Origin: Candidatus Poribacteria bacterium
Lineage (GTDB): Bacteria; Poribacteria; WGA-4E; WGA-3G
Direction of reading: 5' to 3'
Assembly (NCBI GenBank): GCA_965205015.1
Contig: OZ242029.1
Location: forward strand, 320,001-384,000
DNA: 64,000 bases
Shown: positions 1 to 64,000 of the stretch, one piece after another
How positions within the stretch are numbered: position 1 is the stretch's first letter
Layout of the letters: each line of letters opens with the position of its first letter
Position numbers and translations under genes: made by a program
The notes under the pieces: generated by a model
Told to the model about the DNA's origin: nothing
What the model saw: the letters and a program-made list of their open reading frames with translations, nothing else
Database searches by the model: none

Positions 1-2
1 GA

Positions 3-1388
3 AGGAACACCGAAAATTTCAGTGCCTACGAAAACCATTTGGAAAGCTTAGACGAAGCTGAACTTCTCGCTATCTGTGATATTCACCCAGCACGTATCGA
101 TGAGATCGTCGAATATCTTTCTAAACCGAGCCGCCTGCTCAGTTTTTACTGTCAAGGCACCAATCAAAGCACGAGCGGTGTTGACAAAAATGTCGCCCTC
201 ATCAACCTTCATCTCCAATTAGGTGAAGTCGGCATAAGGGGTGCCGGTCCGTTCTCACTCACAGGGCAACCCAACGCGATGGGCGGTAGAGAGGTCGGCT
301 ATCTATCACACCAGTTGCCCGGCTACCGCGTCGTCACGAACGATATGCACCGTGCGTATTTAGAGGGGTCATGGCGCGTTCCACCCGGCAGCATCGATCC
401 GAACCCCGGTCTAACAGCAGTGCCGATGTTTGAGGCGGCGGCTGCGGGTAAAGTTCGCGCACTCTGGATCGCTTGTACGAACCCAGCCGTCAGCATGCCC
501 GATACAAAGGTGTCGCAAGCAGGGCTCCGGCGTGCCGATTTGGTCATTGTGCAGGATTGTTATTACCCGACAGAGACATCGGAATACGCCGATGTCATAC
601 TCCCTGCCGCACAGTGGGGTGAAAAGCAAGGCACCATGACGAATAGCGAGCGGCTTGTCGTCCGAAGTGAGCAGTTCCTCACACCGCCCGGTGAAGCGAA
701 ACCGGATTGGTGGATATTCACGCAGGTCGCAAGAGCAATGGGGTTCAAGCGGAATTTCGACTTCTATACACCTGAAGAGGTATGGGATGAATATCGGCTC
801 CTGACAGCAGGGACACCGTGCGATCAGATGGGAATGACGAACGAACGACTTGCGAAGACTTCACTCCGCTGGCCCTGTCCTTACCCACGGCACCCTGGGA
901 CACCGCGTCGATACACGCGTAGAAAGTTTTTCACCGAATCCGAGAAGGCACAATTTCACACGCCTGTCCATCAGCCGCCCGACGAAAACACCGATGCGGA
1001 GTTCCCGCTCGGTTTAACGACAGGACGTATTGAGAGCCAGTGGCATACCCGGACCCGGACAGGCAAGGTGCCGCAGCTCGTGCGCAAAGACCCGGAGCCT
1101 TTTGTGGAAATCCATCCAGATGATGCCATAGAGAACGACGTGCAGGACGGTGAATGGGTGTATCTCGTTGGGCGACGCGGAAGGTGTTATGCGAAGGCAT
1201 GTGTCACAGAGACAATTCGGCGGGGCTTACTCTTTACGCCGTTCCATTGGGGCGACCTCTTCCACGCCGAGACCAACGCGAATTATGTGACGAACCCAGC
1301 ATTTGATCCCGTATCCAAACAACCGGAATTAAAATTCTGCGCCGTGCGGATTGAGACTGATGATTCGGACGGACGAACTACTGTTTAA
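3..1388 (+). CDS. nasA: Molybdopterin assimilatory nitrate reductase catalytic subunit, 5'-partial (begins before window)
   Basis: Frame open from base 3; motifs LTGQPNAMGGREVG, EKQGTMTNSER, LTTGR..QWHTRTRT and DPVSKQPELKFCAV are typical of NasA/NarB/NapA. Confidence 0.85.
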   Translation, partial: RNTENFSAYENHLESLDEAELLAICDIHPARIDEIVEYLSKPSRLLSFYCQGTNQSTSGVDKNVALINLHLQLGEVGIRGAGPFSLTGQPNAMGGREVGYLSHQLPGYRVVTNDMHRAYLEGSWRVPPGSIDPNPGLTAVPMFEAAAAGKVRALWIACTNPAVSMPDTKVSQAGLRRADLVIVQDCYYPTETSEYADVILPAAQWGEKQGTMTNSERLVVRSEQFLTPPGEAKPDWWIFTQVARAMGFKRNFDFYTPEEVWDEYRLLTAGTPCDQMGMTNERLAKTSLRWPCPYPRHPGTPRRYTRRKFFTESEKAQFHTPVHQPPDENTDAEFPLGLTTGRIESQWHTRTRTGKVPQLVRKDPEPFVEIHPDDAIENDVQDGEWVYLVGRRGRCYAKACVTETIRRGLLFTPFHWGDLFHAETNANYVTNPAFDPVSKQPELKFCAVRIETDDSDGRTTV

Positions 1389-1395
1389 GGGGTCC

Positions 1396-2994
1396 CTATT
1401 CAAGATTTTCCTGTGAAGGGCGTTCTTGCACCACAGGTATCACGTAACTCCGAATCGTCAATCCATTTATCATCTCTGCCTCTGTTCGCGGTTCCGGGGT
1501 CTCACGATGATCAAACACCACGTAGTAACCCTCGGTTACGCCCGCTGTTGCCAAATACGTCGCGAGTTGTCGCTTACCTTCGGCATAGTGCCGCTCGCTT
1601 CGCCATACTTTTGTTTCAACGATATATTTTTTTTCGTTGTGAAGAATGAGCAGATCCATCCTACCCCGACCTGTCGGAACTTCCATATACATCGCCCCAT
1701 TCACGCTGGTAACGAACTGATCAAGATAGGCAAACAGAAGGTGCTGTCCGATGAATTCTTGGGGCGTTTCAGGGACTTGCAGGATCCTGAACCCCGCGCG
1801 AGTAATAAAGTCTCGGAAGTTGTCCAAGAACCGCTCCATCTGAATCTGTCCAGTGGACGTGAGATACTGAAATCCATCGGTATCTTCAGGAAAATAGTCA
1901 CGCTCCAACCCGTTGACTATCGGCTTGAAGGTCTGTAGAGTGCAATATAGGTAAATCGGATTGGCAATCTTACACATCCTGTCAGCACCCCTCGCGAGTA
2001 TTCCGTACGTGGCGAGTTCATTAATAAGTTCATTACGGAGATTGAAGTGGACCCCTTCATCGTGCAACATGATTCGCATCAAAAGGCTTTCAGCGCGAGG
2101 GTTTCGGCGGATATTGGTTACCAAATGTGTTAGGTTGGTGTTATTTTCGTCCAAGAGTTGTATAAGTGCGTCCGAGAAATAGCGCATCGTCAGTGTTTCA
2201 GTTTTCGGAATGTCCATTTCTTCAGTAAGTATCTGTGCGAATCGGTTAACAAGGAAGGGTTGTCCACCTGTCTGTTTGTGAATGGATTCAATCACTTCTG
2301 AGGCGAAGGCTTGGCCGACCTCGGCTGTGTATTGCTCAAGTAATTCTCGGACCTGTTCAAACGTGAAATTGTTCAAAGCAAAATCGTCTTGGATATTAAA
2401 CGGAGAGACGGAATGGTCGTAGTTGAGTTGCGCGATGCTCTTGATCCCCACAATACCGAAGCTATGTGGACATCGAGGAGCGGTCCTGGATGTGTAGATG
2501 CGGCGGAGTGCGTACAGAAAATCGCTCACGACTGCCAGAGGAATACCATCAAACTCATCAATAAACATGACAACCCGCTGATTTTCTAACAGTCTCGCCA
2601 ATGTCCTGAAACCCCTGAGCATTGACATATTATCAGTCAGTGTTGTGTTCTCTAAAAAATCTCTTAGTGCCTCGGAGGGCACTTCTCCACGTTTGCGGTA
2701 AATATTCTCGATTTCCTCGCGAATATCTTCGGTGAGATTGCTGTAAAAATCGGAAGGGGTGAGGTTTTTATACGCCTCAAAATCTAAGTGGATAGGGATG
2801 TAGGTCGGTTCCTCGGCAGCAAGGATGTCCATAGCGGCGTAGAAGAAGGTCGTCTTGCCTGTCTGCCGCGGTGCGAAGATGACGATATAGCGTCCCTCTT
2901 TAACACGTTTGATGAACTCTGAGAGTTCCTCAGAACGGGAGACAACATAGTGCTGCTCAGGATTCACGGGTCCCTGTGTGCCAAACCTTTTCAT
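1396..2994 (-). CDS. AAA-like ATPase with C-terminal PD-(D/E)XK nuclease-like domain
   Basis: Walker A APRQTGKTT, Walker B MFIDEFD; C-terminal EVPTGRGRMDLLI...IVETK...QLATY. Confidence 0.8.
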   Translation of the reverse strand: MKRFGTQGPVNPEQHYVVSRSEELSEFIKRVKEGRYIVIFAPRQTGKTTFFYAAMDILAAEEPTYIPIHLDFEAYKNLTPSDFYSNLTEDIREEIENIYRKRGEVPSEALRDFLENTTLTDNMSMLRGFRTLARLLENQRVVMFIDEFDGIPLAVVSDFLYALRRIYTSRTAPRCPHSFGIVGIKSIAQLNYDHSVSPFNIQDDFALNNFTFEQVRELLEQYTAEVGQAFASEVIESIHKQTGGQPFLVNRFAQILTEEMDIPKTETLTMRYFSDALIQLLDENNTNLTHLVTNIRRNPRAESLLMRIMLHDEGVHFNLRNELINELATYGILARGADRMCKIANPIYLYCTLQTFKPIVNGLERDYFPEDTDGFQYLTSTGQIQMERFLDNFRDFITRAGFRILQVPETPQEFIGQHLLFAYLDQFVTSVNGAMYMEVPTGRGRMDLLILHNEKKYIVETKVWRSERHYAEGKRQLATYLATAGVTEGYYVVFDHRETPEPRTEAEMINGLTIRSYVIPVVQERPSQENLE

Positions 2995-3041
2995 TACAAT
3001 TTCCCGACTCGGTTAACATCATAATCGTTGTGATTGTTTTA

Positions 3042-3542
3042 TCATCTGCCAAATCTTGTAAGAATAGAGAGTACCAGGGACACAACCGCAATACCACAAG
3101 AAACAATAATACCACCGACCTTCCACCATTCATTTGTGTCAGTCTTTTGCTCGCGCATATTGGCAATGAAGGCATCAAACTTCGTCTCTAATCTTCCTAA
3201 CTGGCCTTTTAACTCGGAATCCAACAGATGTAGGTCGCCTTCAAGTTTTGTTTGGTGAACCTTCTGCTCAGCACTGTCTTTTCGGATATCCTTTACCTCG
3301 GTATCTATGCTTGTTATCCGAGTTTCTAATACCTCATGGCGTTCTTTCTGGCGCGCCTCTGATTCTATCATCCGGGTCTCTAATACCTCATGGCGTTCTT
3401 TCTGGCGCGCCTCTGATTCTATCATCCGGGTCTCTAATGCCTCATGACGTTCTTTCTGGCGCGCCTCTATTTCAGCATCGCGCGCGCTCTGATGCTCCGT
3501 CATATTTTCAAGTTTTTGAAGGATTGTTTCATTTAAATTCAT
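3042..3542 (-). CDS. Coiled-coil protein with 18-aa tandem repeats and C-terminal membrane anchor
   Basis: ATG at 3542; EARQKERHEVLETRMIES about x3; hydrophobic tail GGIIVSCGIAVVSLVLSIL. Confidence 0.7.
   Translation of the reverse strand: MNLNETILQKLENMTEHQSARDAEIEARQKERHEALETRMIESEARQKERHEVLETRMIESEARQKERHEVLETRITSIDTEVKDIRKDSAEQKVHQTKLEGDLHLLDSELKGQLGRLETKFDAFIANMREQKTDTNEWWKVGGIIVSCGIAVVSLVLSILTRFGR
3316..3468. repeat. 54-bp in-frame tandem repeat, about 2.8 copies
   Basis: Unit aatacctcatggcgttctttctggcgcgcctctgattctatcatccgggtctct starts at 3328 and 3382, with a variant partial copy at 3436. Confidence 0.9.
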
Positions 3543-3590
3543 GTTTACACCACTTGGAATAAAATTTTCTCGCCTCAAATATTATTAATC

Positions 3591-3762
3591 CAAGTTGCTA
3601 CGGACAAGATTTTAGGGATGCAGCTCCCGTTTTTCATAAAAGATCGTTCATTATCCATAGCGGTCTTGTAGCATAAACTTGCGAATGCGCGTGTGGCATT
3701 CGCAAAGACTTTGCGCACGCGTAGCACAATCTAAAAGATTATGCTACGAAGATGGCGACTTG
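3591..3762. mobile_element. MITE-like element with CAAGTTGCTA / TGGCGACTTG ends enclosing GTAGC palindromes
   Basis: Both ends match the element at 54405-54501 in inverted orientation (ccctaaaatcttgtccgtagcaacttg shared); internal gtagcacaatct-aaa-agattatgctac hairpin. Confidence 0.65.
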
Positions 3763-3821
3763 CCTTATTGTAAAACCCAAAAACATGTGAACACAATAGG
3801 AACCGACACTTCGCCACCGCT

Positions 3822-3863
3822 GGCGAGGTGTTTTTGATAGGGTGTTTCCCTCCTAACCTCGCC
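3822..3863. repeat. REP-like palindrome (GGCGAGGT...ACCTCGCC family)
   Basis: ggcgaggt gtttttgatagggtgtttccctccta acctcgcc; related copies near 25847, 31415 and 37632. Confidence 0.65.
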
Positions 3864-4232
3864 AACTCCTGGGTGCTCATTTAACTGTAAGCTTTACTAT
3901 AAAATAACGCAACAAGTAGATTTGGGATGCAGAAAAAACGGTTGTGTTTGTTGCGTTGAATGTTTGTGTGATGCACAAGACAAAGGGACGAATGTGAAAA
4001 ATCACCGCCCCTTTGTCTTGTATCGTTATTTGTCGTTAGATGCAGGTTTGGGTTCGGGTTCAGTTGCGGATTCAACAGGATTTACGACAGACAGCATTTT
4101 GTTAAGGTCGCCGCCATTTAACGCCCATTCAATCCATTCAGCATCTCTTTCAGCTTTACCTTCTTTCCTGTCTTCATCTTTCAATTCTTCGACCCTAAAT
4201 CTTGATCTCATGGATTCGTATACCTCTTTATA

Positions 4233-4754
4233 TCATTTAAATGGTTTGAGAAATGCACTAAGTCCACCTGCTATTGCCTTTAGGCTATCTTTTATTTCCT
4301 TTTTATCACTTGTAACCATCATTCGTGAGTATCTATCTATATTAAACGATCTTTTATATTTTTTACCATCAATACTTTTGTATTTTATGTCTACTTTGAT
4401 AACTTCTTCTCCGTTACGGATGCGAAATAAAAGCTTGTCGCCCAATGTTAAAATATCAAGATTTTTGCTAAACTTTCTATCTGAACGCTTATCGTTTTTA
4501 TAATATATCTTTTCTTTAATTTCTTTTGCTGGTTGAGTTCCAACATTTTCAATGCAGATATAATATGGTCTTGGGTAAGGTTTTTCTGCCCCTACCTTGT
4601 AAGGCAATTCACCATCTGCCCATTCTATATATGCTATAATCTGCGGCTCTCTATCATGTTTAAGTATTTTATTAGTCATCCAAAGATATACGATGTTTAA
4701 TATAATACTTGCAGGCAAACAAATTGCAATAATATATTCTTTTACTGATTCCAT
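4233..4754 (-). CDS. Hypothetical AT-rich protein with N-terminal TM helix
   Basis: 173-aa ORF, hydrophobic N-terminus, low GC; starts 19 bp from the IS3 end. Confidence 0.6.
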   Translation of the reverse strand: MESVKEYIIAICLPASIILNIVYLWMTNKILKHDREPQIIAYIEWADGELPYKVGAEKPYPRPYYICIENVGTQPAKEIKEKIYYKNDKRSDRKFSKNLDILTLGDKLLFRIRNGEEVIKVDIKYKSIDGKKYKRSFNIDRYSRMMVTSDKKEIKDSLKAIAGGLSAFLKPFK

Positions 4755-4811
4755 TTTTTAACCATCATTGTTTGAAGTGCCACCGTTTATTCAGACCACT
4801 TTTTCGCAAAT

Positions 4812-5627
4812 TTAATCCAAGTTTTGTTGCTCGAATTCCATAGGTGTCAAATACCCTAACGCCGAATGTGGGCGTTTCTGGTGATAGACGTGTTCGATAA
4901 AATGCCCGATGCGATCTCTCGCCTCGGTAATGCTTTGATACTCATTGAGGTGAACTTCTTCCTCTTTGAGGGTGCGAATGAGTCTTTCAGCATATCCGTT
5001 CTCCCAAGGCCGTCCTCGTTGAGCGACGGAAATCTCAACGCCATATTCTTGGAGTGTTGTGATATAAGTCTTTGAAAGATACTGCACGCCTTGATCAGAA
5101 TGATGAATCTCAGGGACGCTATGGCGTAATGCCTCTTCGAGCGGTTTGAGCGTCAGAGATTGACTCAAGTGTTGACTGAGCTGCCATGCTCTGGTCATCC
5201 GTGTGAAAACATCCATGAGCAGACAGACATAGATAAAACGCCCGTTGAGACGCACATAGGTAATATCTGCCACCCAGACTTGATCCTGATGAGAGACCTC
5301 AAGGGTTTCAAGCAGGTTGCTCCAAGGTTTCTCTCCCTGAAGCGATCTTGTTGTTTGACACGCACGCTTGATGGCGACCAACAGATTCATTTCTTTCATC
5401 AACCGAGCGACGCGGCGGGTGCCAACAGTGTATCCCTGACGCACGAGGAGCTGTGTGATACGCCTATAGCCGTATCTCGGATACCGTCCCGCAAGCTTCT
5501 CTATTTCAGCGCGTAGGACCGCTTCAGACGGATCCGCTCTCGGTTGATAATAGAAACTGCTGCGGTTAAAACCTAACGTTTCACAAATCTCTCACATGGC
5601 ATAATCGGTCCGGAGTGCCTCAACCAT
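4812..5627 (-). pseudogene. IS3 OrfB DDE transposase with premature stop
   Basis: WVADITY, HHSDQG and ENGYAERLIRTLKEE motifs; MVEALRTDYAM*EICETLG has an in-frame TGA at 5592-5594. Confidence 0.8.
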
Positions 5628-5641
5628 TTCTCGTTGCTCCA

Positions 5642-5932
5642 TCAGTTTTGGTCTAACCAAGTCGCTGCTTTTTTTTCGATGTCTAACGCCCCCGTCAATT
5701 TCCCAACGAGACGCTCAAGGTGGGCAATACGCTTCTCCGCTTCACTCGATGCCTTATCAGTAGAGTCAAACAGCGTGGGAGCTTTTTCAAGCAACTGTCG
5801 CTTCCACTGTGAGAGTTGATTTTCGTTGAGATTATGGCGTCGACACACTTCTGCTTGGGAACTTTCACCGCTAAGGACTTCGAAAACAAGTTCGGCCTTA
5901 AACTCAGGGGTGAATCCTCTTCGTTTCGCCAT
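5642..5932 (-). CDS. IS3 OrfA (HTH), with -1 frameshift site
   Basis: RRGFTPEFKAELV...CRRHNL...QWKRQ; A8G run near 5668-5676 joins the OrfB frame by a -1 shift. Confidence 0.88.
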   Translation of the reverse strand: MAKRRGFTPEFKAELVFEVLSGESSQAEVCRRHNLNENQLSQWKRQLLEKAPTLFDSTDKASSEAEKRIAHLERLVGKLTGALDIEKKAATWLDQN

Positions 5933-5979
5933 CGGAGACTCCTTTCAATGAGATTGTATTATATCACAATCTTCCTTTA

Positions 5980-7388
5980 CTAAAGTTTGGACAATATTGT
6001 AAGATTCAAGCTGCTTTGTCGAAAGGCAGCGTGGTATCGTGTTCAGATATAGGCTGAATATTCTGCGAGTTGGTCTTTTCTTGAGAACTCGCAGAATATT
6101 CCAACGCTCTGAACTGCGATTGTAAATAAGCGACCCGTAATCCTTGCGTCAGGTGCTTCGGATGATACCAATGAATACCGAGATGCTCGCAGACCTCTTT
6201 GACGCTGAGGCGATCCGTGCCGGGCGAAGACGGAAACTTCAAGAAGATCAACTTCGCCAGCGAAGCTGCCACGAAACTCAGTTGCACGAAGCGATTGATG
6301 CTTTTGCGGGACTTGACCTGATACGCATCGAAACCAAAATGCTGCTTCGCATCTCGAAAAGCGGTTTCGATGTGCCATCTTTGACGATAGTATTCAACGA
6401 TCTTGGGTATCTCAAGCGTCACGTCTGTTGTAAAGACACAGAAATACCGATACGGTTTCGAGCGTTTCGGGCGCCTGCGTATCACGACGAGTCGGACCTC
6501 TGTCGGACACATTTTCGTCCGCACGACCGCTGAGGCGACCTGATAGGTTTTCTCCATGACGGAAATGTCTTTATACCGTAAGCGGTGGATCTGTAGACGG
6601 TCTCCATATTTCTTCGGACGCCCCCGCTGGGGCTGTTTCGGACGTTGCGGTAAACGATAGAACACCGCAGTTGACCTCGCACGACACAAGATATGATGCC
6701 CGAGTCCTAAGAGCATTTCAAAGACCTTGCGACGGGCGAAACCACCATCAAAGATAATAAGACCCCGGGGGATCTTTGAACAGATACGCTTCAACACCGC
6801 ATCGCCTTTATCTCGAACCGTCTGAGGAAACCCGATGAGTTTCACCCAGACCGGAAACAGCAACCACTCGGTCGCTGTCTCGCAGAGTAAACCCAGGGCC
6901 CCAAACTCGTGTCCGAAATGAAACTTCGATTGATTCACGCGACGACTTTGATAACTGAAGTTGCGAAAAAAATGCAAACCCCATTGGGTTTTACCCGTCT
7001 TCGGCGCATGGGTTGTATCATAGACGTAAACCCACTGCTCAAAGAGACCTTGAATCCGTCTGATGAGAACGACAGCGACAGCATCGGCGTTCCATTTCCC
7101 CCGGGAAAGAAACTTCGGAAACGACCAATACCGCGTCTGGGATCCACTTGACTGATACAGGTCTGTCAGGCTGCCTCGAGACGGCTGAGCCATAAACCCA
7201 AAGAGAAACGCTTGGAAGAGTACGAAGTTTTGGGAGTTGAACAAATGTCGAAAATCCGATACAATACTTTCTAAGTGGAGAAGCAGGGGCATTTTTGCCT
7301 TCCTTTCAAAACATGGGTGTGTTTATGAAAGGATACCTGCTTTTCTGCTTTCAAACATCTTAATTTTTTAAAATTGTCCAAACTTTAG
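5980..7388 (-). mobile_element. IS4-superfamily (IS701-like) element nested in the IS3 left-end region
   Basis: 16-bp perfect IR CTAAAGTTTGGACAAT; 8-bp TSD TTCCTTTA at 5972-5979 and 7389-7396. Confidence 0.9.
6006..7292 (-). CDS. DDE transposase (IS4/IS701-like)
   Basis: YVYDTT, IIFDGGF and YRQRWHIETAFRDAK (Y-R-E-K signature). Confidence 0.88.
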   Translation of the reverse strand: MPLLLHLESIVSDFRHLFNSQNFVLFQAFLFGFMAQPSRGSLTDLYQSSGSQTRYWSFPKFLSRGKWNADAVAVVLIRRIQGLFEQWVYVYDTTHAPKTGKTQWGLHFFRNFSYQSRRVNQSKFHFGHEFGALGLLCETATEWLLFPVWVKLIGFPQTVRDKGDAVLKRICSKIPRGLIIFDGGFARRKVFEMLLGLGHHILCRARSTAVFYRLPQRPKQPQRGRPKKYGDRLQIHRLRYKDISVMEKTYQVASAVVRTKMCPTEVRLVVIRRRPKRSKPYRYFCVFTTDVTLEIPKIVEYYRQRWHIETAFRDAKQHFGFDAYQVKSRKSINRFVQLSFVAASLAKLIFLKFPSSPGTDRLSVKEVCEHLGIHWYHPKHLTQGLRVAYLQSQFRALEYSASSQEKTNSQNIQPISEHDTTLPFDKAA

Positions 7389-7428
7389 TTCCTTTAGGGA
7401 GTGGTCCAAAAAACCGTAGGCAGTACAG

Positions 7429-7563
7429 ATAGTCGCTGGTCCGCGCTCATACTTCGGTTCTCTGCTGGAAGGTGCAGCAGAGACTATTTATGTGATGTTC
7501 TATGATGGCAGTGTTTATCGCTATGAAGCCAATAGGATAGGAGACGGAGCATTAGAGGTATGA
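7429..7563 (+). pseudogene. 3' gene fragment cut by the IS3 end
   Basis: Open frame IVAGPRSYFGSLLEGAAETIYVMFYDGSVYRYEANRIGDGALEV* begins right at the IS boundary; no matching 5' part on the other flank. Confidence 0.4.
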
Positions 7564-7624
7564 TCCGTCTCGGTGAAGCTAATGTCGGTTTGGTAAGATT
7601 CATTCATAACAACGCCAAGTATGA

Positions 7625-8938
7625 TTATTCTTGACCAACTACAATCACATCCCATTCAGGATCAACAACTGCTTTCTTGCAACCATGCTCGCTTGTATAG
7701 ATGTTATCTATCCTCAATCTCAACGCTGTTTTCAATTCCCGCCCTCCAGACCTGGTGCTGTATGTGAAAGCGGTTGCTCCAGGTGTTAGATATTCAGATA
7801 ATCCTCCTTGCAAATCAGCACCAATAAGCAGTTGCAAAAACTCATCTCTTGCTTGTTGATTTGTGAAATTAGCGGTATACTCTCTTGCCCAAGACGCATA
7901 ACCTGATGTGCAATAGTATTTGAAATACTCATTTAGCCATAACTGCGTAGCTTCGTGATTCCAGGCATCGATCCCAGATTCTATACGCCAAATCCCGAAA
8001 TGCCCATGCTTTCTCATAGCATCAGATTCCATAAAATCTTCTTGTCCGCCATTCACATCTATAAGCTCTTGCCAGCGTGTATCTGGATCGTGGATTATAG
8101 GTGTCGGTTTTATAGCCTCTTTATTATACTCAATCAGAGCGGTTTCATCATCTCTATACCTTTGACTATCTTTGAACTTGCGACATTCTTCAGAGTCCTT
8201 ATCGGCAAGCGGATGATATGCGACTACCAACATAAGAATGTTAGCGATATTCTCATCTTCATAAGGTGCAGGTTTGTCTTCGAAATCAACCAGCTCTCCG
8301 CCACGCTTCATAAGAAGGTCTTTACCGTCAATTTGCACCCACATCATTGGTGTAGGTATTGTAACCTCACCTGTGTATGGGTTTTCAAACGGCTCATACG
8401 TGTAAGATGGGTATTTGCTATCGTCACGATAATCTGTAGGCACAGCATCAGTAAAGTTTCTTTCCAGTATCTTCCATCTCATATTACGATAATTTAGGTG
8501 ACTTCCAACTGCAGACGATCTGCCAACATGCTTAAAAGAATCTACCCATTGGCTATCTTCCATATCATCGAAATACTTTATCATCTTATATCTTTCATAG
8601 GGATCAGAGAACACGATGATATGCTCAAGATAGTTGAATGGATTACCATCTCTGCCTAATGGATTATATTTTTCATGTGAGGCTGCGTGCCACAAATCAA
8701 ACCTGCAATAATTTTCAAAGAACTGTGGCACAGTTTCATTCATAAATTGAGTTGTATCGTGCATCAACGCCTGTTCAAAAGTATCAAAAACTGGCAATTC
8801 CTTGCCATCTACAACGACAAAACTGGATGTCGGTTCTGTAAGTTCAGATACCAGAACAGGTTTTATCATCTGTCCTGTCTCATCACAACCTGCAAAAGCC
8901 AGTAGTAAAACAAGTAAAGTGAAAGTTCTCATAAACAT
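7625..8938 (-). CDS. Hypothetical lipoprotein
   Basis: Signal peptide with lipobox LAFAG-C; 437 aa. Confidence 0.7.
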   Translation of the reverse strand: MFMRTFTLLVLLLAFAGCDETGQMIKPVLVSELTEPTSSFVVVDGKELPVFDTFEQALMHDTTQFMNETVPQFFENYCRFDLWHAASHEKYNPLGRDGNPFNYLEHIIVFSDPYERYKMIKYFDDMEDSQWVDSFKHVGRSSAVGSHLNYRNMRWKILERNFTDAVPTDYRDDSKYPSYTYEPFENPYTGEVTIPTPMMWVQIDGKDLLMKRGGELVDFEDKPAPYEDENIANILMLVVAYHPLADKDSEECRKFKDSQRYRDDETALIEYNKEAIKPTPIIHDPDTRWQELIDVNGGQEDFMESDAMRKHGHFGIWRIESGIDAWNHEATQLWLNEYFKYYCTSGYASWAREYTANFTNQQARDEFLQLLIGADLQGGLSEYLTPGATAFTYSTRSGGRELKTALRLRIDNIYTSEHGCKKAVVDPEWDVIVVGQE

Positions 8939-8962
8939 TAGATGTTCCCTTTTAGACTATAG

Positions 8963-9475
8963 TTAGTCCGCAGTAACTGTGATTTTTTCCTCTTTGTCGC
9001 CTGATTTGACATTCAGCTGCGCAGCTCCAGCATTCCAAGCGTTGATACTAATTGATCCTGCTCTTGGATTTTTGGCTTGGGAGTTGCTATCCACATGTAT
9101 TCCAGCTGATCCTTTTCGTGTAGATAGCATAATTTGACTTAGCACATCCCTGCCCAAAGCATCTTTGCCTCCGAAACCGCTAATCATGCTAATAGCTGCT
9201 TCGTCTGGACCTAATCCCACAGTTCCCAATTCCTCTGCTCCTTCAACTATGGATTTTTCACCACCAGCCTCTATCACAATCATAGCATTTGGAACTCTAC
9301 CGATCCAGATGATGTTTTCAACTCTCAATTCCTTACATTCAATAGTTTTGACATTCAACTCTGAAGGCGAATCTGAAGACGGAGTATCCTGTTTGTTGTT
9401 CTGTTGACTACCAGCGAGGAAAGCCAACACTGATAACACAGCACCAATAACAAAGAATACGATTTTATCTCTCAT
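8963..9475 (-). CDS. Hypothetical secreted or membrane-anchored beta-rich protein
   Basis: MRDKIVFFVIGAVLSVLAFLAG N-terminus; 170 aa. Confidence 0.65.
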   Translation of the reverse strand: MRDKIVFFVIGAVLSVLAFLAGSQQNNKQDTPSSDSPSELNVKTIECKELRVENIIWIGRVPNAMIVIEAGGEKSIVEGAEELGTVGLGPDEAAISMISGFGGKDALGRDVLSQIMLSTRKGSAGIHVDSNSQAKNPRAGSISINAWNAGAAQLNVKSGDKEEKITVTAD

Positions 9476-9630
9476 TATACACCTTTCTGTAATATTCCGC
9501 CCCTAGGCGTTCTTGGCAGCCGCCCGCTCTTATTGATAGCCTTCTTTTTCAATAACAACTTGCGATTTCTTTTTGATTGTAACTTCATATGTTCTTTAGC
9601 AGATCGGGAGTCGGTTTCATGCAAACGCAT
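9475..9630 (-). CDS. Small basic protein (51 aa), absent from the ORF track
   Basis: AAGGAGG RBS; MRLHETDSRSAKEHMKLQSKRNRKLLLKKKAINKSGRLPRTPRGGILQKGV; stop overlaps the next ATG (TAATG). Confidence 0.5.
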   Translation of the reverse strand: MRLHETDSRSAKEHMKLQSKRNRKLLLKKKAINKSGRLPRTPRGGILQKGV

Positions 9631-9714
9631 GATGACCTCCTTTGTGGTAGGAGGCGAAGAAGGCTCCCGATGCGTTAGCTAAACGCACACTTTCGCCATA
9701 AGCTCATAACCTTC

Positions 9715-10245
9715 TTATTCTACAACTCTAAAATGCCGGATTTCTTTTTTGTTGCCCCCAGATGAGGCTTGTTTGGTTTCCACTTCTACCCTGCCCATAC
9801 TCACCAGAGGGGTCAAAGCTTCCATGCATGCTTTTGACGATACGCCCATACCCCTGTAGATACTTCTAGCTTCCTGCGAACCTCTACCAGCAAGCCACTT
9901 GATTAGTTTCTTCTCATTCATATCAAACTTATCTTCGGAGAAGTTACTAAGTATGTGAGTTTGGCATTGTAGTACATAATCCGCCCACTCTATAGCAAAG
10001 CCAAGATGCTTGAGCGTTACCACTGGATTTGAAGTCTCTGGATCAAGTGATGCAAAAAGCATGGCAGACTTTCTGATGTGCTGATTCCGACCTTTCAGTA
10101 TCGCTTTTATATCATCTTTTTCTTCTGCACGCAAACTTGACCGATGCTGTTTATAGACCTTGGTAAGATTTGCTTTTGCCTCATCAGAGAACTTAAATAG
10201 CGTTTCCTCTGCGTATTGTTCCCGAATGTTGTCAAAATGCCTCAT
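9715..10245 (-). pseudogene. C-terminal fragment resembling DUF3987/YfjI-type MGE replication-associated proteins (helical + winged-HTH)
   Basis: HIRKSAMLFA...FAIEWADY...ALTPLVSMGRV...GGNKKEIRHFRV; frame continues a short way upstream with no start signal. Confidence 0.4.
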
Positions 10246-10380
10246 GACTTTGCCAACATGATTTTCTATGGGCAGTTCTGGGAATTTGATGTCTTTGGAA
10301 AGCGAAAAAACACACCAGAGGTTGATTTTGATTTGGCATGATTACTCCTACATCCAAGTCTAACTGAGGCCGCGCTGTCT

Positions 10381-10617
10381 TTAAGGCAATTTGACCATAC
10401 AATTCAAAGGTTTATCCGGTAATTTCCCTTGTTCCTCACAAACTTTGAAGTAGTCCTCAAGGGATTTTTGCATTTCTTTCCTAAGTCGAATTATAGATGC
10501 CCCATAGAACGTGATTACATCTTGTGTATTAATCACAGTTCCATGAAAAAGGTCAATCCCTGGGTCGCAATCGACGATTCCAATACAACCTTTGTATTCA
10601 ATCGTGGTGTAATTCCC
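10381..10617 (-). pseudogene. hicB: HicB-family antitoxin remnant, absent from the ORF track
   Basis: Hand translation YTTIEYKGCIGIVDCDPGIDLFHGTVINTQDVITFYGASIIRLRKEMQKSLEDYFKVCEEQGKLPDKP fits the HicB pattern; in-frame TAG at 10618-10620, no canonical start, truncated C-terminus. Confidence 0.7.
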
Positions 10618-10643
10618 CTACTTTGGAGAAATCAATGAAATCT

Positions 10644-13600
10644 TCATTTAAGCCGCTCTACGAGGTTTGTCAGTGGAAAGCCCTTTGCTTCCCATATAGG
10701 CCTTTTGACGAGGACTCCTGATTTACCTTCTTCAACTATTAATTGAAGGTCAGTGGTATCATCGTCGATAATGCCATCCCGCATTTTTTTTAGCTTGTCA
10801 AGTTTTTTGTACAATGGTTTTACGCGGTCACCAATATCTTCTATAAACAACATCTTCTTCCTAACGTTTTCTGGAGTAGCGTCTTCCTGTCCGAGTGGAA
10901 CGACGCAGAGCAGATATTCTTTGCCATGTTTTACAGCCTCTTGTGCTTGTGGGAAACTCATACGAATGCCCTGATGGTTGTCTTCAGTTCGTGTGGTTTT
11001 CACCTCAACTCGCCAAGTTTTACTAGAGTTATTTTGAACAACCTCGAGTTCTGTTATGTGGCCGGTCATGTCAAAATCCCACCCTCTGTGGTTAGATTTC
11101 ACCTTGAATTTTTTCTCATCCAATATCTGGCCTACCATTTCTTCCACCAATAATCCTAAACTTTTGTTCGCTTGGATAGTGAGATCCTGACCCTTTTTCT
11201 TTTCATATTCCTCTAGGAATTTTTTGTCTTGAACGGCCTCATTTACCAAAGGTAGATTGTCACCGACTGTATCCAGTATCTGTTCAATTTGGTGACGCTT
11301 TTCATTGTCCTCCATGTGACGCGCTAACTGAGGGCTTTCAGATAACGTTGAGGCAATGTTAATTACCTTATCTGATATGAATAATCGTTTTAAGGCAGAC
11401 GGATCCACATTTATCGCTTTCAGGAGTTCACCAATGTCAGGATTTTGGTTCAGAGAGCTCATATCCCATCTATCCCGAAGCAGATTAGCCAAAGATGAAG
11501 GTTCTGCGGGGAAATGAGGGTCTCCAAGTCGAATCCATTTGTTACTTCGCACCGCTTTCAGCCATTTTGCTGAATAGTATTTATGAGTTTTGCGGCAAAC
11601 GCTGCACATTACCTCCTTTTCTTCGAAACCTAGACGATCCTCTTTAATCAGATATTCGGTGAGAAATCTCCAGAATAGGTAAGAATTGTCCCGGTTACTG
11701 CGGGCGTTACGCATGATTTCGTTCCATTCTAAAACATCTGTAGTGGGGAAAGGGGTATTAGCTTCATGGTCTTTTTTATCATCCTCATTCTCATACACTT
11801 CTGGGGAAAAAAACTTGAAGTCATCTGACTCACCGTCTATGATTACCCTTTCTGATTTAATAAGGTGTCGGTTGTCAAGTTCTTTCCATGCGTCTGGTTT
11901 GAGCACAACTTCAAAGAAAGCGTCCGCCAATATACGCTCGGCTGGAAAAAGATCAGAGAAAGGTTTCAGATTTTCTGTCCAGGCACAGAAAGGTGCCAAT
12001 GGCGGTCTGTTCGTATGAGCACTCGGTAGATGAAGAATAGATAAACTGTTAGATTTGATATCGTCTGTGAATACAGGAAAACCCCGTAAACGATCCCAGT
12101 CCTCTTGATTGACTATCCAGCCAAAGAGTCGTGTACTCGCTACCTTGAAGTTGTCGTCTGTATTCTCGTCAGCGCGGTCCCGGAGTTTTTGGCGGAGCGT
12201 GTCAACGACCTCGTTGCCATCCATATCGCCGTATCCATTTTCGTCGGTTAATGAAGTAAGTCGAATATCACGAAGTTTCTGTCGGACCGGCCAATTAAGC
12301 ATCTCTGCAATTTCTTTTAGTTCTTTGTCTATTCCCAGATCTCGATGCAGAGCAGGTAACTTGTCAAGGAAACCTGATTGGTCAACGACAATATAATGTT
12401 CACGTACTGCCTCACGTAATTCGTTTTCATTCAAGAAGTAATGTAACTGATTCAACCATTCAACTGCAGAAACACCCTCCCGAAGTAAGTTTTGGAGGTC
12501 TTCAATCTTGCCGTAAGTGTTATTTTTACGAGTATTTGCCTCAATGGAAGATGCCAATTTCACACCATCCACTACTTCACTGAGCAAAGACATTGGTTCG
12601 TCTTGGTGCACATCTGCCCAACCTTTGACAACATTACACCATCCTGTTGCTTCTTCTCGCCTCGGCAAAATTTTACGTAGTCCCTTCATGCTTTCTAACA
12701 AATCCCAAAGAGCAAGTACACTGGTTTCACTCTCTGCCAATGGCAGTTTAGCCTTTTCTAGTTGCGTGGGATTGTCATCCGGATTGAGTACCGTGGGTGT
12801 TTGGTAAATTTTTTCAATTAGATTTTCTCTAAGGCATGTTCTAAGCCATTCTGTATTAAGCCAATCCTTGTTCTGGATAGCAGCTACTTCCATCCACTGG
12901 TGCACATGATGCCAACCCTTTGATGAAGCAAACTGGAGTAGTCTAACAAGCAATCCACATGCTTCTTTAATAATGACTTGATTGTTACGATTTGCCTCGT
13001 TATCGCTTTGTCCTAGATACACACCATCGCGGTCCTCTGTTGGCTTAAAATCCCAATTATTGATGACAGCAGGGAAACTAAAAGTTTCTGTACCCACCAA
13101 AGGAAAAGCAGAGAATAGGCGAGGAGTTTCCTCAAGAGGAGTTTCCTCAATTGGTAGACATACCAATCTGTCCCCATCCGATTCAAAAGGGACAGTGACA
13201 GAAGTTTTTTTGTCACCTTCTGCCAGAAGATATTTTCTTTCTTTTAAATTGCCATCTTTGCTTTCCACCACGGTGATTTGCTGAGTTCCAAGTTCATCCA
13301 AAGGTAGACGTTCAACGACTTCAAAATACAGCATTTCGTCGTGATCTTCGATGTCAATACGGACGAATTTTTCATTGAAGGCAACAACATACGAGACACA
13401 TTGTTTTAGTGCTGCGATTCCTGCCTCGGCTGCTTTTATTCCTTTATCCTCAGTAATAGGGTACCTGAAGCATGTGGTAAAGGGGCTAGGCATCGGGACT
13501 GCCAGAGATAAGGAAGGATTGAAATCTTTCCACGCTTGGTTCATTGACGCACGAAGTGTTTCGACTGATTCAGGTTTACGCTTGAGGCGGAAATCAAACC

Positions 13601-13994
13601 ATTGCCCATCGTCAAGTTGGCCTGAAACATCTATTTCCGACGACAATAGGTGCGTTGTAAGAAAACCACTACCGTATTGTCCCTTTGTTTCTTCATCTTC
13701 AACTTTCGTTGAACCATGAAAAATGAGGCGTTGTATCTGTTCCTTTTCAAATCCACTCCCATTGTGCAAAAAGACGAGTTCCTCGGGGCTATATTTAATA
13801 GAAACAATAAGGTTTTTATCGTATATTGTTGAAGCATCATGTGCATTCTGCAACAGTTCCCAGATCCACCGCGTATGTCTGTTTTTGCGATTATCTTCCA
13901 AGGCAGTGAGGTACTTGTGAACTGCTTGTGCTACGGTTACAGTGAACCCATCGTCTTTAATTTTAGCTTTCTCTTTTTCCCATTGGTTTGTCAT
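10644..13994 (-). CDS. Sacsin/NOV-like GHKL ATPase with C-terminal DUF3883-type nuclease domain
   Basis: WELLQNAHDA, HNGSGF and GQYGSGFLTTH (GHKL motifs); C-terminal HRGWDFD...VEVKTT...MSFPQ. Confidence 0.75.
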   Translation of the reverse strand: MTNQWEKEKAKIKDDGFTVTVAQAVHKYLTALEDNRKNRHTRWIWELLQNAHDASTIYDKNLIVSIKYSPEELVFLHNGSGFEKEQIQRLIFHGSTKVEDEETKGQYGSGFLTTHLLSSEIDVSGQLDDGQWFDFRLKRKPESVETLRASMNQAWKDFNPSLSLAVPMPSPFTTCFRYPITEDKGIKAAEAGIAALKQCVSYVVAFNEKFVRIDIEDHDEMLYFEVVERLPLDELGTQQITVVESKDGNLKERKYLLAEGDKKTSVTVPFESDGDRLVCLPIEETPLEETPRLFSAFPLVGTETFSFPAVINNWDFKPTEDRDGVYLGQSDNEANRNNQVIIKEACGLLVRLLQFASSKGWHHVHQWMEVAAIQNKDWLNTEWLRTCLRENLIEKIYQTPTVLNPDDNPTQLEKAKLPLAESETSVLALWDLLESMKGLRKILPRREEATGWCNVVKGWADVHQDEPMSLLSEVVDGVKLASSIEANTRKNNTYGKIEDLQNLLREGVSAVEWLNQLHYFLNENELREAVREHYIVVDQSGFLDKLPALHRDLGIDKELKEIAEMLNWPVRQKLRDIRLTSLTDENGYGDMDGNEVVDTLRQKLRDRADENTDDNFKVASTRLFGWIVNQEDWDRLRGFPVFTDDIKSNSLSILHLPSAHTNRPPLAPFCAWTENLKPFSDLFPAERILADAFFEVVLKPDAWKELDNRHLIKSERVIIDGESDDFKFFSPEVYENEDDKKDHEANTPFPTTDVLEWNEIMRNARSNRDNSYLFWRFLTEYLIKEDRLGFEEKEVMCSVCRKTHKYYSAKWLKAVRSNKWIRLGDPHFPAEPSSLANLLRDRWDMSSLNQNPDIGELLKAINVDPSALKRLFISDKVINIASTLSESPQLARHMEDNEKRHQIEQILDTVGDNLPLVNEAVQDKKFLEEYEKKKGQDLTIQANKSLGLLVEEMVGQILDEKKFKVKSNHRGWDFDMTGHITELEVVQNNSSKTWRVEVKTTRTEDNHQGIRMSFPQAQEAVKHGKEYLLCVVPLGQEDATPENVRKKMLFIEDIGDRVKPLYKKLDKLKKMRDGIIDDDTTDLQLIVEEGKSGVLVKRPIWEAKGFPLTNLVERLK

Positions 13995-14026
13995 AGTGAT
14001 TCCTTTCTATGAAAATTTACAAGAAG

Positions 14027-14053
14027 CGGGTGGATGTGAATAGCATCCACCCG
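14027..14053 (-). terminator. Hairpin, probable terminator after the dehydrogenase gene
   Basis: cgggtggatg-N7-catccacccg perfect 10-bp stem; weak U-tract on the minus strand. Confidence 0.5.
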
Positions 14054-14089
14054 TATGAATTCCATACATGGCTTACTAAATATGGACTT

Positions 14090-15040
14090 CTAAAAACCGA
14101 GTTGCTTGTTCACAATGTTTCGCAACTCCTCACCTTTCAGATACCGTTCTAAGTTATCCAAGAAGAATGAGGTAATACGACGCATGCGGTGCTGTGAACC
14201 CCCCGCAGAATGCGGCGATATGATAACATTGTCAAAATCCCACAACGGACTGTCTTCCTGGAGCGGTTCAACCTCAGTGACATCTAAACCCGCCGCCGCA
14301 ATTGTGCCGGCACGCAGAATCTCAATCAGATCCGGTTCATTGACAATCGGACCGCGAGCGACGTTGATAAAGAACGCTGTCGGCTGCATCACGGATAGGT
14401 TGTCTTTATTGATAAGCCCCCGTGTCTCCTCCGTCAACGGACACGCAATCATAACGACGTCCACTTGACTCATCATATTCGAGAGCTGATCCAGTGGCAT
14501 CAGTTCATCAACGGTGTCGGGTTTATCGGTGCGGTAGGCATCGACAGCCATCACGTGCATATCAAAACCCTTTGCGCGTTTCGCCATCTCCATTCCGATA
14601 CCGCCCATCCCAACGATACCGATCTTGAATCCGTCGATCTCAATCATCGGCATTGTTCTGGCACCGCCCCATTGATGCTTGTCCTGATTCCGAACGGATT
14701 CGTGGATACCGCGCGCCAAACCGAGCAACAGGGCAAACGCTTGGTCTGCGACGTGTTTCGCGTACAGTCCTGCGGCGTTCGTCAAGATCACATCACTTTC
14801 ACGGAGGGCGGGGTACATGTGTCGGTCCATACCTGCACTGGAAGATTGAACCCATTTGATATTGGGTAGATGCGGAAAAAGGTCCTCGCTGCAGTACCCG
14901 TAAAAGACTTCAGCATCTTTACCCGCTTCAATAAGTTCCTCGCGTGAACCTGGGATAACAAAGGTATGCTCGTCCCCGACGATGCTCTCCAATCTCTGGA
15001 GCAGTTCACCTTCAACACGTCCTTGAAGTAGAATTTTCAT
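14090..15040 (-). CDS. D-2-hydroxyacid dehydrogenase (NAD-binding)
   Basis: GIVGMGGIG, INVARG, LDVTEVEPL, SPHSAG. Confidence 0.92.
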   Translation of the reverse strand: MKILLQGRVEGELLQRLESIVGDEHTFVIPGSREELIEAGKDAEVFYGYCSEDLFPHLPNIKWVQSSSAGMDRHMYPALRESDVILTNAAGLYAKHVADQAFALLLGLARGIHESVRNQDKHQWGGARTMPMIEIDGFKIGIVGMGGIGMEMAKRAKGFDMHVMAVDAYRTDKPDTVDELMPLDQLSNMMSQVDVVMIACPLTEETRGLINKDNLSVMQPTAFFINVARGPIVNEPDLIEILRAGTIAAAGLDVTEVEPLQEDSPLWDFDNVIISPHSAGGSQHRMRRITSFFLDNLERYLKGEELRNIVNKQLGF

Positions 15041-15073
15041 ATACTAAAGTGTCCTTTCATCTAACATAGGTAA

Positions 15074-15146
15074 TTGGAAGCGTGGAAGAATGGAAGGGGT
15101 AAGGGAGGACAGTTCCTTCCAAACTTCCCTCCTTCTTCCATCCTAC
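15074..15146. repeat. Short TGGAAG repeats followed by inverted CTTCCA repeats
   Basis: tggaagcg tggaagaa tggaaggg ... cttccaaa cttccctc cttcttcca. Confidence 0.5.
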
Positions 15147-15154
15147 TTTCTTTT

Positions 15155-16051
15155 TTATGCCCACGGCGGTGTTTCCGGCAACAATTCCTGAAATTTGTCA
15201 ATCAACGCGTCCTCATAAGCACCCGCGTATTGTCCGTCAAAGAATTTATCCATCGCCTCGTCAAGGAAGAGTTGCCACGATGCGTCCTCAGAACCCGGAT
15301 TGACGGGGAAGAACAACGCCCCGACATCTCTCGCCGCCTTCAGGTCGCCCGGGGAATCACCGAGCATCAAGACATGGTTTTCGGGATACCTGTCTTTTGT
15401 CGTTATTGTGAGATGCTCCGTCTTCGTTCCCATCTCCTGTCCGGCGATCAGTGCGACATAGGCATCAATCTCGTGTTCAGCCCATTCCCGTATGAGTGCT
15501 TCATCCGGCGTAGCGGAAACGACGATGACATCCGATTTGCCCTGAAGCCGTTGCAGTGTCTCGCGTACCCCAGGAAAGGGAGGGAGGTTGTAGACAATCT
15601 CAGCGACACTCTCGTTCACCCCGAGACTCCATTCCATCACTTGGCGCAATTCGTCAAGCCGTTCCCCTATTGCGCTGTCAATTGCGGCTTGCAGTGCGGG
15701 GTTACCGAGTTTCGTCTCCGTTTCCGACCATTCTTGGAGGTGAGACAATGCTGGCACCGCAACTCCCATCTTTTGCACGAGTGGCATCTCGCGCAAGAAA
15801 TCGCAGACCAGCAGGATCGCTTTAAACCGATTCGTGCCACGCGTCTTTGAATAGAGATTCACAAAATCCCACGCCTGATGCACTTGTCGTGAGATAGATG
15901 CCAAGCCGAAATGTTTGACGAGGTTCACACTGAAACAGTCGTTGTGTTTGACCTCCATGCTATTGAAAACGCAACCGTCAGAGTCGATCCCGACGAAAAA
16001 TTCGTGTTGCGGTTGAAAATCGTATAATGCTTGTTGTGGTCCTTGCGTCAT
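15155..16051 (-). CDS. HAD-superfamily hydrolase
   Basis: GIDSDGCVF motif I, VVSAT motif II, MLGDSPGD motif IV. Confidence 0.88.
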   Translation of the reverse strand: MTQGPQQALYDFQPQHEFFVGIDSDGCVFNSMEVKHNDCFSVNLVKHFGLASISRQVHQAWDFVNLYSKTRGTNRFKAILLVCDFLREMPLVQKMGVAVPALSHLQEWSETETKLGNPALQAAIDSAIGERLDELRQVMEWSLGVNESVAEIVYNLPPFPGVRETLQRLQGKSDVIVVSATPDEALIREWAEHEIDAYVALIAGQEMGTKTEHLTITTKDRYPENHVLMLGDSPGDLKAARDVGALFFPVNPGSEDASWQLFLDEAMDKFFDGQYAGAYEDALIDKFQELLPETPPWA

Positions 16052-16060
16052 AAATTCTCC

Positions 16061-17524
16061 TTAATCAACAATAACCTCTGGTCGTCCTTCGAGCATCCAT
16101 TCGGTATGGAACACCGTCGGTTCTCCATCATTTCCGAGGATCGTGTTGCCATCTGCATCGAGTTTATGGTAGGTGTGCGCGCCGAAATAGTCACGCATCG
16201 CCTGAATCAGATTCGCAGAAAGTCTGCCGCTCCGGTAACTGTCGAAATAGGCTAAAGCGGAACTGAATGCCGGGATAGGAACACCGAGTTGCGTGGCTGT
16301 GCCGATAACACTTCGCCAGTTGGGTTGCGCCGTTTCAAGCACATCTCGGAAGTAGGAATCCAGCATGAGGTTCGGCAGTTCAGGATTTCGCTCGAACGCC
16401 TCTGCGATCCGATGCAGGAACTTCGCCCGAATGATACACCCGCCACGCCAACCGAGACTGATGGTGCCAAGGTCCAAATCCCATCCAAACTCTTCGCTTG
16501 CCTCCCGCATTAAGGCGAACCCTTGGGCATAAGAGCAGATCTTCGCGGCGTAAAGCGCGTCGTGAATCGCCTTGAGTGCCTCGTCCCGATCGCCTTGATA
16601 GGTGCCACCCGGTCCCTGGATAACCCGTTCTGCCGCAACACGTTCGCTCTTAACGGCGGAGATACAGCGTGCAAAAACCGCCTCTGCGATCGTCGGTGCG
16701 GAGATACCGAGATCCAGTGCCGAGATACTCGTCCATTTGCCGGTGCCCTTCTGTCCCGCCTGGTCCAGCACGACATCGACGAAAGGCGTGCCACTCTTAT
16801 CGAGTTGTGTGAAGATGTCAGCCGTAATTTCGATGAGGTAAGAATTTAATTCGCCGCCATTCCATTCGTTGAAAACTGCGTGCATCTCGTCGGCATCCAT
16901 GCCCAAGACCGCTTTCATCAGGGAGTAGGCTTCACATATCAGCTGCATGTCGCCATATTCAATGCCGTTATGCACCATCTTGACGTAATGCCCCGCGCCA
17001 TCGGGTCCGATATAGGAACAACACGGCGTACCTTCTACCTGCGCCGCAATTTTCGTAAAGATCGGCTCCACGAGTGCGTAAGCCTCGGCTGAACCACCCG
17101 GCATCATCGCCGGTCCCTTGAGGGCACCCTCTTCGCCCCCAGAGATACCCGTGCCGATAAACAGAATGTCCAGCTCAGCCAACTCTGCATGCCGACGGAC
17201 AGTGTCGTTGAAATTGGAGTTCCCGCCATCAATAATGAGGTCGCCCTTTGAGAGATGCGGGACCAACTGCCCAATAAACGCATCAACGGGTTCGCCTGCT
17301 TTCACCATCAAGATAATTTTTCGAGGGTTGTCTAATTTCTCAATGAATTCTGGGATGGAATGTGCGCCAGTGATATTTTTGCCGTTTGCTGCACCTGCGA
17401 TGAAATTGTCAACGCGTGAGACAGTGCGGTTAAAGACCGCTACTTCAAACCCTTTGCTTTCCATATTCAGTGCGAGGTTTTCGCCCATCACTGCTAATCC
17501 GATGAGTCCAATATCTGCCGCCAA
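16061..17524 (-). CDS. gnd: NADP-dependent 6-phosphogluconate dehydrogenase
   Basis: GLIGLAVMGENLALN, GHYVKMVHNGIEYGDMQ, QAMRDYFGAHTY; TTG start after AGGAGG. Confidence 0.97.
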   Translation of the reverse strand: MAADIGLIGLAVMGENLALNMESKGFEVAVFNRTVSRVDNFIAGAANGKNITGAHSIPEFIEKLDNPRKIILMVKAGEPVDAFIGQLVPHLSKGDLIIDGGNSNFNDTVRRHAELAELDILFIGTGISGGEEGALKGPAMMPGGSAEAYALVEPIFTKIAAQVEGTPCCSYIGPDGAGHYVKMVHNGIEYGDMQLICEAYSLMKAVLGMDADEMHAVFNEWNGGELNSYLIEITADIFTQLDKSGTPFVDVVLDQAGQKGTGKWTSISALDLGISAPTIAEAVFARCISAVKSERVAAERVIQGPGGTYQGDRDEALKAIHDALYAAKICSYAQGFALMREASEEFGWDLDLGTISLGWRGGCIIRAKFLHRIAEAFERNPELPNLMLDSYFRDVLETAQPNWRSVIGTATQLGVPIPAFSSALAYFDSYRSGRLSANLIQAMRDYFGAHTYHKLDADGNTILGNDGEPTVFHTEWMLEGRPEVIVD

Positions 17525-17653
17525 ATCTGTTTCCTCCTAATAGTAGTGTGTATTTTGCATATCATACATTACAGAAAACAACGATGTCAACAGAAAAATG
17601 AAAGATTGTAGAATGGAATTTGGAGGAAAATAGAATCTCCGTCTATAGGCGAA

Positions 17654-19642
17654 TTAAGAGTCTACAAAGGGTTTTACATCCCAAAGGAGGATAGTGCCAT
17701 CATACCCGCCACTCGCCAAAATCGTGCCATCAGGAGAGAACGCGAGACACTGAATATCGGTAGGGTGTCCTCGAAAGGTAGCAATATTTTTCCCACTTGC
17801 GACTTCCCATAATCGAATCGCAACCTTCTTTATCCCCATATCTCGCCGCCATCCTGAACCGGAAGCCAGATATCTGCTACAGGGAGAAAACACCAGCGAA
17901 TCCAACCAACTATCTGTTTCTGATAGAGGTATCGTGAGGCGGGTTTCAGCATGTTTCACATCCCACAACAAAATTCCTGGGTGCCCGCCCCCCGCAATCA
18001 TATGACCACAAGGCGAAAATACTATTGGATACATTTGATTAGGAAAGGTCCCAATTGCTTCACCACTTTCAACATCCCACAACCGGGATTCGGGACCGTT
18101 GCGCGTGATACTCACAAGCAACTTTTCATCTGGACTAAACGCAATTGCGTGGACCCAATCCTGGTGTGCTTTGAGTGTGTGTCGTCTATGCTGCTGGACA
18201 TCTGACACATACACGGTGCCTTCACTATCCCCGCATGCCAATAGGTTGCTTGTAGGTGCGAACGCTGCGACTGTTACCTGCCGCTTTTCCTCAGAAATGA
18301 GATTTTTTTCTTCAGGAAGCCTGAAAGAAGCAATCAGGGATTCGGTGTTTTTAATTTCCCACACCTTGGCAGTGTTGCCATCGGGACCCATCGCATGGAT
18401 TTTACCGAGCGGCGATATAGCGACAGCATTCCTGCCGCCAGATAAGTTAAAACGCGTCGGGGACTGCGATGGATCAGCAACATTCCATGACATTACGCCG
18501 TGTTCCCAATATCCGCCTGTAAGGGTTTTTCCATCCGACGAAAAGACTAACGAAACGGGAACGTCGGTATGTAAGTGAGGGTATGTCCCTGGTTTGAACT
18601 CGCCGACTGTCCACACCTTAAATTCACTTTCGGTTGCGGAAACGAACGGGTACTCTTTTGGTAAACGGTCCCCATGGAGACCTTGATGTGCTTCAAGGTA
18701 AGTGTCAGACTTTTCCTCACGTTCTACGTCCCACACCGCGAAGGTATCATAAGGTGGTTCCGCTGCATATAGCACACCCTCCGGCGAATAGAAAACCTGC
18801 TTTCGTTCCGCTCCATAATTCTGGGAATCCCGGATCATTTTCCAACTGTCAACTGTCCAAACGCGAACGCCACCCTTCCGTTCACCGGATGCGAGGAATT
18901 GTCCACATGGCGAAAAACAGAGGCTCTCTGCAAAATCGGTGAGTTCTGTGAGGCAGGCGAGCCGCTCCCCGCGCTTTATATCCCACACCGCGATGAAGTG
19001 AGAAGAATGCTTAGGGGTGTGGATGGTGTTGATTTGGTCCGCGTATACCATCAAACTTTCATCAGGCATCGTACACGCCAGCAAGTTCCCATCAGCGGAA
19101 AAAGCAATAGGGCGTCGGGATCCACCGAACCATCTGAAATTTGTTTCGCCGTGGAATTTTGCAATCTGTTCGCCTGTTTCAGGGTGCCAAACATATAGGA
19201 TATAATCTCGGATGCTGGAGACAGCAAGGCATTGACTGTCAGATGAAAAGACGAGATGGGAGACCAGATGATAAGGTTTCTCTGTCTCGTCTCGCTCCAT
19301 CTGTGAGATACAGACACCGCGCTGCAAATCCCATACTTTGACAAGACCGTCTCCATCACCGGTGGCAAGCCACTTGCCATTTGGCGAAAAGGAGATAGCG
19401 GAGATGTACCCGCGCGCTGTGTCCCACAACGCGATTGGCGTCATGGTGGGCACATCGTACCACCAGACACCTATACAACTGCCAACGGCGAGATACTTCC
19501 CATCTGGTGAGGGGGCAATATTTTCCATTATCCCTCTACCTTGTGCGAATCGGGCAACCGCATTCTCAGGAAGTTCCCATGTGGTTATATCACTGTTTTC
19601 AGGCTGCATAATAGCAGGCGACCATTTTTCACTATTTGGCAT
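17654..19642 (-). CDS. WD40-repeat protein
   Basis: Many FSPDG/WD repeats, e.g. GHPTDIQCLAFSPDGTILASGGYDGTILLWD. Confidence 0.92.
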   Translation of the reverse strand: MPNSEKWSPAIMQPENSDITTWELPENAVARFAQGRGIMENIAPSPDGKYLAVGSCIGVWWYDVPTMTPIALWDTARGYISAISFSPNGKWLATGDGDGLVKVWDLQRGVCISQMERDETEKPYHLVSHLVFSSDSQCLAVSSIRDYILYVWHPETGEQIAKFHGETNFRWFGGSRRPIAFSADGNLLACTMPDESLMVYADQINTIHTPKHSSHFIAVWDIKRGERLACLTELTDFAESLCFSPCGQFLASGERKGGVRVWTVDSWKMIRDSQNYGAERKQVFYSPEGVLYAAEPPYDTFAVWDVEREEKSDTYLEAHQGLHGDRLPKEYPFVSATESEFKVWTVGEFKPGTYPHLHTDVPVSLVFSSDGKTLTGGYWEHGVMSWNVADPSQSPTRFNLSGGRNAVAISPLGKIHAMGPDGNTAKVWEIKNTESLIASFRLPEEKNLISEEKRQVTVAAFAPTSNLLACGDSEGTVYVSDVQQHRRHTLKAHQDWVHAIAFSPDEKLLVSITRNGPESRLWDVESGEAIGTFPNQMYPIVFSPCGHMIAGGGHPGILLWDVKHAETRLTIPLSETDSWLDSLVFSPCSRYLASGSGWRRDMGIKKVAIRLWEVASGKNIATFRGHPTDIQCLAFSPDGTILASGGYDGTILLWDVKPFVDS

Positions 19643-19782
19643 TAAGCTGTATCCTTTGCGTAATTGCCATGATTTGGCTTGGAATAACGTCTCGTCTTAT
19701 ATATTCGGAGCGTAACAGATTTCATCGCACAATAATCCACTTATACACATTCTTGGATGCACTTTCACTTGTTCTGAAGAGG

Positions 19783-19805
19783 TCGCGAGCACAGCGCGCT
19801 CCTAC
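19783..19805 (-). repeat. GTAG-type REP
   Basis: Minus strand GTAGGAGCGCGCTGTGCTCGCGA: GTAG tetranucleotide plus imperfect palindrome. Confidence 0.55.
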
Positions 19806-19907
19806 AAGAAGCGGCTGCTTCGTATTACTGAAAACTTGATTAATACAGATAGCCGAAATTCACGTCAAAATATAATATACCCTCTTAACAGAATACCACA
19901 CGGCAAA

Positions 19908-21698
19908 ATGCACGCGCCGGAAAGGAGTCTCACCATTCGTAGTCTATTCGGTCTCAAGAAGTATGTCATTCGGTATCGATACGCTATCTCAATTAGCTTC
20001 GTCCTTGTGATTCTGACGAATGGAATTCTGCTGATCAGCCCAAAGATCCTGCAAAGGGTGTTTGACGAGTTAGAACGCGCGGTTAGGGACCCAAACTTTA
20101 CAGTATCCCCGAGGCGTATCCTTTTTTTCGGACTCCTTATCTTTGGGGTCGCGCTCTTTGCCGGTATTCTCCGCTTCGCCCAACGCCGCATCATCCAAGG
20201 GGTCGCTCGACAGATGGAGTTTCACCTCCGCGCCGACTTCTTTCTCCATCTCCAAAAACTCTCCGCCGCCTACTACGATAACGTCCGCACGGGTGATCTG
20301 ATGACGCGCGCTACCAGCGACCTAAACGCCATTAGAATGGTACTGAGCAGTGCGATCATGTACTCCGCTGATGCGATCGTGTTTTTCGGGTTCGCACTTA
20401 CCATCATGCTGCAGATTGACGCAACCCTAACGGTTGTCGCCTTGCTACCCTATCCAATCCTCGCAGTTTTGATTCGCTCCCTCGGAAAACGGTTACACGC
20501 CCACTATGAACGCATCCAAGAGGCGTTTTCAACGTTGAATACCAAAGTCCAGGAGAATTTGTCGGGGGTGCGCGTTGTGAAGGCATATACGCTTGAGGCA
20601 AGTGAGGTGGATCATTTCCAAGAACTGAATCACGAGTTTGTTGAACGGAACCACCGGCAAATCCGATTGATGACATTCTTCTTTCCGCTCTTCCGATTTC
20701 TACCGGGTGTCGGGGGTGTGGTTCTCCTCTGGATGGGCGGTCTCCATGTCATTGAAGGGAAAATTACACTCGGCGATTTTGTGGCGTTCAGTGCCTATCT
20801 CATGATGCTCGTCCGCCCGATGATTACCCTCGGTTTCATTGTTAACACTTTTGAACGCGGGGCAGCCTCTATGGATCGGATGAACGCAGTCCTCAACGAA
20901 AAGCCTGAAATCTTCGACGACGCGCAGGTGAAATGGGGTATCAAAAACATTGAAGGCGAAATTGAGTTTAAAAATCTGAATTTCGATTACCCAGACGGAA
21001 CGCCTGTGCTCAAAGACATTAACCTTAAAATTGCGCCTGGCATGACGCTCGCGATCGTCGGTGGGACAGGCTCTGGAAAATCTACCCTCGTCAACCTCAT
21101 CCCCCGCATCCGTCGAGCAGAACGCGGCACCCTCTTTATCGATGGCGTGGACATTCAGGACATACCCCTAAACGTCCTCCGCTCCAATATCGGGTTTGTA
21201 GAACAGGAGCCGTTTCTTTTTTCGGACTACCTGCGGAACAATATCACCTACGGTCTCGAAACAGCGGACGATGCAGAGGTGAAAAAAGCGGCACACACCG
21301 CAGACCTTCTCGCACAAATTGAGGAATTCCCCGACGGATTGGAAACCTTCCTCGGTGAACGCGGGATAACAATTTCCGGTGGGCAACGCCAACGGAGCGC
21401 GCTCGCCCGAGCAATCATCATTAAACCCAAAATCCTAATCCTTGACGACGCCTTCGCGAACGTGGATACCCAGACGGAGGATACCATTCTCAATCGACTC
21501 GACGAAATTATGAAAAATCGCACAACGATTCTCATTTCGCATCGGATCTCTACCGTCAAAAACGCCGACCATATTATCGTCCTCAATGACGGCAGTATCG
21601 TTGAAACCGGCACACACGAACAACTGCTTGAACACAACGGAATTTACGCCGGTATCTATGAAACACAACTCTTGCAAGAGGAACTCGAGGAACTATAA
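19908..21698 (+). CDS. ABC exporter, fused permease/ATPase, subunit 1
   Basis: TM domain, GGTGSGKST, ISGGQRQR, degenerate LILDD; start uncertain. Confidence 0.92.
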   Translation: MHAPERSLTIRSLFGLKKYVIRYRYAISISFVLVILTNGILLISPKILQRVFDELERAVRDPNFTVSPRRILFFGLLIFGVALFAGILRFAQRRIIQGVARQMEFHLRADFFLHLQKLSAAYYDNVRTGDLMTRATSDLNAIRMVLSSAIMYSADAIVFFGFALTIMLQIDATLTVVALLPYPILAVLIRSLGKRLHAHYERIQEAFSTLNTKVQENLSGVRVVKAYTLEASEVDHFQELNHEFVERNHRQIRLMTFFFPLFRFLPGVGGVVLLWMGGLHVIEGKITLGDFVAFSAYLMMLVRPMITLGFIVNTFERGAASMDRMNAVLNEKPEIFDDAQVKWGIKNIEGEIEFKNLNFDYPDGTPVLKDINLKIAPGMTLAIVGGTGSGKSTLVNLIPRIRRAERGTLFIDGVDIQDIPLNVLRSNIGFVEQEPFLFSDYLRNNITYGLETADDAEVKKAAHTADLLAQIEEFPDGLETFLGERGITISGGQRQRSALARAIIIKPKILILDDAFANVDTQTEDTILNRLDEIMKNRTTILISHRISTVKNADHIIVLNDGSIVETGTHEQLLEHNGIYAGIYETQLLQEELEEL

Positions 21699-21713
21699 AG
21701 GAGGAGTCCACCT

Positions 21714-23522
21714 ATGTTCGGCATGGGAGGCGAATTATACGAATATAGCGAAGAAGAGCAAGACCTCGGGAAAGTCTATGATCGGGTGCTAATGAAGCGG
21801 CTCCTGGCGTATCTCAAGCCCTACAAACTCCAATTGCTCATCATCGGATTGCTCATGGTCGGGAATACACTTGCCCGCTTAGCTGGACCCTACCTGCTGC
21901 AGCGGGGTATTGACGAGCACATCACCCCCGGCGTATTGGACGGATTAAGCACGATTGCAATGTTTTTCGTGTTAGCATTGATTGGCGAGTTCGTATTCAG
22001 TTACTTTGAAGAATACCGCATGCAGATGATTGGACAACACGTGATGCACGATTTGCGACAAACGCTCTTTTCGCATCTGCAACGCTTGGATGTCCAATTC
22101 TTTGATAAAAATCCGGTCGGTAGACTGATGACCCGCGTGATGGGGGATGTGCAGGTCCTCAACGAACTCTTCGCCTCTGGTGTGATTACTGTTTTCGCGA
22201 ATCTGCTCCAGATTTTGGGGATCATGGTGGTAATGCTCCTCTATAACTGGAAACTCGCACTCGTGACGTTCACCGTGATTCCCATCATTTTCGGTGCAAC
22301 GCTGGTCTACCAGATTTATTCGCGCCGCGCGTTTCGCGAGCAACGCAAGCAACTCGCCCGGATTAACGCCTTTTTACAGGAAAACATCGTCGGTATGACG
22401 ACGATGCAACTTTTCGCACAAGAGCGGCGGAGCCATCTCCGTTTTAATGAGCGCAACCGGAGATACCTCGCGGCGAACCTCCGAAGTATCTTCTATTTTT
22501 CGATTTTCCACCCACTGATTGAAGTGACCGCTTCGCTTGCGATAGCCGTAATTATCTGGTACGGTGGTGGACAGGTCGTGCAAGGTGCGCTGAGTTTCGG
22601 TGTGCTGTTAGCATTTATCCGTTACGCTGAACGTTTCTTCTGGCCCATCCGAGAACTCAGCGAGAAATATACCATCTTCCAGAACGCAATGGCATCCTCC
22701 GAACGTATCTTCCAGCTGCTGGATACACAACCCTCTATCGTTTCTACTGCCCCTAAAAACAGCTCCGGGACTCTGAAAGGCGAGATTGAATTCCGAAACG
22801 TCTGGTTCGCCTACAACGATGACGACTACGTTTTGCGGGATGTCTCATTCAAGGTGAAACCGGGGGAAAAGGTCGCACTTGTGGGGCATACCGGTGCAGG
22901 AAAAACCTCTATCATCAACCTGCTCTGTCGATTCTACGAGATTAACAAGGGACAGATCCTGATTGACGGTGTAGATATCCGAGAGATGAACTTGGAGGAA
23001 TTACGGGAAGCCGTCAGTATCGTGCAACAGAATATCTTCCTCTTCTCCGACTCCATCGAACGGAATATTAATCTGGGGAATCCCGCAATCTCGTCGGAGC
23101 AGGTGAAGCGTGCCGCGCAAGACGTGCATTTAGATCGGTTCGTTCAGAAAATGCCGCAGGTCTACGGCACAGAGATCAAAGAGGATGGCGGCGGGTTATC
23201 CGTTGGACAGAAGCAGTTGGTCGCCTTTGCGCGAGCGTTAGCCTCCGATCCGAGTATCCTCATCCTCGACGAAGCCACCTCAAGCGTTGACACCGAAACC
23301 GAGATCCTGATTGAGGACGCGCTTCGGCGTTTGATGGCAGATCGCACCTCCGTCGTCATCGCGCACCGACTTTCGACGATCCAAAATGCGGACAAAATTA
23401 TCGTGATGCACCGCGGCGAAATCCGGGAGACCGGTACACATAATGAACTATTACAACAGGAAGGCATCTATTATCGGTTGTATCAGTTGCAGTACAAGGG
23501 ACAAGAGAAAGGGAACAGTTAG
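21714..23522 (+). CDS. ABC exporter, fused permease/ATPase, subunit 2 (heterodimer partner)
   Basis: GHTGAGKTS, LSVGQKQL, LILDEATSSVD, IAHRLST; AGGAGG RBS. Confidence 0.93.
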   Translation: MFGMGGELYEYSEEEQDLGKVYDRVLMKRLLAYLKPYKLQLLIIGLLMVGNTLARLAGPYLLQRGIDEHITPGVLDGLSTIAMFFVLALIGEFVFSYFEEYRMQMIGQHVMHDLRQTLFSHLQRLDVQFFDKNPVGRLMTRVMGDVQVLNELFASGVITVFANLLQILGIMVVMLLYNWKLALVTFTVIPIIFGATLVYQIYSRRAFREQRKQLARINAFLQENIVGMTTMQLFAQERRSHLRFNERNRRYLAANLRSIFYFSIFHPLIEVTASLAIAVIIWYGGGQVVQGALSFGVLLAFIRYAERFFWPIRELSEKYTIFQNAMASSERIFQLLDTQPSIVSTAPKNSSGTLKGEIEFRNVWFAYNDDDYVLRDVSFKVKPGEKVALVGHTGAGKTSIINLLCRFYEINKGQILIDGVDIREMNLEELREAVSIVQQNIFLFSDSIERNINLGNPAISSEQVKRAAQDVHLDRFVQKMPQVYGTEIKEDGGGLSVGQKQLVAFARALASDPSILILDEATSSVDTETEILIEDALRRLMADRTSVVIAHRLSTIQNADKIIVMHRGEIRETGTHNELLQQEGIYYRLYQLQYKGQEKGNS

Positions 23523-23537
23523 AACGTATCGTGCGCC

Positions 23538-25463
23538 TCAATGCCACACAATATATGTCGGCATCTCCAGCACCAATCCGATGAGGCTCCACACGCATCC
23601 GAGCGTGTAATCCCCCAAAATCAATCCCAGAAAGAACGGCACTGCCTGTCGATAGAGCTTCACACCACCGATCTTCAGCACAACCGCTTTCGCCAACCAA
23701 CTGAGAAAGATCGGAAACCACAAACCGCCCATCCCTGTCCCGCTAACGAGAACATAACCCCCTGGATGCAGGGGCCACCAGAGAAACCGGATCTTCATCA
23801 TCATCAGGAGTATCGTAAACAGGAAACTCCCACCGATAACGCCGAGTTCCGGCACAGCCGTCTCCCGTGGACTGACAAGCCACGTCTGTAAACGGTTGAA
23901 CGTCTCCCACCCCATATAGACGATCCAGCCGCGTGCTTTACTCCCCGCACCCATATCGTAGAGGACGTGTAGATATGCCCAGAACGTTATCAGGATACCG
24001 AACACAATCGCCAAGATCATACCGATAAGCAACTGCCGATACCCAATCTGGCTCCGTTCTGCCAAGCGGAACGCCTCCAACTCACTCGGTGTCGGATGCG
24101 CACGGAAACAGCGGACAAACGGATAGAGGAACGTCAACCCCGTCAGGTTGCCTGCCCCGAGCCGACGCGTGCCCAACGCAAGCACCATCGTCCGTCCCGG
24201 ATCGACAAAGATGAGTTGATGCAACGGCGGTCCAATTTCAGCACGGATACGCGTGATGCCGATGACCAGTGGAAAATAGAACAGGAAAAAGAGTCCGATC
24301 GCCCAGAACGTCATCCCCATTTGAAAACAGAAAAAGAAGAGACACAGCATCCCGACCGTGAACAGTCCCGCCGCAGTGCGGTAACGCATCGGTTCACGAG
24401 AATCGTCAGGTGCGGGTTCCCCGCGGCGTTGTGCGATCCCGAAAACCTTCCGAAGAATCCGTCCGTAGTGTCGCCGTCCTATCCACAAGGGAATACATCC
24501 GAACGCTATCCATGCCCCCGTTTGTTGTTCGAGATGATAGATATTCCGCGCCCCGAGCGCGTCCGTTACAATCAGTTGGAGGCGACCGAGGAGCCAGAAG
24601 AACCAGCAGGAAAACGAGAGGTCCAGCGGTGTAAAGAACATCAAACCGATACTAAACGGGTAGAAGGAGATACGAATCGGTCCCATCGCACTCCACGGCT
24701 TCGAGCTGAATTGCCCGATCGTCTTACCCTTAATCGGGAGGGCGGGTATATCGGGAAACAGATAGTTCAAACCGTTCAGCAATTCCGCGCTCCCTGCGAG
24801 TGCGAAGCCGAGCCACATCCACGGCGAAGTAAAGAACCGTTTCGGGTTGCTCGTGAGTGCCAACGGGAGTTGGACGATCGGATAGTTCAGTCGTTCATTT
24901 TCCGTCCACTGCTTCCGAAGAAAGACCGTCACCGCTAACAACGTCAGCCAGAGCGCGATGACGAAACTCGACCACGCCAGCACCGGCGGTATCCATGCGT
25001 TTAAAGTGACGGAGGTGTAGAGCGTAGAATCTCCCTCGTAGAACCCGTCCAAGATCCGCGGAGTTTTAACAGCGATCCACGTCGGAACGTGATGCCCGAA
25101 CAACGGAATCCATTCGTTTTCTGGCGATGCGAACTGAAAGGCGTGCGCCAGGACGGGGATGAGATAGCCCATCATCGTATGCCCGCTGATCGTCGTCAGC
25201 ATCACGACCATCACATAGATGGTTTGCAAATCCGCTTCCGACATCGCCAGACGCGGTAGGAATCGCTGGAACAGTAGGTTGACCAGTACGAAAACAAGGA
25301 GGGTGAAAACCGCATTGAAGAACAGCGAAGCGATCGTCAGCTGCGTAGAGTGCCATACCTCTGTCCCCATCAGGCACCAGTAACTATTAAAGACGACGAG
25401 CACCAGCCCAATCAGTAGAATATGCGGTTTGACGAGATTGGTTCTTCCGTTTCCGTTAGCCAT
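23538..25463 (-). CDS. Polytopic membrane protein, putative peptide transporter (DUF6785/DUF6784-like), copy 1
   Basis: Many TM helices; RKQWTENERLNYPIVQLP, RIRAEIG, WWPLHPGGY, PFFLGLILGD. Confidence 0.7.
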   Translation of the reverse strand: MANGNGRTNLVKPHILLIGLVLVVFNSYWCLMGTEVWHSTQLTIASLFFNAVFTLLVFVLVNLLFQRFLPRLAMSEADLQTIYVMVVMLTTISGHTMMGYLIPVLAHAFQFASPENEWIPLFGHHVPTWIAVKTPRILDGFYEGDSTLYTSVTLNAWIPPVLAWSSFVIALWLTLLAVTVFLRKQWTENERLNYPIVQLPLALTSNPKRFFTSPWMWLGFALAGSAELLNGLNYLFPDIPALPIKGKTIGQFSSKPWSAMGPIRISFYPFSIGLMFFTPLDLSFSCWFFWLLGRLQLIVTDALGARNIYHLEQQTGAWIAFGCIPLWIGRRHYGRILRKVFGIAQRRGEPAPDDSREPMRYRTAAGLFTVGMLCLFFFCFQMGMTFWAIGLFFLFYFPLVIGITRIRAEIGPPLHQLIFVDPGRTMVLALGTRRLGAGNLTGLTFLYPFVRCFRAHPTPSELEAFRLAERSQIGYRQLLIGMILAIVFGILITFWAYLHVLYDMGAGSKARGWIVYMGWETFNRLQTWLVSPRETAVPELGVIGGSFLFTILLMMMKIRFLWWPLHPGGYVLVSGTGMGGLWFPIFLSWLAKAVVLKIGGVKLYRQAVPFFLGLILGDYTLGCVWSLIGLVLEMPTYIVWH

Positions 25464-26232
25464 TCCCGCTCCTACTGATGTGCCGTAACGCTTCCTGTAA
25501 CACCAATTCGTTGCTATATCTTTTTAGGGTGTCCGCTGCTGAGGGATCACTGAAGTCTCGGATCTCTTCGCATAATAGCGGCAATGCCCGCACGACGTTA
25601 TCCACGATTGTGATACTCGCCTGCTTCGCCGTGCGCGACATCGGGTTTAGATCGACGGTCACGACCGATTTGCCCATCTTACGGAGTGCTTCACATCGGT
25701 CGCCGTCCTCAAGCGGTACGAAGACGACATCCGCCTTAAAAATCCCGTCTGGATGCACGAACTTCCGATTGGAGTCGATATAGGAGAGTTGCGCCTCGGT
25801 TGTCGGCATTAGCACATCCGGCGCGCCTTCCACCGCCATATCCGCTGGCGAGGTTTCTAACCTCGCCTTGTGCTTCAGCAGATGTTCTCGGATCCTCTGC
25901 TCGCGTCCCGTCTCCGTGTGGAAAATATTGACCTCTAACGGAGCATTCAGCACCCGTCCCAATTCAACAAGCCCATCTGGCACCAATGCCGCGACATTCC
26001 CATTGACCGAAATAACAGGATGTTCCGCGAGACAAAGCATCGCCGCGGCAGCATGGATCGCCTCCGTTGCGAAGGGTTGTGTTGCCTCACCGATGAGGTA
26101 ATCGAAAGCTTCCCCGCGTCCGTGCGCGATGAGTCCGTGGACAGAGGTAATGCCTTGCTCCACACCTGCAACGATGGTATCTCTTAATGTCAATGAAAGG
26201 TATCGGGGATGTGTTTTCGGAACGTCGGTCAA
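25456..26232 (-). CDS. Archaeal-type phosphopantothenate synthetase (4-phosphopantoate--beta-alanine ligase)
   Basis: VPKTHPRYLSL, GLIAHGRGEAFDYLIGE, PVISVNGN, VPLEDGDR, DLNPMSRT. Confidence 0.88.
   Translation of the reverse strand: MTDVPKTHPRYLSLTLRDTIVAGVEQGITSVHGLIAHGRGEAFDYLIGEATQPFATEAIHAAAAMLCLAEHPVISVNGNVAALVPDGLVELGRVLNAPLEVNIFHTETGREQRIREHLLKHKARLETSPADMAVEGAPDVLMPTTEAQLSYIDSNRKFVHPDGIFKADVVFVPLEDGDRCEALRKMGKSVVTVDLNPMSRTAKQASITIVDNVVRALPLLCEEIRDFSDPSAADTLKRYSNELVLQEALRHISRSGNG
25828..25869. repeat. 42-bp in-frame insertion containing a REP-like palindrome
   Basis: ggcgaggtt-tct-aacctcgcc at 25847-25867; encodes KARLETSPADMAVE between LLKH and GAPDVL. Confidence 0.7.
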
Positions 26233-26262
26233 TTGTGTAACACCTCAGCACAAGTTTCATCT

Positions 26263-26291
26263 ATTATACTGCGTTTTGCATAAGTTTGCAA
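26263..26291 (-). promoter_or_regulatory. Sigma70-type promoter
   Basis: TTGCAA-N17-TATAAT; conserved in the duplicate at 29594-29622. Confidence 0.6.
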
Positions 26292-26518
26292 GTGGCGATG
26301 TGTAACCCAATTCCGGCTCAGATTTGACAAATTTCAAGTGTTACAGTAAATTATATTTAAACTCCCTAAGCGTGACATATATTGTCCCTAAAAACGAGCA
26401 CTTTTGTAGCATAGGAGACCGTTGGTCTCCTGTGCAGTCCTGCAGGCGCTTTGAAGCGATCTGTCAATGCAATATAATCTTTTAGAAATGGTATGATTTG
26501 AAATAAAAGAGAGAAAAA

Positions 26519-27583
26519 ATGACCCAAACAACAAAACACCCTGTTGACAACGAGACAAACGTTGAGGAGAGAGCAAACAGTGTTGATGCTGTAAGTGATG
26601 TAGAAAATCAACGCCAACTCAACGATTTACGACGTGAATATCTTGATGGTCGGTCGGATTCTATTAATCAATGGCTGGTTGTTATAGGTATAGTTCTTGC
26701 CTTTTTTGCAGTCGCAATTCCGATTGTAACGGGTATTGCTGCTTATGTGGCTTACAGAGAGTTTCAGAATATTGAATCCGAGGCAGCGAAATATCTTCAG
26801 GAAGCAAAGGGATATGCCAACGAAGCAGCAAAATATCTTCAGGAAATCGAGGCGCAAAAGAAAGTAGCAGAAAAAGTCGTATCGGAATTGACCAGTCAAG
26901 ACATCACTAAACTCGTTCAACCCGGAAAATCCGAAGTATCCCCAGAAGTTGAGGACCTACTACGAACGATTCAACGGGATCCTGGGACATCCGTAATAGA
27001 TAAAGCTATAGCTGGGGTGGTCAGATTGCAGCAAGAGGGAAGAACTGATGATGCGATTAAGCAGTGGAGTTCTATTGCGAATATATCGGAGGGGATTGAT
27101 AACGATATAGCCGCGGCGGCATTTTTCGCTCGTGGAACAATCAAAAATTCTTTGGGGAGACATGAGGAGGCGATTTCAGACGCTAATGAGGCAATCCGCT
27201 TAAAGCCAAATTATGTTGAGGCATACTTTCTTCGTGGACTCACCAACGAGAATTTAGGGAGACATGAGGAGGCGATTTCAGACCTTAATGAGGCAATCCG
27301 CTTAAGGCCAAATGATGCGCAGGCTTATCTCTTTCGTGGACTCTCCAACGGGAATTGGGGGAGACATGAGGAGGCGATTTCAGACCTTAATGAGGCAATC
27401 CGTTTAAAGCCAAATGACGCTCAGGCTTATTACCTTCGTGGCACTATAAAGGGAAACCTTAATAAAATAGAGGAGGCAAAGGCAGATTATCAGACGGCTT
27501 TAAAACTCGCTGAACAACAAGGAGACGAAAATCTCAAAACGACTCTTGAAGGAATACTTCAAGGATTCCAATATAAAGAATAG
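26519..27583 (+). CDS. Membrane-anchored TPR protein
   Basis: TM helix, coiled coil, then near-identical 102-bp TPR units (GRHEEAISDLNEAIRLKPN) from about 27155. Confidence 0.88.
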   Translation: MTQTTKHPVDNETNVEERANSVDAVSDVENQRQLNDLRREYLDGRSDSINQWLVVIGIVLAFFAVAIPIVTGIAAYVAYREFQNIESEAAKYLQEAKGYANEAAKYLQEIEAQKKVAEKVVSELTSQDITKLVQPGKSEVSPEVEDLLRTIQRDPGTSVIDKAIAGVVRLQQEGRTDDAIKQWSSIANISEGIDNDIAAAAFFARGTIKNSLGRHEEAISDANEAIRLKPNYVEAYFLRGLTNENLGRHEEAISDLNEAIRLRPNDAQAYLFRGLSNGNWGRHEEAISDLNEAIRLKPNDAQAYYLRGTIKGNLNKIEEAKADYQTALKLAEQQGDENLKTTLEGILQGFQYKE

Positions 27584-27624
27584 CCTTACGTTATCACGAA
27601 ACACGCTTCCAAAAATTGAACGCC

Positions 27625-29553
27625 TCAATGCCATACAATATACGTCGGTATCTCCAGCACCAATCCGATGAGGCTCCAGACACATCCGAGTGTATAATCC
27701 CCCAAGATTAGCCCCAAAAAGAAGGGTATCGCTTGTCGGTAGAGTTTCACACCGCCGATCTTCAGCACGATCGCCTTCGCTAACCAACCCAAGAAGATTG
27801 TAAACCATAACCTCCCCATCCCCGTGCCACTGACCAACACATAACCACCAGGGTGTAGGGGCCACCAGAGAAACCGGATCTTCATCATCATCAGGAAGAT
27901 CGTGAACAGGAAACTCCCACCGATAACACCGAGTTCCGGCACCCCCGTTTCCCGCGGACTGACAAGCCATGTTTGCAAGCGGTTGAACGTCTCCCACCCC
28001 ATATAGACGATCCAGCCGCGCGCCTTGCTCGCCGCACCCATATCGTAGAGGACGTGCAGATACGCCCAAAACGTTATCAGGATACCGAACACAATCGCCA
28101 AGATCATACCGATGAGCAACTGCCGATACCCGATTTGGCTCCGTTCTGCCAGACGAAACGCCTCCAGCTCACTCGGTGTCGGATGCGCACGGAAACAGCG
28201 GACAAACGGATAGAGGAACGTCAAGCCCATCAGGTTGGATGCCCCGAGACGGCGTGTGCCTAACGCCAACACCATCGTCCTGCCCGGATCAACAAGGATG
28301 AGTTGATGCAGTGGGGGACCAATTTCAGCGCGAACACGGGTGATACCGATAATCATCGGAAAGTAGAACAGGAAAAAGAGTCCGATCGCCCAGAAGGTCA
28401 TCCCCATCTGAAAACAGAAGAAGAACAAGCACAACAACCCGACCGTGAACAGTCCCGCTGCCGTCCGGTAACGCATCGGTTCCCCAGAATCGTCGGGTGG
28501 CGATTCACCACGCCGTTGCGCGATCCCGAAAACTTTACGAAGAATCCGTCCATAGTGCCGTCGTCCCATCCACAACGGGATGCATCCGAACGCAAGCCAC
28601 GCCCCCGTCTGCTGTTCAAACCGATAGATATCGCGGGCACCGAGTATATCCGTCACTATCATCTGAAGGCGGGTCAGTAACCAGAAGAACCAGCACGAAA
28701 ACGAGAGATCCAGCGGCGTGAAAAACATCAGCCCGATGCTAAATGGATAGAGGGAGATGCGAATCGGTCCCATCGCACTCCACGGCTTTGAACTGAATTG
28801 TCCAAGGACTCTGTTTCTGATAGGGAGGGAGGGGATCTCTGGAAACAGGAAACTCAGTCCATTCAGCAGTTCTGCGCTCCCCGCAATCGCGAAGCCGAGC
28901 CACATCCACGGCGAAGTAAAAAAGCGTTTCGGGTTACTCGTGAGCGCCAGCGGGAGTTGGACGATCGGATAGTTCAGCCGTTCGTTTTCCGTCCACTGTC
29001 TACGGAGAAAGACCGTCACCGCTAATAACGCCAGCCAGAGGGCGATAACAAAACTCGACCACGCCAGCACCGGCGGCATCCATGCGTTCAGCGTAGCAGA
29101 ATCATAGAGCGTAGCATCGCCGTTGTAGAATCCGTCTAAGATACGTGCGCTTTTGATTGCGATCCAACTGGGGATACTATTTCCAAAGAGCGATAACCAT
29201 TCATTTTCGGGGGTTGCGAACTGAAATGTATGCGTGAGGACGGGGATGAGGTATCCCATCATCGTATGCCCACTGATCGTCGATACCATCACCACCATCA
29301 CATAGATGGTTTGCAAATCCGCTTCCGACATCGCCAGACGCGGCATAAATCGCTGGAGCAGTAAATTGACAAGCACGAAGACGAGGAGGGTGAAAACGGC
29401 GTTGAAGAACAGCGAAGCGATCGTCAGTTGCGTAGAGTGCCATACCTCGGTCCCCATCAGGCACCAGTAGCTATTAAAAGCGACGAGCGCCAACCCAATC
29501 AATAGAATATGCGGTTTAACAAGGTTCCTTTTCCCGTTTCCGTTGGTTTCCAT
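27625..29553 (-). CDS. Polytopic membrane protein (DUF6785/DUF6784-like), copy 2
   Basis: Colinear close paralog of 23538-25463. Confidence 0.7.
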   Translation of the reverse strand: METNGNGKRNLVKPHILLIGLALVAFNSYWCLMGTEVWHSTQLTIASLFFNAVFTLLVFVLVNLLLQRFMPRLAMSEADLQTIYVMVVMVSTISGHTMMGYLIPVLTHTFQFATPENEWLSLFGNSIPSWIAIKSARILDGFYNGDATLYDSATLNAWMPPVLAWSSFVIALWLALLAVTVFLRRQWTENERLNYPIVQLPLALTSNPKRFFTSPWMWLGFAIAGSAELLNGLSFLFPEIPSLPIRNRVLGQFSSKPWSAMGPIRISLYPFSIGLMFFTPLDLSFSCWFFWLLTRLQMIVTDILGARDIYRFEQQTGAWLAFGCIPLWMGRRHYGRILRKVFGIAQRRGESPPDDSGEPMRYRTAAGLFTVGLLCLFFFCFQMGMTFWAIGLFFLFYFPMIIGITRVRAEIGPPLHQLILVDPGRTMVLALGTRRLGASNLMGLTFLYPFVRCFRAHPTPSELEAFRLAERSQIGYRQLLIGMILAIVFGILITFWAYLHVLYDMGAASKARGWIVYMGWETFNRLQTWLVSPRETGVPELGVIGGSFLFTIFLMMMKIRFLWWPLHPGGYVLVSGTGMGRLWFTIFLGWLAKAIVLKIGGVKLYRQAIPFFLGLILGDYTLGCVWSLIGLVLEIPTYIVWH

Positions 29554-29593
29554 TCCCGTTCCTGCCGATGTGCTTCAGTACAAGTTTACGCCT

Positions 29594-29622
29594 ATTATAC
29601 TGCGATTTGGGTAAGTTTTCAA
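29594..29622 (-). promoter_or_regulatory. Sigma70-type promoter (duplicate)
   Basis: TTGAAA-N17-TATAAT. Confidence 0.55.
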
Positions 29623-29641
29623 GCGGAGATGTGTTATAAGC

Positions 29642-30988
29642 CAGGGGTATTCAGTTTTCGGTTTTTTCGTAATATTTTTCACATCTGTTAATATTATAAA
29701 ATAAACAGATACAGCGTGACTTTTCCCGCTGTATCTGCTATACTTCACCGTAAAAAACCATCACATTTTTTGAGGTGAATCATGACAAGAAGTTCCTCTT
29801 GCCACTTACTTGACATATTAGCAGAAGTTCCGGATCCACGCCATAAAAAAGGGAAACGCTACAACTTGGGGTCTATCCTTGCGCTGCTCGTCATCGGTGT
29901 AATGTCGAATCATAAAGGGTATACGTCTATAGCGACTTGGGCACGGCATCAAGGGGCCCTGGCAAAAGCGTTAGGTTTCAAATCAGAGAAGACCCCGTGT
30001 GCTGGAACGCTTCATAATCTTTTGAAGCGTCTTGACGTCGTGAGTCTCGAAGCCTTACTCACGAAATGGGTGTTTTCAAAACTTGAAAGTCTTCAAGTTT
30101 TGAAAACACAGGATTTACAAGGGGTGGCGATAGATGGCAAAGAGTTATGTGGCTCCAAAGACCCAGAAACCCGATACCGCACACATTTACTCTCCGCTGT
30201 CTCTCATGAGTTAGGGATTACCCTTACACAGCGGGCTGTCAGTGGAAAAACAAATGAGATCCCCATCTCAACGCAACTTCTGAAAACCTTTGATGTCACC
30301 GGGAAAGTCATAACAACAGATGCACTTTTGACCCAAAGAACCTTTTGTAAAGAGGTTCTCAAATATCACGCAAACTATGCAATGCCCGTCAAAGAGAATC
30401 ACAAACAGATGTATCACGACATTCGCGAACTCTTTGAACCGCTTTCGGAGACAGACACACCACACGTCCAAGCACGACGGTTTCAGAACCTACACACCGA
30501 GGCAGACGCACACCTTGATACCCACACAGACGTTGAAACATCACACGGGTTTATCACCACACGCACGCTAACAGCAAGCACACTCTTGACGGATTATATC
30601 AACTGGCCAGGACTCGCACAAGTGTATCAATACCAATCCAAGCGGGAGAATACCAAAACAGGCAAGACTACCTACCAGACGCAGTATGGCATCACGAGTC
30701 TTACACCACAAGACGCATCCGCAGAAACTTTGCTCAAACTCCGACGCCAACACTGGACGATAGAAAACAAAGTCCATTGGGTGCGAGATGTCGTCCTCGG
30801 GGAGGACGCTTCACAAGCAAGAACAGGGAGACTCCCACAAGTCATGGCTGCCCTACGCAACACTGCCCTGGCTCTCTTACGCTTTGACGGACACACAAAA
30901 ATTGCGGAAACACTGCGATTTTTCGCTGCAAAACCTAAACTCGCAGTTAAACTCATACAGTGACAAAACTTAAAACTAAATACCCCTG
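29642..30988 (+). mobile_element. ISAs1-family IS, copy 1 (1347 bp)
   Basis: IR CAGGGGTATTCAGTTTT / AAAACTAAATACCCCTG; 10-bp TSD TGTTATAAGC at 29632-29641 and 30989-30998. Confidence 0.95.
29782..30963 (+). CDS. ISAs1 transposase
   Basis: VPDPR, VAIDGK, KTNEIP, TTDALLTQ, RQHWTIENKVHWVRDVVLGED. Confidence 0.95.
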   Translation: MTRSSSCHLLDILAEVPDPRHKKGKRYNLGSILALLVIGVMSNHKGYTSIATWARHQGALAKALGFKSEKTPCAGTLHNLLKRLDVVSLEALLTKWVFSKLESLQVLKTQDLQGVAIDGKELCGSKDPETRYRTHLLSAVSHELGITLTQRAVSGKTNEIPISTQLLKTFDVTGKVITTDALLTQRTFCKEVLKYHANYAMPVKENHKQMYHDIRELFEPLSETDTPHVQARRFQNLHTEADAHLDTHTDVETSHGFITTRTLTASTLLTDYINWPGLAQVYQYQSKRENTKTGKTTYQTQYGITSLTPQDASAETLLKLRRQHWTIENKVHWVRDVVLGEDASQARTGRLPQVMAALRNTALALLRFDGHTKIAETLRFFAAKPKLAVKLIQ

Positions 30989-31063
30989 TGTTATAAGCCA
31001 TCAGCATTCAGCAGTTATCGGTTAGTAACGTCGCGAGCAAAGAGATGTGGCGTGTTTCAGCAA

Positions 31064-31293
31064 TTGTCTGAATCGCGGATTTACGCGGATGACACGGATT
31101 TCGCGGATTTTTTATGCGTGGATGGGTCGTTATCTGAATCAGGATTTTAGGATTGGCAGGATTACAAATGTATCGGATTTTGTTAGCGTGTGCCGGATAG
31201 AGATCCTTTAGTTTTCACGGAGGCTTCACGGAGGTTTTTTCGACGTAGGTGTGACGTGGGTTCCCAAGGGTCAATATGCGGTCCCTCCGTGAA
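31064..31293. repeat. Cluster of short degenerate tandem and inverted repeats
   Basis: tctgaatcgcggatttacgcggatgacacggatttcgcggat; tctgaatcaggattttaggattggcaggatt (related inverted copy near 35920-35962); ttcacggagg x2 with inverted cctccgtgaa. Confidence 0.55.
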
Positions 31294-31389
31294 GAAACAG
31301 ACGTGAAATTATAATTAACTTTTAGTATTAGTGTTTTTGGAACTAAATGCTTCTACTTTTTTATTTTTGGCTATTCGACCTAAGTGGGA

Positions 31390-31482
31390 CAGGACTTACG
31401 CAGCCCCTTTTGCAGGCAGGGTTTGAAACCTCGCCAGCAGTGTGTAGAATATAGGTTTTCATGGAAAAATGCGTAAGTCCTA
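31390..31482. mobile_element. 93-bp MITE with AGGACTTACGCA inverted ends
   Basis: aggacttacgca 31391-31402 / tgcgtaagtcct 31470-31481; flanking TGGGA direct repeat; solo ends near 44176, 55393 and 56884. Confidence 0.75.
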
Positions 31483-31669
31483 TGGGATATAAACAATTCG
31501 GTTCAGGAATTCATCTTCACGCGATGCTCCTGCAATAAGGATAAGATCCTCAAGAACCACGCGCATGGGTGCATTGAGATCAATTGTGATAATACCGGGT
31601 ATAGAACGCCCTTCTGCTAAGTGGTCGGCAAGATGCCGAGGCATACTTCTCCGATTGTTCGTCACCAAG
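31480..31669 (-). pseudogene. DUF5615 PIN-like toxin (VapC45-type), 3' part
   Basis: LVTNNRRSMPRHL...PGII; joins in frame with 33137-33300 to give 117 aa. Confidence 0.85.
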
Positions 31670-31709
31670 GTGATAGACCCAAGTCTAAAGACTTGGACTT
31701 CTGCAATCG

Positions 31710-32921
31710 TTATGCAGAAGCATTTGTGGATTTCAGAATCGGATGGTTGGATTCAACGGAGCAGCCTACGATCTTGTCAAACAAAACAATAGGACTTACA
31801 ACCCCTAAGCCAAAGGAAGCTATCCCTTCCTTAAGAATATTCAGCGCAGCGTTCTCGTCGCGGTCAAGGTGCGTATCGCAACTCGGACACCTCCAAGAAC
31901 GATCTGCTAACGTGAGGTTTTGATTTTTATGTCCACAAACACAACAGGCTTTGGTCGTCGGAGACCACCGATTGATTTTCAGCACGGAGCGAATACGCTT
32001 ATGAGACTGGTGCTTGAGTTTCCGCAGGAACTCACCAAACGCAAGATCCGAGACCTGTTTCCCCCACAAGCGTTTCATACCCGAAAGGTTCAGGTCTTCA
32101 AAGAACAGTATATCAAACTTACGACACAGTTCTATCGCCAGTTTCCAATGGTGATCTGTCCGTTGGTTCGCCGTTTTCTTGTGGATACGCGCAACGGTCT
32201 TGCGTTCGCGTTCTTGGTTGTTAGACCCTTTCACCTTACGGGAATACGCCTTTTGTGCTTCTGCTAACTTTTCAGCGTTCTGTTTGTAAAACATCGGAGA
32301 CGTATACCTATGACCATCACTGCCAATCAGAAAGTCCGTAATACCCATATCAAACCCTTCAGCTTTACCCGTCTTGGGTTCGATCTTGATTTCGGTATAG
32401 TCTTCTGTCAGCGTAATATACATATCTCCGAGCGCATCCCTCGTTACATGAACTTCGATGATGTGTCCCTCGATTTTACGATGCAGGGCGAAGCGATACC
32501 AACGTCCATTCAGTCGGATTTTATAGGTCGGGTGATTTCTTTGGTTTTTCTGCTTATCCAGGACTTTTTCAATCTTGACCTGTTCACCCCGAAACGTCAT
32601 CCCTTTGTGTTTCTTGCAAGACTTGAACTTTGGGTGACCTCTGCCAAGGGTTTTCATTTCTCTAAAGGATTGTGCCAAACGCTTTAGCACATTTTGCAAC
32701 GCCCAAGAGTAAGGGATATTCCAATGCTGATACTTCTCAAGTTTCTTCAGTTTCGTCAAATGTTTCGACAGTTTCGCATACGAAAGCCCTTTCCCATAGC
32801 GGCGGTAATATCGCATACAGAGTGCCAAAAAATGATTTTTCACAACACCACAGATATTGCAATCGTCGTGCAAGTGACGCAACGTCTTATCCTTGAAAAG
32901 TTTATGTTTTGTGTTTCGCAT
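31710..32921 (-). CDS. tnpB: TnpB RNA-guided endonuclease, apparently intact
   Basis: RuvC D/E/D: GFDMG, FFEDL, DRDENAALNI; Zn finger CCVC..CPSC. Confidence 0.93.
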   Translation of the reverse strand: MRNTKHKLFKDKTLRHLHDDCNICGVVKNHFLALCMRYYRRYGKGLSYAKLSKHLTKLKKLEKYQHWNIPYSWALQNVLKRLAQSFREMKTLGRGHPKFKSCKKHKGMTFRGEQVKIEKVLDKQKNQRNHPTYKIRLNGRWYRFALHRKIEGHIIEVHVTRDALGDMYITLTEDYTEIKIEPKTGKAEGFDMGITDFLIGSDGHRYTSPMFYKQNAEKLAEAQKAYSRKVKGSNNQERERKTVARIHKKTANQRTDHHWKLAIELCRKFDILFFEDLNLSGMKRLWGKQVSDLAFGEFLRKLKHQSHKRIRSVLKINRWSPTTKACCVCGHKNQNLTLADRSWRCPSCDTHLDRDENAALNILKEGIASFGLGVVSPIVLFDKIVGCSVESNHPILKSTNASA

Positions 32922-32963
32922 GGTTTATCAAGTCTCAAGTCTTTAACCCCTATACAGTGGGTG

Positions 32964-33050
32964 GGACCGACACGTAACCTTGCGGTTATGCTGTATATGT
33001 CGGTCCAACTTGATATTCTCATTATACCACACTTTCGGACCAAACGTCAA
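32964..33050 (-). promoter_or_regulatory. tnpB promoter and structured 5' leader (element A)
   Basis: TTGACG-N18-TATAAT with TG extension, then hairpin GGACCGACAT..AGCA-TAACC-GCAA-GGTTA-CGTGTCGGTCC. Confidence 0.65.
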
Positions 33051-33136
33051 GCAAAAAATGAACGCTTTGGTCCTTTCCAAGAGGGCGAGACTGTATCCCA
33101 AAGCTAAAGCATTGGGTTTTCGTCTCGGAAGTTTAG

Positions 33137-33300
33137 ATAAAGTGATTCTGCTCACACCATTTCAGGATTTCAGGGTCGGGTGTACCTCTTACGGGTGCCC
33201 CAGTATCGCCGATCATCCAAACTGTTAACGATGACTCATGGTGGAGTAACTGTGCGCGGTAGGTTGGTGGAACGTGCTCGTCTAACAAATACGCGGTCAT
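33137..33300 (-). pseudogene. DUF5615 PIN-like toxin, 5' part
   Basis: MTAYLLDEHV...GTPDPEILKWCEQNHFI. Confidence 0.85.
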
Positions 33301-33316
33301 CTTTGCCCTTGTTGTT

Positions 33317-33664
33317 CTATGAAGGCGAGGGTGTTGTACTTGGAGCACTACCCCGCGCTTCTGTTCTGAGTTCCCGCAGTCGAGCAACAACAGGCGGCAG
33401 ATTTTTCTCGTATTCCTCCCGTGCTGTTTGGCAGTACTGGAGATAGTCTGCTAAATATACCCCAACTTCTTCTCGATTTTGCAGGTAATACAGAATCGTC
33501 GCGTAGACCTGTTCCAATGTTAATGTCCGAAAACGTTCTGCAATTTGTTCAGGTGTTTGGGCACGGTGAATATATTCGTATAGCACACTCTCAATACCAA
33601 TGCGTGTACCTTTTATTCTTATATCATCCTCTGCCAAAAAGTTGAAGTATTCTTCAATTTGCAT
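33317..33664 (-). CDS. DUF433 antitoxin (VapB45-type)
   Basis: IRIKGTRIGIESVL...TPEQIAERFRTLTLEQVYATILYY. Confidence 0.88.
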   Translation of the reverse strand: MQIEEYFNFLAEDDIRIKGTRIGIESVLYEYIHRAQTPEQIAERFRTLTLEQVYATILYYLQNREEVGVYLADYLQYCQTAREEYEKNLPPVVARLRELRTEARGSAPSTTPSPS

Positions 33665-33793
33665 TTCCATCACTCCGTTTAGGGATAGTTTCTGTTTGCC
33701 GCGCTGCATACTCTCATGAATTGGACAGCATCAGTGAGCACCGATAATTATCATAGCATACATTAAGCAAGAACGTCAAGTGAATTAGGGGGA

Positions 33794-33906
33794 TAGGGGC
33801 ATTTGTCACGATCATTTAGTTTTCCGCTAGAACACACTCAAAGTCCCCTGATAAGGGGGATTTAGGGGGTTTTTTCATGCAGAAAAGCTAAAACTAAATA
33901 GCCCTG
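33794..33906. mobile_element. Degenerate MITE with ISAs1-like ends
   Basis: Right end aaaactaaatagccctg vs ISAs1 IR aaaactaaatacccctg; interrupted left end aggggc...atttagtttt; internal cccctgataagggggatttaggggg. Confidence 0.55.
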
Positions 33907-34013
33907 GGATTACCGGAACAGACCTTGCCACCCGTTCACGTATGTGATATAATATCCTATTCAATAGTGTCATCATCCGTGAGAAAAGGAACACCTTACA
34001 AGGAGCAAAATCT

Positions 34014-34187
34014 ATGAACACAAATCCTGCTGAAACGCCAGTTATCAGCGTCCCCGACGGTTCTATCCGTGATTATGTTGATGGAAAACCTCGCAAGGAC
34101 ACACCAGAAGAATATGTCCGCCAGACGATTGAGAAAAGATTAATCAATGAGCACAAATACAAACAGGAACGGATCAAAATAGAATAA
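34014..34187 (+). pseudogene. Truncated N-terminus of a restriction enzyme/N6-methylase (HSDR_N-like)
   Basis: AGGAG RBS; MNTNPAETPVISVPDGSIRDYVDGKPRKDTPEEYVRQTIEKRLINEHKYKQERIKIE*; TPEExVRQ motif. Confidence 0.65.
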
Positions 34188-34296
34188 GGTAATGGAATTG
34201 TATTTTTTAGCAGGAAGCATTGAGGGTGATTGATGAGAAGGTTATATATGCGCGGTAAAAATAGTAATTAAGAGGCACTGGGTAGGAGAGTATTCT

Positions 34297-35514
34297 ATGA
34301 AACTATTTTCTAAAATATGGTATTGGCTTGTAATAATAGCGGTCCTAACACTTGCAGCAGGTATAACAACTCTGTTTCCACAAATAGATGATGTTGCTGT
34401 ATCTGAGGAAACAAATTCGCCTGATAACACGAACGAGATTGATCTTACTACTAAAGCTGATCCTCAACAAGAGAATCCCGCCTCGCCCAGCACAATGGAA
34501 AATGTCCATCCTGCAACCAATGTTGAATTACAGCGTCTTTTCAATGATTTACGAAAGGAATATCTGGACACCCGAGAGGGGACAATCAATTGGTGGCTGC
34601 AGTTCATTACCATAGTTCTCGCCTTCTTCGGTATTGTTGTTGTAGTTTTAGGTTACTTTGGACTCCAAGAGTTTAAGAAACTTAAAGCTGAAGCGGAGAA
34701 AGATGCTGATGAAATAAAGAATCAGCTCTCTGAGGTACTGAAAAGCAGAGCGGAACTTGAGAGAGTCCGAGAGGAAGCGGAAACTAATGAAGCGAAGACA
34801 GAATCCGATGAAGCCATCCAGAGGACAAGGGAAACGTTCAGTGCTGAGGAATTCGCTACCCTCTCTGGTGACGAAGAATTCGAGAAAGTTCTGCAAGATT
34901 TTGAACAAATTCCCAATCTGTCTTTTATAGACAAGGCGACAGTTGAAGCGTACAAGTTGCAGAAAGATGGTAAAATTACAGAGGCAATCCAGAAGTGGCA
35001 TTCTATTGCTAATATCGTTGATGAAACTGATAAACACCTCGCTGCCCGCGCGTGGAGTTCTGTGGGATATCTCCTTTCAAAACAGGAACAAGCAGAAGAC
35101 GCAATTTCTGCTTATGACAAGGCAATAGAGATGAGAGCGGACTATGCCGAGGCTTACTACAGGCGAGGTACGCAAAGAATTAGTCTGAAACAATATTTAC
35201 CCGCTATGAACGACTTTGATCAGGCAATTAAGTTGAATTTTAATGCAGCCACTGCATACGTAGGTCGAGGGCTTGCGAGATTAGAACTCAATAAACGTGA
35301 TGATGCTTTTATTGACTTCGATAATGCCATTTCCATAGATCCAAATTATGCCAGTGCTTATGCTGTTCGGGGTGAGGCAAAAGTTTCCGAAAATGATATT
35401 GCAGGTGCAAAGTCGGATTTCCAGTCCGCATTGAACCTAGCAGAGAAACAGGGCAAAAACGAACTCAAAATTACCATAGAGGAAAGACTTCAAGAACTTA
35501 ATGAAATGGAATAG
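34297..35514 (+). CDS. Membrane-anchored TPR protein, paralog of 26519-27583
   Basis: Shared NDLRxEYLD..IN.WL..I.IVLAFF and AI..W.SIANI motifs; TPRs; ALNLAEKQG tail. Confidence 0.88.
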   Translation: MKLFSKIWYWLVIIAVLTLAAGITTLFPQIDDVAVSEETNSPDNTNEIDLTTKADPQQENPASPSTMENVHPATNVELQRLFNDLRKEYLDTREGTINWWLQFITIVLAFFGIVVVVLGYFGLQEFKKLKAEAEKDADEIKNQLSEVLKSRAELERVREEAETNEAKTESDEAIQRTRETFSAEEFATLSGDEEFEKVLQDFEQIPNLSFIDKATVEAYKLQKDGKITEAIQKWHSIANIVDETDKHLAARAWSSVGYLLSKQEQAEDAISAYDKAIEMRADYAEAYYRRGTQRISLKQYLPAMNDFDQAIKLNFNAATAYVGRGLARLELNKRDDAFIDFDNAISIDPNYASAYAVRGEAKVSENDIAGAKSDFQSALNLAEKQGKNELKITIEERLQELNEME

Positions 35515-35632
35515 AAATTTGCAGAGAATATGCGATATGATTCCGTAAACTTGAAAATATAATTTAAGTTGCAATTTTTTGCGAACAGATGTATAATTTA
35601 AATTATCTTTAATATATAAGGAGGGTAAACTG

Positions 35633-35839
35633 ATGTCTCGTCTGAAAACTGACTACATATTCTCCAGCGGAGCAAGCGGAACTGATAGTGAAAAAGCTCG
35701 TAAGGCAATTGAAGCGGTTCGGGAAGCAGTTCGGGTCTCAAGTAGAAGTCATACATCTGAAGTAGAGAAAGCAAAGGCAGCATACCTCAAAGCCCTCCAT
35801 GAGGCTGTGAAAAGATTCAGCCGTTCAAAACAACGCTAA
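35633..35839 (+). CDS. Small basic hypothetical protein
   Basis: AAGGAGG RBS; 68-aa helical ORF. Confidence 0.55.
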   Translation: MSRLKTDYIFSSGASGTDSEKARKAIEAVREAVRVSSRSHTSEVEKAKAAYLKALHEAVKRFSRSKQR

Positions 35840-35969
35840 TCATTAGCAGGACGAGTAGTTCTGTCTATCTTTTTTATTTTAAGATGTAGCGTGATATTTT
35901 AACACAATACGCCAAGCGTATCCCGGCAATCTTAAAATCTTGTAAATCCTGATTCTGACAATCCTCCCT

Positions 35970-36365
35970 TCAAAGCGGTTTCCCGAAACACAACACATAC
36001 CCGTCATGATCCTTGAGTTCAAACGCCCGGAGACCGTCATCCGTGTCCGCGAGGGGTTCGTGGAACACCAGTCCGCGGGACTCAAACTCAGCAAACAACA
36101 CATCAGGATCGGAAACCCAGATAAAAGCGTCCCATCTTGCCCACTCGTGCCGGGTATGATTGGGGACGGGATGAATATCTTTAGCGATATGTTTGAGCAG
36201 AATTCGCACGTCATCACGACTCACGATTCCAAAAAACGGATCTTCCTCCGGGATGAGGAGATCTGTCTCAAAACCGAGTTTCTGATTGTAAAAATCGATG
36301 GATGCCGCAAGGTCGTCTACAATAAAAAACGGATAAATTCTTTCAAGTTTCGTATCTTTTGCCAT
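35970..36365 (-). CDS. VOC/glyoxalase/bleomycin-resistance family protein
   Basis: VDDLAASIDFY..KLGF; LRAFELKDHDGYVLCFG. Confidence 0.85.
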   Translation of the reverse strand: MAKDTKLERIYPFFIVDDLAASIDFYNQKLGFETDLLIPEEDPFFGIVSRDDVRILLKHIAKDIHPVPNHTRHEWARWDAFIWVSDPDVLFAEFESRGLVFHEPLADTDDGLRAFELKDHDGYVLCFGKPL

Positions 36366-36649
36366 CGTCTATCTCTCCTTTTTTCCGTAATATCCTAACA
36401 GATTCCCACCCAGTATTCAACGCAGAAGATTCTCATGGAAAAGTCTTCCCAGTTTGGAGTCGTGCGATTCATCGCACGTTTTGAAAGTACAAGGGGCAAT
36501 CAATGGTTTCCCTACTACGAACCAATTAATCTGAAGTATGGAAAACTGAAGAGCCCTAAGGTCCCATAAAAGCACAGTTGACAAATCTACGCCCTCAGAG
36601 TATACTAACAACAACGACCACACTCTGAATTGAGGAAGGAACAGATTTC

Positions 36650-37609
36650 ATGGCAACCCTCAGATGGGGAATACTCGGTTGTGGAGATGTCGCTGAATAT
36701 AAGGGCGGCCCGCCCCTTTACAGCGTCGATGATTCGGAACTCATCGCCGTAATGCGACGGGACGGCGCCAAAGCGGAATCCTTTGCCGAGAGACACGGTG
36801 CAAAGCGATTCTATACCGATATAGACGACCTTCTATCCGATGACGAACTCAATGCAATCTACATTGCGACGCATCCATATCTCCACTGCGAACAGACCCT
36901 CCGTGTCGCAGCGGCAGGTAAGCATGTCCTCTGCGAGAAACCGATGGCGATGACGGTTGAAGAGTGCCAACGGATGGTGGATGCCTGCCACGCCGCAGGT
37001 GTCACCCTGATGCTCGCCTATTATCGCAATTTCTATCCGAATATCGTAAAAATGAAGGCACTGATGGATGAGGGTGCCATCGGGGACGTAGTGCTGGCAC
37101 GAATCAATCACACCGGTTTTTATGATCCGACTCGGCACGACCTGCATAGCTGGCGAGTGGATCCCAAAATCAGCGGCGGCGGTGTGCTGATGGACCTCGG
37201 GAGCCACCGTATCTCGCTCCTTCAGTATCTGATGGGGAAAGTTGAATCCGTGCAAGGTTACGCCGAGACAGTGCATCTGGACATTGAGGTCGATGATGCC
37301 ACGGCGTTTACGCTCCGTTTCAAGAGTGGGGCGCATGCCGTTGCGAACGTCAACTGGAACGTCGGTGTCTCGATTGACGATGTTGAGGTCTACGGCACGG
37401 AAGGGGCTTTAAGGTGTTCGCCGTTGAACAGTGGGAACCTGACGTTGGAAAAATCGGGTGAGCAGATTGAGATGGACCAGACACCGTTCCCTTACACACA
37501 CACGGGTCTTGTAGAGGACTTCGTCAACCACCTCAAGACGGGTGAACCGATCCGGTGTACGGGTGAATCGGGATTGCAGACGAATGCAATCATCGCGCAG
37601 ATAATGTAG
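36650..37609 (+). CDS. Gfo/Idh/MocA oxidoreductase
   Basis: WGILGCG, GKHVLCEKPMA, GGGVLMDLGSH. Confidence 0.92.
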   Translation: MATLRWGILGCGDVAEYKGGPPLYSVDDSELIAVMRRDGAKAESFAERHGAKRFYTDIDDLLSDDELNAIYIATHPYLHCEQTLRVAAAGKHVLCEKPMAMTVEECQRMVDACHAAGVTLMLAYYRNFYPNIVKMKALMDEGAIGDVVLARINHTGFYDPTRHDLHSWRVDPKISGGGVLMDLGSHRISLLQYLMGKVESVQGYAETVHLDIEVDDATAFTLRFKSGAHAVANVNWNVGVSIDDVEVYGTEGALRCSPLNSGNLTLEKSGEQIEMDQTPFPYTHTGLVEDFVNHLKTGEPIRCTGESGLQTNAIIAQIM

Positions 37610-37631
37610 AAGTGTTCTCAGGTTTGGGTGC

Positions 37632-37678
37632 GGTGCGGTGTTTTTGCTGGGGTGTTTCCCCAAGGAAACCGCACCTAC
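37632..37678. repeat. REP-like palindrome (GGTGCGGT...ACCGCACC-TAC) between convergent genes
   Basis: Same inner gtttttg..gggtgtttccc as 3822-3863 with compensatory stem changes; GTAG on the minus strand. Confidence 0.65.
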
Positions 37679-37687
37679 CGTTAGCGG

Positions 37688-38839
37688 TTAATTAATCCGT
37701 TCAGATTCCAACGTTAACCAGTCCCAATACGCCCTCGGCATCTCCGCAGGCGAATCCAACCCGGCTTCCTCACGCCACCGTAACAACGGATGCCGCCGAT
37801 CGGGTTGTGGAAGGTCAACGCTCGTGCCATACGCCGCTGATTCAAAGATACCCATCATCATCTCAATGATGTGTCGTCCCTCAGTGCCGCTGCACGTATG
37901 TGCTTTCCCTTCGTCCAAAGCATTGACATAATCCTCCACGAACCAATAATCCGCTTCCGACGCGCTACTTTCAGGATCGTAGTGCTCAGGATAGATAAGT
38001 TCCAACGCTTCCCACTGGTCGTGCGTACCGTCGGGAACATAGTGCGGTGTCGGTAGCCACCACGCCCCACCGAGTCCCCAGAAGAGCCGTCCTTCAGTGC
38101 CGTAAAGCTCCATCGTATATCCATTGGTATCCATTTTGTCAAAGCGGTGTTGAAGCAGGGTACCCGTGACATTGCCCTCATACTGCAACGTTGCCGTGAT
38201 ATATTCGCCTGCGATTGTCCCCATGCCACTCGGCGACGGCACAACATCTGTAGGCATGATCGGTTTTCCGCCCGTCGTCAGGTGTGCCGCAATACTCTGG
38301 CACCGTTTTCCGAAGTGGAGCATGTTGTTGAGCATGTGGGTACCGATGTTCATCAAGCCGTAACCGCCGTAGTAGCCTTTCCCACTGCCGTACATGTAGC
38401 GCAACTCCCCGATCTTCCCAGCATCAAAAGCCTGTGAGAGCGCCTGCATAGGCGCCCCGACTCTACCTTGGTGGTGGACGGCGACCTGTACGCCTTTTTC
38501 CTTCGCTTTAGCGATAACGGCATCCGCCTGCACGAGATCCACACACATCGGCTTTTCGACCTCAATATGGACGCCGTGTTCCAGCACACGCATGCACAGA
38601 TCGTAGTGGAATTCCGTGCCGGTGGGAATCGCCACAATGTCGGGTTGGGTCTGCCGAATCATCTCATCTAAATCGGTGAACCGTGCGGTGACGTTGACCT
38701 CTTCACCGAGCGTGTCGAGACGTTCTTCGACCAGATCACAGAGTCCGACAATCTCTGTGCGTGGATGCGCATGATATGCCCGTGCTGCCGCCGTCCCGCG
38801 TCCTCTACATCCCAAAATTCCGATCCGATATATTTTCAT
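37688..38839 (-). CDS. Gfo/Idh/MocA oxidoreductase
   Basis: IGILGCRGRG, VEKPM, LMNIGTH. Confidence 0.88.
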   Translation of the reverse strand: MKIYRIGILGCRGRGTAAARAYHAHPRTEIVGLCDLVEERLDTLGEEVNVTARFTDLDEMIRQTQPDIVAIPTGTEFHYDLCMRVLEHGVHIEVEKPMCVDLVQADAVIAKAKEKGVQVAVHHQGRVGAPMQALSQAFDAGKIGELRYMYGSGKGYYGGYGLMNIGTHMLNNMLHFGKRCQSIAAHLTTGGKPIMPTDVVPSPSGMGTIAGEYITATLQYEGNVTGTLLQHRFDKMDTNGYTMELYGTEGRLFWGLGGAWWLPTPHYVPDGTHDQWEALELIYPEHYDPESSASEADYWFVEDYVNALDEGKAHTCSGTEGRHIIEMMMGIFESAAYGTSVDLPQPDRRHPLLRWREEAGLDSPAEMPRAYWDWLTLESERIN

Positions 38840-38946
38840 AGCTCCCTCCTTTTCACATTTGATCGTCCTTGTATTCACCTGCCTACACTGTTGATGTTTC
38901 GCATTATATCATAATCCGTTTAACGGGTCAATGCCTTTGATTTCCC

Positions 38947-41900
38947 TTGACGCTGCTTCTTAAATCTGTTATCCTTTCAACAAAGCAACGGTTATTTTCA
39001 GATATATCCTTGCGTACTAATTCAAGGACTATTCTCGAACTCAGTCTTTCTCCACAAAGACCTTCCAAGTGCTTCGCGGCTTTGAACTATCACAGGTGGT
39101 TTGCAGTGAGTAACTTGACAAAATTCGTATCCATCTTAATTCTCTGTCTCATTATCACTCCCATCGAACCTTCTGTTGCCTCCGAGCACATAGAAACCTA
39201 TACGGTTGCCGACGGTCTTGTGGGTCCGATAGTCCCAGTTATCTTTCAGGACAGTCGAGGAACGCTTTGGTTCGGTTCTGATAGGGGCGGTGTCAGCCGT
39301 TTTGATGGTAACACTTTTGTGCCTTACAAGGCTGTCCCAATCGCTTCGGTGGAGACGACAGTAGCGGGGGTCCAATCCGGGGCACTGCTCGGATGGACGC
39401 GACACATTGCTGAAGATAAATGGGGACACATCTGGTTCCTTACCCGAGATGATTCAGAAACAATCGGTCAGGTCAGCCGTTTTGATGGCACTTCGATCCA
39501 ACGGATCGGAACCGGAAGGTGCTTCATTGTTGACAAGGCGGGCGACGTGTGGGTGAGTGAAAATCAGCGACTCACAAAATACGTTACCTCAGGGGTCCAA
39601 AAACCGCCAGAGGCGTATCAGCACGAGATTGGAAGCGAAGATCCACGCCAATCAACAGAAACATTGACAATAAACGTTATCTTTGAAAGCGAAGACGGAA
39701 CCCTCTGGCTTGCCGGTAGTGAAGGCACACAGGAAACAAGGACCGTAATTCTGAGTTTTCGTGAGACGCATCGACCAGACGAAAAACCCGGCGGTCGCGA
39801 CGTCCCAAATGATAAAACACGGCACCCGCAACCCAATATTGGATTCACGCGTTACAGTCCGCCTCCTATAGCGATTCCCATTGAGGCGGTAACGGAGGAC
39901 ACCGCCGGGAATCTTTGGTTCGGCGGCTATAATCTGCTCCTGAAGTTCGATGGACACACCTTTCAGCAGATCCTGCCTTTACGTTCAGCACAAAGTGGGG
40001 CTTGGCGGTATAGACCGCCGAGGCACGCCGCATTCCAAAAGGACACAAAAGGACGCCTCTGGTTTAGCGATGGTCGCATCACAAGATGGTGGGACGGTTC
40101 ACAACTGCAGATGCCCAGAAACATGCCAAGGATCCTTGAAATTGAGGACGCCTGGGGACATTTATGGTTTACGAACGAGAACGGCGAAGTCGAAAAATAC
40201 GACGCGACGCTTCAGCCAATTCCGTATAGTATCGACCATGGGCTTGATATTGACCGAATTCGGACGATTTTTGAGGCAATGAACGGTGAGTTGTGGTTCG
40301 GACATGACAACGGTGTAACAGTCTTTAACCCGAACCCCGCCATCCAAAATCACGGCACTGGCATCAGTCGTAACCTTAGACGGAAGTCACCTTCCACATT
40401 TTGGACAGATATCGTCAAAATATTTGAAGTTGGCAAATACATCTGGTTCATCAATAAACCGATATATGGTGAAAACGCGACGCGATATACCTTCTTCCGC
40501 TACGGAAACGACGCCTTCGATCAAGTTTCTATCTTTATCAAACCCCAAACGGGACGCCCCAGGAGACCTTCCGATAGGAATCCGAATCTATTTGTCACCG
40601 AAGGGGCACACCGATGGTTGGCTTTTGGCGGACACCTCTTCAAGGCGGACGCAGCAGGATTGTTATGGTTTACAAACCGATTCCAGAGAATCCCTTTTCA
40701 AACCTCCTTGGAAATTGATCATGCCGACTCCCCTATAAATGCCTTGCACACTGATGCCGACAAGTTATGGGTACTTTATGAGAATGGAAGAGTGCAGTCC
40801 TATCCAAAAAAGATTGGACCCGCAACGTCTCTAAATATTGAGCCAGAGACCCTTCCTTATCTGATTAAAGTAACAAAGATGTTCGAGATGCCCTCGGGCG
40901 CCAAATGGTTTTTTAACGCTGTGACAGGAAAGTTAATCCGGTGGAATGTCTCTGACCCGACGACACCGATTGTGCTGAAGGGGCAGTCCCGTGCCACCCC
41001 GATCGCCGCGTGGCAGGACCCAACAGCAAATCAAGCGGAAATTACGTTCCTCTTTCCGGACGCTCTCAAGAAATATCGGGACCAAGCGTTAATCACAACT
41101 GAAGACATTGAACTTGCTCCAGAAAACGTGTCCTTAATGACACAAGAAGGCGTCCTCTGGCTCGCGACCTCTCATGGCGCCGTTCGTTACGATGGAAACG
41201 AACTCACAGCGTATACAACCAAAAATACATCTCAGAATTCCAGAAAAGAGAGATTTCTCGTCGACAATGTGCGTGATGTCATTGAGGACAGTACCGGAAA
41301 TATATGGTTCGCAACAAAGGGCGGCGGCATCGTCCGATACGATGGCAAAACCTTTGACTCGCTCACCACAAAAGACGGTCTGGCGCATAACAATATCTCG
41401 AAAATTTATGAATCCGCTGACAAAGATATTTGGTTTGCCACCCAAGGCGGCGTTACACAATACACCCCAACGCGCGGCGGACTCCCTTTCTATCGACTCA
41501 CCGCCCTACAGGCTGATAAAACCTATACTGTCCTCTCATCGCGTATTAACTTACCCGTACGTGGCAACAAGCATATCCGCTTCTACGTGCGAGGCACCAG
41601 TCCGCTCCGACAACAGCTCTCCTATGAATTTAAAATTATCGGGGTGGATGGTCCCGGTTGGACTAAACTGTCAGCGGCGGAGTTCTCACTTTTGCCCACA
41701 GGTTCCGGGGACTCCTCTGACGAATGGTTTCCTGCATCGGAATTGGAAACGCAACAAGCCACGCATCATCACGGTGTCCAACACGGATTTCAAAACCGCG
41801 ATGGGATTCTCTGTATACGATATACGGGTCTTAAAGCCGGCACCTATAGCTTCATCGTCAAGGCGTTCCGTAAAGACTGGCCCTACACGCATCCACCCGC

Positions 41901-42810
41901 CGTGGTCGACTTTAGCATCCCATCCCCCTTCTGGGTGCAGTGGCGAACCTATCTCCCTACACTCATCTTCACGATCATTGTCCTTGCGCTCATTGCCCGC
42001 TTGGTTATCAGCCGAAGGCACACCGCGCAGCTGCGCAACGAAATGTTGCAAAGGGAGGCGGCGGAGATACAACGCATCCGCGCGGAACTCGACGAGGCAC
42101 AAAACATTCAGATCGGGCTACTCCCCACGGAATCCCCCGATATAAAAGGGTTTGATATTGCCGGGATGTCAGTCCCAGCAACGCAGGTGGGCGGCGATTT
42201 TTACGATTACCTGACGGTTGAAAATGGGCATACCGCTATTGCAGTCGCAGATGCCGCAGGCAAAGGATTACGCGGGGCTATGAATGCCGTGCTCACGAAC
42301 GGAATGCTACACGAAGTTGCCAGATTCAGATCCGACGCAGACGCGATCCTCACCGACCTCAATATAGGATTAGCACCCCGGATGTACGGTCCCAGTTTCA
42401 TCGCGCTGAACTTGGCAATTCTCAATGCATCCAATAAACGTATTGACTACGCCAACGGCGGTCAACCCTACCCGATTCTCAAAAGAAGCACAGAAATTAT
42501 TGAAATTGAGAATAGTGATCTGCCCCTCGGTGGTATGAAAAGCGTTCAATATGAATCTACCGCTTTCGATTTAACGGAAGGTGATATGCTGATCTTCCAT
42601 TCCGACGGTCTCATTGAAGCCCTCAACCCCAACGAAGAAATGTACGGTGCTGAACGTTTAATAGCAGTGGTGTCCCAAATACCAAACGAATACACCGCTG
42701 AGGAAGCGATCCAACACATCGTGGAAGACGTGAATAAATTTGTTGAGGCGGCAGAACAGTATGATGATTTAACGCTTGTTGTCATCAAACGTATCGCTGC
42801 CTCCTCGTAG
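38947..42810 (+). CDS. Beta-propeller sensor with C-terminal SpoIIE/PP2C phosphatase
   Basis: QDSRGTLWFG and DGLAHN propeller repeats, TM helix, VGGDFYD, ADAAGKG, SDGLIEA, DDLTLV; true start may be about 39106. Confidence 0.88.
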   Translation: MTLLLKSVILSTKQRLFSDISLRTNSRTILELSLSPQRPSKCFAALNYHRWFAVSNLTKFVSILILCLIITPIEPSVASEHIETYTVADGLVGPIVPVIFQDSRGTLWFGSDRGGVSRFDGNTFVPYKAVPIASVETTVAGVQSGALLGWTRHIAEDKWGHIWFLTRDDSETIGQVSRFDGTSIQRIGTGRCFIVDKAGDVWVSENQRLTKYVTSGVQKPPEAYQHEIGSEDPRQSTETLTINVIFESEDGTLWLAGSEGTQETRTVILSFRETHRPDEKPGGRDVPNDKTRHPQPNIGFTRYSPPPIAIPIEAVTEDTAGNLWFGGYNLLLKFDGHTFQQILPLRSAQSGAWRYRPPRHAAFQKDTKGRLWFSDGRITRWWDGSQLQMPRNMPRILEIEDAWGHLWFTNENGEVEKYDATLQPIPYSIDHGLDIDRIRTIFEAMNGELWFGHDNGVTVFNPNPAIQNHGTGISRNLRRKSPSTFWTDIVKIFEVGKYIWFINKPIYGENATRYTFFRYGNDAFDQVSIFIKPQTGRPRRPSDRNPNLFVTEGAHRWLAFGGHLFKADAAGLLWFTNRFQRIPFQTSLEIDHADSPINALHTDADKLWVLYENGRVQSYPKKIGPATSLNIEPETLPYLIKVTKMFEMPSGAKWFFNAVTGKLIRWNVSDPTTPIVLKGQSRATPIAAWQDPTANQAEITFLFPDALKKYRDQALITTEDIELAPENVSLMTQEGVLWLATSHGAVRYDGNELTAYTTKNTSQNSRKERFLVDNVRDVIEDSTGNIWFATKGGGIVRYDGKTFDSLTTKDGLAHNNISKIYESADKDIWFATQGGVTQYTPTRGGLPFYRLTALQADKTYTVLSSRINLPVRGNKHIRFYVRGTSPLRQQLSYEFKIIGVDGPGWTKLSAAEFSLLPTGSGDSSDEWFPASELETQQATHHHGVQHGFQNRDGILCIRYTGLKAGTYSFIVKAFRKDWPYTHPPAVVDFSIPSPFWVQWRTYLPTLIFTIIVLALIARLVISRRHTAQLRNEMLQREAAEIQRIRAELDEAQNIQIGLLPTESPDIKGFDIAGMSVPATQVGGDFYDYLTVENGHTAIAVADAAGKGLRGAMNAVLTNGMLHEVARFRSDADAILTDLNIGLAPRMYGPSFIALNLAILNASNKRIDYANGGQPYPILKRSTEIIEIENSDLPLGGMKSVQYESTAFDLTEGDMLIFHSDGLIEALNPNEEMYGAERLIAVVSQIPNEYTAEEAIQHIVEDVNKFVEAAEQYDDLTLVVIKRIAASS

Positions 42811-42835
42811 CCAAGCCGTAAAAATTTAAGGGCTT

Positions 42836-44092
42836 TTACGGTGTTCGTTTAAGACTTGCCCAAGTGCCGACTCGCTTGCGTTTGACCGCACTCGGGGCCG
42901 CCGGAGCCGGTTGCTCGTAGAACCCGGGAGACCCCATGTCTTCCCGATGTCCATAGTAATAAACCTCCGGGGGCGACTCGCTTGGGACCACCTGATAAGA
43001 GACACGCGCCTTGTTCTGATGGAGCGGTGCCACCGGATCCCCGAACGCACTAAAAGCCTCCCTACCGAGACGGTGAATCTCTGCGCCATCGGCATCCGTC
43101 AATACCCACCCGCGTTTGAGGACGTTGTCTATGTTCAAGTTGTAGACCTGTGTTGCTTCTATCCCGGAAAATCGCCAAGCTGGGAGGTGTCGGGTGGATA
43201 GAATCGCGACACCGTCCCCTGGGATGCTGAACCCGTCCTGTGTTCCAGCGAGCGTCAGCGTATGGACTTTATGGGGGGCGGTGGCAGACCGTCGGGTGGC
43301 GTATTGGAACGTGTAGCCTTTGAGGTTGACGGTTTCCTCGGTGTTGGGGTTATACACCTCAATCCACTGTGGTAATCCACTACTCCCAGCAGACCAATCT
43401 CTGACCATATACTCTGTTATGCGTATGGGTAATAAAGGTTGACGCTCGGGTTGTGTTTCTGGTGTACCCTCAAGAACTGTTCCGTATTTTTGTTGGGCTC
43501 TGAGGAAATCTTGTTCTGTGCTTGTGTCAACAGGGGTGCCGCTATCACCTGCTTCGGATGTCCCTTCAGGGGTGCCACTCTCCTCTACTGCCGGGGGTGC
43601 CCCGCCTCCGCCCCCTACTGTTGGAATCGGCGTTTCCGTTGGATTTTGCATTGGAGTCGTTCGCGTGCCGACGTTAGAGTGGTCGTCATCCACGGTGTGC
43701 GGATCACTGTGCGTGTCCAATGGACTCGTGTGAGAGTGTGTCCCTGTATGCGTGTGCGACACGTAGTTGCCATGTTTGTGGGCAGGAAAGGTATGCTGAT
43801 GCTCAGTTTCGGTTAAAATGCCACCGTCGAATGTCTCCCGCATACGCAGGACCCCACTTGTTCTCAGTTCATCTGCAGTATACTCCACTTTGTACACATG
43901 AACGTGGACACCATCTTCATTCTCATTTTTTTCTATGGTAACCCCAGGATCGCTCAACCTTTTGGGGGTCTCTTTCCCACTCTCTGGATGACGCAGTGTA
44001 ACTATGAGCATGTCGGCGGGGGGATCGTGTGCAAACACGGATGCAACACTGACGAACACACAGAGAATTGATAAAATGCTGAATCTAAACAT
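42836..44092 (-). CDS. Secreted lamin-tail-domain protein with His-rich and Pro/Thr-rich regions
   Basis: Signal peptide; IRITEYM..PQWIEVYNP..VNLKGY..GSPG; C-terminal GTWASLK. Confidence 0.7.
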   Translation of the reverse strand: MFRFSILSILCVFVSVASVFAHDPPADMLIVTLRHPESGKETPKRLSDPGVTIEKNENEDGVHVHVYKVEYTADELRTSGVLRMRETFDGGILTETEHQHTFPAHKHGNYVSHTHTGTHSHTSPLDTHSDPHTVDDDHSNVGTRTTPMQNPTETPIPTVGGGGGAPPAVEESGTPEGTSEAGDSGTPVDTSTEQDFLRAQQKYGTVLEGTPETQPERQPLLPIRITEYMVRDWSAGSSGLPQWIEVYNPNTEETVNLKGYTFQYATRRSATAPHKVHTLTLAGTQDGFSIPGDGVAILSTRHLPAWRFSGIEATQVYNLNIDNVLKRGWVLTDADGAEIHRLGREAFSAFGDPVAPLHQNKARVSYQVVPSESPPEVYYYGHREDMGSPGFYEQPAPAAPSAVKRKRVGTWASLKRTP

Positions 44093-44308
44093 TGTAAGTT
44101 TCTGCTCCTTTAGGTTTGGTGAACCTATGGATAGATGTACCTGAATTTGCGGATGCTGCTAAGTTCTACATCTATTAGGACTTACACACGATGTTCTTTT
44201 GTAGCATAACCTGTTAGGTTGTGCATCTCAAGGCACAAACAGAATCTCTACAGAAAAGGTCACATTTTTCTTAGAGGCGACCCGGCACTTACGCGACAAG
44301 ACCGAGGT

Positions 44309-45199
44309 CTATTTTCGGCGGGACAGGTACTCAGACAGCGCATAGTCGAACGGCGTGGCGGTATCCATCTGAACGTAATCGATCTGGCTCGCGCCACATC
44401 CGCGACGGTAACTCTGAATGAACTGATTCAATTTTTCAAGATAATCCGCTTTCAGCGTATCCGCCTGCGTTGAAAGCGTCTGCCCGGTTTCCATATCCCG
44501 AAAGACGACAGAACCGGTATACGGGAAGGTAAGTTCGGCAGGATCGAGTAGATGGAAAACGATGACCTCATGCTTCTGATGACGAAGGTGTTTCAGGGCA
44601 GAGATGACCTGCGAGGGTTCGTCAAGTAGATCGGAAATGACGATCACCAAACCCCGTCTCACAATCCGTTTGGCGAGTTCGTGGAACAGACCGCTCAACT
44701 CGGTCTCTTGACCGGGCGTAGCACTTTCCAAAGCGGACATAATCGCTCGTAGATGCGTGGCGGCACCCCTCGGCGGAATGTATTGCGTAATCTCCGTGTC
44801 AAAGAGCGCTAAACCGACAGAGTCGCGCTGTTTCAGCATCAGATAGGTAAGCGTCGCGGCGAGATAACAGCCGTATTCAAACTTCGTCAATCCCTCCGCT
44901 GCGTGTTTATAGTTCATCGACGCACTCGTATCAAGCAGGATATAGGCGCGGAGGTTCGTCTCCTCTTCAAACTTTTTGACGTAATACCGATCCGATTTCC
45001 CGTAGACTTTCCAGTCGATATAACGGATCTCATCGCCGGGCATATACTGCCGGTGTTCGGCGAACTCTACGCTGAACCCTTGATAGGGACTTTTGTGCAA
45101 CCCGGTGACGAACCCCTCAACGACAAGCCTCGCCACGAGTTCCATACCGCCAATTCGAGAGAGTGCAACTGGGTCTAAGTATTTATGAGATGTCTGCAT
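44309..45199 (-). CDS. DUF58 (vWA-like, MoxR-associated) protein
   Basis: GLHKSPYQGFSVEFAEHRQYMPGDEIRYIDWK, KFEEET, LDTSASM. Confidence 0.92.
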   Translation of the reverse strand: MQTSHKYLDPVALSRIGGMELVARLVVEGFVTGLHKSPYQGFSVEFAEHRQYMPGDEIRYIDWKVYGKSDRYYVKKFEEETNLRAYILLDTSASMNYKHAAEGLTKFEYGCYLAATLTYLMLKQRDSVGLALFDTEITQYIPPRGAATHLRAIMSALESATPGQETELSGLFHELAKRIVRRGLVIVISDLLDEPSQVISALKHLRHQKHEVIVFHLLDPAELTFPYTGSVVFRDMETGQTLSTQADTLKADYLEKLNQFIQSYRRGCGASQIDYVQMDTATPFDYALSEYLSRRK

Positions 45200-45214
45200 A
45201 TTTCTTTTACTGGA

Positions 45215-45487
45215 TCACTTAAAAACGGCGATCGAACGGTCCTCATGGACAATATCGTCTATAAAATACAAGCGTTCTTCATCATCCATAGCGTCCCAAT
45301 CTAACCCACGCTCGGTGCATAATTGCCGGACCTTTGATTCGGCATACTTCATTCGCTTCTCGCGTTCTGCTGGTGTTTCCTTTGTAAGTGCGCGAACAAC
45401 CAAGAATTTTTCTTCGGGTGGCATTTGCTGAACTAAATCAATGATCTGTTCAGTAGTTAATTCAATAGTCAAATTCATGAGATTCAC
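45215..45487 (-). CDS. Small hypothetical protein (antitoxin-like size), cut off from its RBS and promoter by an IS
   Basis: ELTTEQIIDLVQQMPPEEK...RGLDWDAMDDEER. Confidence 0.6.
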   Translation of the reverse strand: MNLMNLTIELTTEQIIDLVQQMPPEEKFLVVRALTKETPAEREKRMKYAESKVRQLCTERGLDWDAMDDEERLYFIDDIVHEDRSIAVFK

Positions 45488-45575
45488 CTAAGTTTACGGA
45501 TTGGAGGTTTCCCAAACTTTTAAGTTTGGGAGGAAAATCCGCCCTCTTGGAAAGGACCAAAATGTTTATTTTCCC

Positions 45576-45660
45576 TTGACACTTGGTTCGAAATTGTGGT
45601 ATAATATTAGTATCGTGTTGGCAGACATGTTTAGCATTACCGCTTGGTAATGTGTCTGCC
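45576..45660 (+). promoter_or_regulatory. tnpB promoter and structured 5' leader (element B)
   Basis: TTGACA-N18-TATAAT; hairpin GGCAGACAT..AGCA-TTACC-GCTT-GGTAA-TGTGTCTGCC. Confidence 0.65.
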
Positions 45661-45701
45661 TCCCACTAAGCAGGGGATAAATACACGATACACGATATAC
45701 C

Positions 45702-46970
45702 ATGAAATTAACCTTTGAATATCCTGTGTATCCAACACAGACCCAGGAAGAAACTTTATTAGGATGGACCTGACCATCTCTGTGAACTTCAGAACTCTGC
45801 GCGCAACAATCGCAAACATGCGCATGAGACAGAAGGTCGTTTTGTTTCGCGATATGACCAGGAACAACTCTTGAAGGGTGCCCGTGAGAAATATGACGAT
45901 TTTCGCCAAGTCCCTCAAGATTTCCAAGTGTCTATCCTCAAACGTGTTGACAGGGCCTTTGATGCCTTCCGTAAGCGGTGTAAAGAAGGAGCAGAGAAAA
46001 AAGGGTATCCTCGCTACAAAATGCGTGTGCGTTCTCTGACGTGGTGCTTGCGAAAGCATAAACGCAAAACAGGTGAACGTGTCCGCCAAAATCCGATACG
46101 AGAAACCACATGGAAACACGACCGTTTGAAAGTGCCGAAACTCGATGAAATCAAGATATACATGCACCGTCCGCTTCAAGGCGATCCGAAAGAAGTGACA
46201 CTCGTGAAAAAAGCAAGTGGCTGGTATGCACATATCACTTGTGAACTACCTGACACTCCAAAGGTTGAACCAACAGATGCGATTGCGGTTGATGTTGGCA
46301 CGACACACTATCTGACGACTTCCGAAGGTGAAAAGGAAGAGAATCCGCGTTGGTATCGCCAAGCAGAAGGTTTGCTCCGAAAACACGCGAAAGACCTATC
46401 GCGTAAAAAGTTAGGTAGCAACCGAAGAAAGAAACAACAACACAAACTCGCTTTACACCATGAACGAACCGCGAACAAACGCAAAGACTTTATCGGTAAA
46501 CTCGTCTACAAACTCTATCATCATCTAAAAAACAACGTCCTTATCGCTGAAGACCTCAGCGTATCTAACATGGTTCAGAATAAACACCTCAGCAAGAGCA
46601 TCAGCGATGCATCTTGGGCAAAGTTCTTTCAGTGGGCTGGAAACATAGTTCCGAAAGAGACGGTTTCCACTTCCACCAAGTCGATCCTAAGAACACTTCG
46701 CAAATCTGCTCTGCCTGCGGTAAGAAGTCGCCCAAGAAACTCTCTTTAGCGATACGCACCTTTGATTGTAGTTTTTGTGGCACGGTTTTAGACCGAGACC
46801 ACAACGCTGCGATAAACATACTTTTACGGGCGGCTTGCGCCCTTCGTGGAGAGCGTTGGGTTACCGACCTCTATGAAGCGAGAAACACCAACGAAGCACG
46901 AGACACGGGCTTTGAGACTGCTGAACAACTGCTGTTGTTTAACGACCTCTTAACAAGCCCAAGTCTTTAG
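45702..46970 (+). pseudogene. tnpB: TnpB with two frameshifts
   Basis: MKLTFEYPVYPT start shifts frame near 45768; AVDVG and IAEDL in the 45871 ORF; second shift near 46650 into TSQICSAC..DRDHNAAINI. Confidence 0.85.
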
Positions 46971-47006
46971 GCTTGGGTACATTGACCTCCTAAATCCTGA
47001 AATTCA

Positions 47007-47035
47007 ATTATAACAAAAATTGGCCTGAATATCAA
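47007..47035 (-). promoter_or_regulatory. Sigma70-type promoter, originally driving 45487 and the DUF58 gene
   Basis: TTGATA-N17-TATAAT upstream of the split RBS. Confidence 0.55.
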
Positions 47036-47054
47036 CTGAGATTCGTAAATTCAT

Positions 47055-48401
47055 CAGGGGTATTCAGTTTTCGGTTTTTTCGTAATATTTTTCACATCTG
47101 TTAATATTATAAAATAAACAGATACAGCGTGACTTTTCCCGCTGTATCTGCTATACTTCACCGTAAAAAACCATCACATTTTTTGAGGTGAATCATGACA
47201 AGAAGTTCCTCTTGCCACTTACTTGACATATTAGCAGAAGTTCCGGATCCACGCCATAAAAAAGGGAAACGCTACAACTTGGGGTCTATCCTTGCGCTGC
47301 TCGTCATCGGTGTAATGTCGAATCATAAAGGGTATACGTCTATAGCGACTTGGGCACGGCATCAAGGGGCCCTGGCAAAAGCGTTAGGTTTCAAATCAGA
47401 GAAGACCCCGTGTGCTGGAACGCTTCATAATCTTTTGAAGCGTCTTGACGTCGTGAGTCTCGAAGCCTTACTCACGAAATGGGTGTTTTCAAAACTTGAA
47501 AGTCTTCAAGTTTTGAAAACACAGGATTTACAAGGGGTGGCGATAGATGGCAAAGAGTTATGTGGCTCCAAAGACCCAGAAACCCGATACCGCACACATT
47601 TACTCTCCGCTGTCTCTCATGAGTTAGGGATTACCCTTACACAGCGGGCTGTCAGTGGAAAAACAAATGAGATCCCCATCTCAACGCAACTTCTGAAAAC
47701 CTTTGATGTCACCGGGAAAGTCATAACAACAGATGCACTTTTGACCCAAAGAACCTTTTGTAAAGAGGTTCTCAAATATCACGCAAACTATGCAATGCCC
47801 GTCAAAGAGAATCACAAACAGATGTATCACGACATTCGCGAACTCTTTGAACCGCTTTCGGAGACAGACACACCACACGTCCAAGCACGACGGTTTCAGA
47901 ACCTACACACCGAGGCAGACGCACACCTTGATACCCACACAGACGTTGAAACATCACACGGGTTTATCACCACACGCACGCTAACAGCAAGCACACTCTT
48001 GACGGATTATATCAACTGGCCAGGACTCGCACAAGTGTATCAATACCAATCCAAGCGGGAGAATACCAAAACAGGCAAGACTACCTACCAGACGCAGTAT
48101 GGCATCACGAGTCTTACACCACAAGACGCATCCGCAGAAACTTTGCTCAAACTCCGACGCCAACACTGGACGATAGAAAACAAAGTCCATTGGGTGCGAG
48201 ATGTCGTCCTCGGGGAGGACGCTTCACAAGCAAGAACAGGGAGACTCCCACAAGTCATGGCTGCCCTACGCAACACTGCCCTGGCTCTCTTACGCTTTGA
48301 CGGACACACAAAAATTGCGGAAACACTGCGATTTTTCGCTGCAAAACCTAAACTCGCAGTTAAACTCATACAGTGACAAAACTTAAAACTAAATACCCCT
48401 G
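47055..48401 (+). mobile_element. ISAs1-family IS, copy 2 (1347 bp)
   Basis: Same IRs and protein as copy 1; own 10-bp TSD GTAAATTCAT at 47045-47054 and 48402-48411. Confidence 0.95.
47195..48376 (+). CDS. ISAs1 transposase
   Basis: Translation identical to 29782-30963. Confidence 0.95.
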   Translation: MTRSSSCHLLDILAEVPDPRHKKGKRYNLGSILALLVIGVMSNHKGYTSIATWARHQGALAKALGFKSEKTPCAGTLHNLLKRLDVVSLEALLTKWVFSKLESLQVLKTQDLQGVAIDGKELCGSKDPETRYRTHLLSAVSHELGITLTQRAVSGKTNEIPISTQLLKTFDVTGKVITTDALLTQRTFCKEVLKYHANYAMPVKENHKQMYHDIRELFEPLSETDTPHVQARRFQNLHTEADAHLDTHTDVETSHGFITTRTLTASTLLTDYINWPGLAQVYQYQSKRENTKTGKTTYQTQYGITSLTPQDASAETLLKLRRQHWTIENKVHWVRDVVLGEDASQARTGRLPQVMAALRNTALALLRFDGHTKIAETLRFFAAKPKLAVKLIQ

Positions 48402-48493
48402 GTAAATTCATAAAGGTGCTACTTGACAGGTGAAACATCTAAATGGTATAATTGTATACACAATAATTATACGGATGAAGGAGATAGCAAAAG

Positions 48494-49291
48494 ATGGAAA
48501 CCAGAGTTACAAGGTTAAAATTAGTATGTGTCAGCTCAATGGCGATTAGCCTAATGTTTGTAGGTATCAGTTTCGCTGACGTTGACTTTGCAGATTGCGT
48601 CGGCATGTGGCTCTTCGATGAAGGGACTGGTAAGAAAGCCGAAGATTCCTCTGGAACGGGCAATGACGGCTCGATCGAGGGGGGTGCGAAATGGGTTGAT
48701 GGCAAATTTGGCAAGGGTTTAAGCCTTAATGGCTCGGATGCTTACGTGGAAATTGAGCACGATGACTCTTTAAATGTGGGGGGCGCGCACACGATTGCGC
48801 TTTGGGTTAAATTAGATAAGCCTCCCGGTGCTGGCATGGGTGTGGTGACCAAAGACGATTGGGCTCCTGGATTCTGGTGGGATGCCGGTAGAATCCGACA
48901 TCATACACATGACCCAGGCGGCACGCTTCACTTTATAGATGCACCCTGGAAGCCAGATACAGACTGGCATCACGTTGCCGTTACCTGGGATGGGGACGGG
49001 TTCGGCGTATATATAGACGCCGATCAGATTGGTGATGGTGTAACGACACCAAACTTAGGAAGGAACCCTTTGACGGATAAGCCCCTTTTAATAGGTATCT
49101 ACCTTGCTACTGGACAACACGGTCAGTGGGGTCAGTTTCTCGGTGCAATCATTGACGATGTTGCCGTCTTCAATGTGGCATTGGACGGTGATGACCTTGA
49201 AACCCTTATGAATGAGGGATTAGCAACAGCGGCTGATATTGAACCTGCGGGGAAGCTCACAACGACTTGGGCTGACATCAAAGCCGATTAA
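48494..49291 (+). CDS. Secreted LamG/concanavalin-like domain protein
   Basis: WLFDEG.G..A.D.SG.GNDG, WVDGKFGKGL, WHHVAVTWDG, IDDVAVFN; tail EPAGKLTTTWADIK. Confidence 0.9.
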   Translation: METRVTRLKLVCVSSMAISLMFVGISFADVDFADCVGMWLFDEGTGKKAEDSSGTGNDGSIEGGAKWVDGKFGKGLSLNGSDAYVEIEHDDSLNVGGAHTIALWVKLDKPPGAGMGVVTKDDWAPGFWWDAGRIRHHTHDPGGTLHFIDAPWKPDTDWHHVAVTWDGDGFGVYIDADQIGDGVTTPNLGRNPLTDKPLLIGIYLATGQHGQWGQFLGAIIDDVAVFNVALDGDDLETLMNEGLATAADIEPAGKLTTTWADIKAD

Positions 49292-49438
49292 CCGACTTCC
49301 ACACCGAAAGAGTGCGTTGGTTGACAATTTGCCGATGCTTGTGGCAAAAGCAGATGTGCTGTAATCCGAGCCACAACTGCATCGGCTTGTTGCAAAGAAG
49401 ATTGTAATTATGGTAGAGACTACTAAGGAATAGATTTA

Positions 49439-49801
49439 ATGGGACATCCAGTCGTCCATTTTGAAATATCGGGCAGGGACGGTGAATCCCTAAGCGAGTT
49501 TTACAGTTCCCTGTTTGGTTGGAATATTAACTATAACACACACGGCGTTTACAGCGTCGATCCAGCGTCAGAGAATGGGGTAGATGGACACATATTCTCA
49601 ACGACCGACGATATGTGCTCTGATAACGGTGTCACCATTTATATTCAGGTAGACGATCTTCAGGCATCGCTTGAGAAGGTGGAAAGTAGTGGGGGGCAGA
49701 TACTTGTGCCGCCGCGTCCGATTCCAAGCGGCATGGGTTCCTTCGCGCTGTTCCTCGATCCAAGCGGAAACTGCATTGGTCTGTATCAACCTAAGGTGTG
49801 A
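49439..49801 (+). CDS. VOC family protein
   Basis: PVVHFEI, FYSSLFGW, FALFLDPSGNCIGL. Confidence 0.9.
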   Translation: MGHPVVHFEISGRDGESLSEFYSSLFGWNINYNTHGVYSVDPASENGVDGHIFSTTDDMCSDNGVTIYIQVDDLQASLEKVESSGGQILVPPRPIPSGMGSFALFLDPSGNCIGLYQPKV

Positions 49802-49833
49802 TTGTCTGTCATTTGGGTATAAAATCGCAGTGT

Positions 49834-49958
49834 TATAGTAGAGTCAATAATTACTTGGGCACCCCGATTGTAGCGCAAACTGTTAGTTTGCGTGCCTCCC
49901 CTGCACAAACTGGACAGTTTGTGCTACGAATGTTCACTTATTTTTCGGTTTTACTATA
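49834..49958. mobile_element. TA-flanked MITE enclosing a GTAGC double palindrome
   Basis: tatagtagagtcaataat ... atttttcggttttactata; inside gtagcgcaaactgttagtttgcg and gcacaaactggacagtttgtgctac. Confidence 0.6.
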
Positions 49959-49972
49959 ATGCATGGACTCGC

Positions 49973-50016
49973 AAAAAAATGGGGTGGTGAACTGAGTTTC
50001 ACCCCCCTGTTTCTTT
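49973..50016. terminator. Probable bidirectional terminator
   Basis: A-run, ggggtggtgaa-ctgagt-ttcacccccc, T-rich tail, between convergent genes. Confidence 0.6.
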
Positions 50017-50033
50017 AAACCATACAGGCAATT

Positions 50034-53000
50034 TTATGTAAGTACAGGCTTCAGCCAACGCTTTGTCGTTTCGATGTCCATACCGGTGCGTTCTGCATAA
50101 TCCGAAACCTGATCCTCTCCAATCCTACTGATGCTGAAATACCGAGACTCAGGATGCGAATAATACCAGCCACTCACAGACGCTGCCGGAAACATCGCCA
50201 GACTTTCGGTGAGAGAAATACCCGTATTTTCTGGGACATTCAGCAGGTCAAACAGCACCCGCTTCTGATTGTGATCTGGACATGCAGGGTATCCAGGTGC
50301 CGGACGAATCCCGCGATATCTCTCAGCAATTAAATCCGTATTATCCAACGCCTCATCTGGTGCGTACCCCCAAAGCGTCAGACGCACGTACTGGTGCATC
50401 TGCTCTGCGAACGCCTCCGCCAAGCGGTCTGCGAGCGCCTTCGCCATGATGCTGTTATAATCGTCGTGTTCCCGCTCAAATTCAGCACAGAATTCGGAGA
50501 CACCGATACCCGTTGTCACCGCAAATGCCCCTATATAATCCTGAACGCCAGTCCCTTTCGGTGCGATGAAATCACCAAGACTGAGGTTCGGTCTCATAAA
50601 CGGCTGTTCCGTCTGTTGACGGAGATGATGCAACGTCCCGAGCGTTTCTGTGCGTGCCGTATCTGCGTAAATCTCGGTATCCTCACCGACCCCGTTTGCA
50701 GGAAACAAGCCGACGACGGCACGTGCCTTAAACCGTTTTTCTCTCAGGATGATATGCAGCAGGTTTTCAGCATCTTTAAGAAGTTTACGCGCCTCCTCAC
50801 CGACTTCCGGGTTGTCTAATATATTGGGATATTTACCGCGGAGCCCCCACGTCGTAAAGAACGGACTCCAGTCGATAGAGTCAGCCAGTTTCGCTAACGG
50901 ATAGTCGTCAAAGACTTGCGTACCTATCAGGCGCGGCGTAGGCGGTCGATAATTTTGCCAGTCCAGCGCGGATCTGCGTTCCTGCGCTACATTGAACGGA
51001 AGTAAGTTCGCCTGTTTCCGGTTTTTCGCCCGCCGTTCTCGAATATCTGCGTATTCCTCACGCGTCTGATCGGTAAATGTCCGCTGTTTCTCAGGGCTCA
51101 TCAAGTCGCTGACGACCCCAACGCTTCGGGAAGCGTCTTTGACATGAACTGTTAAGCCGGTATAGACAGGTTCAATCTGAACAGCGGTATGTATCTTTGA
51201 GGTCGTTGCCCCCCCAATGAGGAGTGGAATGCGGAAGCCTTCACGTTCCATCTCTTCAGCGACGTTTACCATTTCATCTAATGACGGCGTGATGAGTCCA
51301 CTCAATCCGATAATATCAGCGTTTTCTCGGCGTGCCGTCTCCAGAATATCTTCCGCGGGGACCATCACCCCGAGGTCAACAATGTCATAGTTATTACATC
51401 CGAGCACAACGCCGACGATATTTTTCCCGATATCGTGAACGTCGCCTTTCACAGTCGCCATTACAATTTTGCCTCTCGATTGGATGCCCCCTTCCGCCTG
51501 TTCCTGCTCAATATACGGGATGAGGTGTGCCACTGCCTTTTTCATCACACGCGCGCTTTTTACCACTTGCGGTAGGAACATTTTGCCGTCCCCAAAGAGT
51601 TCACCGACGCGGTTCATACCGTCCATCAAGGGACCCTCAATCACCTGTATCGGACGCTCATAGTTCTGCCGTGCTTCCTCTGTGTCGGTTTCCACGTATG
51701 CAAGGATGCCTTCGACGAGGGCGTGTCGGAGACGCGCTTCAACCGGCGATTTTCGCCACTGTCGACTGACCCGCTTCTTTTTCCCTTTCCCGTGGAGCGT
51801 GTTCGCCAGATTCACAAGTCTATCCGTCGCGTCCTCTCGGCGGTTGAACAGGACATCCTCTACGGCTTCTAAGAGCGGCTTGGGGAGATCGTCATAGACG
51901 GCGAGCTGCCCAGCGTTGACGATTCCCATATCCATGCCAGCGTTGATTGCATAATAGAGGAACGCCGCATGCATCGCCTCTCTGACGGGATCGTTACCCC
52001 GGAACGCAAATGAAATATTACTGACCCCCCCACTGACGAGGGCGTGTGGACACGTAGCTTTGATTTCTCTGCAGGCTTCAATAAACGCCCGCGCATATTC
52101 GTTGTGTTCTTCAATACCCGTCGCAACAGCGAAAATATTCGGGTCGAAGATGATGTCCTCCGGGGGAAAACCGACCTCTTCGGTCAGGAGTCGATAGGCT
52201 CTCCGACAGATTGCGACCTTCCGTTCGTATGTATCCGCTTGACCTTCTTCGTCAAACGCCATCACAATCACCGCCGCACCGTATTGACGCACCGTGCGCG
52301 CTTTTTCTAAGAAATCTTCCTCGCCCTCTTTCAAACTGATCGAATTGACGATCCCTTTCCCCTGAATACATGCCAACCCTGCTTCTATCACCTCCCACCG
52401 ACTGGAATCCAGCATAATCGGCACACGACTGATATCCGGTTCTGCCGCAATGAGGTTCAGGAACTTCACCATTGCCGCTTCGGCATCTAACATACCTGCG
52501 TCCATGTTGATGTCAATAAGTTGCGCCCCGTTTTCTACTTGATCGCGCGCAACTTCCAAGGCAGCCTCATAGTCCTCTTTTTTTATCAGCGTTTCAAATC
52601 GTCGGGAGCCCGTTACGTTTGTCCGCTCACCTACGTTAACAAAGAGAGAGTCCGCGGTGATATTGAAAGCCTCCAAGCCGCTGAGTCGGCAGGCGCGTTC
52701 TTGTGGCATCGGGTCTCGCGGCGGGTATTCAGCAGCGATCTTCGTAATCGTTTCAATATGTTCAGGGTGAGACCCACAGCAACCACCGACGATATTGACA
52801 AACCCGTTTTCTGCGAATTCGCGAACCCATTTCCCCATCTCTTCTGGGGACTGTGTGTAGCATCCGAGTTCATCGGGGAGCCCTGCGTTCGGATAACAGA
52901 TAGTCGGGATGTCGGCTATTTTTGCTATCTCTGCGAGGTACGGACGAATTTGTTGAGAACCGAAGCCGCAGTTCAACCCGACAGCGAGCAGATTCGCATG

Positions 53001-53708
53001 CCGGACGGAGTTCCAGAAGGCTTCGACGGTTTGCCCGGAGAGGTTTCTGCCGCCACCGCCGCTCCTGTCAGAGGAGACAATGAGAGGGATCTCAACGCCT
53101 CGCGTTTCAGCAAGGGAGTGTATGGCAAAAAGCGCGGCTTTGCAGTTAAGCGTATCCATGACGGTCTCAAGGAGGAGGAAGTCTGCACCGCCATCAATCA
53201 AGCCTTCCGCTTGCGTCGTGTAAGCAGAGATGAGTTGTGAGAAAGTGATATTCCGATAGCCGGGATCGTTCACATTCGGCGAAATCGAGCAACTGCGGTT
53301 GGTAGGTCCCATACTCCCGGCGACAAAGCGCGGTTTGTCGGGTGACGTCCACTTATCTGCTACTTCGCGTGCGATGCATGCAGCCGCATAGTTTACCTGA
53401 TAGGCGACATCCTGGAGTTGGTAGTCTGCCATCGACACGGACGTGCTGGTAAAGGTATTCGTTTCAATGATATCGGCGCCGGCACTGCAGTAGTTTGCGT
53501 GTATTTCTTTTACAATATGGGGTTGTGTTATGGAGAGCAGATCGTTGTAGCCTTTGAGTTCACACGGATGATCGGCGAACTGTTCACCTCGGAAATCCGC
53601 CTCTGTGAGCCGATAGGTCTGCAACAGGGATCCTATCGCACCATCGAGGACCAGAATCCGTTTCTCCAGTTCATTTTTAAGATTTGCTATTTTTTCGGTG
53701 TTTGCCAT
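50034..53708 (-). CDS. metH: Cobalamin-dependent methionine synthase
   Basis: [42 protein letters not shown]. Confidence 0.98.
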
Positions 53709-53816
53709 AGATATATTATGCCCTCTTTATGAGAAACTTTCACGTCTGGATTGCGTATCAATACGTCGTGTGTTATAATATACCATACAGGGAACCACCT
53801 TGTCCATTTAAAGTCT

Positions 53817-54209
53817 ATGAAACCACCTATGCAAACGCAAAACAGAGAACGTGAACGTTCCGCACACGCCCATAAATACGCCATCCATTTTGACATCCTT
53901 CCAGAGATTTCCTATCTCAATGAAGACCTACCCGTCTTAATAGCGGACCTCCTGCCGATTTTTCACGATTTCCCAGAAGAGGTCTGGATCTCTGAAAAAT
54001 GGGTAGATGAAGGACTCGACTTCTGTCGGGTTGTTTTCTGGGTGTGTTCTGAATCCCCCGACGCCATTAAAGCTTTCGGCAACTGGTTTCAGGCGATATT
54101 CCGAGAACCCCCCATCGCCGAAGTTTTAGAGCGTCTCGTCACGCATGCCTTAGACGATCCCAATGATATAGAGGTTATCCTGACGGATTGGACGCGTTTG
54201 GCGAATTGA
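53817..54209 (+). CDS. Hypothetical protein
   Basis: Protein-like ORF divergent from metH; start uncertain. Confidence 0.55.
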   Translation: MKPPMQTQNRERERSAHAHKYAIHFDILPEISYLNEDLPVLIADLLPIFHDFPEEVWISEKWVDEGLDFCRVVFWVCSESPDAIKAFGNWFQAIFREPPIAEVLERLVTHALDDPNDIEVILTDWTRLAN

Positions 54210-54404
54210 TCGGAATTGCCTGATTCCAAACTGTGCGAATCGCAGATAAGGTGAAGGATTACGCACCTTCCACGGAAAATTAAAATTTTTGTTGACAGAA
54301 TTTGTTTTTTCGCTGAAAATACCGTATACTTTCAATAGTCAGGTTTGGGCTTTTATAATTTTTAGTTTGAATTAAATGGAAATTGACGTATTGTAACTAT
54401 AATT

Positions 54405-54501
54405 TAAGTTGCCATCTGCGTAGCAGCATCTTTTAGAGTGTGCATATTAGGACGCAGATAAACAGTCTTCACCACCCTAAAATCTTGTCCGTAGCAACTT
54501 G
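54405..54501. mobile_element. MITE-like element, shorter inverted relative of 3591-3762
   Basis: taagttgccatc...ccctaaaatcttgtccgtagcaacttg. Confidence 0.65.
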
Positions 54502-54940
54502 AGTTATAATACGACCCCTTGCGTAGCAAAACACGGAAAAATGCCGTATGCGCAAGTTTCCGAACCCTTAAATCGGCTGCAGGTGATACGCATGCAGAAC
54601 AGACGGATCAATTTTAACACCACCAAACCGATTTTCCCCGCGCCTCAAATGGACGACGTGCGTGGTAACACCGTCCCCTTCTGTGCCCCGCGTTCATCGA
54701 TAATTTGCCGTGTTAACGTAGAGTTAATAACGGTTACAAGCCCCCCCCCACTTCACATCCGTTAGGCAATATTTTTCACAATATGGTATCGGCAATGATT
54801 GCCGTGCTGGATTCTTCGCGCCCGTGCGTCCTTTGTCTTGCACAGAGTGTCTCGTCGCGGGCTTTTTTTGTTGCCTTTCCCTTGCTAACTTGTAGAGACT
54901 GTTTCCACGTGCTCCGCGCAGCTTCATAAAGGAGATAAAA

Positions 54941-55381
54941 ATGTCATTGATACAAACAAAATACGGCGAGATCAGAGACCGTATGAAACCCGGAGATGTC
55001 GTTGCTTTTTCAGGGAAAAAAGCCCATTCAGAGATAATAAAGTGGGCTACGAGAAGTAATGTGTCACATGTTGGTATTGTTCTTCAATCCAGGTTAATAG
55101 TAGATGGGGAACCTAAAGGTCGCGTTTTCAATCAGGTCATGGAGGCAACCGATTCAGGAGTAAAACTTGTAAACCTGAGCGGTAAACAACAGGTTTATGA
55201 GGGAGAGATAAGGAGAAATCCAAAGAACAAAACACGCAGTTTCATCTTAACACTGCTACGGACGTGGGGGGATGCTTGTCGGTATTCTGGCAAGTGCGAT
55301 AGCCGCTTTAAGCAGAGTCGCAAGCCAATAGCAATTTTTGAAGTGCCACCGTTAATCGAGACCAAAAATCAACAAAGTTAA
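54941..55381 (+). pseudogene. Truncated YiiX/YebB-like permuted papain (NlpC/P60) enzyme
   Basis: AAGGAG RBS; MKPGDVVAFSG..SEIIKWATRSNVSHVGIV..MEAT..GV; after about 55210 it looks non-coding and lacks the YD...CSE half. Confidence 0.6.
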
Positions 55382-55419
55382 GACGCGTGTTTTGCATAAG
55401 TCCTATAGGAGGATTTTCT

Positions 55420-56547
55420 ATGAAAACCCATATCAATCTTTTCACGCTTGTATCCATCTGCCTCCTGACACTTCTCCTCAGCGGTATGGGTGGGTGTAAC
55501 ACAGAAGAGGAAGCACCGATTGTGTTCGTCCAAGCGATCCCTGCCGATGGCAGCGCGATCCAGCCAAATGGGACGATTGTCGTGACGTTCGATGGTCCCC
55601 CGACAGGACTCAACGTGACGGGTGGTAAGTTTTCGCTATCGGGGACGACTGCGACGGTAGTCGGTCCGTTTACACCCGGCACGCTAACCCTCGTGCTAAC
55701 GTGGACAGGGGGTGCGATGGCATTGACGTATACCGTCTCTGATGCGCCAGCAACTGTTGATAGTTCTGACCTTCCACCTGCCCCCGAAGGGATGGTGCTG
55801 GTCCCCGCAGGCGAATTCCAGATGGGCAGCGAGGATGCCGAAGCGGATAATGATGAACAACCCGTCCACACGGTTCACGTAGATGCGTTCTATATGGACG
55901 CGTATGAAGTGACAAATCTGGATTACAAAAAGTTTGTGCTTGCGAACCCACAGTGGCAGAAGGATCGTATTCCCAAGGCACTCCACAATGGTCATTACCT
56001 GAAGCATTGGAACGGTAACAACTATCCTGTGGGGAAGGCGAACCATCCCGTGACGTATGTGAGTTGGTATGCGGCGATGGCTTACGCCGAGTGGGCAGGG
56101 AAGCGTCTCCCGACGAATGCGGAATGGGAAAAAGCAGCGCGTGGCGGGAAGTCAGGGTTGAAGTATCCGTGGGGGAATACGATTTCAAGTGGTCGTGCGA
56201 ACTATGGTAACAATGTAGGGGATACGCGGGAAGTCGGGAGTTATTCAAAGAACGGTTATGGTCTGTATGACATGTCTGGGAATGTGTCGGAATGGTGTCT
56301 GGATGCGTATGATGCGAATTTCTATTTTTCATCTCCGCGTCGTAACCCCCTTTCAGATGTGAATACGATAGCGAACATAGACTTAATTATAAATGACTAT
56401 TCAAAAATTAAGTCGTCCCGCGTCTTGCGTGGCGGCAACTGGGCCCACACGGCTCCAAGCGCGCGGGTCGCCTCTCGCGGCAGCTATGCGCCAAGAGGCA
56501 CGTGGTTCACCCATGGTTTTCGTTGTGTGAGGTCTGTATTCCCTTAA
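55420..56547 (+). CDS. FGE-sulfatase (SUMF1, CLec-fold) domain lipoprotein, copy 1
   Basis: Lipobox GMGG-C; PAGEFQMGS, YEVTN, KRLPT.AEWEKAARGG, NGYGLYDMSGNV.EW, RGG.W..GFRC. Confidence 0.92.
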   Translation: MKTHINLFTLVSICLLTLLLSGMGGCNTEEEAPIVFVQAIPADGSAIQPNGTIVVTFDGPPTGLNVTGGKFSLSGTTATVVGPFTPGTLTLVLTWTGGAMALTYTVSDAPATVDSSDLPPAPEGMVLVPAGEFQMGSEDAEADNDEQPVHTVHVDAFYMDAYEVTNLDYKKFVLANPQWQKDRIPKALHNGHYLKHWNGNNYPVGKANHPVTYVSWYAAMAYAEWAGKRLPTNAEWEKAARGGKSGLKYPWGNTISSGRANYGNNVGDTREVGSYSKNGYGLYDMSGNVSEWCLDAYDANFYFSSPRRNPLSDVNTIANIDLIINDYSKIKSSRVLRGGNWAHTAPSARVASRGSYAPRGTWFTHGFRCVRSVFP

Positions 56548-56966
56548 ATCTTAACGCCTTATATCCTACCTGCGTAGCGGGTGGACAGCACCAAAAATCG
56601 GGTCTATAGACATATCACGCCTCTGACGTGAGGAGACACATTGAGGCTGGCATCGGCAAACATATTGGAAACCATATCCCGAAAATAGGTAGGATGTGGA
56701 CTTGCTCCAGCAGAGCAATATGTCTGTAGAACACCATTTATCAGACCGCCGCACTCCAGCGGAGTGCTATGTCTATCATCAAATGGCGATATCAACCGTC
56801 CAAGCCGTTCCAAAACTCTATGATGTCATTCTGTGGCTCATGGGACGTGTATAGCAAGCCAATAGCAATCTTATGAATACGTTAGGACTGACGCAGTTTT
56901 GAAGGTAGTTAGAGAACAGCTCGTAAAAGGGAACAAACGTTGGTATTTGATAAAAGAGTATCTCAA

Positions 56967-59303
56967 ATGAAAGTTATATTTTCGGTATTCAGTGTTATCC
57001 TGTTACTGCTCGCCGGGCTTTGCCTTGAGGTATCCGCGAATCTCACGCTTGAACAGATGCAAAACAAGCTGAATGGCGCAACCCTGATTTCAGGAGTGAA
57101 TATTCAGAAAGGGGATATGTCCCTCGCACCCTCGACAAAAAATGCATTCCGAACCCGGAGTAAAAGCGAGTTCATCCTCATACGACAGTTCGACGCAACA
57201 TGCGGCACGACATCGGCTGAAATGGTGCTCCATTACTATGGACAAGATGTCGGACAACAAGAAATCTGGGACTCCGGCGGCGTTTATGTGATTGAGGTGG
57301 GGTCGTTTCCAAGCGAAATCAGGCAGGCATTGAATCGGTTAGGTGTTCCGGCACACTGGTATCATAAGGCGAGCCTTGAACATTTAAGACACTGGGTTAG
57401 ACAAGACCGCCCTCCGATTGTCCTCTTGAGATTCGGTGAAGTTCTCCATTACGTGGTGGTTGTGGGTTACAATCGCCAAGGCGATTTCCTACTGGCTGAC
57501 CCGAACTACGTGTTTCGTTGGATGTCCACCGCTGATATGCGTCTCGGTTGGTCGCTCAATTCCCCTGGACTCCCTAATGAAAATTATAAGGTCGAAAATG
57601 GGTTTGAATCGTTCGCTTTGAATATATTGACACGCGGCGTAGATGTACTCACGGGGGGTGAGAACGTTATCGTCCCGCTTGCCCCTCCGAACAAACGGTT
57701 TCCGCCAAACTATAACGCTGTGCCAATTTTAAATGGACAGTTCATTGATGGGGGTAGAGCCGTGCGTGGTGGTAATCGCTTTAATCCTACATGGAAGACC
57801 AATTCCTGGGAGGAAACGTTTACGTTTACCGAGGACATTGTGGACTACCGCGTCTCAGATGTCGTCCCGGCGGAATTTGAGAATCTTGGAGGACTGGAGC
57901 CCGCGTATATTCAGGGACATCAACAGGTAGACGATAGAACGGTAAAAGTCTGGGGCAGGATTACCCCCGGCACCGTCACAAAGGGACGGATTTTTGTGTT
58001 TGTGCGGGGCTACAAGGCACCCTTACACGGTGGCATCAAAACCGTGTCAAGCACCCAAAGTCAGCGGTATTATAGTGAATGGGACATCGGCAATCTTGAT
58101 GAGAGGTTTTCTTGGCACGCTTTCACATTCCCGGGAGATGTCGTCGGTTATACAATTTCAGCGGGGATCAATTTTGAAGACAGATTCCGGGCTGAACTTG
58201 TGGAGCATCATAAGACGGGCAATCAGGTGAAATTTAAGATTATGCTGAAGGAACACCTAATTGAGAAAAACGGCATTACCGTGAATGTAACGGCGCATTA
58301 CGAACCCCCGGTTCCCGGGCGTTTTGAACTTTCTTACGCCGGTTCTCTATTGGATATACCCTCAGGCCAGCGTAAGACGCTGAACGTTACCGTCTATTCG
58401 ACGAACGGACACCGCATGCCGGGCATGAGCGTCCAATTTCTTGATACCGATGACGCCAAAATAGCGTTTTCTCCGACTTCTGTGAAGACCAACAATTCAG
58501 GGGTCGCCACAAGCACAATGAAAACGGGGAGTTCAGGGAACGCTGACTTTACAATACGGGTTGACGGATTGTCTGATGAGCAATATAACGTTTCGGTAGC
58601 CAAAGTGCTAAAAGAACACGTAGAAAAAAAGTGGTTCTCGAGTGATCCTATATACTGTAAAAAGAAGTTTGGGGGAGTATGCATCTCATGGGAGACCGAT
58701 CCGTATACCTCAAGTCATCATATTGATGTTCCCTCATGGGTTTCTATACACACTTATTCTATAACGACGCATGTCCCTGTTGAAGACCGTCTCACCCCAC
58801 CGTCCGTCAAAAGTCATTCGCGAAGCGGCAATAGGGTAAATCTAAGGATTAGATTCGAGCGACATGCGTTAGAATCAAACGATATTTTAGTAAGCGTCCA
58901 CGCCAAGTACTGGGGGAGTGAGCCGTCGCCGGGTGCCCCATTGAATCCGGACGCGCGTCCTGACCCCGATATGGTAACCGCTGCTTGGCAGGACCTATCC
59001 TATATCCCATCACATACCACACTCTTACCGAACTATCCGAACCCATTCAATCCCGAGACGTGGATACCCTATCATCTCGCGGAATCTGCGGAGGTGACGC
59101 TGACGATCTATTCCACCGATGGCAGATTGGTTCGGACATTGGCGTTAGGACATCAACCCGCGGGTATCTATGAAAACAAGAGTCGTGCCGCCTATTGGGA
59201 TGGCAGAAATACTGTAGGGGAGCGCGTCGCGAGTGGTCTATATTTCTATAGGTTCACAGCAGGCGATTTCACCGCTACCGGCAAGATGCTCATCCTGAAA
59301 TAG
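56967..59303 (+). CDS. Secreted C39-like cysteine peptidase with Ig-like domains and a C-terminal T9SS-like/FlgD-Ig domain
   Basis: QFDATCG, LHYVVVVGY, LADP; Big_1-like VKTNNSGVA; PNYPNPFNPETWIPY..KMLILK. Confidence 0.8.
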   Translation: MKVIFSVFSVILLLLAGLCLEVSANLTLEQMQNKLNGATLISGVNIQKGDMSLAPSTKNAFRTRSKSEFILIRQFDATCGTTSAEMVLHYYGQDVGQQEIWDSGGVYVIEVGSFPSEIRQALNRLGVPAHWYHKASLEHLRHWVRQDRPPIVLLRFGEVLHYVVVVGYNRQGDFLLADPNYVFRWMSTADMRLGWSLNSPGLPNENYKVENGFESFALNILTRGVDVLTGGENVIVPLAPPNKRFPPNYNAVPILNGQFIDGGRAVRGGNRFNPTWKTNSWEETFTFTEDIVDYRVSDVVPAEFENLGGLEPAYIQGHQQVDDRTVKVWGRITPGTVTKGRIFVFVRGYKAPLHGGIKTVSSTQSQRYYSEWDIGNLDERFSWHAFTFPGDVVGYTISAGINFEDRFRAELVEHHKTGNQVKFKIMLKEHLIEKNGITVNVTAHYEPPVPGRFELSYAGSLLDIPSGQRKTLNVTVYSTNGHRMPGMSVQFLDTDDAKIAFSPTSVKTNNSGVATSTMKTGSSGNADFTIRVDGLSDEQYNVSVAKVLKEHVEKKWFSSDPIYCKKKFGGVCISWETDPYTSSHHIDVPSWVSIHTYSITTHVPVEDRLTPPSVKSHSRSGNRVNLRIRFERHALESNDILVSVHAKYWGSEPSPGAPLNPDARPDPDMVTAAWQDLSYIPSHTTLLPNYPNPFNPETWIPYHLAESAEVTLTIYSTDGRLVRTLALGHQPAGIYENKSRAAYWDGRNTVGERVASGLYFYRFTAGDFTATGKMLILK

Positions 59304-59350
59304 GATTAGTCTCACAATCGTTTCTACCGAATGTAGCACGTTGCTAACTT

Positions 59351-59411
59351 GTAGCACAAACTTTCCAGTTTGGGTTCTCCTGTGAATGCGCAAACTAAAA
59401 TTTTACGCTAC
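59351..59411. repeat. GTAGC REP-like double palindrome
   Basis: gtagcacaaactttccagtttg...gcgcaaactaaaattttacgctac; family also at 3721, 44201 and 49870. Confidence 0.55.
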
Positions 59412-59432
59412 AAAACTCTAAGGAGATCTTTG

Positions 59433-60539
59433 ATGAAACCGTATATCAATCTTTTCACAGGTATCTGCCTCAGCATCGCTATCGTTTTCCTCAGTGGCAT
59501 GGGTGGATGTAATACAGAAGACGAGGTAGAACCAGTCGCTTTCGTCTCAGCGACTCCCCCGGATGGCAGCACGATCCAGGAAGATGCGACGATAACCGTC
59601 ACTTTTGACGGCACCCCCACAGGGTTGAGCGTGTCAGGTGGACAATCTTCAGTCCCTGGAACCAATGTGAGGATAACGGGTCCATTTACACCGGGTCCCC
59701 TGGCGCTCCATCTGTCTTGGGCAGACGGTGTGGTATCACTCACGTACACCGTGGAAGCCGACATCCCACCCGCTCCCGAAGGCATGGTGCTGATTCCCGC
59801 AGGCGAATTTGAGATGGGCAGCGAGGATGCCGAGGCACTCCCACGTGAACAGCCGGTTCATACCGTCTATGTAGATGCGTTCTATATGGACGCGTATGAG
59901 GTGACGAATCTGGATTACAAGAAGTTTGTGCTTGCCAACCCACAGTGGCAAAAAGATCGAATTCCGAGGGCACTCCACGATGGTGAGTACCTGAAACATT
60001 GGAACGGTAACGACTATCCTGCGGGGAAGGCGAATCATCCTGTGACGTATGTGAGTTGGTATGCGGCAATGGCTTACACCGAGTGGGCAGGGAAGCGTCT
60101 GCCGACGGAGGCGGAATGGGAGAAAGCAGCGCGTGGCGGCAAGGCAGGCTTGAAGTATCCGTGGGGAAACACGATATCCAGCGGTCGTGCGAACTACGTT
60201 AAAAATGTAGGGGACACGACGCGTGTCGGGCGGTATTCAGCGAACGGTTATGGTCTGTATGATATGAGTGGCAACGTCTGGGAATGGTGTCTGGATGCGT
60301 ATGACGAGAACTTCTATTTTTCGTCTCCGCGTCAGAACCCCTTGAGTGACGTGAATACGCTGGGGAATGCGAACTTAATTATAGACGACTATACAAATGT
60401 GAAGTCACGCCGCGTGCTGCGTGGCGGCGGCTGGAGCAATATAGCTTCGGACGTGCGGGTCGCCTCTCGCATCAACACTAGGCCAGCGAGTGCGGGCTCC
60501 GACGTCGGGTTTCGTTGTGCGAGGTCTGTATCCCCTTAA
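59433..60539 (+). CDS. FGE-sulfatase domain lipoprotein, copy 2
   Basis: Close paralog of 55420-56547; AAGGAG RBS. Confidence 0.92.
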   Translation: MKPYINLFTGICLSIAIVFLSGMGGCNTEDEVEPVAFVSATPPDGSTIQEDATITVTFDGTPTGLSVSGGQSSVPGTNVRITGPFTPGPLALHLSWADGVVSLTYTVEADIPPAPEGMVLIPAGEFEMGSEDAEALPREQPVHTVYVDAFYMDAYEVTNLDYKKFVLANPQWQKDRIPRALHDGEYLKHWNGNDYPAGKANHPVTYVSWYAAMAYTEWAGKRLPTEAEWEKAARGGKAGLKYPWGNTISSGRANYVKNVGDTTRVGRYSANGYGLYDMSGNVWEWCLDAYDENFYFSSPRQNPLSDVNTLGNANLIIDDYTNVKSRRVLRGGGWSNIASDVRVASRINTRPASAGSDVGFRCARSVSP

Positions 60540-60563
60540 CTCTTAACAATTTAACGCCTTCTA

Positions 60564-61809
60564 GTAGTCGTTCAATGTTGAGTTTGTAATAAAGTTGTTG
60601 ACTTTTTTGGATGTTCTCTGATATATTCTTGCTATGATTTGAATCTTATCTCAAAGAAGTCTATGATGAGAAAACAAAAACATAAAGTTGAACTGACGTC
60701 TGAAGAACGTCAGACGCTCGAAATGTTAGTTCGCAAAGGTAAACACAGTGCGCTGAAACTCACGCGTGCCCATATCTTACTCAAGGCAGATAGCAACGGT
60801 CCGGGGTGGACGGATACGCAAATCGCCGAAGCGTTTGGCTGCCACGAGCAAACCGCCTTCAATGTTCGCAAACGCTTTGCGACGGGCGGGAGACTTTCAG
60901 CCTTGGAACGCAAACCCCAAAGTCGACCGTCTCACCTGCGGAAACTTGACGGTTGCGGTGAAGCGCGTCTGATCGCCTTGGCGTGTAGCGATCCCCCGAA
61001 AGGGTTCTCTCAGTGGACGCTGCGCCTACTCGCCGATGAACTTGTTGAACTTCAGATTGTTGAAAGTATCTCTATCGAAACTGTTCGACAGACGCTAAAA
61101 AAAACGCCTTGCGTCCGCATCGGCAGCAGTACTGGGTGATCCCGCCGGATGAAGATGCTGACTTCGTTGCGGCGATGGAGCAGGTCTTAGAGGTTTACGA
61201 GCGTCCTGAAAACACAGCATTTCCGGTGGTTGCTATGGATGAACGTCCCGTGCAGTTGGTCAAAGACATGCGGTCGCCTATCCCTGCGAAACCCGGACGC
61301 ATCGCCCGCCGAGATTATGAGTATAAGCGCATTGACGTGGTTTCTGCTTTCTTATTTACCACCCCCCTTCAAGCGTGGCGGCGCGTCTCAGTGCGAGAGC
61401 GTCGCACTGCCATAGATTGGGCGGAGGAAGTCAAATATCTTTTAGACGCAGTTTATCCCAATGCTCAGCGAGTGACATTGGTGTGTGATAATCTCAATAC
61501 ACACAGACTCACCTCTTTGTATAAAGCGTTTCCTGCTGAAGAGGCACTTCACTTGGATTCACGCTTAGAGTTAGTTCACACACCGAAGCATGGGAGTTGG
61601 TTGAACATTGCCGAGATTGAACTCAGTGTGTTTTCGAGACAGTGTCTGAACCGACGGATCCCTGACTTAGAAACACTTCGGTCAGAAGCAGAAGCTTGGC
61701 AGCAGCATCGCAATGAGAACGCAGGGCGCGTCGACTGGCACTTTAGGACACAGGACGCACGCATCAAACTCAAAAGACTATACCCGCAAACTCAACATTG
61801 AACGCCCCC
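60564..61809 (+). mobile_element. IS630-family IS, copy 1
   Basis: IR gtagtcgttcaatgttgagtttg / caaactcaacattgaacgccccc; TA (within CTAG) at both ends. Confidence 0.9.
60663..61801 (+). CDS. IS630 transposase (-1 frameshift at the A8 run near 61097-61104)
   Basis: HTH ORF plus DDE ORF: AMDE, VCDNLNTH, SWLNIAEIE. Confidence 0.9.
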
Positions 61810-61811
61810 TA

Positions 61812-63056
61812 GTAGTCGTTCAATGTTGAGTTTGTAATAAAGTTGTTGACTTTTTTGGATGTTTGCTGATATATTCTTCCTACGATTTGAATCTTATCTT
61901 AAGAAGTCTGTGATGAGAAAACAAAAACATAAAGTTGAACTGACGTCTGAAGAACGTCAGACGCTCGAAACGTTAGTTCGCAAAGGTAAACACAGTGCGC
62001 TGAAACTCACGCGTGCCCATATCTTACTCAAGGCAGATAGCAACGGTCCGGGGTGGACGGATACGCAAATCGCCGAAGCGTTTGGCTGCCACGAGCAAAC
62101 CGCCTTCAATGTTCGCAAACGCTTTGCGACGGGTGGGAGACTCTCAGCCTTGGAACGCAAACCCCAAAGTCGACCGTCTCACCTGCGGAAACTTGACGGT
62201 TGCGGTGAAGCGCGTCTGATTGCCTTGGCGTGTAGCGATCCCCCGAAAGGGTTCTCTCAGTGGACGCTGCGCCTGCTCGCCGATGAACTTGTTGAACTTC
62301 AGATTGTTGAAAGTATCTCTATCGAAACTGTTCAACAGACGCTAAAAAAAACGCCTTACGTCCGCATCGGCAGCAGTACTGGGTGATCCCGCCGGATGAA
62401 GATGCTGACTTCGTTGCGGCGATGGAGCAGGTCTTAGAGGTTTACGAGCGTCCCAAAGACAAAGCATTTCCGGTGGTTGCTATGGATGAACGTCCCGTGC
62501 AGTTGGTCAAAGACATGCGGTCTCCTATCGCTGCGAAACCCGGACGCATCGCCCGCCGAGATTATGAGTATAAGCGCATTGACGTGGTTTCTGCTTTCTT
62601 ATTTACCACCGCCCTTCAAGCGTGGCGGCGGGTCTCCGTGCGAGAGCGTCGCACTGCCATAGATTGGGCGGAGGAAGTCAAATATCTTTTAGACGAAGTG
62701 TATCCCGAGGCACAGCGAGTGATGTTAGTTTGTGATAATCTCAATATACATACGATCAAGTCTTTCTATAAAGCGTTCTGTGCCGAGGAGGCACTTCGGT
62801 TGTCTTCACGGTTAGAGTTGGTGCACACGCCGAAACACGGGAGTTGGTTGAACATCGCAGAGATAGAACTCAGTGTCTTCTCTCGGCAGTGTCTGAACCG
62901 GCGGATCCCTGACTTAGAAACACTTCGGTCAGAAGCAGAAGCCTGGCAGGCACATCGAAATCAGACGGCAAACCGAGTGGACTGGCAATTTACAGCTGAC
63001 GACGCACGCATCAAACTCAAAAGACTATACCCGCAAACTCAACATTGAACGACTAC
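61812..63056 (+). mobile_element. IS630-family IS, copy 2, head-to-tail with copy 1
   Basis: Shares TA 61810-61811; perfect IR ending caaactcaacattgaacgactac, then TA at 63057. Confidence 0.9.
61913..63048 (+). CDS. IS630 transposase (-1 frameshift)
   Basis: Same layout as copy 1, with clustered substitutions in the DDE half. Confidence 0.9.
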
Positions 63057-63281
63057 TAGTAGTAAACAACAAGCTTATGAGGGTGAGATGTGGTGGTTGC
63101 CTTTGAGTGATAAATCGCGAGGTAGACTGAATTTCAACGCTTTCTCTGGTTTCTTGATCGACAGCGAAGGTGCCCCCTACGATTCCTTACCCACGCTGTT
63201 GTTCCATTAGGAAAAACCTATCTATAGCAAGCGCGCGACACAAGGATTCTACTCGGTTAGCGCATTAGAGGGCTCGAAAAA

Positions 63282-63860
63282 ATGCGATTTAATATGACGT
63301 TTGCATCTGCATTGGTTTTTTTCGTTCCGGGGGCTCTCGTTCTTGCTGGAATATGTCTCATGTTTCCGGAAATTAGAACTTCTATTGGGTCAATCGTCAA
63401 GAACCGTGAAACTGCCGGAACTTTGCTGATAACCGCAATCTGTTTTGTAAGCGGCGTGTTGATTGAATCCTTAAGGTTGATAACGATTGACTTCTTAGTT
63501 CGCTGCATAGTGGGAAAGTGGAGAGAAAGGAAGTGTCGTGCTATACGACCGAGTGATTATGTTTCCAAACTCACAGCGGATAATTTAGCAGTATTTACAT
63601 TGTTAATTGATCGCACCTATGAATACTATCGCTTGAATGCTAACGTTACGATTGTTTTTTGTGTCTTTTTGCCGTGCTACATCATCGCTATACACAAGTT
63701 TGGTGTGGCTTTTCGCCTCTTTTTCGTAGTAGGCATAGTTTTCGCTGCGATAATAGTCTTGATAATAGCCTGTGTAGCATATTACCATACACAAGAGGTG
63801 ACTTCTGAATTTGCTGAGGATGCAGACGCGAAGGCACCTAAAAATAAAGGAGATAAATAA
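63282..63860 (+). CDS. Hypothetical multi-pass membrane protein
   Basis: About four hydrophobic segments; 192 aa. Confidence 0.7.
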   Translation: MRFNMTFASALVFFVPGALVLAGICLMFPEIRTSIGSIVKNRETAGTLLITAICFVSGVLIESLRLITIDFLVRCIVGKWRERKCRAIRPSDYVSKLTADNLAVFTLLIDRTYEYYRLNANVTIVFCVFLPCYIIAIHKFGVAFRLFFVVGIVFAAIIVLIIACVAYYHTQEVTSEFAEDADAKAPKNKGDK

Positions 63861-64000
63861 TGTGTTTAGGGATTCCATGCAGGGGCCAACAGATCCGGCT
63901 TTTGCGAAACTTTGAATTACCCAACGGGACAGAGATTATGAGTGGGACAGTAGGAACAGTTGAACAAGAATACCTTGAAGAACGAGAGATCATGGTCGAA
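63860..64000 (+). CDS. Hypothetical protein, 3'-partial
   Basis: AAGGAG RBS, TAATG overlap, MCLGIPCRGQQIRLLRNFELPNG..., open to the window end. Confidence 0.55.
   Translation, partial: MCLGIPCRGQQIRLLRNFELPNGTEIMSGTVGTVEQEYLEEREIMVE

Follow-up and report, generated by a model that had tools for sequence, protein, structure and literature searches.

A knotted, covarying leader RNA between promoter and tnpB in IS200/IS605 elements of Candidatus Poribacteria

Two transposons with tnpB genes, elements A and B, lie in a window of 64,000 nucleotides from a Candidatus Poribacteria bacterium (GenBank contig OZ242029.1, positions 320,001 to 384,000) and have in common a leader of about 95 nt, the predicted fold of which is a three-way junction. 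The RNA fold of the leader is almost certainly real. From sequence comparison, the leader is tentatively assigned the role of a cis-acting 5'-terminal RNA domain that would protect the tnpB/guide-RNA transcript and limit the translation of TnpB (rough probability 0.45).

Both elements have subterminal imperfect palindromes at both ends and no terminal inverted repeats, the features by which IS200/IS605 transposons are recognised, and in both tnpB comes directly after the left end with no tnpA between. A tblastn search with the annotated TnpA of locus L077 found no match in the window or in loci L001-L073. A and B are tnpB-only IS200/IS605 transposons, and their family is abundant in Candidatus Poribacteria genomes. 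Element A is inserted 3' of TTATC (33140-33136) and element B 3' of TTCAC (45483-45487); the two left flanks recur across the loci of the family, and ends like those of element A (..GGGTCTATCAC) delimit related elements at other loci. The outer helix of the left-end DNA structure covaries between subfamilies, as read from the compared loci. The right-end region of A, which was compared with other loci, is presumed to be the 3' scaffold region of the guide RNA.

TnpB A matches Pfam PF01385 (1.9e-17) and PF07282 (3.2e-17) and the solved TnpB chains 8bf8, 8exa and 8h1j (E 3e-47). The decayed gene of element B matches PF01385 despite its frame changes, which lie near 45765 and between 46600 and 46749; its last frame ends at 46970 in the loop of the right-end palindrome and aligns to the C-terminal part of A. 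Intact relatives of tnpB B exist at other loci. An earlier, sequence-only reading of this DNA had called the two proteins very different, and they share 28% identity over 260 aligned residues.

The left ends of A and B are colinear, with a mean column identity of 81% over 267 columns. An 18-mer of the box that they share occurs twice in the window against 0.06 expected copies, and two matches were reached in none of 100 shuffles. In element A one half of the box, GGACCAAA, recurs in inverted form as TTTGGTCC in the promoter spacer. The colinear ends with their hairpin, the identical box, the inverted repeat over the -35 box and the promoters all lie where the sequence-only reading had placed them, and the stems that it quoted (32964-33006 in A, 45620-45660 in B) are correct. 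An exact 17-mer scan gave 73 loci, 56 of them titled Poribacteria, which together with the two window copies make 58 left ends. A promoter with at least 10 of 12 consensus matches stands at the same offset in 55 of these, and in 44 it has at least 11.

The predicted fold begins 5-7 nt past the promoter. P0 is the closing helix at the predicted 5' end, at or at most 1-2 nt from the predicted transcript start, and P1 is stacked on P2. A second leader type is found in the family, and its closing helix likewise stands immediately after the -10 box. P3 is a short hairpin with an invariant CCC/GGG and a loop of 9 nt; in a kissing pseudoknot of 7 bp this loop pairs with the 7 nt that separate P1 from P2, and after P3 an A-rich linker (UAAA) returns to P0. 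The strands that connect the helices at the junction have only 1, 0-1 and 5-6 nt. The stem-bulge-stem first described here is thus right in its stems, which are only part of a larger fold with P0, P3 and the pseudoknot. The AGCA bulge, said to be kept, is not a conserved unpaired bulge, as the 7 nt pair with the P3 loop and the next C opens P2. The motif CCCACT..AGGGG is present, but its CCC/GGG is itself the stem of P3 and the spacer inside it is the pseudoknot partner. The purine riboswitch and the hammerhead are also three-way-junction RNAs with a long-range loop contact. Like them, the leader has a closing helix and two arms held side by side through a tertiary contact; unlike them, it has other junction strands and conserved nucleotides, and its contact is a 7-bp loop-to-bulge helix.

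Features of elements A and B (positions in the window; paired strands joined by "with")
Feature	Position	Strand	Details
Element A	31670..33135	-	complete tnpB-only IS200/IS605 (IS1341-type); ends read from sequence
A left-end DNA structure	33086..33127	-	CGAGAC/GTCTCG outer helix, imperfect palindrome 33116-33097 inside
A box	33087-33066	-	CGCCCTCTTGGAAAGGACCAAA, 22 nt, identical to that of B
A promoter	33021..33050	-	TTGACG-18-TATAAT, extended TG; 11/12 consensus matches
A leader RNA	32922..33015	-	covariance model 102.3 bits, E 5.8e-25; MFE -32.4 kcal/mol, z -4.0
A P0 5' strand	33015-33008	-	
A P1	33006-32998 with 32972-32964	-	
A pseudoknot	32997-32991 with 32957-32951	-	TATACAG with CTGTATA
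A P2	32990-32973	-	
A P3	32962-32959 with 32949-32946	-	
A linker	32945-32941	-	TAAAG
A P0 3' strand	32940-32933; 32933-32926	-	copy 1; copy 2
tnpB A	31710..32921	-	intact, 403 aa; OrfB_IS605 and TNB domains; aligned DxG, EDL and DRDENAA stretches present
A right end	31670..31719	-	stem-loop CTTCTGCA..TGCAGAAG over stop codon; palindrome 31696-31679; terminal TCTATCAC 31677-31670
Element B	45488..46986	+	IS200/IS605, ends complete, tnpB decayed
B left-end DNA structure	45497..45541	+	CGGATT/AATCCG outer helix, palindrome 45511-45530 inside
B box	45540-45561	+	CGCCCTCTTGGAAAGGACCAAA, 22 nt, identical to that of A
B promoter	45576..45605	+	TTGACA-18-TATAAT, extended TG; 12/12 consensus matches
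B leader RNA	45611..45701	+	covariance model 116.5 bits, E 6.2e-29; MFE -33.7 kcal/mol, z -4.0
B P0 5' strand	45611-45618	+	
B P1	45620-45627 with 45653-45660	+	
B pseudoknot	45628-45634 with 45666-45672	+	TGTTTAG with CTAAGCA
B P2	45635-45652	+	
B P3	45661-45664 with 45674-45677	+	
B linker	45678-45682	+	
B P0 3' strand	45683-45689; 45690-45697	+	copy 1; copy 2
tnpB B pseudogene	45702..46970	+	ATG 45702, in-frame stop 45771-45773, at least 2 frame changes
B right end	46958..46986	+	palindrome 46958-46977, terminal TACATTGAC

The evidence for the fold is mainly covariation. The main alignment contains 36 leaders (35 distinct) with 33 pairs and 1155 pair cells; 96.7% of the cells are paired and 22 of the 33 pairs show changes on both sides, although these cell counts overstate the number of independent events, since all leaders come from one phylum and many are related. 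None of 500 shuffles reached any of the five measures, and slid controls were 29-45% paired. The fourth pair of P3 covaries perfectly, being A-U in 17 of the 36 leaders and U-A in 19. The exceptions are P1, the halves of which are partly mismatched in L010, L054, L016 and L073, and P0, which is mismatched in L037. In a covariance-model alignment of 22 sequences, divergent ones included, 97.7% of the cells are paired, and changes on both sides occur in 23 of 26 pairs, this alignment being fitted to the model. The pseudoknot is outside the model, yet it forms a contiguous helix of 7-8 bp in all 22, in some with unrelated sequences. Each of the window leaders folds with a z-score of -4.0, and none of 200 shuffles folded equally well. 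The excess of G-U over A-C cells (69 against 6 among the 1155) indicates that the sense strand is what folds. The compensatory changes noticed in the stems of A and B thus extend, in 36 leaders, to a very strong covariation that is confined to the sense strand.

The covariance model also finds leaders beyond its seed. Four matches were obtained at default filters (L020:4703-4809, with 102 bits and a diverged box; L004; L039:665-767; L044) and five more divergent ones with the filters off (L067, L024, L042, L025 and L052; E 6e-7 to 0.02), each of the latter directly after a -10 box. The divergent copies, which include non-coding derivatives, keep all the helices with unrelated sequences. Two of the non-coding ones, L024 and L044, differ in P0, in P2 and in the pseudoknot by changes that are compensatory, as read from the compared loci.

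The TnpB proteins of the family fall into four clusters, most of which are 22-41% identical to one another. Leaders are 47-88% identical across the clusters, no lower than within them, and several are mosaics. The exchange of tnpB cargo between common ends, proposed from A and B alone, is borne out by both observations. They support the view, on sequence grounds, that the left end, the promoter and the leader would be one module recombining freely with varied tnpB/guide-RNA cargos. Because the leaders are alike where the proteins are so different, the partner of the leader is not specific to TnpB.

The leader matches no family of Rfam 15. In the window and in 20 loci none of the 4227 models reached its gathering score; with the limit set at E 10, the leader of A gave nothing and that of B five noise matches of 11.7-19.9 bits against thresholds of 44-80. 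IS605-orfB-I (RF03065), a motif of the IS605-associated kind that the sequence-only reading had proposed to compare, was rejected with the rest, its gathering threshold not being reached. Identity with the TnpB guide RNA (omega RNA or reRNA) was likewise rejected: the leader lies between promoter and ATG at the left end and is a structure separate from the right-end guide RNA, as the sequence-only reading had held. The two RNAs belong to the same elements, and both are structured, pseudoknotted and kept in non-coding derivatives. The guide RNA occupies the last part of tnpB together with the right end, whereas the leader sits at the left end, does not resemble it in sequence and varies independently of the TnpB clade. 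The literature searches brought up no account of a further structured RNA in the left end of TnpB elements. The Rfam motifs linked to transposons, IS605-orfB-I, HEARO (RF02033) and sRNA-Xcc1 (RF02221), are, in the accessible part of their description (PMC11701678), structured RNAs beside IS605-type orfB/tnpB, as is the leader, which differs in having no Rfam match. The group I intron of IStrons (10.64898/2026.03.11.711047, as far as that source was available) is also a functional RNA in the left part of tnpB-carrying elements of the IS605/IS607 type, but it has several hundred nucleotides and splices the element from host transcripts, whereas the leader has about 95 nt, its own promoter and no intron features.

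The 3' strand of P0 is next to the start codon. Its 7-mer is duplicated in tandem just upstream of the ATG, and copy 2 ends 5-6 nt before the AUG. Of 38 leaders, 31 carry a perfect duplicate (7+7), 6 carry one with a single mismatch and 1 lacks it; this last one, L067, is also the sole leader with GGAG before the ATG. No Shine-Dalgarno sequence precedes the AUG of tnpB A, and 19 of the 30 long ORFs of the window have a motif of this kind. The two registers of P0 are alike in their covariation with the 5' strand, at 93.2% and 92.9% paired, and the second spans -6 to -13 relative to the start. Nearest-neighbour folding of the 36 leaders with 30 nt of the ORF gave P0 a mean probability of 0.74 with copy 1 and 0.09 with copy 2; shorter folds of the window leaders chose copy 2 instead. 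In most leaders the second register is thus predicted to be little occupied, and copy 2 may hide the start region to a minor extent. As the fold is kept in non-coding derivatives, control of TnpB translation cannot be its sole role.

The protective role would be played as follows. The near-consensus sigma-70 promoter in the left end would start the transcript, and its first ~95 nt would fold. With the RNA 5' end buried in a rigid knotted fold, the long tnpB/guide-RNA transcript would be shielded from 5'-end-dependent decay; in non-coding derivatives the guide-RNA precursor would be shielded instead. Translation of TnpB would be low, since a Shine-Dalgarno sequence is absent and the start region could enter P0 through the second register. 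The outcome would be much guide RNA from a strong promoter and little nuclease, and the leader would act on host machinery common to all these elements. The start site is predicted, as are the effects on stability and translation, and it is from comparative sequence data that we infer the "cis-regulatory" role already suggested for the leader. Two points run counter to the proposal. A simple 5' hairpin would suffice for end protection, and the three-way junction, the kissing loop and the invariant CCC-A..G-GGG-UAAA hint at a specific recognition that the proposal does not need; nor does the proposal explain why the P0 3' strand is present as a conserved tandem duplicate.

In the 5'UTR of IS200 tnpA, mRNA secondary structure represses tnpA translation, with an antisense RNA and Hfq acting beside it (Ellis, Trussler and Haniford 2015, PMC4513863). 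Set against the part of that work at hand, the two cases have in common the superfamily and a structured leader by which the element keeps the expression of its own gene low, as is proposed here. The leader of A and B differs in its gene, tnpB; in its fold, which combines a three-way junction, a kissing pseudoknot and a closing strand present in duplicate; in that a Shine-Dalgarno sequence plays no part; and in being kept where there is no ORF. A wider proposal, which is unlikely, is that the leader represents a new class of functional RNA: a knotted 5' module in which P0 would move from one to the other of two identical registers. Such a module would work as a switch or as a cap that resists nucleases, set the dose of guide RNA and of TnpB for each copy, and be traded as a cassette with promoter and left end among unrelated RNA-guided nucleases.

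Another reading is that of a sensing switch. In it the three-way junction would bind a small ligand or a host protein as an aptamer, and the two registers of P0 would form the expression platform, one exposing the start region and the other hiding it. The pattern of variable helices and invariant junction and loop nucleotides (CCC, A, G, GGG, UAAA) is riboswitch-like, and the equal covariation of both registers and the conservation of the duplicate are as expected. A switch is nevertheless distinctly improbable: the sense strand has no terminator-like site after the leader of A or B, no Rfam riboswitch matches, the short junction strands leave little room for a pocket, and the fold survives with a partly decayed duplicate in non-coding derivatives, where there is nothing to translate.

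The leader could also be a precursor that is excised from the transcript to yield a stable small RNA, which would act in trans on host or transposon targets. This has a precedent in IS200 5'tnpA, which, in the available part of its description (bioRxiv 10.1101/2024.06.26.600842), is a processed small RNA with one conserved sequence acting on host regulons. The compact, stable (z -4.0) and autonomous fold, the strong promoter and the retention in non-coding derivatives would suit such a precursor. It is made very improbable by the paired sequences, which, unlike those of IS200 5'tnpA as described there, differ between copies in one genome; helices and loops vary so freely that there is no conserved seed, and the conserved single strands are all very short.

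Processive antitermination is known from the put RNA of phage HK022. A leader of this type would modify RNA polymerase so that transcription passes through tnpB, with its poor translation, and reaches the guide RNA of the right end. The fold is immediately downstream of the promoter, the ORF lacks a Shine-Dalgarno sequence, the guide scaffold lies ~1.2 kb downstream and derivatives with only a guide RNA keep the fold, but the argument is purely positional and no Rfam antiterminator family matches, so that little likelihood is left to it.

Three further readings have scarcely any probability. A self-cleaving or processing ribozyme would fit the firmly established knotted topology, the layout of which (helix, pseudoknot strand, hairpin, helix, pseudoknot-loop hairpin) we take to resemble a permuted pistol or HDV-like fold, and ribozymes are reportedly present at the 5' ends of other mobile elements; membership of a known Rfam self-cleaving family (hammerhead, HDV-like, pistol, twister and others) was rejected, as none matches at E up to 10, the P2/P1 junction dinucleotide varies in divergent members (G|U, G-A-G, A|U, G|C) and few nucleotides are conserved family-wide. 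IS200/IS605 elements transpose in single-stranded form, with recognition of DNA hairpins, and the fold might be a structure of the single-stranded top strand used in TnpA-mediated excision or integration, since it shares its strand with the end palindromes and is kept in derivatives that need only transposition and maintenance; but it begins exactly at the predicted RNA start, at least 130 nt from the element tip, its 69 G-T/G-U cells in 1155, 3-4 bp stem and kissing loop would be weak in DNA, and derivative L051 has both ends but neither promoter nor leader. A decoy that mimics the guide RNA and binds TnpB for autoregulation is suggested by TnpB itself, which is said to bind structured, pseudoknotted RNA and to process its own mRNA, and is opposed by the occurrence of the same leader with four TnpB clusters having different 3' scaffolds, by its lack of sequence similarity to the right-end region and by P0 7-mers that are not consistently repeated in the element body.

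Cas12 is descended from TnpB elements, which are under development as compact genome editors, and work on their RNA has so far centred on the right-end guide RNA. The fold described here is common to dozens of related elements in the genomes of sponge-symbiont Poribacteria and is without a counterpart in Rfam 15. It is small (~95 nt) and well defined, and it might serve as an expression part if it is true that transcripts are stabilised or throttled by it. With the left end and the promoter it makes up a portable cassette. The unusually strong covariation, in at least four TnpB lineages and in non-coding derivatives, points to an unrecognised control of the supply of transcript, guide RNA or nuclease in these elements.

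Reading of both strands confirmed that the left ends of elements A and B, both tnpB-only members of the IS200/IS605 type, are colinear, as the sequence-only reading had claimed. In each, a subterminal palindrome is followed by a 22-nt box, a promoter and a leader that runs up to the tnpB ATG. Alignment of the left-end stretches gives 81% identity across 267 columns, and the box, CGCCCTCTTGGAAAGGACCAAA, is identical in the two elements; an 18-mer of it occurs exactly twice within the window versus 0.06 expected. The inverted repeat reported over the -35 region is also real, its halves being a box part, GGACCAAA, and a promoter-spacer part, TTTGGTCC. In a single case, a copy in locus L020 with a diverged box, another complementary pair, AGGCG/CGCCT, is found at this site. 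The right ends are complete in both A and B. The two TnpB proteins are very different, as had been stated, with only 28% identity over 260 residues. Residues 26-372 of TnpB A align with solved ISDra2-type TnpB chains (E 3e-47). The ends, promoter and leader of B are intact despite its decayed tnpB, and its leader scores higher with the covariance model described below (116.5 bits) than the leader of the intact tnpB of A (102.3 bits). Neither element contains tnpA, and a tblastn search with the annotated TnpA of locus L077 found no TnpA homologue in the window or in any of the related loci (L001-L073).

Elements A and B and neighbouring features in the window
Feature	Position	Strand	Remarks
A, left end	~33135 down to 32922	minus	palindrome to leader
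A, left-end hairpin	33086-33127	minus	two-tiered
A, promoter		minus	TTGACG-18-TATAAT, extended TG
A, tnpB	31710-32921	minus	intact; both Pfam TnpB domains
A, right end	31696-31679	minus	palindrome, then TCTATCAC
B, left end	45488 to 45701	plus	palindrome to leader
B, left-end hairpin	45497-45541	plus	two-tiered
B, box, bottom strand	45541-45557	minus	terminator-like hairpin, then GGATTTTCC
B, promoter		plus	TTGACA-18-TATAAT, extended TG
B, tnpB	45702-46970	plus	pseudogene; ATG 45702, stop 45771-45773, at least 2 frame changes
B, right end	46958-46977	plus	palindrome, then TACATTGAC
85-aa ORF	33133-33390	minus	upstream of A
DUF433 gene	33317-33709		precedes the 85-aa ORF
DDE_Tnp_1 (IS4-like) copy 1	29642-30963		393-aa ORF
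DDE_Tnp_1 (IS4-like) copy 2	47055-48376		393-aa ORF

The terminal hairpin of the left end is two-tiered, with a 6-7 bp outer helix around an inner palindrome. The outer helix covaries between subfamilies (CGAGAC/GTCTCG, CGGATT/AATCCG, GGTGTC/GACACC, CGGTTTT/AAAACCG, CGGAAT/ATTCCG and CGGGCA/TGCCCG), and the target word flanking the left end (TTATC, TTCAC, TTTAC or TCAAG) shifts along with it. A terminator-like site is present on the bottom strand of the B box only; since A and many other loci lack the T-run, a bottom-strand terminator is probably not a general feature of the box. The TAA codon of the 85-aa ORF upstream of A is made by the first three bases of the A left end, so that insertion of A probably truncated this gene. 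The ORF has no Pfam match and may be a partner in a toxin-antitoxin-like pair with the DUF433 gene. The two copies of the DDE_Tnp_1 insertion sequence are identical over the 300 nt compared and have identical Pfam scores; the second starts 69 nt past the right end of B.

Relatives were collected by scanning a species-representative genome collection for an exact 17-mer of the box. Of the 73 loci returned, 17 belong to unrelated organisms and have nothing in common beyond the 17-mer. The remaining 56 are all from Candidatus or uncultured Poribacteria and have the left-end layout of the window, which is therefore probably from this phylum as well. Together with A and B these give 58 left ends. 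In 55 of them a promoter with at least 10 of 12 consensus matches stands at an equal distance from the box; 44 have 11 or 12 matches. Because the exact 17-mer was demanded, the invariance of the box is built into this set, in which relatives whose box has diverged are under-represented; two such family members, both with the leader, were met only by chance in flanks (L020:4600-4810 and L039:640-900, minus).

When the oriented leaders were compared side by side, a structure larger than the stem-bulge-stem of the sequence-only reading became apparent. Thirty-six leaders were aligned from the -10 box to the ATG with MAFFT and the pairs were then written down. Helix P0 joins bases 5-7 nt past the -10 box with a 7-8 nt word near the ATG and encloses the other elements. 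The two stems proposed earlier stand, as P1 (outer) and P2 (inner, 7 bp). The 'CCCAC..AGGGG' segment forms a short CCC/GGG hairpin, P3. The bulge, taken to be unpaired, does not stand as such: it pairs with the P3 loop in a 7-bp pseudoknot.

The compensatory changes first seen between A and B extend to this alignment. Standard pairs occupy 96.7% of 1155 cells and both partners vary in 22 of 33 pairs; 500 column shuffles were compared on five measures, and not one matched the alignment on any of them. When the partners are offset by 1-3 columns, pairing falls to 29-45%. The fourth P3 pair, split across columns by MAFFT, is A-U in 17 of the 36 leaders and U-A in the other 19. G-U cells outnumber A-C cells by 69 to 6, which indicates that the sense strand is the folding strand. 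Leaders A and B themselves fold far better than shuffled sequences (z = -4.0 each).

A covariance model was built from the nested helices only, with the pseudoknot left out. In the window it finds leaders A and B and nothing else. Outside the seed set there are four matches: the second L020 element, which has a diverged box, L004, the second L039 element and L044. With filters off, L067, L024, L042, L025 and L052 are matched as well (E 6e-7 to 0.02), each directly past the -10 box. In a model-fitted alignment of 22 sequences, which leans towards the model, 97.7% of cells are paired and double changes occur in 23 of 26 pairs. The bulge and the P3 loop share an uninterrupted helix of 7-8 bp in all 22, including divergent ones in which its sequences are unrelated. 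By this comparative evidence, the predicted leader fold can be taken as established.

P0 has two tandem copies of its 3' strand. Among 38 leaders the duplicate is a perfect 7+7 in 31 and has one mismatch in 6; it is missing only in L067, which has GGAG before the ATG instead. The duplication is partly decayed in non-coding derivatives of the elements, and a third copy of the 7-mer was not consistently found in the element body or right end. The two copies pair equally well with the P0 5' strand (93.2% and 92.9%) and with equal covariation. Folding with 30 nt of the ORF included favours copy 1 (mean 0.74 versus 0.09), and folding of the bare leaders A and B favours copy 2. A candidate reading, offered as a possibility, is that P0 may be a sliding helix with two registers.

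The proposal that tnpB cargo is exchanged between common ends has gained support. Clustering at 55% identity divides the 29 intact TnpB proteins that accompany these leaders into four clusters of 13, 1, 13 and 2 members. Two of the clusters share 48-54% identity, and all other pairs 22-41%. Leaders from different clusters are 47-88% identical, no less than those within a cluster. Leader A reaches 87% identity with leaders of another TnpB cluster, and A and L006 share 82% of their protein sequence but only 70% of the leader. Some leaders are mosaics with P1 strands from two different variants (L010, L054, L016 and L073), and in L037 the P0 5' strand is mismatched to its partners. Subfamilies vary in their left-end tips and target words (TTATC, TTCAC/TTCAT, TTTAC, TCAAG) but share the box, promoter and leader, which also supports exchange.

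The leader does not correspond to an already described motif in Rfam 15, whose content includes IS605-orfB-I (RF03065) and HEARO. At the gathering score, searches of the window and of 20 related loci yield two tRNAs in L005 as the sole matches and nothing on the leader or the right end; with E up to 10 allowed, leader A has no match and leader B only noise. The likeness of the leader to pistol and HDV-like ribozymes is one of topology only. Hammerhead, HDV-like and pistol readings were rejected, as the junction lengths and the conserved cores do not fit. In full-text literature searches, no paper turned up that describes a structured tnpB 5' leader or that combines Poribacteria with TnpB. A survey of TnpB and Cas12 puts the guide RNA downstream of tnpB, and in its passages on this point a leader is not mentioned (PMC10691335).

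The evidence is comparative throughout and confined to a single phylum. In a plasmid collection, leader A (236 nt) has no match at E 1e-3 by blastn in distant mode. TnpB A has tblastn matches in 3979 records, all below 60% identity and at most 41.8% among the 30 matches listed. The regions upstream of six of these tnpB loci from other phyla (Geoalkalibacter, Trichormus, Chroococcidiopsis, two from Nostoc, and Rhodothermus) gave no model match better than 11.9 bits (E 0.37), so the fold is not general to tnpB, six loci being a small sample.

In L015, L047, L038, L056, L066, L023, L071 and L011, the same left end and promoter lead into a second, different 5' RNA motif, which is not matched by the covariance model of the first type. 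It consists of a closing helix and an internal loop with a conserved GGUUG opposite (U/C)GUAAAG. L023 has a similar duplication of the 3' strand, CCTCATA occurring twice. Short non-coding derivatives of roughly 300-650 nt end to end also occur (L024, L025, L044, L042/L053/L072, L052, L015/L047 and L051). In L051 a deletion has fused the box directly to a 3' portion of tnpB, with loss of the promoter and leader; the others retain both, along with a 3' scaffold that resembles a guide RNA and belongs to one TnpB clade.

Several observations constrain the function of the leader. The fold starts at the predicted RNA start of a very strong promoter, so that the 5' end would be buried in P0, and the second leader type likewise opens with a closing helix right past the -10 box. 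One leader type serves four TnpB clusters with differing right-end scaffolds, and its partner therefore cannot be clade-specific. A Shine-Dalgarno-like motif precedes 19 of 30 long ORFs of the window and is lacking in tnpB. Base pairs between the start region and the first codons are predicted only sporadically, in a clade-specific manner and with no covariation. Control of translation alone is insufficient, because the fold is kept in the non-coding derivatives L024, L025, L044 and the L042 group. These are made up of the left end, the promoter and the leader together with the guide scaffold of a single TnpB clade; in P0, P2 and the pseudoknot, compensatory changes distinguish L024 from L044. 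No terminator was found after the leader in A or B. The best-fitting reading, to which we assign a probability of about 0.45, is that the leader is a 5'-terminal domain that both protects the transcript and limits translation of the nuclease; its nearest precedent is the IS200 tnpA leader (PMC4513863). Such an RNA domain would shield a long transcript that ends in the guide RNA, and would at the same time hold the translation of the nuclease low.
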